Positions 1-26,240 of a stretch of 26,240 bases of DNA are shown here, one piece after another. Position 1 is the first letter of the stretch. Each line of letters starts with the position of its first letter. The notes under the pieces are model-generated. The model was given only the letters and a program-made list of their open reading frames with translations. It did not search any database and was not told the origin of the DNA. Source of the DNA: Methanothrix sp. (GTDB lineage: Archaea; Halobacteriota; Methanosarcinia; Methanotrichales; Methanotrichaceae); the NCBI GenBank assembly GCA_040770465.1, contig JAXGJB010000039.1, positions 1 through 26,240 on the forward strand, read 5' to 3'. A program made the position numbers and the translations under genes.

Positions 1-1
1 A

Positions 2-766
2 AGCCATCAAGAGCTCCTCGCCCTGGGAGACCTCGACCGTGCCATCCACATATTCCGGTCCGACCTCCTCCGGGAGGGGCTCACCATCAGCATGGCGACA
101 GAAACGCTGTGCCGCTCCCTGAAGGTCGAGGCGAAGGTCGTTCCCATGACTGATGATCCCGTCTCCACCATGATCTCGACGCCGGAGGGGGAGATGCATC
201 TTCAGGAGTTTTGGGTTGGACGGGGGGGCCGCCCCGACGTAACGGCCATCCGGTTCCGCGGGATCGAGGACGCCCTCCCGAGCCTCGGGTTTCTCGCGGC
301 CCTGGAGAGGGCGGCTGAGGCTGGCGAGCCCGTCCTGATAGGGCCGAGTAACCCCGTCTCCAGCATCGGGCCGATCCTGGCGCTGAGGGGAGTTCGGGAC
401 CTGTTGAAGAAGATTAGCAGGAAAGGACGAGAAAGAGGAAGAGAGGGGCGGAAAAGCCGGGTCGTCGCCATAAGCCCTCTCGTAGGCGGAAAGCCCGTCA
501 GCGGCCCTGCCGCCGCTTTCATGCGAGCCTGGGGGTTTCCGGTCAGCGACCAGGGTGTCGCCGACATCCTCGGGTGCGTCGACCTGATGGTGGTGAGCCC
601 AGAAAGCGACTATCGGGGGCCCGCTGTCCGGCTCGACACCGTCATGAAGGACGAGAGAGACAGCCTGAGGGTGGCGGGGGAGATCGTTGATATCCTGCAT
701 GGAGAGACGGAGACGGGAGCGGAAGCAGAGGCGGGGGAAGAGGAAGCTGAGACGGAGGCGGTCTGA
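2..766 (+). CDS. cofD: 2-phospho-L-lactate transferase (F420 biosynthesis), 5'-truncated by the window edge
   Basis: The frame is open from position 2 (SHQELLALGDLDRAIHIFRSDLL..., a CofD LGDxDRAxH motif). It continues through PMTDDPV, HLQEFWV, IGPSNPVSSIGPIL and VAISPLVGGKPVSGPA, all typical of CofD. Confidence 0.93.
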   Translation, partial: SHQELLALGDLDRAIHIFRSDLLREGLTISMATETLCRSLKVEAKVVPMTDDPVSTMISTPEGEMHLQEFWVGRGGRPDVTAIRFRGIEDALPSLGFLAALERAAEAGEPVLIGPSNPVSSIGPILALRGVRDLLKKISRKGRERGREGRKSRVVAISPLVGGKPVSGPAAAFMRAWGFPVSDQGVADILGCVDLMVVSPESDYRGPAVRLDTVMKDERDSLRVAGEIVDILHGETETGAEAEAGEEEAETEAV

Positions 767-767
767 G

Positions 768-1740
768 GTGTTCATCGGCGTCGATCACGGTACGAGGGCG
801 ATAAGGTTTGCAAGCTCCGAAGGAAAATGCTACGTCATCCCGAGAAAGGAGGCGGGCGGCCTCGCCCCCTCGGAAATCATCGATCGGATCAGTGAGGCCT
901 TCGGCCTGGACACCGGCACCGGCACAAGCGGCGCCGAGAAGGTTGAGCTTCTCGCCCTCTGCTACTCCATGGGCGACGGGATCACCGACATCGTCAGAAT
1001 CGAGGACGCCGAGAACCGGGGCGTCATCAGCCAGGAGGGCGCCGGCCTTCACGTCGGCGGCGGGACGAACGTCTTCGACGCCGTCCTCGCGGCGAAATGG
1101 CCCTGCGATCCTCCTGCCCGGAATCCACGACCGGTCAGATGTCGACCCGCGGATGAAGGTCTTCTCCCACGGCGCGAGCCCCGAGAAGGTGGGGCTCGCC
1201 TACAAGGTCTTCAAAGACGGCAAACGGGACTTCATAATCTCGGATGCCAGCTCCAACGTCGTCACCATCGGCGTCGCCGCTGGGCGCATAGCCGGGGCCA
1301 TCGACGCCCCCATCTTCGCGCCGGGGCTCCTGCACGGCCCCCTGGACGTCGCCGCGATCCGAGCTGTCGACGCCGGAAAGATGACCGCCAACGAGGCCTT
1401 CACCCGGAGCGGGATCCTCCGGAAGCGCGGCCTCGCCCTCAAGAGCTGCACCCCTGAAGAAAAGGAGGCGGCCTTCGAGGCGCTCGCCCTCTACGCCGCC
1501 ATGGAGCTCGCCGCTATGGGCGTCCTCCTGAGGGACCTCGGAGCCTCTCATCCGGCGCTGTACCTGGCGGGCGACCCCGCCCCCCGGATCGCGGGCAGGG
1601 TCTCGGAGCTTTTGGAGTGCGAGGTTCTGCCGCTGAAGAGCTGCGATGCGGCCCTCGGATGCGCGCTTATCGCGGAGGATGTGTACAGTGGGGCGAGGGA
1701 GGTGCTGGGGCTTCGGGTGGATTCGAGGGTGTTGGGGTAG
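768..1740 (+). pseudogene. Methanogenesis marker protein 12 (UPF0285 family), split by an apparent +1 frameshift at ~1101-1104; real pseudogene or sequencing error
   Basis: GTG at 768 gives MFIGVDHGTRAIRFA...YSMGDGIT...GAGLHVGGGTNVFDA in the 687 frame. The protein continues in the 808 frame as AILLPGIH...FSHGASPEKVG...SDASSNVVT...GAIDAPIFAPG..HGPLD. Deleting one base from tgg-ccct-gcg-atc restores W-P-A-I-L-L-P-G. Confidence 0.8.
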
Positions 1741-1886
1741 CTGAGTCACATCATTTAACTGGCGTAAACTTGGCTTTTTTGGAGAATTTCGACAACTTTG
1801 CATAAGTGTACTATTCGATGCGTTCCTCACATAAGACAAATCATCGAAACATTTTTACCTTGTTTCATTCACACTAACTAATAAGG

Positions 1887-3401
1887 GTGAATAAGGTGAG
1901 ACTGAAGCTAATTTACATTCTGTTGATGCTATCATCGCTATCAATGCCAGCCGTGGCGGATGAGGTGGAAACGGCAGTCGTATTCCCCGATCCGAACCTT
2001 GAGGATGCCATAAGAGACACGATCGATAAACCAGAAGGTCCCATCTATGCTGCAGATCTAGAACAGATCGATCGTCTTGGGGCGAATAAAAGTGATATCA
2101 GAGATCTTACCGGGCTGGAGTATTGTAATCACTTACAATATCTGGACCTAGGGTGGAATGAAATAACCGACGTATCTCCTCTAGCTGGCCTCACAAACCT
2201 GCAGGAACTGTACCTATGGGGGAATGAGATAACTGATGTCTCTTCTCTAACAGGCCTTATCAACCTGCAATATCTGTACCTAGGGTGGAACCCGATAACT
2301 GACGTATCTCCTATAGCAGGCCTCACTAACCTGCAAAAATTGGACATAAGTAGCACCGGGATAACCGACATCTCTCCTCTAGCTGGCCTCACAAACCTGC
2401 GATATCTGTACCTAAGACTGAACCGGATAACCGACATATCTCCGCTGGCTGGCCTCACCAACCTGCAAGAACTTTACCTATGGGTGAACCAGATAACCGA
2501 CGTATCTCCTCTAACGGGCCTCACTAACCTGCAAAATCTGTCCCTGTGGAGGAATCAGATAACCGATGTCTCTCCGCTGGCGGGCCTCACTAACCTGCAA
2601 GGACTGGACCTAGGGTGGAATGAGATAACCGACGTATCTCCGCTAGCGGGCCTCACTAACCTGCAAGAACTGTGTCTAAGGGAGAACCAGATAACCGATG
2701 TCTCGCCGTTGGCGGGCCTCACTAACCTGCAAAAACTGGACCTACCGTACAACCAGATAAACGACGTCTCCCCTCTAGTGGACCTCACCAACCTGCAAGA
2801 ACTGAACCTATGGGTGAACCAGATAACTGACGTCTCTCCTCTAACGGGCCTCACTAACCTGCGAAATCTGTCCCTATGGGGGAATGAGATAACCGACATC
2901 TCTCCTCTAGCGGTCCTCACCAACCTGCAATACCTGTCCCTAGGGTGGAATGAGATAACCGACGTATCTCCGCTGGCTGGCCTCACTAACCTGCAATATC
3001 TGTCCCTAGTTAGGAACCAGATAACCGACGTATCTCCTCTAGCGGACCTCACTAACCTGCAAAATCTGGACCTAAGTAGCAACCAGATAACCGACGTATC
3101 TCCGCTAGCGGACCTCACTAACCTGCAATACCTGTCCCTAGTGGGGAACCAGATAACCGACGTCTCTCCTCTGGCTGGCCTCACTAACCTGCAACATCTG
3201 GACCTAAGTGGCAACGAGATAACCGACGTCTCTCCTCTAGCAGGCCTCACTAACCTGCAAGAACTGTGGCTAAATAGCAACGAGATAACCGACGTTTCTT
3301 CTCTAGCGAGCCTCACTAACCTGCAAAAACTGAACCTAAATAACAACCAGATAACCGACGCCTCTCCTTTGGCGGACCTCACAGCTAAAATCACATATTA
3401 A
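1887..3401 (+). CDS. Secreted/surface internalin-like leucine-rich repeat protein
   Basis: Signal peptide (MNKVRLKLIYILLMLSSLSMPAVA), internalin-type N-cap (FPDPNLEDAIR...DLTGLEYC), then 19 near-perfect 22-aa LRRs of the form LQxLxLxxNxITDVSPLAGLTN. Confidence 0.92.
   Translation: MNKVRLKLIYILLMLSSLSMPAVADEVETAVVFPDPNLEDAIRDTIDKPEGPIYAADLEQIDRLGANKSDIRDLTGLEYCNHLQYLDLGWNEITDVSPLAGLTNLQELYLWGNEITDVSSLTGLINLQYLYLGWNPITDVSPIAGLTNLQKLDISSTGITDISPLAGLTNLRYLYLRLNRITDISPLAGLTNLQELYLWVNQITDVSPLTGLTNLQNLSLWRNQITDVSPLAGLTNLQGLDLGWNEITDVSPLAGLTNLQELCLRENQITDVSPLAGLTNLQKLDLPYNQINDVSPLVDLTNLQELNLWVNQITDVSPLTGLTNLRNLSLWGNEITDISPLAVLTNLQYLSLGWNEITDVSPLAGLTNLQYLSLVRNQITDVSPLADLTNLQNLDLSSNQITDVSPLADLTNLQYLSLVGNQITDVSPLAGLTNLQHLDLSGNEITDVSPLAGLTNLQELWLNSNEITDVSSLASLTNLQKLNLNNNQITDASPLADLTAKITY
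2133..3386 (+). repeat. Intragenic tandem array of 19 x 66-bp LRR units
   Basis: The unit ctgcaa...cta......aaccagataaccgacgtatctcctctagcgggcctcactaac recurs at a 66-bp period. Confidence 0.95.
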
Positions 3402-3643
3402 AGCCAACAGAGAATAGATCATCTTCGTCCGGGGGCCTGCCTCGATCAGGACTAGTAGCCCAAGCTGACAGAATGTCGTCTGTTGCTCACATCACGTTGT
3501 AACGACCTCACCCTCGGCGGCCTCCAGGCCCAACAGGTAAAGGTGGCCACCCTTCTCGGGCCTCTCGGTGGGAAGGGGGTAGAAAGTCGGCTCTGGCCCA
3601 AAGGACATAAACCAGACAGTCGCCCTCGTTGGTCGGTGGCCAT

Positions 3644-3919
3644 ATGAGGAGGATCTTCGAACGTGATCCCCTGACCTGGAGAAAAATCGTCTCCGACTTC
3701 GAGCGGGAGTTCGCCGCCCTCCACAGCGACTGGATGCGGTCCGTCGAGCTGAAGGACAAAATCGGCGAGATCGTCGCCGGGCCCGAGTTTCGCGACCTCG
3801 CTCCCGACCTCCTGGAGAGGCTCGACCTCCTCCACGTGGAGCTGGTGGCCCTCACCCGCGAGAACGTCTGCACCAACGAGCGGTGCCCCCACTACCAAAA
3901 GGACTGTAAGATGAGATAA
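3644..3919 (+). CDS. Small hypothetical protein (91 aa) with C-terminal CX4CX6C
   Basis: ATG at 3644, host-like GC-rich codon usage, ends CTNERCPHYQKDCKMR, 9 bp upstream of the DUF1848 gene. Confidence 0.7.
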   Translation: MRRIFERDPLTWRKIVSDFEREFAALHSDWMRSVELKDKIGEIVAGPEFRDLAPDLLERLDLLHVELVALTRENVCTNERCPHYQKDCKMR

Positions 3920-3928
3920 ATGAGATAA

Positions 3929-4852
3929 ATGATCATCTCCGCCAGCTACAAGACGGACATCCCGGCCTTCTACGGCCATTGGTTTGAAAACCGGCTCGAT
4001 GCCGGATACTGCTGGGTCGCCAACCCCTACAATCGCCGCCAGGTCCGCCGGGTCAGTTTGGCGAGGGAAGACGTGGACGGCTTCGTCTTCTGGACCAAGA
4101 ACCTCGGCCCCTTCATGGGCAGGCTTGAGCGGGTGGCAGAGTTCGGCCGCCCCTTCACCATCCAGTACACCATCACCGGCTACCCTCGGGAGCTGGAGCG
4201 AACCGTCGTCGACGCCGACCGCTCCGTCCGGCACCTGCGGGCCGTCGCCGATGCTTACGGTCCCCGGGCCGCCGTCTGGCGGTACGACCCGATCCTCTTC
4301 ACGTCCCTGACGCCTCGGGAGTTTCACCTCGAAAACTTCGAGCGGCTCGCCGGGGCTCTTGAGGGGGCGACCGACGAGGTGGTGATATCCTTCGCCACGA
4401 TCTACAGGAAGGCCGCTCGGAACCTCGACCTTGCGGCCCGCGAGTTTGGATTCACCTGGGAGGACCCGCCCGACGAGACGAAGCTGGACCTGGAAGCAAA
4501 GCTGGTGGAGATGGCGAAATCCCACGGCATGAAGCTCTCGGTCTGCTCCCAGCGAAAGTACGTCGTCACCGGGGCGGCGGCAGCCCGGTGCGTCGACGCC
4601 CGCCGGCTCGCCGCGATGGGAGGGCGGCCCGTCAGGGCCCGGCTCAAGGGCAACCGGCCCGACTGCGGGTGCTACGCATCGACGGACATCGGCGAGTACG
4701 ACACCTGCCCCTCCGGCTGCGCATACTGCTACGCCGTCCTCCACCGGGATCTGGCTTTCAAGCGGTATCGAAGCCACGATCCAAAAGGCGAGTTTCTCTT
4801 CAGTCCTGCCACCTCGTCCGAATATTCGAGTGTCCAGACGACCCTCCTCTGA
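3929..4852 (+). CDS. DUF1848 family protein (spore photoproduct lyase/radical-SAM-like, probable Fe-S)
   Basis: MIISASYKTDIPAFY..WF.NRL, FWTKN, YTITGY, WRYDPI, and C-terminal RPDCGC...DIGEYDTCPSGCAYCYA are DUF1848 hallmarks. Confidence 0.9.
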   Translation: MIISASYKTDIPAFYGHWFENRLDAGYCWVANPYNRRQVRRVSLAREDVDGFVFWTKNLGPFMGRLERVAEFGRPFTIQYTITGYPRELERTVVDADRSVRHLRAVADAYGPRAAVWRYDPILFTSLTPREFHLENFERLAGALEGATDEVVISFATIYRKAARNLDLAAREFGFTWEDPPDETKLDLEAKLVEMAKSHGMKLSVCSQRKYVVTGAAAARCVDARRLAAMGGRPVRARLKGNRPDCGCYASTDIGEYDTCPSGCAYCYAVLHRDLAFKRYRSHDPKGEFLFSPATSSEYSSVQTTLL

Positions 4853-4900
4853 ATCATGCCCTTCCCGCCCTCTTTCTGCCCGGAAACCCGCGCCAGCCCA

Positions 4901-4935
4901 TTAGAAAAATTAGAGAGTTAGAAAAATTAGGAAAA
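4901..4935 (-). terminator. Repeated oligo-T tracts on the minus strand, putative terminator of the TPR operon
   Basis: The plus strand reads ttagaaaaa-ttagagag-ttagaaaaa-ttaggaaaa, giving T-tracts just downstream of the stop of 4944..6425(-). Confidence 0.45.
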
Positions 4936-4943
4936 CTGGGGCG

Positions 4944-6425
4944 TCAACCCTCGTACCCCAGCTTTTCTGCCACCAGAGATGACATGGTGGCGTTGTAAAC
5001 CTGGCCCAGCGCCCTCTGGGCCTCTCCCCTTCCATGCCAAGCGTTGCTCGAAATCGGGCCCAGCTCGATAGCCCTGTTGTATGCCTCTAGAGCCTCCTCG
5101 TTTCTGCCAAGTGCCAATAGAGCATCTCCCCTGCCTTCCCACGCATTGGTATCGACTAAGTAAGGCTCGACTCCTGGAGAGGCTTCGAGGATTTGATCGT
5201 AGACCTCTAAGGACTCGTCGTACCTGCCGAGTTCGTAAAGAACTCTCCCCTTCATCTGCAGCAGGTCGATGTTGCCGGGATCTTTCAAAATAGCCTCTTC
5301 GTAGAGCGCGAGCGACCTCTTGAAGGCCTCCGTCGCATCTTCCTGCTTTCCGGCCTTGTTCAGGGCCGTTCCCTTGGAAAGCCAGGTTTGTGCCAGCTTT
5401 TCTGTCTCGTTCTCCGGGATCAGCGCGATGGCCTCGTCGTAGGCCTCCAGGGCCTCGTCGTACCTCGCCATCTCGACGAGGAGGCTCGCCTTCCACTGCC
5501 AACTTTCGACGTCGTCGGGATTCTGTTCGATCGCCTCGTCAAAGGCCGCCAGAGCCTCTTCCTTCCTCCCCAGCTCCGTCAGAACGAAGGCCTTGAAGTG
5601 CCACCACGTGCCGCTCTTGGGGTTCAGCTCCAGGGATCTGTTGACCGCCTCCAGAGCGTCTTCCCATCTCTCCGCAGCCGCCAGATCCTCGCTCTTGGCG
5701 GCGTAGGCCAGCGCCAGCTCCGCGGTGTCGTTTGCGGGTATCAGCTCTATGGCCCTGTCGTAGGCCTCGACGGACTCGTTCATGTCACCTATGTAGCTGA
5801 TCACCTCGGCTTTTCTCCACCAGACGTTGTAGTCGAGGGGTTTCAGCTCCGTGACCTTGTCGTAGGCCTCGGAAGCCTCCTCCCACCGGCCGAGGTTCAA
5901 AAGAACGTTGGCCCTCCCCATCCAGGCGTCGGCGTCGTTCGGGTCCGCCTCGATCCTCTGGTCGAAGACGTCCAGGGCCGTTTCGTAAGCCTGCTCGGCC
6001 TCCTCCGGCCTGTTCAGACGTCTCAGAACTAGCGCCTTGTTCTGCCAGGCATCGGCGTCGCTTGGGTCATCCTCAAGGTCCTCATCCAGAAGGACGAGGG
6101 CCTTCTCGTAGGTCTCGGCGGACTCGTTCACCTTCCCCATGACCGCGAGTTCGAAGGCCTTTCGTATGAGGATCGATTCATTTTCAGGATCGATCTTCAG
6201 GGCCTCATCGTAAGCGGTGATCGCCTCTTCGATGGAGCCGTTTTGGTACAGCTCCTGGGCCCTATTCATCCAGTAGTCTACGGTCTCCTCCTGCGCAAAG
6301 GCGGGAACGCAGAGCAGAGCCAGAGCCGCTAAGGCTAAGGCGAGCCTGGTCCTTCCTCCCAACTTCGAAGGCCAGCTGAGGGCCTCCAATGGTCCACTTT
6401 TTCCTTTCACATCAACCCACTCCAC
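4944..6425 (-). CDS. Secreted tetratricopeptide-repeat protein
   Basis: GTG start with an AGGTGA RBS, signal peptide (RLALALAALALLCVPAFAQE), many W..KA..L..LGR.EEAL.AYD.AIE..P repeats, ends AEKLGYEG. Confidence 0.9.
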   Translation of the reverse strand: MEWVDVKGKSGPLEALSWPSKLGGRTRLALALAALALLCVPAFAQEETVDYWMNRAQELYQNGSIEEAITAYDEALKIDPENESILIRKAFELAVMGKVNESAETYEKALVLLDEDLEDDPSDADAWQNKALVLRRLNRPEEAEQAYETALDVFDQRIEADPNDADAWMGRANVLLNLGRWEEASEAYDKVTELKPLDYNVWWRKAEVISYIGDMNESVEAYDRAIELIPANDTAELALAYAAKSEDLAAAERWEDALEAVNRSLELNPKSGTWWHFKAFVLTELGRKEEALAAFDEAIEQNPDDVESWQWKASLLVEMARYDEALEAYDEAIALIPENETEKLAQTWLSKGTALNKAGKQEDATEAFKRSLALYEEAILKDPGNIDLLQMKGRVLYELGRYDESLEVYDQILEASPGVEPYLVDTNAWEGRGDALLALGRNEEALEAYNRAIELGPISSNAWHGRGEAQRALGQVYNATMSSLVAEKLGYEG

Positions 6426-6468
6426 GTTTTCACCTGGATATGATCACAAAAAAATTTTGACTTCACTC

Positions 6469-7884
6469 CTAGTACCCCAGATCTCTGGCCCTGGCGAAAG
6501 CGGCCTCTGCCTCAGAATTTCTGCCGAGCGCCTGGAGGGCGAAACCTTTCTCCTGCATGGCATACATGTTGGATGGATCAAGCTCCAGAGCTCTATCGAA
6601 CGCATCGATAGCCCCCTCATAATCGCCCATCTCTTCGAGAACGATGCCCTTCTCCGTCAGGACTGCGGCAGCATACAGGCTATCGTCGGCAGGCAGCATC
6701 TCGATGATCTCATCGAATGCATCAATGGATTCGTTATACCTGCCCAGCTCAGCCAGAACGCCGGCTTTATTTAACCGGGCCTCCAGGCCCGTGAAGCTCG
6801 GATCAAGCTCTATGGCCATCTCATAGGAGACCAAAGCCTCTTCACGGCTGGCTCTGGCCTCATCTTGCCTGCCGGCATCTTCGAGGGCGCTCCCCATGTT
6901 CGTGAGAGCGATGGCCCTGCCCTCCCAGGCCAGTGCGAGGTCTCTTGTATCATTGTCAGGTATCAGCTCGATAGCTCTATCAAACGCCTCAAGAGACTCG
7001 TCGTATTTGCTGAGATTTCTGTTGAACGCGGCCAGGGAACCGAGAGAATAGCCCTTCTTCATCCAGGCATTCCCGTAATCCGGATCGATCTTGATGGCCT
7101 CGTCGTAAGCGACGATCGCGTCTTCAAAGGCTCCGATCCGCTCAGGGCCCTGCATCTGATATGCAGCCGCATCCAAAGCATCGCCCTTCTTCAACCAGAC
7201 CTCTTTATCCGTTGGATCCATCTCCAGCGACCTGTTATAGGATTCGACGGCCTCATCATACCTTCCCATCTGCATGAGGAGGTTGGCCTTGATCATCGCG
7301 GCATCAAAGGCTCTGGTGGAGTTGTGCTCAATGGCCTTGTCGTAGGCCTCCATCGCCTCCTCGTTCCGGCCCAGGCTGATCAAGATCTCGGCCTTCTCAA
7401 ACCAGGCCTCGGCGTCCTCAGGGTCCTCCTTCAGAGTATCGTTGTAGATCGCCAGCGCCTTCTCCCAGGACTCTTTCGCCTCCTCTGGCCTTTCAAGGCC
7501 GTTGAGGGCGACACCCCTCCCCCACCACGCGAGAGGATCCGTTGGGCTCTCTTCCAGATCCTCGTCGAATAAGGCGACGGCCTTCATGTTGGCCTGCCTG
7601 GCCAGGATATCGCATATTAGAGCCTTGTCCAGCCAGGCGGTGGCGTTGCCCGGATCGATCGCCAGCGCATTGTCGTAGGCCCGGAGGGCCTCATCCATGC
7701 TGCCGTTTATGAACAGCTCATGCCCCTTCTGGAGCCAGCTTGCTGCTGAATTCTCCTCCGTCATCTCCTCATCAGCTGATGCCGCAAGCCACGACGTCGC
7801 AAAAGCCGCCAGCAAGAAGACTAAAATCGCCCAAATTCGCAGCGGCCTGGATCCCTTGTCGATTCTTATCTTCTTCAAATCCAT
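6469..7884 (-). CDS. Secreted tetratricopeptide-repeat protein, paralog of the downstream gene
   Basis: The likely start is ATG 7884 (MDLKKIRI, preceded by AGGTGGTG) or 7899, not 8127. Hydrophobic signal segment, TPR repeats, ends ARARDLGY. Confidence 0.88.
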   Translation of the reverse strand: MDLKKIRIDKGSRPLRIWAILVFLLAAFATSWLAASADEEMTEENSAASWLQKGHELFINGSMDEALRAYDNALAIDPGNATAWLDKALICDILARQANMKAVALFDEDLEESPTDPLAWWGRGVALNGLERPEEAKESWEKALAIYNDTLKEDPEDAEAWFEKAEILISLGRNEEAMEAYDKAIEHNSTRAFDAAMIKANLLMQMGRYDEAVESYNRSLEMDPTDKEVWLKKGDALDAAAYQMQGPERIGAFEDAIVAYDEAIKIDPDYGNAWMKKGYSLGSLAAFNRNLSKYDESLEAFDRAIELIPDNDTRDLALAWEGRAIALTNMGSALEDAGRQDEARASREEALVSYEMAIELDPSFTGLEARLNKAGVLAELGRYNESIDAFDEIIEMLPADDSLYAAAVLTEKGIVLEEMGDYEGAIDAFDRALELDPSNMYAMQEKGFALQALGRNSEAEAAFARARDLGY

Positions 7885-8308
7885 CACCACCTTCCCCATC
7901 GAGATCGTTTTTTGATCACGCTTCAATCCTAGGAACAAACAATATCCTTTAATGAAAACTGAGTATCTGAGATGACTATATAAATTTACCTCAAGTCTTA
8001 TTTCTATAAAATTCGTCTTAAGTTTATATGCCCTGAATATGCCTGATGGATTCTGCTTTGCGAATGAGATGACCCGAAACAACCGGCTGCAGAGAAAGAT
8101 ACCAGCATGAATTTGAAGAAGCGGCATTGTGAAGGATTAGGATGCTTTTCGAAATTGATCCGACAGCCTTCAGCCAGCTAGACTTCGTTTCTGACGACAT
8201 CACCCATAAGGCATTATAGCCATTGAGGAGAATATGTTAGCCTAAAACTAAACCAAACCTAACCTGAACCCATTCTTGATGCGATAGGGCCCAGCTGGAG
8301 GTGAGGGG

Positions 8309-11300
8309 ATGATTCGAGTTCTTATGGTGGACGACGATCCCGCGGTCCTGGAGATAACCAAGATATTCCTCGAAAGGTCCGGAGAGATCGGGGTCGATGC
8401 CGTCGAATCGGCCGAAGAGGCGACGAAGAGGCTTGATGACGGGCACTACGACGTCATAGTCTCCGATTACGTGATGCCCGAGATGGACGGCATATCATTT
8501 CTTAAATTCGTCCGAAGCCGGGACCCGGAGGTCCCCTTCATCCTCTTCACTGGAAAAGGGCGGGAGGAGGTGGTGATCGAGGCCCTCAACAACGGAGCCG
8601 ACTACTACCTCCAGAAGGACGCAAACCCCAGGGTCCTCTACGCAGAGCTGACCCACCAGATCCGCCAGGCGGCAGAACGGCAGAAGACGAAGAGAGCCGT
8701 CCGCGAAAGCGAGGAGAAGTACAGGGCCCTCTTTGAGAACATGAACGAGGGCTTCGTCCTCTACGAGTTCGTCCGCGACCCCGACGGCGTCCCGACCGAT
8801 TACGTCGTCAAGGACGCAAACCCCCTGATCGGCCTGATAGCCGACGTCGAGCCGGAGGAGGCTATGGGAAAGAGGTCGACCGAGATATTTCGGTCGGAGA
8901 CGCCCCCATTTCTGGAGATCTACTCGAAGGTGGACGAGACGGGATATTCCGCAAAGTTTGAGACGTTCTTCCCCCTGACCGGCCGCTATTTCAGAATCTC
9001 CGCCTTTTCCATCGGGAGAGGACGGTTCGCGACCATTTTCTCCGACATCACCGAGCAGAGGAGGATGGACGAGGAGCTCTGCCGGGCTCACAAGCAGCTT
9101 TTTGACATCATAGACTTTCTTCCGGACCCGACCTTCGTCATCGACCAGAACAGGAAGGTTATCGCGTGGAACCGGGCGATCGAGGAGATGACGGGCGTTC
9201 CCAAAGAAGATATCATCGGAAGCGGCGCCCGCTCCTACGCCGAGCCCTTCTACGGATTCGAGAGGCCCATCTTGATCGATTCGATCTTCTCAGAGGACGC
9301 AAAGGTGGAGATGGAGTACGATTACCTTCGCCGGGAGGGAGATGCGATATATGCCGAGGTCTTCGTCCCTCACCTCTACGGGGGGAAGGGGGCCTACATC
9401 TCGACGATAGCATCACCCCTATTCGACGAGTTTGGAAATATAGCAGGAGCCATCGAATCGATCCGGGACGTCACCGAGAGGAAGCGGGCCGAGCTGGACC
9501 TCCGCGAGACCCGGGACTATCTGGACAGTCTCCTCCATTACGCCAACGCCCCCATCGCCGTCTGGGGGCCCAACATGAAGATCATCCGGTTCAACAGGGC
9601 CTTTGAACGGCTGACCGGCTACGCAGCCGATGAGGTCGTCGGCCAGGAGGCATCGATCCTCCTGCCCGATGAGGTCCGAGAAGAGGCCCTGGCAAAGATC
9701 TACTTCACCCTGGAGGGAGAGTGCTGGGAGTCGGTGGAGATCCCCGTCCGCTGCAAGAACGGTGGGGTCAGGATCGTCCTCTGGAACTCGGCGAACATCC
9801 ACTCCGAGAAGGACGGAACTCTTGTTGCAACGATCATCCAGGGCCAGGACATAACCGAGCGAAAGCGGGCGGAGGAAAAGCTCATCGAATCCCACAAGCG
9901 ATTGCTGGACATCATCGATTTTCTTCCGGACCCGACCTTCGTCATCGACCAGGACAGGAAGGTGATCGCCTGGAACCGGGCGATCGAGGAGATGACGGGG
10001 GTGTCCGGGAAGGAGATGATCGGAAAGGGCGATTACGCTTACGGTGAGGTCTTCTACGGCACGAAAAGGCCGGTCCTCATCGACCTGATCTTCTCGAGGG
10101 ACGAAGAGCTTGAGGCCCTCTACAGCCACGTCAAGAGGGAGGGGGATACCCTCTTCGCCGAGTCCTTCGTATCTCCCCCCAGAGGGAGAAAAGGGTTTTA
10201 CGTCTGGGGAACCGCCTCTCCCCTCTTCGATAAGGAGGACAAGGTCGTGGGGGCGATCGAGTCGATCCGCGACGTATCCGAGATCAAGGAGACGGAGATG
10301 GCGCTTCAGGAGAACGAGGAGAGGATGAAGCTCGTCATCGAGGGTGCGAACCTCGGGATCTGGGACAGGAACGTTGAGACCGGAGAGGTGGTCCGAAATC
10401 GGCAGCTCGTCGAGATCTTCGGATACCCTGAAGACGAGCTGGAAGGTCGGATCGAGGAGAGGGAGAGGATGATACACCCCGATGATTTTAAAAAGGTAAT
10501 CTCCGCTCTCAACGACCACTTCGATGGGAGGACTCCTCACTACGAGATCGACTATCGGCTGAAGCGGAAGGACGGCCGGTGGATATGGGTCCACGATCGC
10601 GGCGAGGTGATGGAGAGAGACGCGGCCGGCCGCCCTCTGAGAATGGCGGGGATCACCCAGGAGATCACAGAGATCCGGCAGAACCAGGAGGCTCTACGGG
10701 AGGCGAACAGGAAGCTGAACCTCCTCAGCAGCGTCACCCGCCACGACATCCAAAACCAGATCGCTGGGCTATCGGGATACGCCCACCTCCTCAGCGAGAT
10801 CCTCCCCGAGGACCGGGCGATGCGAAAGTACATCGACCGGGTCATGGAGCTGACGGAGACTATCAGAAAACAGGTAGCCTTCACCCGGGACTATCAGGAC
10901 ATGGGGGTGGTTGCTCCCGAATGGCAGTCGGTCGAAGAGGTGGTCCGGCGGGCTGCAGAGTCTGCTCCCGTCGAGATCGGAAAAAAGCAGATCAAGCTCA
11001 ACATCACCACAGGCCCTCTGGAGATCTTCGCAGATCCGATGCTGGAGAAGGTCTTCTTCAACCTCCTGGAGAACGCCGCGAGACACGGTGGCGGCGTCAC
11101 CGAGATCCGGGTCTCCTTCCTCGAACGAAGGGATGATGGCGGCGGGGTCATCGTCGTCGAAGACGATGGCGTGGGGATACCGGCGGATATGAAGGCCCGG
11201 ATCTTCGATCAGGCCTTCGGGAGGCACACCGGCTACGGCCTCTTCCTCAGCCGGGAGATCCTGGGGATCACCGGTATGACCATCGCCGAGACCGGCGAGG

Positions 11301-11368
11301 AAGGGCGGGGGGCGAGGTTCGAGATATCGGTTCCGAGGGAGAATTATAGGTGGAGTCAGATAATCTGA
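8309..11368 (+). CDS. Hybrid sensor kinase: receiver domain, 5 PAS domains, HisKA, HATPase
   Basis: REC (VLMVDDD, VSDYVMPEMDG, FTGKG, YLQK), five PAS/PAC blocks ending DITE/DVTE-like, H-box TRHDIQNQ, N-box NLLENAARHG, G1 EDDGVGIP, G2 GYGL. GGAGGTGA RBS upstream. Confidence 0.95.
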   Translation: MIRVLMVDDDPAVLEITKIFLERSGEIGVDAVESAEEATKRLDDGHYDVIVSDYVMPEMDGISFLKFVRSRDPEVPFILFTGKGREEVVIEALNNGADYYLQKDANPRVLYAELTHQIRQAAERQKTKRAVRESEEKYRALFENMNEGFVLYEFVRDPDGVPTDYVVKDANPLIGLIADVEPEEAMGKRSTEIFRSETPPFLEIYSKVDETGYSAKFETFFPLTGRYFRISAFSIGRGRFATIFSDITEQRRMDEELCRAHKQLFDIIDFLPDPTFVIDQNRKVIAWNRAIEEMTGVPKEDIIGSGARSYAEPFYGFERPILIDSIFSEDAKVEMEYDYLRREGDAIYAEVFVPHLYGGKGAYISTIASPLFDEFGNIAGAIESIRDVTERKRAELDLRETRDYLDSLLHYANAPIAVWGPNMKIIRFNRAFERLTGYAADEVVGQEASILLPDEVREEALAKIYFTLEGECWESVEIPVRCKNGGVRIVLWNSANIHSEKDGTLVATIIQGQDITERKRAEEKLIESHKRLLDIIDFLPDPTFVIDQDRKVIAWNRAIEEMTGVSGKEMIGKGDYAYGEVFYGTKRPVLIDLIFSRDEELEALYSHVKREGDTLFAESFVSPPRGRKGFYVWGTASPLFDKEDKVVGAIESIRDVSEIKETEMALQENEERMKLVIEGANLGIWDRNVETGEVVRNRQLVEIFGYPEDELEGRIEERERMIHPDDFKKVISALNDHFDGRTPHYEIDYRLKRKDGRWIWVHDRGEVMERDAAGRPLRMAGITQEITEIRQNQEALREANRKLNLLSSVTRHDIQNQIAGLSGYAHLLSEILPEDRAMRKYIDRVMELTETIRKQVAFTRDYQDMGVVAPEWQSVEEVVRRAAESAPVEIGKKQIKLNITTGPLEIFADPMLEKVFFNLLENAARHGGGVTEIRVSFLERRDDGGGVIVVEDDGVGIPADMKARIFDQAFGRHTGYGLFLSREILGITGMTIAETGEEGRGARFEISVPRENYRWSQII

Positions 11369-11463
11369 TCTTGGCTTGTTCTTCCGGCTTCAGGGATAAT
11401 CCTGATCTATATGCTCGAAAAAACAGCATCTTGGGACAAATTGGAGATGCTAACACGTACAAT

Positions 11464-12891
11464 TCATGCTAGCTCTTTCCAGCACAATGGGTCCTCTGCA
11501 TACAGATCACCTGTATGCGCTAAGGCTGCAGCCCTGCACCCGCCATAGCACATGATCCCAAGATATTCACAATCGTTACAGTTGCCTTTAAGACTTCCTC
11601 GTGTAATATTTCTGAAGATATCAAATGTAGGTGAATTATCCCATATTTCCTTTAAATCGCTTTCTCTCACATTACCCGCTACAAGCTCACGTAGAAATGG
11701 GCATGGTGCAATTTTTCCATCAGGGGTTATATAAAAGCTTGAGGATCCAGCAGTGCAACCTATCTTTGATGAATTGTCAAGTTTCATCGATTCGAGGACC
11801 TTTTTGTCCAAGCCCTTAACAAGCCATGGATAATCCGTTTCACTGTTGATAATTATACTATTGCCTACTTCCTTCTTTTTTTCGATCATCATGTAGGTAA
11901 AATCCTTGGTATCCTGGCGTGTTAAGACGTATTTGTCTATATTGCTTTTTCCACGACCCGCAGGCATAAAAAGCGTTGTCTTGAACGAGGATATTCCCAG
12001 ATCGATAGCCATATCAATAATTCGAGGGATCTCGGACATATTCTGTTTTGTGACTGTAGAGCTAATTGAAACATTGTAGTTTGCATCTCTTAGAAGCTTT
12101 ATTGCATTGATAGCGCGTTCATAAGTTCCTTTCCTGCCTCGGAAGCTATCATGGGTTTCCCCGATCCCGTCGATGCTCACCTGAACGTTAAATATATTGC
12201 TATCTTCCAAACGAGTCAGCACTTTTTCTGTTATTAGAGCGCCATTTGTTAATAGATCAACTGAAAACTTTTTTTCTGAAGCATAATCAATAATATCAAA
12301 TATATCTGGTCTCATCAGAGGTTCGCCACCAGATAGATTTATATTAAAAACTTTCATAGCTTCAAGGCGATCTAATAGCTTCATCGCTTCCTGTGTGGTT
12401 AATTCATTTGGTAATGGCTTTCCTGCACTTGATAGGCAATGCTCACACCGAAGATTGCATGCACCTGTTATCTCCCAGATCACAAACAGAGGTGCAGATA
12501 ATATATCTTTTGATTTAATATTATTGTATTCTAAAAATCCAAAATCTATCGGCTTTTTGAGCTTTTCCTCATGCAAACGAATGGCGTATGTGTCTTTAAA
12601 GGAATTGATCGTTTTATCAACGAGCATATCTATATATTCTTCGGAATGATTAAGTTTGCCGCTAACGACCTTCTTAATCTCACCAACTGTGTAAGTTCCG
12701 TCACACATCTCCGCAATCCCAAACCTGACGTGATCCAATCTCGTTTCAGGAGGAAGGTACGGATTGAAGATAAATCCACCGAAGTGTTCCTCACGCAAGA
12801 CCATAAATGAATGCATAATGGGTATATTGGAATCATCCAGTTTTTGGGAATTGTTTGCTGATTGTTCACATTGTGCACAGGCTCTATCCAT
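11464..12891 (-). CDS. Radical SAM/SPASM-domain peptide or protein maturase with N-terminal PqqD/RRE-like domain
   Basis: WEITGACNLRCEHC (CxxxCxxC), SGGEPL, LTNG, QVSIDG..ETHD.FRG. SPASM motif C-X12-G-X4-C ... CNDC-X6-C-X3-C ... DPLC. N-terminal LREEHFGGFIFNP...AEMCDGTYTVGEI resembles PqqD/RRE. AGGTGA RBS. Confidence 0.93.
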   Translation of the reverse strand: MDRACAQCEQSANNSQKLDDSNIPIMHSFMVLREEHFGGFIFNPYLPPETRLDHVRFGIAEMCDGTYTVGEIKKVVSGKLNHSEEYIDMLVDKTINSFKDTYAIRLHEEKLKKPIDFGFLEYNNIKSKDILSAPLFVIWEITGACNLRCEHCLSSAGKPLPNELTTQEAMKLLDRLEAMKVFNINLSGGEPLMRPDIFDIIDYASEKKFSVDLLTNGALITEKVLTRLEDSNIFNVQVSIDGIGETHDSFRGRKGTYERAINAIKLLRDANYNVSISSTVTKQNMSEIPRIIDMAIDLGISSFKTTLFMPAGRGKSNIDKYVLTRQDTKDFTYMMIEKKKEVGNSIIINSETDYPWLVKGLDKKVLESMKLDNSSKIGCTAGSSSFYITPDGKIAPCPFLRELVAGNVRESDLKEIWDNSPTFDIFRNITRGSLKGNCNDCEYLGIMCYGGCRAAALAHTGDLYAEDPLCWKELA

Positions 12892-12964
12892 ATTCTCACC
12901 TCGCCCTATTAGTTCGTAATAGCTTCAGAAAAATGAAAATGAGATCTCCTGTCAGCATTGTCCG

Positions 12965-13624
12965 TTATTTTTTCATTTGGTCGACCATCTTCTTCAATGC
13001 TCTGGATAATTCAGGCCTTTGAATCACATTTTGGGTTATTCGCTCCTCTAGGACATCTAGATCGAAATCTATTCCTATACCTGCCGCGCAATATTCTTCT
13101 CCTTTTATGAGTGTCACGCAACCAGCTTTCAATCCAAAGAGTATGCAATCACTTTTGCACAGTATATATGGGTCCCCGAGCACTAAGTCAGACCCTTTGC
13201 ATACGTTAGATGTGCAAGAATCCCCATATACGCGATAGATTGCGCACGTAAAGTAAGAGCGCAGTTTTTTCGGGTCGTGGATAATCCCCCTACCACCAAC
13301 GTAATTTGTCGCGGCATCCATTAGCGTTTCCAGGGCGATACCTGCAAGCTTTTCTTTGATGATCGCGATTTCTTTATCAACGACGTCAGCATCAAATTCC
13401 GCGATGGCTTTTGACATTATGCTTGCCTTATCTTTGCCTTCCGGGATTGAGTCGTATACGCCTTTGATAGCCTTTTTTACTCTCGCTACATCATCAGCTT
13501 CTTCGGCTTTATCTGCTTCAATCATCATTTCACTAAGCGCCGCTGATAGCAGTACGGGATCAACTTTCCCCATTACAATCTTGGCTTTCTCGATATCGGA
13601 TATTACCACGTCTTCCTCTGTCAT
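12965..13624 (-). CDS. Hypothetical 219-aa protein with Cys-rich core; putative substrate/precursor of the adjacent radical SAM enzyme
   Basis: GGAGGGG RBS and upstream TATA box. All 7 Cys lie in residues 127-179, flanked by Cys-free charged helical regions. It lies 73 bp upstream of the rSAM gene on the same strand. The CDS is well supported; the function is inferred. Confidence 0.8.
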   Translation of the reverse strand: MTEEDVVISDIEKAKIVMGKVDPVLLSAALSEMMIEADKAEEADDVARVKKAIKGVYDSIPEGKDKASIMSKAIAEFDADVVDKEIAIIKEKLAGIALETLMDAATNYVGGRGIIHDPKKLRSYFTCAIYRVYGDSCTSNVCKGSDLVLGDPYILCKSDCILFGLKAGCVTLIKGEEYCAAGIGIDFDLDVLEERITQNVIQRPELSRALKKMVDQMKK

Positions 13625-13676
13625 CTTCTTACCCCTCCGTCTTTATTCAATTATAACAATTATTCATGCAATTGTA

Positions 13677-13692
13677 CTATATATAGTTTTTG
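13677..13692 (-). promoter_or_regulatory. Archaeal BRE + TATA promoter of the precursor-rSAM operon
   Basis: The minus strand reads caaaaac-TATATATA-g, about 55 nt upstream of ATG 13624. Confidence 0.6.
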
Positions 13693-14047
13693 AGAGTTTA
13701 TTAGAAAGATCTTCTACATTCACTTTTCATCTTCGTTATAGGTAGAAGGCTACTAGTGTTGCAAGTCTCTAGAATATCCTCGAATCAATAGTGCCGTTTG
13801 GTTCTTATTTGCCTGTCCTAGAGATCGACCAAAGAAATCATATCTTTATATATTTTTTTAAAAAATCATCTTGAACTTGATCTCGACATATAGATGAATA
13901 AAGCCATAGTCAGTGATTATTCAGTGGTTCACATTTACAACATTAAATCAATAAAAAGGACTATTCTTTATAATTATTAAAAATATTTTTATTAAAAGAG
14001 GGTGGGAAAGGAGCATTACAGTGAATAAATATATGTGAAATAATTAC

Positions 14048-14662
14048 TCACACCTCGCACTCCGCCAGGATCTCCGCCGCGAGCTTCCTCATCCTCTCCT
14101 CCCCAACGAATTCCCCCACAAGCCGGAGGGCGAACTCCATCGCCGTCCCCGCTGCCTTGCTGGTGACGAGCTTTCCCGAGACCACCACCCGATCGTCGAC
14201 GTACTGATCGTCGGTCAGGTCTTTCCGCCCGGCGGGGTGGATCGTCGCACGCCTGCCCCCCACGACCCCGGCCTTCACCAGGACCGAGGGCGCGCCGCAG
14301 ATGGCGGCAACGTACTTTCCCAGCCCATCCATCCGGCGGACGAGGTCGAGGACCCGCTCGTCATTGCCGAGGGTAACGAAGCCCGGATAGCCTCCGGGGA
14401 GGACGACGGCGTCGAAATCCTCGGGGTCGATCTCGTCGATGACAGCGTCGGGGACGATCCTGATCCCGTGGGACCCCTGGACGGTCCCGACCTCATCCTC
14501 GTCGGCCGTTCCTCCCTCCCCGGCCGCTCTATCTCTATTTCTCTCGCCGAGGCTTGCGGTCACCACCTCAACCTCGGCCCGTCTCAGGATGTCGACTATG
14601 GTGACAAACTCGATCTCTTCAAAGCCCTCTGCCAGGGGAACGACGACCTTCACGACCTTCAC
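14048..14662 (-). CDS. DJ-1/PfpI (ThiJ/YajL-like) family protein
   Basis: VPLAEGFEEIE, VDILRRA, DAVVLPGG, AAICGAP (nucleophilic Cys), VTSKAAGTAMEFAL. GTG start at 14662 follows an AAGGAGG RBS. Confidence 0.92.
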   Translation of the reverse strand: MKVVKVVVPLAEGFEEIEFVTIVDILRRAEVEVVTASLGERNRDRAAGEGGTADEDEVGTVQGSHGIRIVPDAVIDEIDPEDFDAVVLPGGYPGFVTLGNDERVLDLVRRMDGLGKYVAAICGAPSVLVKAGVVGGRRATIHPAGRKDLTDDQYVDDRVVVSGKLVTSKAAGTAMEFALRLVGEFVGEERMRKLAAEILAECEV

Positions 14663-14714
14663 AAGCTTCAGCCTCCTTTTTATCCTCAACGTTTATCCTT
14701 CATAGTTCTTAGCT

Positions 14715-15572
14715 TCACAGTTTCGTGAGGTCAAAGACCCACCGGCTGACGGACGGGGCGACGTTCCCGCACCGCCGATTAAAATCGACCGCCAGTCCCC
14801 GCCCCTCGAACTCTTTTATCAGCCCCCCGATCTGGCTGTGCCGCTTGAAGGTGTAAAAGGTGACCGCGCCGCCCGGCCTGACCAGGGGGCTTATGGAGTC
14901 CAGGATCTCGTCCCTCCCGTATGGCGTCGGGACAATGGCCCGATCGAACTTCTGCTCCGGACGCCTCGACTTCCCCTCGCTCCAGCCCTGAGATCTCCCC
15001 GCCATGGTCCGGCATAAGGCGAAGGCGTCGCAGTTCACGATCTCGACTTTGCCGTCGACCCCGTTCCGCCTCGCGTTCTCCGCCAGCCACCTGCAAGCCT
15101 CGGAGCTGATCTCCAGGGCCAGGACCCTCGCCCCCGCCGCGGCCAACGGTATGGCGAAGGGTCCGACCCCGGCGAATGGGACGATCACTCGCTCTCCGGG
15201 AACCGCCTTCGATGCGACCCTCATCCTCTCGGAGCCGAGGCGGGGGTTGAAGAAGACCCTGGCCAGGTCGAGGCGGTAAACAAAGCCGAACTCCCGGTGG
15301 CAGGTGACGGTCCCGCCGCCCGCCAGAACCTCGAACTCAGCGACCCTCCGCTCGCCCTCCAGCTTTGAGACCTTGTTCAGGACGGTCTTCACGTTCCTGT
15401 GACGGGCGATTATCGCCTCTCCGATCGGTCTCTTCAGCCGATCCAGCTCCTGAGGAATCGAGACGACGGCCACGTCACCGACGAGGGAGAAGCGGCTCGG
15501 AGCCAGGTCCAGCATCTCGCCGGGTACGATGCCGGAGAGCTCGTCACGAAGGCCCGTCCTCCTCCGGCTCAT
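14715..15572 (-). CDS. Class I SAM-dependent methyltransferase, Trm5/Tyw2 (Met-10+) like
   Basis: FSLVGDVAV, GERRV, HREFGFVYRLD...VFFNPRLGSERMR, PFAGVGPFAI, ENARRNGV. Likely start is ATG 15572. Confidence 0.85.
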   Translation of the reverse strand: MSRRRTGLRDELSGIVPGEMLDLAPSRFSLVGDVAVVSIPQELDRLKRPIGEAIIARHRNVKTVLNKVSKLEGERRVAEFEVLAGGGTVTCHREFGFVYRLDLARVFFNPRLGSERMRVASKAVPGERVIVPFAGVGPFAIPLAAAGARVLALEISSEACRWLAENARRNGVDGKVEIVNCDAFALCRTMAGRSQGWSEGKSRRPEQKFDRAIVPTPYGRDEILDSISPLVRPGGAVTFYTFKRHSQIGGLIKEFEGRGLAVDFNRRCGNVAPSVSRWVFDLTKL

Positions 15573-15896
15573 GGAGATCTCCCGACCTCCGAAAGACCGG
15601 CAAAAATTGTCATGCGTTTTATCCCCAGGATCTTCATCCAGGACCGTCATCCAAACAACCCTTGAAACTGTTTAACTTTAATCTGGCGATCGAAGAGGTG
15701 AGGATCAGGAAGGTGACCGATCCGCCCCTCAGAACTCCACCATCCGGAACCCTTTGCTCGCACCGTTTCTGCTGAAGGGGTCGAATTAAGTAGTTTGAAC
15801 GCCAAAGAATGGCAAGAGTTAGGGAGATGATGGCGGGATGAAAACGCAGGTGGGCGCGCGGTCCTCGCCGCCGAGAAAGGCGGAGGTGGATCGGCT

Positions 15897-17585
15897 TTGG
15901 GTGATTTGGTGGAAAATATGAAGGGAGCTCTGAGAGGAGAGACGATCGCCTACTTCTCGATGGAGATCGGCCTGGTGGAGGAGATCCCCACCTATGCGGG
16001 GGGGCTTGGAACCCTCGCCGGGGACACGGTCCGCTCCGGCGCCGATCTGAGGCTTCCCTTAGTCGCCGTAACCCTTGCGAACAGGAAGGGGAGCTTCCGG
16101 CAGGAGCTTGACCCGATGGGAAGGCAGATCGAGCATCCGGCGGAGTGGGACCCCTCAGAGCTCTGCGATCTTTTGCCGGAGAGGGCGCGGGTCAGAATCG
16201 GGGGGAGGGACGTTGACATCGCTGCCTGGCAGTACATTCTTAGTAGCCCCACCGGAGGCAGCGTGCCCGTCCTCTTCCTCGACACCAACCTTGAGGAGAA
16301 CGACCCTGAGGATAGGGCGATCACCGACGTTCTTTATGGTGGGGATGAACGGTACCGTCTGAAGCAGGAGATCGTCCTCGGAATCGGGGGGGTGAGGGTC
16401 CTCGACGCTCTGGGGTTTCGGATCAGAAAGTACCACATGAACGAGGGGCACTCAAGCCTTCTCGCCCTGGAGCTTCTAGATCGGGCCGGTGGTGATCCCG
16501 AAGCGGTCCAGAAGAGGTGCGTCTTCACCACCCACACCCCGGTGGAGGCGGGTCACGACAAGTTCTCCTACGATCTCGCCTGCGAATTGATCGAGGACGG
16601 CGACAAGATCGAGATGCTGAAGAGGTTCGGAGGCGGCGATCGGCTGAACATGACCCTCTTCGCCCTCAACCTTTCAAACTACATAAACGGCGTTGCAAAA
16701 AAGCACCGGGACGTCTCCAGCGCCATGTTTCCAGGCTACGTCATCCACTCGGTGACAAACGGCGTCCACTCCTACGCCTGGACCTGCCCCTCGTTTCGAG
16801 AGCTCTACGACCGCTACCTTCCGGGCTGGGCGAACGAGCCGGAGCTTCTGGTTAGAGTCGACATCATCCCCGACGACCTGATGGTGGAGGCCCACGCCGC
16901 CGCCAAAAGGGAGCTGATCGATGAGGTCAACAGATCGACGGCGGCTGATATGGACCCCGAGGTTCTGACTCTGGGGTTTGCGAGACGATCTACGGAGTAC
17001 AAGAGGCCTACCCTCATCTTCTCAGACCTCGACAGGCTCCGGAGGATCAGCTCAAGGGGCGAGATCCAGATCGTCATGGCGGGGAAGGCCCATCCGAAAG
17101 ACCTCCAGGGAAAGAGGCTGATCGAGGAGATCTTCGGTTTCGCGAAAAACCTCAAAGGCGATATCGAGGTGGCTTACCTTGAGAACTACGACATGAGCCT
17201 CGCGGCGAAGATGGTCTCTGGGGTCGACGTCTGGCTGAACACGCCGCTGCGGCCCCGGGAGGCCTCGGGGACCAGCGGGATGAAGGCGGCCCACAACGGG
17301 GTCATAAACTTCAGCGTCCTCGATGGCTGGTGGATCGAGGGGTGGATCGAGGGGGTGACGGGCTGGTCGATCGGCCCCGAGCCCGGCGAGGATCTGACCC
17401 CTGAAGAGGCGAGGCGGAGGGACACCGACGACCTCTACAGCAAGCTCGAGTACATCATCGTCCCCACCTTCTATAATCGGAAGGACGACTGGGTGAGGAT
17501 GATGAACAACTCGATAGGGATGCTCGCCTACTACTTCAACAGCCACAGGATGATGAGAAGGTACGTCACCGAGGCTTACCTCTGA
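15897..17585 (+). CDS. glgP: Alpha-glucan (glycogen/maltodextrin) phosphorylase
   Basis: AYFSMEIG, YAGGLG.LAGD, HMNEGH, FTTHTPV.AGHD, TNGVH, FARR..YKR, AGKAHP and the PLP-lysine motif EASGTSGMKA. TTG start follows a GGAGGTG RBS. Confidence 0.95.
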   Translation: MGDLVENMKGALRGETIAYFSMEIGLVEEIPTYAGGLGTLAGDTVRSGADLRLPLVAVTLANRKGSFRQELDPMGRQIEHPAEWDPSELCDLLPERARVRIGGRDVDIAAWQYILSSPTGGSVPVLFLDTNLEENDPEDRAITDVLYGGDERYRLKQEIVLGIGGVRVLDALGFRIRKYHMNEGHSSLLALELLDRAGGDPEAVQKRCVFTTHTPVEAGHDKFSYDLACELIEDGDKIEMLKRFGGGDRLNMTLFALNLSNYINGVAKKHRDVSSAMFPGYVIHSVTNGVHSYAWTCPSFRELYDRYLPGWANEPELLVRVDIIPDDLMVEAHAAAKRELIDEVNRSTAADMDPEVLTLGFARRSTEYKRPTLIFSDLDRLRRISSRGEIQIVMAGKAHPKDLQGKRLIEEIFGFAKNLKGDIEVAYLENYDMSLAAKMVSGVDVWLNTPLRPREASGTSGMKAAHNGVINFSVLDGWWIEGWIEGVTGWSIGPEPGEDLTPEEARRRDTDDLYSKLEYIIVPTFYNRKDDWVRMMNNSIGMLAYYFNSHRMMRRYVTEAYL

Positions 17586-17608
17586 ATATTGGAGATTTGG
17601 GTGGTCTG

Positions 17609-18349
17609 ATGTCTGAGACGAATTTCTGGAGGCTGATTCTGGTCGTCTATCTAGCCGTTCTAGCCGTCTATCTGGCCGCAACCCTGCCCCTGGCCCAGGG
17701 GGCGAATATCACCGTCTGCTCTGAGGGTTGCGATTACTCAAGCGTAAAGGCCGCCGTCTTCGCCGCAGCCCCTGGAGACGTCGTCATTGTCCAGAGCGGA
17801 AGGTACTACGATCATCTGAATATCAATAAAATGATCACCGTTAAAGGGGTCGATTCGGGGAGAAGCATGCCGATTCTCGACGCCACCGGAAGCGGTTGCC
17901 CCATCACCATATCCGCGGACGGGGTAGTCGTCGAGGGGATGAGGCTTCTGAACGGCGGCCCCAATTCATCCGGGATTCTCGTCCTTTCTGACGAGAACGT
18001 CATCCGAAACAACGACGCCAGCAACAATTATGTCGGAATCCGGCTCGTCGGTAGCAACAACAGCACCGTCCAGGGGAACTCTGCCTGCGGCAACCTGGAG
18101 TTCGGGGTGAGGCTGGACGGCTGCACCGGGAACTTGATCACGGGCAACCTACTTATCGACAACTTCCTCGGCGACGCCTTCGACGACGGGACGAACCGGT
18201 GGGACAACGACACCGTCGGAAACAGGTACGGCGACTTCGACGAGCCCGCCGAGGGCTGCGCCGACGAAGACGGCGACGGGATCTGCGACGTCGGCCGCGA
18301 AATTCCCGGCGGATCGAACCGGGACCGATTCCCTCTGGCGGGCGGTTGA
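17609..18349 (+). CDS. Secreted NosD-like parallel beta-helix (CASH) domain protein
   Basis: Signal peptide, TVCSEGCDYSS..AAV..A..GD...V..G.Y, GI.L..S.N..I..N repeats, and the methanogen-type tail NRWD...GN.YGDFD.....D.DGDGICD....IPGG.NRDRFPL. Start is 17597 (TTG) or 17609 (ATG). Confidence 0.85.
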   Translation: MSETNFWRLILVVYLAVLAVYLAATLPLAQGANITVCSEGCDYSSVKAAVFAAAPGDVVIVQSGRYYDHLNINKMITVKGVDSGRSMPILDATGSGCPITISADGVVVEGMRLLNGGPNSSGILVLSDENVIRNNDASNNYVGIRLVGSNNSTVQGNSACGNLEFGVRLDGCTGNLITGNLLIDNFLGDAFDDGTNRWDNDTVGNRYGDFDEPAEGCADEDGDGICDVGREIPGGSNRDRFPLAGG

Positions 18350-18431
18350 AATGGACCTGAGAGGAGGAATAAGAGGAGGAATAAGCGGGGAAGGGCCGGG
18401 GGAGGATAGGATGAAAGAAAGCTTGATACCC

Positions 18432-19736
18432 TCACCTGTGAGGGTCGATCTCCACCGGTCCCTCTGATATCTCCTCAAGCTTTCTCTCGAGATCAGCGAG
18501 GTCGCCGGAGAGCCGCTCCTCCAGGGCGGCGAGGCTCCTTTTCCGATCTTCGAGCTCCGCCTCCAGGGCCGGGATCTTCTGGCGAACCTGGTCTCGTTTC
18601 TCCCTCAGCCTTCCCGTCTCGCGGCCGCTTTTTGAGAGGCTTTCTTCGAGCTTTTCGATCTCTCTTGAGAGGGCCTGGTGGCGGGCTTTGAGGACCTCAA
18701 GGGGTCTATCCTCCAGGAGGTGGTCGATCTGCTCGATGATCCGATCCCGCTTCTTGTCCCGGAGGCCCAGAAGGTCCACCTTCGACTTCAGCTCCAGGAG
18801 CGCCCCCGAGACGTCACCCTCCAGGGCTCTGATCGGGGAGCCGGATAGAAGCTCAAAGACATCCCGATGCTGGAGGGCGATCCTGTCGCTGGAATCCTGC
18901 TTTACCGCCCTGGAGAGCGCCTTGGTGAGGGGGGCTACGAGGTCAGCCATGCTCATCTCGATCTGATCTATCTCCCGCTGCTTCTGCTCGAAAGCCCTCT
19001 TCTCGTCGAGGGTCCTCTTCCCCTCGTCGCTTCTGGTCCAGGTCTCTATCTCCTTCTGATGGCCCGTCTCCCTCTCCCTCAAGACGGCGAGGATCCCCTC
19101 GTCCTCGGATATCTCCGCCAGCAGGGCCTCCGCCTGATCCTGCGCCCCCTGGACCCTTGATGCGAGGTCGGCGGCCTCTCTGAAAGCGCCGAGGCTCGCC
19201 TCCCGCTCCTGGACTGCCTCGCCCATCTCCGCCAGGTGGCGGCTGATGGCTCCGAGGTCGGAGTTGATGGCATCCGCCTCCTGGGAAAAGAGGGCGGCGG
19301 TGTACTTCTGAGCCCGGCCGAGCTTCTGGACGGTGTTCTGAAGCTGCTTCAACATCGCCGAATGGTACTCCTTCGCCGAAGCGAGGTCCGCCCTGGCAGG
19401 AGGAGAGAGCCTCTCGGAGAGGACCCTCATCTGCCGCGCTACAGTCTCCCTGGTGGCTGTCCCGGCCTTGAGGAGCCGGGGCGGCGCATCCTCCCTCGGC
19501 ACTGCCTTCTCCAGGGCCAACAGGTCGCCATCGAACTCTCTTGCCACCCTCTCGATGGCGGCGTAAAGGGACCTCACCCTCTCGTCGAACTCCGGCTCCT
19601 GGGACCGGACCGCAAGCCACTCCTCGACGTAAGACAGGGCCAGCTTTGAGGGCGTCTCCGCCTCATCCTGCTGGCCCGGTCCGGCTTTCTCCTTCGAAAA
19701 GATCTTCTTCAGCCACTTCAAGGCCCATCCCACCAC
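18432..19736 (-). CDS. Hypothetical long coiled-coil protein (~434 aa)
   Basis: The E/K/R/L-rich heptad pattern begins at about (M)GWALKWLKKIF. The ORF-track extension to 20537 is antisense to sepS and is not credible. Start is approximate (GTG 19736 or 19733). Confidence 0.75.
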   Translation of the reverse strand: MVGWALKWLKKIFSKEKAGPGQQDEAETPSKLALSYVEEWLAVRSQEPEFDERVRSLYAAIERVAREFDGDLLALEKAVPREDAPPRLLKAGTATRETVARQMRVLSERLSPPARADLASAKEYHSAMLKQLQNTVQKLGRAQKYTAALFSQEADAINSDLGAISRHLAEMGEAVQEREASLGAFREAADLASRVQGAQDQAEALLAEISEDEGILAVLRERETGHQKEIETWTRSDEGKRTLDEKRAFEQKQREIDQIEMSMADLVAPLTKALSRAVKQDSSDRIALQHRDVFELLSGSPIRALEGDVSGALLELKSKVDLLGLRDKKRDRIIEQIDHLLEDRPLEVLKARHQALSREIEKLEESLSKSGRETGRLREKRDQVRQKIPALEAELEDRKRSLAALEERLSGDLADLERKLEEISEGPVEIDPHR

Positions 19737-19838
19737 TCTTATGCCAACTCTATCTGCCAAGACGGGATCGAGACGTATAAACCATCCGACCTTCCCGCTC
19801 CCAAAAGTCTTAAAGAGGGGCGGTCCAATCCCGCCCTC

Positions 19839-21452
19839 ATGAAGTTCGATCCAGCCCGCGTTCGGGAGGCTGCCGCCGAGGACTTCAACCTCGCCTGGCA
19901 GCAGGGAAAGGAGTACGTGGAGGTCCCGCCCTTGAACCGACGTTATCCAAGGCGCGTCTGTTCCTACGGCAGGCCTCATCCCATCTTCGATGTCATTCAC
20001 AGGCTCCGGGAGGCCTACCTCCGTCTCGGATTCGACGAGGCGATGAACCCATTGATCGTCGAGGATCAGGAGGTAAAAAAGCAGTTTGGAAGCGAGGCTC
20101 TTGCGGTTCTGGATCGATGTTTCTACCTCGCAGGCCTCCCTCGACCAGACGTCGGGATCTCCGATGAGCGAGTCAGTCAGATGAAAACTCTCCTCGACCG
20201 CGACCTCTCGGCCGAGGACGTCGACGGCGTCCGGAAGATCCTCCACGGCTACAAGAAGGGGACGGTGGAGGGGGACGACCTGGTCCACGACATCTCGGCG
20301 GCCCTGGATGTACCCGACGCTCTCGTCTCGACCCTCATCGAGGAGGTCTTCCCCGAGTTCAAGGCTCTCGCGCCCGTCGCCACGACCAAGACCCTCCGAA
20401 GCCACATGACCTCCGGATGGTTCATATCCCTGGGGAGCCTCGCCGAGAGGGCGACCCTTCCGGTAAAGCTGTTTTCCATCGACCGCTGTTTCCGGCGGGA
20501 GCAGTCGGAGGATGCGGCAAGATTGATGACCTACCATTCGGCAAGCTGCGTCATCATGGATGAGGACTTATCCGTCGAGGACGGGAAGATGGTCGCAGAC
20601 GGCCTCCTCAGCCAGTTCGGGTTTGAGAAGTTCAGGTTCTTCCCCGACGACAAGAGGAGCAAGTACTACGTCCCCGACACTCAGATCGAGGTCTACGCCT
20701 ACCATCCGGGCCTGGTGGGGTCGTCCACCAAGTACAATACGGGCTGGGTGGAGGTTGCGACCTTCGGGATATACTCGCCGACCGCCCTATCGATGTACGA
20801 CGTCCCCTACCCCGTCATGAACCTGGGCCTCGGGGTCGAGAGGCTGGCGATGATCCTCTACGACGCCACCGACCTCCGCGCCCTCACCTACCCCCAGTTC
20901 CAGACCGACCCCGACCTCTCAGCGAGGGATATGGCGATGATGATCAGAGTCGAGAGGGAGCCCGAGACCCAGGCCGGGATCGAGATCGCAAGATCAATCG
21001 TCAAAACCTGCGAGGAGAATGGTGACGCCCCCTCACCTTGCGAGTTTGAGGCGTGGAGGGGCGAGCTTTCAGGCTGCAAAGTCGTCGTAAAGGTGGTGGA
21101 GCCGGAGGAGAACACCAAGCTCTGCGGTCCCGCAGCCATGAACGAGGTGATCGTCTACAAGGAGAACATCCTTGGAATCCCCCACACATCCAAGTGGGAG
21201 GAGGCCTTCGAGAACGGGGTCACCACCGGGATGAGGTTCATCGACTCCTTCGCGGAGCTGGCGGCCCGGGAGGCGGAGGATGCGGCCCTGAAAGGAGAGG
21301 GGTCGGAGACGAGAGCCCGGATCGTGAGGAGCCCAGGGGATGTGAACCTGAAGCTTGATCCGGCTCTTGAGAGGTACATCACCGGCAGGAAGAGGAAGAT
21401 CGACGTCCGGGGGCCGGTCTTCACGACGATCAGAAGCGAGGTCGTCGATTAG
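19839..21452 (+). CDS. sepS: O-phosphoserine--tRNA(Cys) ligase (SepRS)
   Basis: MKFDP, YPR...YGRPHPIFD.I..LREAYLRLGFDE..NP, QFG.EA.AVLDRCFYLAGLPRPDVG, TLRSHMTSGWF, FSIDRCFRREQ.ED, VMNLGLGVERLAM, IDVRGPVF. Confidence 0.98.
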   Translation: MKFDPARVREAAAEDFNLAWQQGKEYVEVPPLNRRYPRRVCSYGRPHPIFDVIHRLREAYLRLGFDEAMNPLIVEDQEVKKQFGSEALAVLDRCFYLAGLPRPDVGISDERVSQMKTLLDRDLSAEDVDGVRKILHGYKKGTVEGDDLVHDISAALDVPDALVSTLIEEVFPEFKALAPVATTKTLRSHMTSGWFISLGSLAERATLPVKLFSIDRCFRREQSEDAARLMTYHSASCVIMDEDLSVEDGKMVADGLLSQFGFEKFRFFPDDKRSKYYVPDTQIEVYAYHPGLVGSSTKYNTGWVEVATFGIYSPTALSMYDVPYPVMNLGLGVERLAMILYDATDLRALTYPQFQTDPDLSARDMAMMIRVEREPETQAGIEIARSIVKTCEENGDAPSPCEFEAWRGELSGCKVVVKVVEPEENTKLCGPAAMNEVIVYKENILGIPHTSKWEEAFENGVTTGMRFIDSFAELAAREAEDAALKGEGSETRARIVRSPGDVNLKLDPALERYITGRKRKIDVRGPVFTTIRSEVVD

Positions 21453-21502
21453 TATTAGTTCTTGAGAATTAGGAATCGGGAATTTGCTGGAGGAGGATCG
21501 TC

Positions 21503-22195
21503 ATGGTCAGAACGCCGGATTCGAACGCCGATGAGAAGCGGGCCGCGGGGGAGGCCGCGGCGGAGATGGTGAGGGACGGGATGGTTCTGGGGCTTGGGAC
21601 CGGATCGACCGTCGCCTGGACGATAAAGAGGATCGGGGAGCTGGTGGAGGATGGGATTGAGGTTCTGGGGGTTCCCACCTCCTACCAGGCTCAGGAGCTG
21701 GCGATAGCCTCGGGGATTCCTCTCACAAGCCTCGACCAGGACCCAATCCTGGACCTGGCCATAGACGGGGCGGATCAGATCGCAAGGGATCTCACGACGA
21801 TCAAGGGTGGCGGCGCAGCCCACGCGAGAGAGAAGGTGGTCGCTCACTCGGCGACGTGGTTTGTGATCGTCGCTGATTCCAGCAAATACGTCGATTCTCT
21901 CAGCCACCCTGTCCCGGTGGAGGTTCTTCCCTTCGCCTCCAGGCTCGCGAAGAGGAGGATCGAGGAGCTGGGGGGCTCACCCCAAATCCGGCAGGCGAAG
22001 ATGAAGGACGGACCGGTGATCACCGACAACGGAAACTTCGTCATCGACGCCGACTTCGGGACGATCGAGGACCCCGGCGGCCTAGCGGCCCAATTATCGG
22101 AGATTCCCGGAGTCGTCGAGCACGGGATCTTCGATAACGTCGATGAGCTGGTCGTGGTCATCGACGGCGCGGTCAAGACCTTCCGCCGGATGTGA
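21503..22195 (+). CDS. rpiA: Ribose-5-phosphate isomerase A
   Basis: [50 protein letters not shown]. Confidence 0.97.
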
Positions 22196-22199
22196 GGGC

Positions 22200-23222
22200 T
22201 TGAGGACGATCTGGTGGAGCTCTGAGAGCCGGGCCATCGGGATGATCGACCAGACCCTCCTCCCCGAGAGGCTGGAGACGATCGAGATCGAGTCGGTCGA
22301 GGGGCTATGCGAGGCGATCCTCGCGCTCCGGGTCCGGGGGGCCCCGGCTCTTGGCGCAGCCGGGGCCTACGGCGTCGCCCTGGCGGCGGCGCAGTCGGCG
22401 GCGACCGACCCGGCGGCCCTCCTCCAAGAAGTCCAGAAGGCGGCCGAAATCATCCGGGCGGCGAGGCCCACCGCCGTCAACCTCTCCTGGGGCGTCGACC
22501 GGGTGATGGGAGCCCTGAACAAAATCAAAGAATCTGCCGACGCCGACGAGATCAGGGCGGCGGCCCTGGCGGAGGCGGAATCGATCGCCGAGGAGGACGT
22601 GGCCATCAACCGGGCCCTCGGCGACATCGGCGCGTCGCTCCTCGCTGACGGGGACGTGGTCCTCACCCACTGCAACGCCGGGAGGCTCGCCTGCGTCGGC
22701 TGGGGGACGGCCCTGGGCGTCATTCGATCGGCTTGGGCCAACGGCAAGAGGATCAGCGTCTACTCCTGTGAGACGAGGCCGCTTTTCCAGGGGTCGAGGC
22801 TGACGGCCTGGGAGCTGTCTGAAGACAACATTCCCGTCACCCTCATCTGCGACAACATGGCCGGGATGGCCATGCGCCAGGGCAAAATAGACAAGGTGAT
22901 CGTCGGCGCCGACCGGATCACAAAGGACGCCGTCTTCAACAAGATCGGGACCTACTCCCACGCCGTCCTGGCGAAGGCTCACGGAATCCCATTTTACGTC
23001 GCCGCTCCCATCTCCACCTTCGACCTCGATCACTCAGAAAAGGACGTCGAGATCGAGGAGAGGTACCCGGACGAGATCAGGCGTTTAGGAAACAAACAGC
23101 TCGCCCCGGCTGAGGTCAGAGTCTACAACCCGGCCTTCGACGCCACGCCCCTGGACCTGGTGACAGCGATCATCACCGAGCGGGGGATCTATCGGCCGCC
23201 GGAGATGCCGAATCTGGGATAA
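22200..23222 (+). CDS. mtnA: S-methyl-5-thioribose-1-phosphate isomerase
   Basis: TTG start at 22200 (MRTIWW), IDQTLLP, VRGAPALG, RPTAVNL.W, LTHCNAG.LA, ETRPLFQGSRLT.WEL, GADRI, NKIGTY, NPAFDATP. Confidence 0.93.
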   Translation: MRTIWWSSESRAIGMIDQTLLPERLETIEIESVEGLCEAILALRVRGAPALGAAGAYGVALAAAQSAATDPAALLQEVQKAAEIIRAARPTAVNLSWGVDRVMGALNKIKESADADEIRAAALAEAESIAEEDVAINRALGDIGASLLADGDVVLTHCNAGRLACVGWGTALGVIRSAWANGKRISVYSCETRPLFQGSRLTAWELSEDNIPVTLICDNMAGMAMRQGKIDKVIVGADRITKDAVFNKIGTYSHAVLAKAHGIPFYVAAPISTFDLDHSEKDVEIEERYPDEIRRLGNKQLAPAEVRVYNPAFDATPLDLVTAIITERGIYRPPEMPNLG

Positions 23223-23223
23223 G

Positions 23224-23236
23224 GCGAGTTTTTAAA
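23224..23236 (+). promoter_or_regulatory. Putative TATA box (gcgagTTTTTAAA) for the first pentapeptide gene, probably leaderless
   Basis: Ends 27 nt before ATG 23263. The same sequence with the same spacing precedes the paralog. Confidence 0.65.
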
Positions 23237-23262
23237 TTCTTTGCCATTGAATGCTAACACCG

Positions 23263-24843
23263 ATGGTAGCGGATAGCAGCTCAGACCAGCGCCAAGTGAT
23301 ACAGGCGAGCGAGATCCTGGCCAAGATCGAGCGGGGCGAGCCTGTCGAGTACGACTACAAAGTAATCGAGGGCGACTTGGATCTCAGCGGCCTCTATCTT
23401 CCAACGGAACAAGTAGGCAGAACAAAACAAGAGTTGCGGCAAGGATTGTCTGAAGAGCTGAAAGTGATAGCCTCAGAGATTACAATCATCAATTCAGAAA
23501 TTCGGGGTAAGGTAAACTTCAGTAATGCACACTTTCAGAAGACTGTCAGCTTTTGGGGAGATAAGAGCTTTAAAAGAGTTGAGTTTACCAATGATGTAGA
23601 CTTAAGAGGGGCACAATTTGATGGAAATGTCAATTTTGCAGGAGTTATCTTCAATTATGCCAACTTCATGTGGACAGAGTTCACAGGGGAAACCGACTTC
23701 GGTGGAACCAGGTTCAAAGGAGATGTCTACTTCTGGAAATCAGTGTTCAGCAGAGGGGCTAATTTCCTGCAAGCTAAATTCGGAAGGAAGGCCCGCTTTG
23801 GAGGAGCTCAGTTCAATGGGACGGCCAACTTCATGTTCGCTGAGTTTACTGAGTATGCGGGTTTTGGGGAAGTTCAGTTCAGCGGAAAGGCCAACTTCCA
23901 ACAAGCTACGTTTGGAGAAAAAGTATGGTTCTTAGGAGTTGTGTTCCGAGAAGATACGGACTTCATTGAAACTAAATTCAAAGGGGATTCCTGCTTTATA
24001 ACATCAACCTTCTGCAGAGATAACAAATTCATGGATGCCCAATTCGGTGGAAAGACGGACTTTAGAGAGGCTACTTTCCACAAAGAAACAGACTTCTCAG
24101 GTGCAAAATTTGACGCACAGATAAGTTTCATTAGATTAAAGTTTAATATTTTATATATTAATTGGGCTTCGATTAAAGATAATCTTGTTTATGATGGCCC
24201 TGCTTACTTAGCATTAATAAAAAACTTTAAAGTAATTGAGCAATTTGGAGACGCCGATGATTGCTACTATGCTTATCGAAAAGCGAGCCAGAATCAGAAG
24301 GAATGGTACAACGAAAAGAATAGATTAATTGATTTTCTTACCCGCTGTTACAGCTGGATAGCCTCTAACATTAAGCGAATCTCTGAATACCTTAGTTGGA
24401 TAAACAACTACCCTCCATTCACCTGGATTCATCGGTTTAACTGGTCCAAGCTTTTCGATTGGATCGGCTTCGTTTCCTGTGGATATGGTGTCAAGATACA
24501 GCCCATAATTCTGTGGGTCTTCGGCTCAGTCTTCGGCTTCTCGCTCCTCTACAATCTCCTGCCCCAAAGCTACGGTGGAATCGCAGAATCCGGACCCTCG
24601 ACCGTCACTATGGAGGCCATGAACAACAGCACGCTTCTTTTCACCTTCGGCTCGGGCGACGGCGCCGCCTCCCCCTCGTGGGGCGAGTGCCTCTACTTCA
24701 GCTTCACGGCGCTGACGGGCGGGACCCCCGACGGGCTGCATCCGGTGGGGCTCTGCAAGTACGCGGTGATGGTGGAGGGCGTCCTCGGGTATCTCTTCCT
24801 CGCGCTCTTCGTGGTGGTGCTGGCGAGGAAGATCATACGGTGA
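23263..24843 (+). CDS. Pentapeptide-repeat protein with C-terminal two-TM ion-channel-like domain
   Basis: N-terminal QASEILAKIERGEPVEYD, ~11-aa xxxFxxAxFxG repeats, ADDCYYAYRK helix, SCGYG, TM1, LYFSFTALTGG pore-like helix, TM2 (EGVLGYLFLALFVVVLARKIIR). Start is 23251 or 23263. Confidence 0.88.
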   Translation: MVADSSSDQRQVIQASEILAKIERGEPVEYDYKVIEGDLDLSGLYLPTEQVGRTKQELRQGLSEELKVIASEITIINSEIRGKVNFSNAHFQKTVSFWGDKSFKRVEFTNDVDLRGAQFDGNVNFAGVIFNYANFMWTEFTGETDFGGTRFKGDVYFWKSVFSRGANFLQAKFGRKARFGGAQFNGTANFMFAEFTEYAGFGEVQFSGKANFQQATFGEKVWFLGVVFREDTDFIETKFKGDSCFITSTFCRDNKFMDAQFGGKTDFREATFHKETDFSGAKFDAQISFIRLKFNILYINWASIKDNLVYDGPAYLALIKNFKVIEQFGDADDCYYAYRKASQNQKEWYNEKNRLIDFLTRCYSWIASNIKRISEYLSWINNYPPFTWIHRFNWSKLFDWIGFVSCGYGVKIQPIILWVFGSVFGFSLLYNLLPQSYGGIAESGPSTVTMEAMNNSTLLFTFGSGDGAASPSWGECLYFSFTALTGGTPDGLHPVGLCKYAVMVEGVLGYLFLALFVVVLARKIIR

Positions 24844-24859
24844 GGTGGGGCCGTCGAGA

Positions 24860-24872
24860 GCGAGTTTTTAAA
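24860..24872 (+). promoter_or_regulatory. Duplicated putative TATA box for the second pentapeptide gene
   Basis: gcgagTTTTTAAA ends 27 nt before ATG 24899, matching 23224-23236. Confidence 0.65.
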
Positions 24873-24898
24873 TTCCTCGCCATTGAATGGTAATAGCG

Positions 24899-26240
24899 AT
24901 GGAAGCGGAGACCAGCTCAGACCCGCGCCCTGTGATCCAGGCGAGCGAGATCCTGGCCAAGATAGAGCGAGGCGAGGACGTCGAGTACGACTACCCCGTT
25001 AAAATTGAGGGTGATCTAGACCTGAGCAGGCTGGACCTGCGCACTGAGCACGTGGACAGAACAGAGCTTGAAGTGAAGCGCGGTTTATCCGACGATATAA
25101 AAGTTGTCAGATCACAAATTATCATCACTAATTCTGAGATTCAGGGACATGTAAACTTTGGCAATGCCTGCTTCAAAGCCAAGATCATCTTTAGAGGGGT
25201 AGAGTTCGGCAGGGATGTCAATTTCCAGGGAGCAGGATTTGAAAGGGAAATCTACTTCGAGGGAACTAAGTTCAAAGGTAAGGTCAACTTCCTGGATGCA
25301 AAGTTCACTGGTAGGTATGCTAACTTCAGGGGAGCCGAATTTGACGAGAATGCCGACTTCCGGAGAGTTGAGTTCAACAGGAAGTTCGAGGGAAATACCG
25401 ATTTTCGGGATACAAAATTCATTAGTGGGAGTGCCGACTTCAGGGGAGCCGAATTCGGAAGGGATACCGATTTCAAAGGTGCTGAATTTGATGCGGATGC
25501 CTATTTCCAGATAACCAAGTTCACTGGTAAAAGAGTCAGCTTCGGTAAAGTCAAATTCGGCGGAGCTGCCACCTTTAATAAAGCCGAATTTAGCAGGAAT
25601 GTTTACTTCCAGGAAGCCGAATTTAGCAGGATTGCCAACTTCAGTAAGGCCAAGTTCACCGGCGAAAATTCCAGCTTCAAGGGAACAGTGTTCAATGGGA
25701 TTGCCCATTTCAAGGAAACCGAATTTACCAGATCGGTTGCATATTTTTCGGAAGCAAAGTTCAGGGGCGAGAATGTCAGCTTCTGGGAAACAGTGTTCGG
25801 TGGGAGGGTCTACTTCGAGGGAGCTGAGTTTGACGGGAATGCCGATTTTAGGGAGACAAAGTTCTGGACGGATACCAACTTTCGGAGAGCCAAGTTTAGC
25901 GAGAATGCTAGCTTCAAGCGAGCTGAGTTTGACGGGAATACCGATTTTAGGGAGAACAAGTTCTGGAAGGATATCAGCTTTCGGAGAGCCAAGTTTAACG
26001 AGAATGTTAGCTTCAATCTAGCTGAGTTTGACGGGAATGCCGAATTCGATCACGACCAGTTTAACAATGATGTATCTTTCAAAGATACGAAATTTGTCGA
26101 TCCCGTGTCTCAAGAAGTGGCATGTAGAATAGCAAAAAGGAAGATGGAAAATCAGGGAAACAAAAAAGAAGCAGATGATTATTTTTACAGGGAAATGGAA
26201 GCAATAAGGATACGAAGCGGAATCAAAGGAACAAAAAAGC
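24899..26240 (+). CDS. Second pentapeptide-repeat protein, 3'-truncated by the window edge and absent from the ORF track
   Basis: Manual translation from ATG 24899: MEAETSSDPRPVIQASEILAKIERGEDVEYDY...VNFGNACF...ANFRGAEFDENADF...SQEVACRIAKRKMENQGNKKEADDYFYREMEAIR. No stop was seen before the window end. Confidence 0.9.
   Translation, partial: MEAETSSDPRPVIQASEILAKIERGEDVEYDYPVKIEGDLDLSRLDLRTEHVDRTELEVKRGLSDDIKVVRSQIIITNSEIQGHVNFGNACFKAKIIFRGVEFGRDVNFQGAGFEREIYFEGTKFKGKVNFLDAKFTGRYANFRGAEFDENADFRRVEFNRKFEGNTDFRDTKFISGSADFRGAEFGRDTDFKGAEFDADAYFQITKFTGKRVSFGKVKFGGAATFNKAEFSRNVYFQEAEFSRIANFSKAKFTGENSSFKGTVFNGIAHFKETEFTRSVAYFSEAKFRGENVSFWETVFGGRVYFEGAEFDGNADFRETKFWTDTNFRRAKFSENASFKRAEFDGNTDFRENKFWKDISFRRAKFNENVSFNLAEFDGNAEFDHDQFNNDVSFKDTKFVDPVSQEVACRIAKRKMENQGNKKEADDYFYREMEAIRIRSGIKGTKK
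25821..26043 (+). repeat. Intragenic 99-bp tandem duplication (about 2.25 copies)
   Basis: (g/t)agctgagtttgacgggaat recurs at 25821, 25920 and 26019, encoding AEFDGNxDFRExKFWxDxxFRRAKFxENxSFxx. Confidence 0.9.

Follow-up and report, generated by a model that had tools for sequence, protein, structure and literature searches.

A probable two-gene RiPP-like cassette of Methanothrix pairing an RRE-containing radical SAM/SPASM maturase with a hypervariable cysteine-core protein

Two adjacent genes on a low-GC island of Methanothrix sp. probably form a horizontally mobile RiPP-like cassette, in which a radical SAM/SPASM enzyme, guided by its RRE, would staple the protein encoded next to it through radical thioether formation. 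The island lies within a stretch of 26,240 nt, referred to below as the window. The same gene pair was found in related metagenome loci, and the cysteine-containing middle part of the smaller protein was seen to be replaced even between near-identical strains.

The island and its two genes

The island (11351..14047, without strand) measures 2.7 kb and is flanked by two convergent host genes, whose 3' ends face it. Its GC content is 39.2% (0.392, versus 0.591 and 0.614 in the flanks), whereas the host methanogen genome has about 60% GC overall. Two ORFs, both on the minus strand, are carried by it: one of 219 aa (12965..13624; 23.9 kDa, pI 4.9), named here the precursor, and one of 475 aa (11464..12891), the radical SAM/SPASM maturase. 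Beyond this pair, no ORF of at least 20 aa in the island was gene-like, so the self-contained two-gene unit of the original prediction was recovered, as was the absence of protease and exporter genes from the island, to which it had also pointed. Likewise, no MftA- or MftB-like gene was found in the island, its ends carried no terminal direct or inverted repeats, and no Rfam family was detected within positions 11200-14200.

The mobility of the island was evident when other genomes were compared at this position. In DNA contigs of run X3, position 11350 was joined to 14047 with just 87 letters between them, and in an alternative state the same positions flanked another insert of 2702 letters. 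A different low-GC island of 2.7 kb was present at the same slot in genome G303, of the same genus. As a separate observation, the island found at this slot in a sister species carries a defence-type nitrilase domain.

Ahead of the precursor gene, a TATA-like box (CTATATATAG, 13677-13686, minus strand) could be read about 57 nt upstream of the ATG, and may act as a promoter element. A TATA-like block is common to five of the eight aligned upstream regions; locus L010 has TTTTATAA at this position, and the upstream regions of L012 and L013 are without the block. Shine-Dalgarno-like stretches, likewise read from the sequence, precede both genes on the minus strand, GGAGGGG (13632..13638) before the precursor gene and GAGGTGA (12896..12902), inside the 73-nt spacer, before the maturase gene. 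A purine-rich stretch of this kind was present 6-13 nt ahead of the precursor ATG in all eight aligned loci. Thus, of the elements first proposed for the unit, the TATA box and the ribosome binding site of the precursor gene have counterparts in related loci, with the promoter role being a putative one. A T6 run (11418..11423, minus strand) found 41 nt past the stop codon of the maturase gene is a possible terminator, since transcription in archaea is known to terminate at oligo-T. Contigs from RNA libraries spanned 12983-13626 with 0 mismatches, bridged the spacer at 12852-13004 and covered parts of the maturase gene, but as DNA carry-over is possible they support expression only weakly.

The maturase: motifs, RRE domain and family

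In Pfam searches, the maturase matched Radical_SAM at residues 140-294 (E 1.1e-27) and SPASM at residues 379-442 (E 4.6e-14). The radical SAM core (12010..12474, minus strand) contains C145-x3-C149-x2-C152, and the SPASM domain (11482..11757, minus strand) contains cysteines 379, 397, 438, 441, 448, 452 and 470. All 10 of these cluster cysteines were invariant in 104 homologues, in agreement with the CxxxCxxC and full SPASM motifs initially described.

The N-terminal domain (residues ~23-107; 12571..12825, minus strand) is a PqqD-like RRE, as judged from an AlphaFold2 model of the enzyme, its superposition on SuiB and PqqD matches among the homologues. The model was obtained with a 104-sequence alignment (pLDDT 92.4, pTM 0.90) and superseded one made with the 16-sequence alignment A2, which was too poor (pLDDT 57). 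In it, the domain is predicted to consist of strands 23-26, 31-35, 38-42 and 50-52, helices 54-62, 69-79 and 84-100, and a further strand at 104-107, in keeping with the three-stranded sheet and three helices of a PqqD-like RRE. Pfam PqqD (PF05402) matched 11 of the 104 full-length homologues (best E 6.9e-5), whereas the N-terminal domain encoded in the window gave no Pfam match even at E<=10; the RRE claimed at this end of the enzyme is supported by its homologues and its modelled structure. A search with ESM features of residues 25-128 ranked three PqqD clusters first (score 0.88), which is taken as a lead only. When a profile of the N-terminal domain alone (A4) was compared with PDB sequences, no RRE was retrieved, and the matches to a cyclodipeptide synthase (E 0.07) and a LOB factor (E 1.7) were insignificant.

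The best Foldseek match of the whole model was SuiB with its bound precursor (5v1t; E 2.2e-21, TMq 0.68). With VIA-align, SuiB superposed on the model over 414 aligned residues (Z 28.9, rmsd 4.2; model 23..472 on chain 1..439) and SkfB (6efn) over 362 (Z 31.5, rmsd 4.2), and an anaerobic sulfatase maturase superposed on the catalytic part, residues 133-475, over 310 (Z 27.1, rmsd 2.9). The A5 profile aligned to SuiB in a single stretch (12-450 to 22-448, E 3.4e-35) running through the N-terminal region of SuiB, and the R-x-E-x-F-G-G motif is common to both. SuiB (5v1q/s/t) and the sactipeptide thioether enzyme of 5wgg/5why, which we take to be CteB, have the overall architecture and fold predicted for the present maturase and a precursor encoded next door, and SkfB is also close to it in structure; sequence identity of these three enzymes to the maturase is 19-27%.

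None of the named maturase models in NCBIfam reached its cut-off, and the top scores in that collection, also below cut-off, were for haem enzymes, namely AhbD (TIGR04545; 240.5/241.4 bits versus 500), NirJ2 (223.1 bits) and NirJ (219.8 bits). These scores, together with the label 'AdoMet-dependent heme synthase' that some sources give to homologues, could indicate an AhbD/NirJ-type enzyme of haem or cofactor biosynthesis with an unrelated neighbour. However, the scores are far under the cut-offs of 500-515 for these models, and a better AhbD candidate (420 bits, 328 aa) is encoded on contig 6 of the same genome. In addition, the AhbD model aligns from residue 137 only, so the 135-aa N-terminal region, with the RRE, has no counterpart in it, and the gene belongs to a low-GC island that varies between strains and is absent from the same-genus genomes. 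A haem function is thus extremely improbable, and the view that the enzyme is not of the AhbD/NirJ kind stands.

Among the RiPP maturase models, the scores were 209.4 bits for MftC (TIGR03962; cut-off 265), 161.6 for StsB (NF045574; 625), 127.9 for SkfB (TIGR04403; 300), 111.4 for PapB (NF047865; 340) and 103 for AlbA (NF012164; 850). The CrpC-family model (TIGR04463, rSAM_vs_C_rich) gave 61.4 bits versus a cut-off of 525, over model positions 88-272 only, and membership in that family was ruled out. The matches in PADLOC were to the generic viperin core (93 bits, residues 135-331), and assignment of the enzyme to a defence system of that collection was rejected. With its CxxxCxxC motif, its PqqD-like RRE and a SPASM domain that has the seven Cys expected for two auxiliary [4Fe-4S] clusters, and with an adjoining precursor in which a conserved recognition region is combined with a variable core, the enzyme has the features of an RRE-dependent radical SAM/SPASM RiPP maturase. 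The clade to which it belongs extends into Asgard archaea.

The precursor family and the variation of its core

Three parts were distinguished in the precursor. The leader domain (residues 1-108; 13301..13624, minus strand) is conserved, acidic (pI 4.4) and free of cysteine, with K20, D22, P23, L25, L26 and IPEGKDK as the conserved positions in alignment A1; in the wider family, D22 and E85 show no variation, and conservation reaches at least 90% at P23, L25 and A29. It is followed by a hypervariable core (residues 109-186; 13067..13300, minus strand) of variable length and with repeats, in which all seven cysteines by the corrected count (127, 137, 142, 156, 160, 169 and 179) fall within 53 residues. 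A basic, Cys-free C-terminal tail of 33 aa (residues 187-219; 12968..13066, minus strand) with a conserved Q..RPELSRA.KKM completes the protein. Over 153 pairs, the leader had a mean pairwise identity of 0.74 and the tail one of 0.66, compared with 0.21 for the core. Of 25 close members, 24 had zero cysteines ahead of residue 109. Distant members carry repeated Cys units, with peaks of Cys-Cys spacing at 3 and 6-8, and in the cores Tyr is enriched at +3 and Ile, Leu or Val at +4 and +5 after Cys. At 3.2%, the cysteine content of the core is low by the standards of sacti- and ranthipeptides.

The family comprises 20 close members and, at E<=0.001, 41 representatives, one of them judged to be a chance match. 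This one, P0060, is a repeat protein of 2009 aa that matched leader positions 13-42 weakly and 20 times over, which was judged a chance occurrence of the motif, and it was dropped as a member. The precursor had no match in Pfam, NCBIfam or PADLOC, leaving the family unannotated, and the best score of an ESM Atlas query (0.77) was uninformative. It matched none of the enzyme families, which, along with the hypervariable middle part, agrees with the original prediction that it would have no known enzyme fold.

The maturase gene lies directly downstream of a precursor homologue, on the same strand, in all 13 metagenome loci, a count that covers close relatives of the precursor, and the proposed association of the two genes was thereby supported. 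Since L003 and L004, and also L012 and L013, are near-duplicates, these represent about 11 distinct loci. Identity to the window was 78-94% for the maturase, which is complete in six loci and truncated where the contig or locus stops in the other seven, and 40-71% for the precursor homologue. Tandem precursors with a common leader were found in two loci. When 401 sampled genomes of the phylum were searched with alignments A1 and A3, the only one in which the precursor was found was G000 itself, both same-genus genomes being negative; viral contigs searched with A1 yielded no homologue. The four nearest other relatives of the maturase in the phylum adjoin proteins without the precursor leader. 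For P0180, the Cys-repeat protein adjoining the nearest of these relatives, a by-eye impression that it has the C-terminal tail in common with the precursor family was not supported by hhalign (probability 0.2).

The variation of the core was also observed between close strains. The strain of locus L004 (~97% identical) is 96-98% identical to the window over 9 kb, except for a core segment (13077..13229, minus strand) that is replaced. In blastn, window positions 8000-13076 aligned at 96.2% and 13230-17170 at 97.6%, with nothing in between, where L004 has 174 nt instead.

These data also bear on the possibility that the 219-aa protein is a partner of the maturase (for example as chaperone or scaffold, in immunity or regulation, or by binding a metal or an Fe-S cluster) and that the enzyme acts on another peptide, protein or small molecule. 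Its size is far above that usual for precursors and no processing genes are found alongside; moreover, a second copy in L010 (P0020) has fewer cysteines, and the Cys-poor paralogue CrpB of the Crp system may be a helper (PMC13692751). A conserved binding or metal site is nevertheless hard to reconcile with a core whose mean identity is 21%, whose length varies and which is replaced between strains, the island has no other gene, and the pair is strictly syntenic, making such a role quite improbable. We infer instead that the 219-aa protein is the substrate of the maturase.

Proposed mechanism, precedents and implications

In the proposed mechanism, both genes would be driven by a single promoter, the precursor gene first. 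The RRE (residues ~23-107) would dock onto a conserved stretch in the precursor, for which the KIDPxLL region of the leader is the best candidate and the tail an alternative. An uncontrolled complex prediction with residues 1-135 of the maturase and the full precursor, in which the fold of the partner was uncertain, gave an ipSAE of 0.00 in both runs and speaks neither for nor against docking. The radical SAM cluster (C145/C149/C152) would cleave SAM, and the resulting 5'-deoxyadenosyl radical would remove a hydrogen atom from a residue located a few positions away from a core cysteine. The two SPASM auxiliary clusters would then help to close a thioether from the Cys sulfur to carbon, of the sactionine (to C-alpha) or ranthionine (to C-beta or C-gamma) type, and this would be repeated at up to seven sites, with a loss of 2 Da per link. 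As no protease or exporter accompanies the pair, the product would probably be a stapled protein of ~24 kDa, or would be trimmed by host enzymes.

RRE-guided stapling of up to seven cysteines by thioethers is the most likely chemistry for the pair. As the link made by SuiB is of the C-C and not of the C-S type, the chemistry does not follow from the fold. The same enzyme and substrate could instead be engaged in C-C cross-linking of the streptide or triceptide type (e.g. aromatic to aliphatic), in epimerisation or in cysteine oxidation, as might be suggested by SuiB being the best full-length structural relative, by the good superposition of the anaerobic sulfatase maturase on residues 133-475, by the enrichment of Tyr and aliphatic residues after the core cysteines, and by the sacti- and ranthipeptide models of NCBIfam (AlbA, PapB, StsB and SkfB) all remaining below cut-off. 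Against this, two other enzymes, SkfB and the sactipeptide one of 5wgg/5why, are relatives just as close, and the experimentally studied methanogen analogue forms thioethers (PMC13692751). Furthermore, cysteine is the sole residue type kept through the hypervariable cores and is excluded from the leader and the tail, so such other chemistry is unlikely, though with a real chance of being correct.

Several known systems resemble the present pair in part. The substrates of SuiB- and CteB-type maturases are short peptides with short leaders. QhpD, a radical SAM/SPASM enzyme, forms several Cys thioethers inside QhpC, a subunit of quinohemoprotein amine dehydrogenase; as proposed here, the links are thus placed in a protein subunit and not in a small exported peptide, but QhpC is a conserved bacterial enzyme subunit and, unlike the present precursor, is not hypervariable. 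Precursors of the proteusin/NHLP and Nif11 groups have a long, conserved and probably structured leader before a variable core, an arrangement similar to that of the present precursor, but they are acted upon by other modifying enzymes and have no conserved C-terminal tail, and no similarity of the precursor to these families was found in Pfam or NCBIfam.

The closest precedent of the pair is CrpA/CrpC of Methanococcus voltae (PMC13692751, September 2026), in which CrpC, composed of RRE, radical SAM and SPASM domains, installs thioethers on the 28.8-kDa CrpA; CrpB, the Cys-poor paralogue, is the putative helper mentioned above. For CrpC, Fe/S was quantified and Cys-to-Ala variants of the clusters were made. 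The Discussion of that paper cites QHNDH as a protein with RiPP-like thioethers, and 'catalytic proximity residue' profiling is cited in it as well. Both systems have methanogen hosts, an enzyme with RRE, radical SAM and seven-Cys SPASM domains, a whole protein as substrate (28.8 kDa for Crp versus 23.9 kDa here), a conserved N-terminal recognition region, repeated Cys motifs, and no protease or exporter identified in the cluster; a leader-sharing paralogue is found in Crp and in some loci of the present family. In contrast to Crp, the leader has 108 aa here versus 47, the core is hypervariable with only 3-6.5% Cys, a conserved C-terminal tail is added, the two genes of the cassette form a mobile island, and the enzyme belongs to another family, as its TIGR04463 score indicates (61.4 vs 525 bits). 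The pair is undescribed, as first proposed, with regard to its family, for which neither Pfam nor NCBIfam has a model and which is distinct from TIGR04463, but not with regard to its kind, since the stapling of a large Cys-rich methanogen protein by an RRE-containing radical SAM/SPASM enzyme was published in September 2026 (PMC13692751).

Radical SAM stapling of whole archaeal proteins has so far a single experimental example, from 2026 (PMC13692751), to which the present family would add another lineage, unrelated to the first and with a genetic logic that is cleaner. With two genes only, a very long leader free of cysteine, a conserved tail and core sequences swapped between near-identical strains, it provides a compact test bed for how an RRE recognises a protein-sized substrate, how far the enzyme tolerates differing cores, and what purpose such products serve in the methanogen communities of anaerobic digesters. 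The Cys thresholds used in the published search (at least 10%, or at least 5% for proteins of more than 250 aa; PMC13692751) would miss most members of this family, whose cores lie below them, and similar systems may therefore be under-counted.

A more far-reaching reading, speculative and rather doubtful at present, is that of a mobile, strain-specific 'variable stapled protein' system, in which leader and tail would form a constant scaffold and the maturase would lock the hypervariable Cys-repeat loop into a rigid knot. The diversified product would serve in self/non-self recognition, competition (as an archaeocin) or antiviral defence, and cassettes would be exchanged through replacement at a hot spot of the genome. 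If this were true, the maturase clade, with its reach into Asgard archaea, would mark widespread RiPP-like diversification systems operating at the scale of whole proteins.

The gene pair and its expression signals

Two genes were read on the reverse strand of the window, one encoding a 219-aa protein (12965-13624) and, after a 73-nt spacer, one encoding a 475-aa protein (11464-12891), both inside a low-GC stretch; the two-gene feature of the original prediction is therefore real. The composition profile of the window gave a GC content of ~39% for this stretch versus 59-61% in the surrounding DNA. The host genome (2.54 Mb, 94.85% complete) holds one copy of the 219-aa gene, and it is that of a methanogen, because its McrA scored 942.8 bits, above the curated cut-off of 767.75. 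Elsewhere in the window, GC at 2001-3000 and 23001-26000 was 0.46-0.50 versus ~0.6, and these stretches may be other accessory DNA. A flanking ORF encoding a response-regulator/sensor-kinase-like protein of 1019 aa is duplicated internally (9044-9497 and 9848-10301, ~68% DNA identity), the duplication corresponding to repeated sensor modules when the translation was judged by eye.

The 423 nt upstream of the 219-aa gene are AT-rich and non-coding, and no plausible ORF of at least 20 aa was found in them. A TATA-like CTATATATAG (13677-13686) and an SD-like GGAGGGG (13632-13638) were read from the sequence before this gene, as were GAGGTGA before the 475-aa gene and a T6 run 41 nt past it, all on the reverse strand. 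When eight upstream regions of the family were aligned, a (A/T)TATATAG block was common to five of them (the window and metagenome loci L004, L005, L006 and L014); locus L010 had TTTTATAA at the position of the block, the identical pair L012/L013 lacked it, and a purine-rich stretch directly preceded the ATG of the 219-aa gene in all eight. Hence, the TATA box and ribosome-binding sites that had been predicted are present as motifs before the genes, and the TATA-like block may act as promoter and the T6 run as terminator.

Transcription was checked with contigs assembled from two metatranscriptome runs of the study from which the window DNA may originate. A 644-nt contig spans 12983-13626 with 0 mismatches, a 153-nt contig spans 12852-13004, bridging the intergenic spacer, and further contigs span 11834-12189 and 13283-13608. 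These contigs, which give neither strand nor transcript ends and may derive from DNA carry-over, hint at transcription of both genes.

The radical SAM/SPASM enzyme and its N-terminal domain

The 475-aa enzyme contains the Pfam domains Radical_SAM (residues 140-294) and SPASM (379-442). No NCBIfam model matched it at cut-off, the highest score being that of AhbD (240.5 bits vs. a cut-off of 500), followed by TIGR04053, NirJ2, NirJ and MftC. A better AhbD-like gene (420 bits, 328 aa, full model coverage) lies on contig 6 of the host genome, where the island enzyme ranks third for AhbD (241.4 bits). As the AhbD model aligns from residue 137 only, the first ~135 residues of the enzyme are an extra region. 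A search with this region returned 16 proteins, and the whole enzyme matched at least 1628 at E<=1e-20 among 8000 candidates scored. Identity goes down to about 32-36% among the best 120 of these 1628, nearly all with coverage of at least 93% and including MAG proteins labelled Hodarchaeota, Thorarchaeota and Methanotrichaceae. Leaving out rows with coverage below 93%, 104 of the 120 were aligned; C145, C149 and C152 and seven SPASM cysteines (379, 397, 438, 441, 448, 452 and 470) were invariant, and N-domain positions including R33, E35, F37, G38, N43 and G65 were invariant or at least 90% conserved.

The N-terminus had been proposed to be a PqqD-like RRE. Pfam detected no PqqD match in the enzyme's own sequence, and a profile of the N-domain alone found no RRE among PDB sequences; PqqD was matched by 11 of the 104 full-length homologues (best E 6.9e-5). 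The profile of the full alignment matched SuiB (5v1q) in a single stretch (12-450 to 22-448, E 3.4e-35) that includes the N-terminal part, with a common R-x-E-x-F-G-G motif. An AlphaFold2 model built from the same alignment (pLDDT 92.4, pTM 0.90) has an N-domain with strands at 23-26, 31-35, 38-42 and 50-52 and helices at 54-62, 69-79 and 84-100. The top Foldseek match of this model was precursor-bound SuiB (5v1t; E 2.2e-21, TMq 0.68), followed by SkfB, the sactipeptide enzyme 5why/5wgg and PqqE, and VIA-align superposed it on SkfB (Z 31.5, rmsd 4.2, 362 aligned, model 28..465) and on SuiB (Z 28.9, rmsd 4.2, 414 aligned, model 23..472 to chain 1..439). With 414 of 439 SuiB residues aligned, the N-terminal domain of SuiB, which we take to be its RRE, must be included. 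An ESM-feature search with residues 25-128, used as a lead only, placed three PqqD clusters on top (score 0.88). On these grounds, the N-domain is taken as an RRE, present as proposed and divergent.

The probable precursor family and its pairing with the enzyme

No match to the 219-aa precursor was found in Pfam, NCBIfam or PADLOC. A word-indexed search returned 20 proteins including the query, all from JGI, ENA or Logan data and none with an informative name, and an HMM scan of 1.84 billion representatives returned 41 at E<=0.001; one of the 41, P0060, was discarded as a chance match driven by repeats. The alignment revealed a conserved leader (residues 1-108, with K20, D22, P23, L25, L26 and IPEGKDK), a Cys-rich core (109-186) variable in both length and sequence, and a conserved tail (187-219, Q..RPELSRA.KKM). 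Mean pairwise identity was 0.74 in the leader, 0.21 in the core and 0.66 in the tail (153 pairs among 18 full-length members, leaving out P0015 and P0020). In the window precursor, the leader has an acidic pI (4.4) and the tail a basic one (8.4).

The seven cysteines of the window precursor all lie within residues 127-179. No Cys precedes residue 109 in 24 of 25 close members, the exception being P0037 (Cys at 56), and in 23 distant members the cysteines begin past the leader except in P0056, with one Cys in a fused N-terminal domain. Cys-Cys spacings in the family peak at 3 and 6-8, Ile, Leu and Val are over-represented four and five residues after a Cys, and distant members have evident repeats such as CICPEGGC, CxRYxVG and CPPxI. 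Extra N-terminal domains were also found (transthyretin-like in P0056 and P0063, DUF4332/HhH in P0064), which together with the repeats suggests that the leader is a folded module, not a peptide to be discarded. The RRE would read a conserved precursor element, and among the motifs of the wider family conservation is highest in the KIDPxLL block (D22, P23 and L25 conserved).

Scanning metagenomes for the precursor gave 13 loci, about 11 of them distinct since L003/L004 and L012/L013 are near-duplicates. By tblastn, the rSAM gene lies directly downstream on the same strand in all 13 (78-94% identity), complete in six (L004, L010, L012, L013, L014 and L015) and truncated where the contig or locus stops in seven (L003, L005, L006, L007, L008, L009 and L011), so that the expected rSAM neighbour accompanies every homologue at these loci. 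A tandem second leader-bearing gene is present in L009 and L010; the second copy of L010 (P0020), with only 7 Cys, all in residues 112-144 of 252, is reminiscent of CrpB from the Crp system of Methanococcus voltae. No third conserved gene, protease or transporter was seen at the metagenome loci, and the island itself has no other gene, in keeping with the predicted lack of a protease or exporter there. GTDB species genomes gave one match, in a Methanothrix MAG (L002, 3880-5216), where the precursor gene is cut after the leader and appears disrupted. This homologue is a 119-aa ORF, followed by a 314-aa ORF that by eye looks like an IS transposase and then by the contig end.

Given that synteny is strict, that the precursor is built of leader, core and tail, that the enzyme has an RRE and that the island has no other gene, the 219-aa protein and the 475-aa enzyme are very probably substrate and enzyme.

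The enzyme profile matched 44 of 401 genomes of the phylum at E<=1e-90, with scores in two groups. The host and four others (G362, G263, G061 and G031) reached 485-713 bits with the N-domain; the remaining genomes scored at most 327 bits, most being AhbD-like without the N-domain and matching from profile position ~114-123, and matches in genus g11 starting at ~22-36. The nearest relatives, in G362 and G263 (583-610 bits; L023 2-2904 and L024 1495-4400), lie downstream of a protein of 322 or 318 aa, respectively unannotated in its N-terminal part and ending in a run of Cys repeats (CRxGLPDSMIE...), without significant profile similarity to the window precursor family. Further upstream at both loci, a protein resembles by eye the transthyretin-like N-terminal domain of P0056/P0063. 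In G061 and G031 (486-502 bits), the rSAM gene adjoins a papain-family cysteine peptidase (L025 615-1490; L026 2871-3746; Pfam Peptidase_C1, E 6e-16), a candidate leader peptidase with no counterpart in the window island. Nine of the 14 genomes sampled from genus g11 have matches of the g11 type; at the one locus examined (L032 of G170, 155-2736), an RRE-like rSAM/SPASM enzyme of 450 aa immediately follows a 410-aa thermolysin-like (HEWTH) protein, which closes with about ten Cys-Pro repeats of ICPPxP type and a helix-hairpin-helix-like tail. None of these enzymes reached an NCBIfam cut-off. Thus, Cys-repeat regions beside RRE-rSAM/SPASM enzymes recur in the phylum with different carrier domains.

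Probable chemistry, precedent and strain variation

If the two proteins are enzyme and substrate, thioether formation at the core cysteines would most likely be the chemistry, as Cys is the only conserved core feature and the one methanogen analogue studied makes thioethers; the full statement, pairing and thioethers together, is reasonably likely. Another radical modification is less likely; in its favour, the closest full-length fold is that of SuiB, which makes C-C bonds. The originally predicted maturase with an adjoining Cys-core precursor stands, with thioethers as its probable product.

As described by Dieter et al. (ACS Bio Med Chem Au, Sept 2026; PMC13692751), CrpC of M. voltae combines RRE, rSAM and SPASM with three [4Fe-4S] clusters, belongs to family TIGR04463 and puts thioethers, probably ranthionine, on the 28.8-kDa CrpA. 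CrpA and CrpB share an N-terminal region of 47 residues, and CrpA contains ten repeats of a 17-residue Cys motif; removal of the RRE or of the N-terminal domain lowered modification without abolishing it. The window enzyme scored 61.4 bits against TIGR04463 (cut-off 525) and is therefore not a member. The screen in that paper took RefSeq proteins with a Cys content of 10% or more, or of 5% or more if longer than 250 aa, and would mostly have missed the present family, in which Cys makes up 1.4-6.5% and whose close members were found in JGI, ENA or Logan data. Predicted ranthipeptide and sactipeptide clusters of archaea are listed in a 2025 survey (PMC12144867), in whose accessible part no such family appears, and full-text literature searches found no description of the precursor family. 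Hence, of the proposal that the system is undescribed, the part concerning the precursor family holds, this being unannotated and architecturally distinctive, whereas for systems of this kind Crp is a published precedent.

Compared by blastn with the window, L004 matched 8000-13076 at 96.2% and 13230-17170 at 97.6%, with nothing for 13077-13229, which encodes core residues ~132-183 and is replaced in L004 by 174 unrelated nt. As this gap lies in the core, only the core is replaced between near-identical strains. The island limits were set from DNA contigs of sequencing run X3, one joining 11350 to 14047 with 87 letters between (an empty site) and another carrying a different insert of 2702 letters between 11350 and 14048; runs X4 and X15 contain loose ends that suggest additional alleles there. 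No terminal repeats were found at the island ends. With either profile, the precursor family was detected in one of the 401 sampled phylum genomes, the host itself, and it was found in neither of the two genomes of the same genus.

In G303, of the same genus, the same pair of convergent host genes encloses a different island in this slot, about 2.7 kb long and of 34-43% GC (L021, G303:C1:1024800-1028600), with ORFs at 572-2494 and 2475-3122 encoding a 640-aa protein with a C-terminal nitrilase domain, which matches PADLOC DRT-associated nitrilases (E 4.3e-21), and a 215-aa protein. The slot appears to be a hot spot of accessory or defence-type cassettes. That near-identical strains differ by a replaced core, and that the slot is occupied elsewhere by an island with a defence-type domain, points to a strain-specific function of the product, related to conflict or recognition rather than to housekeeping.
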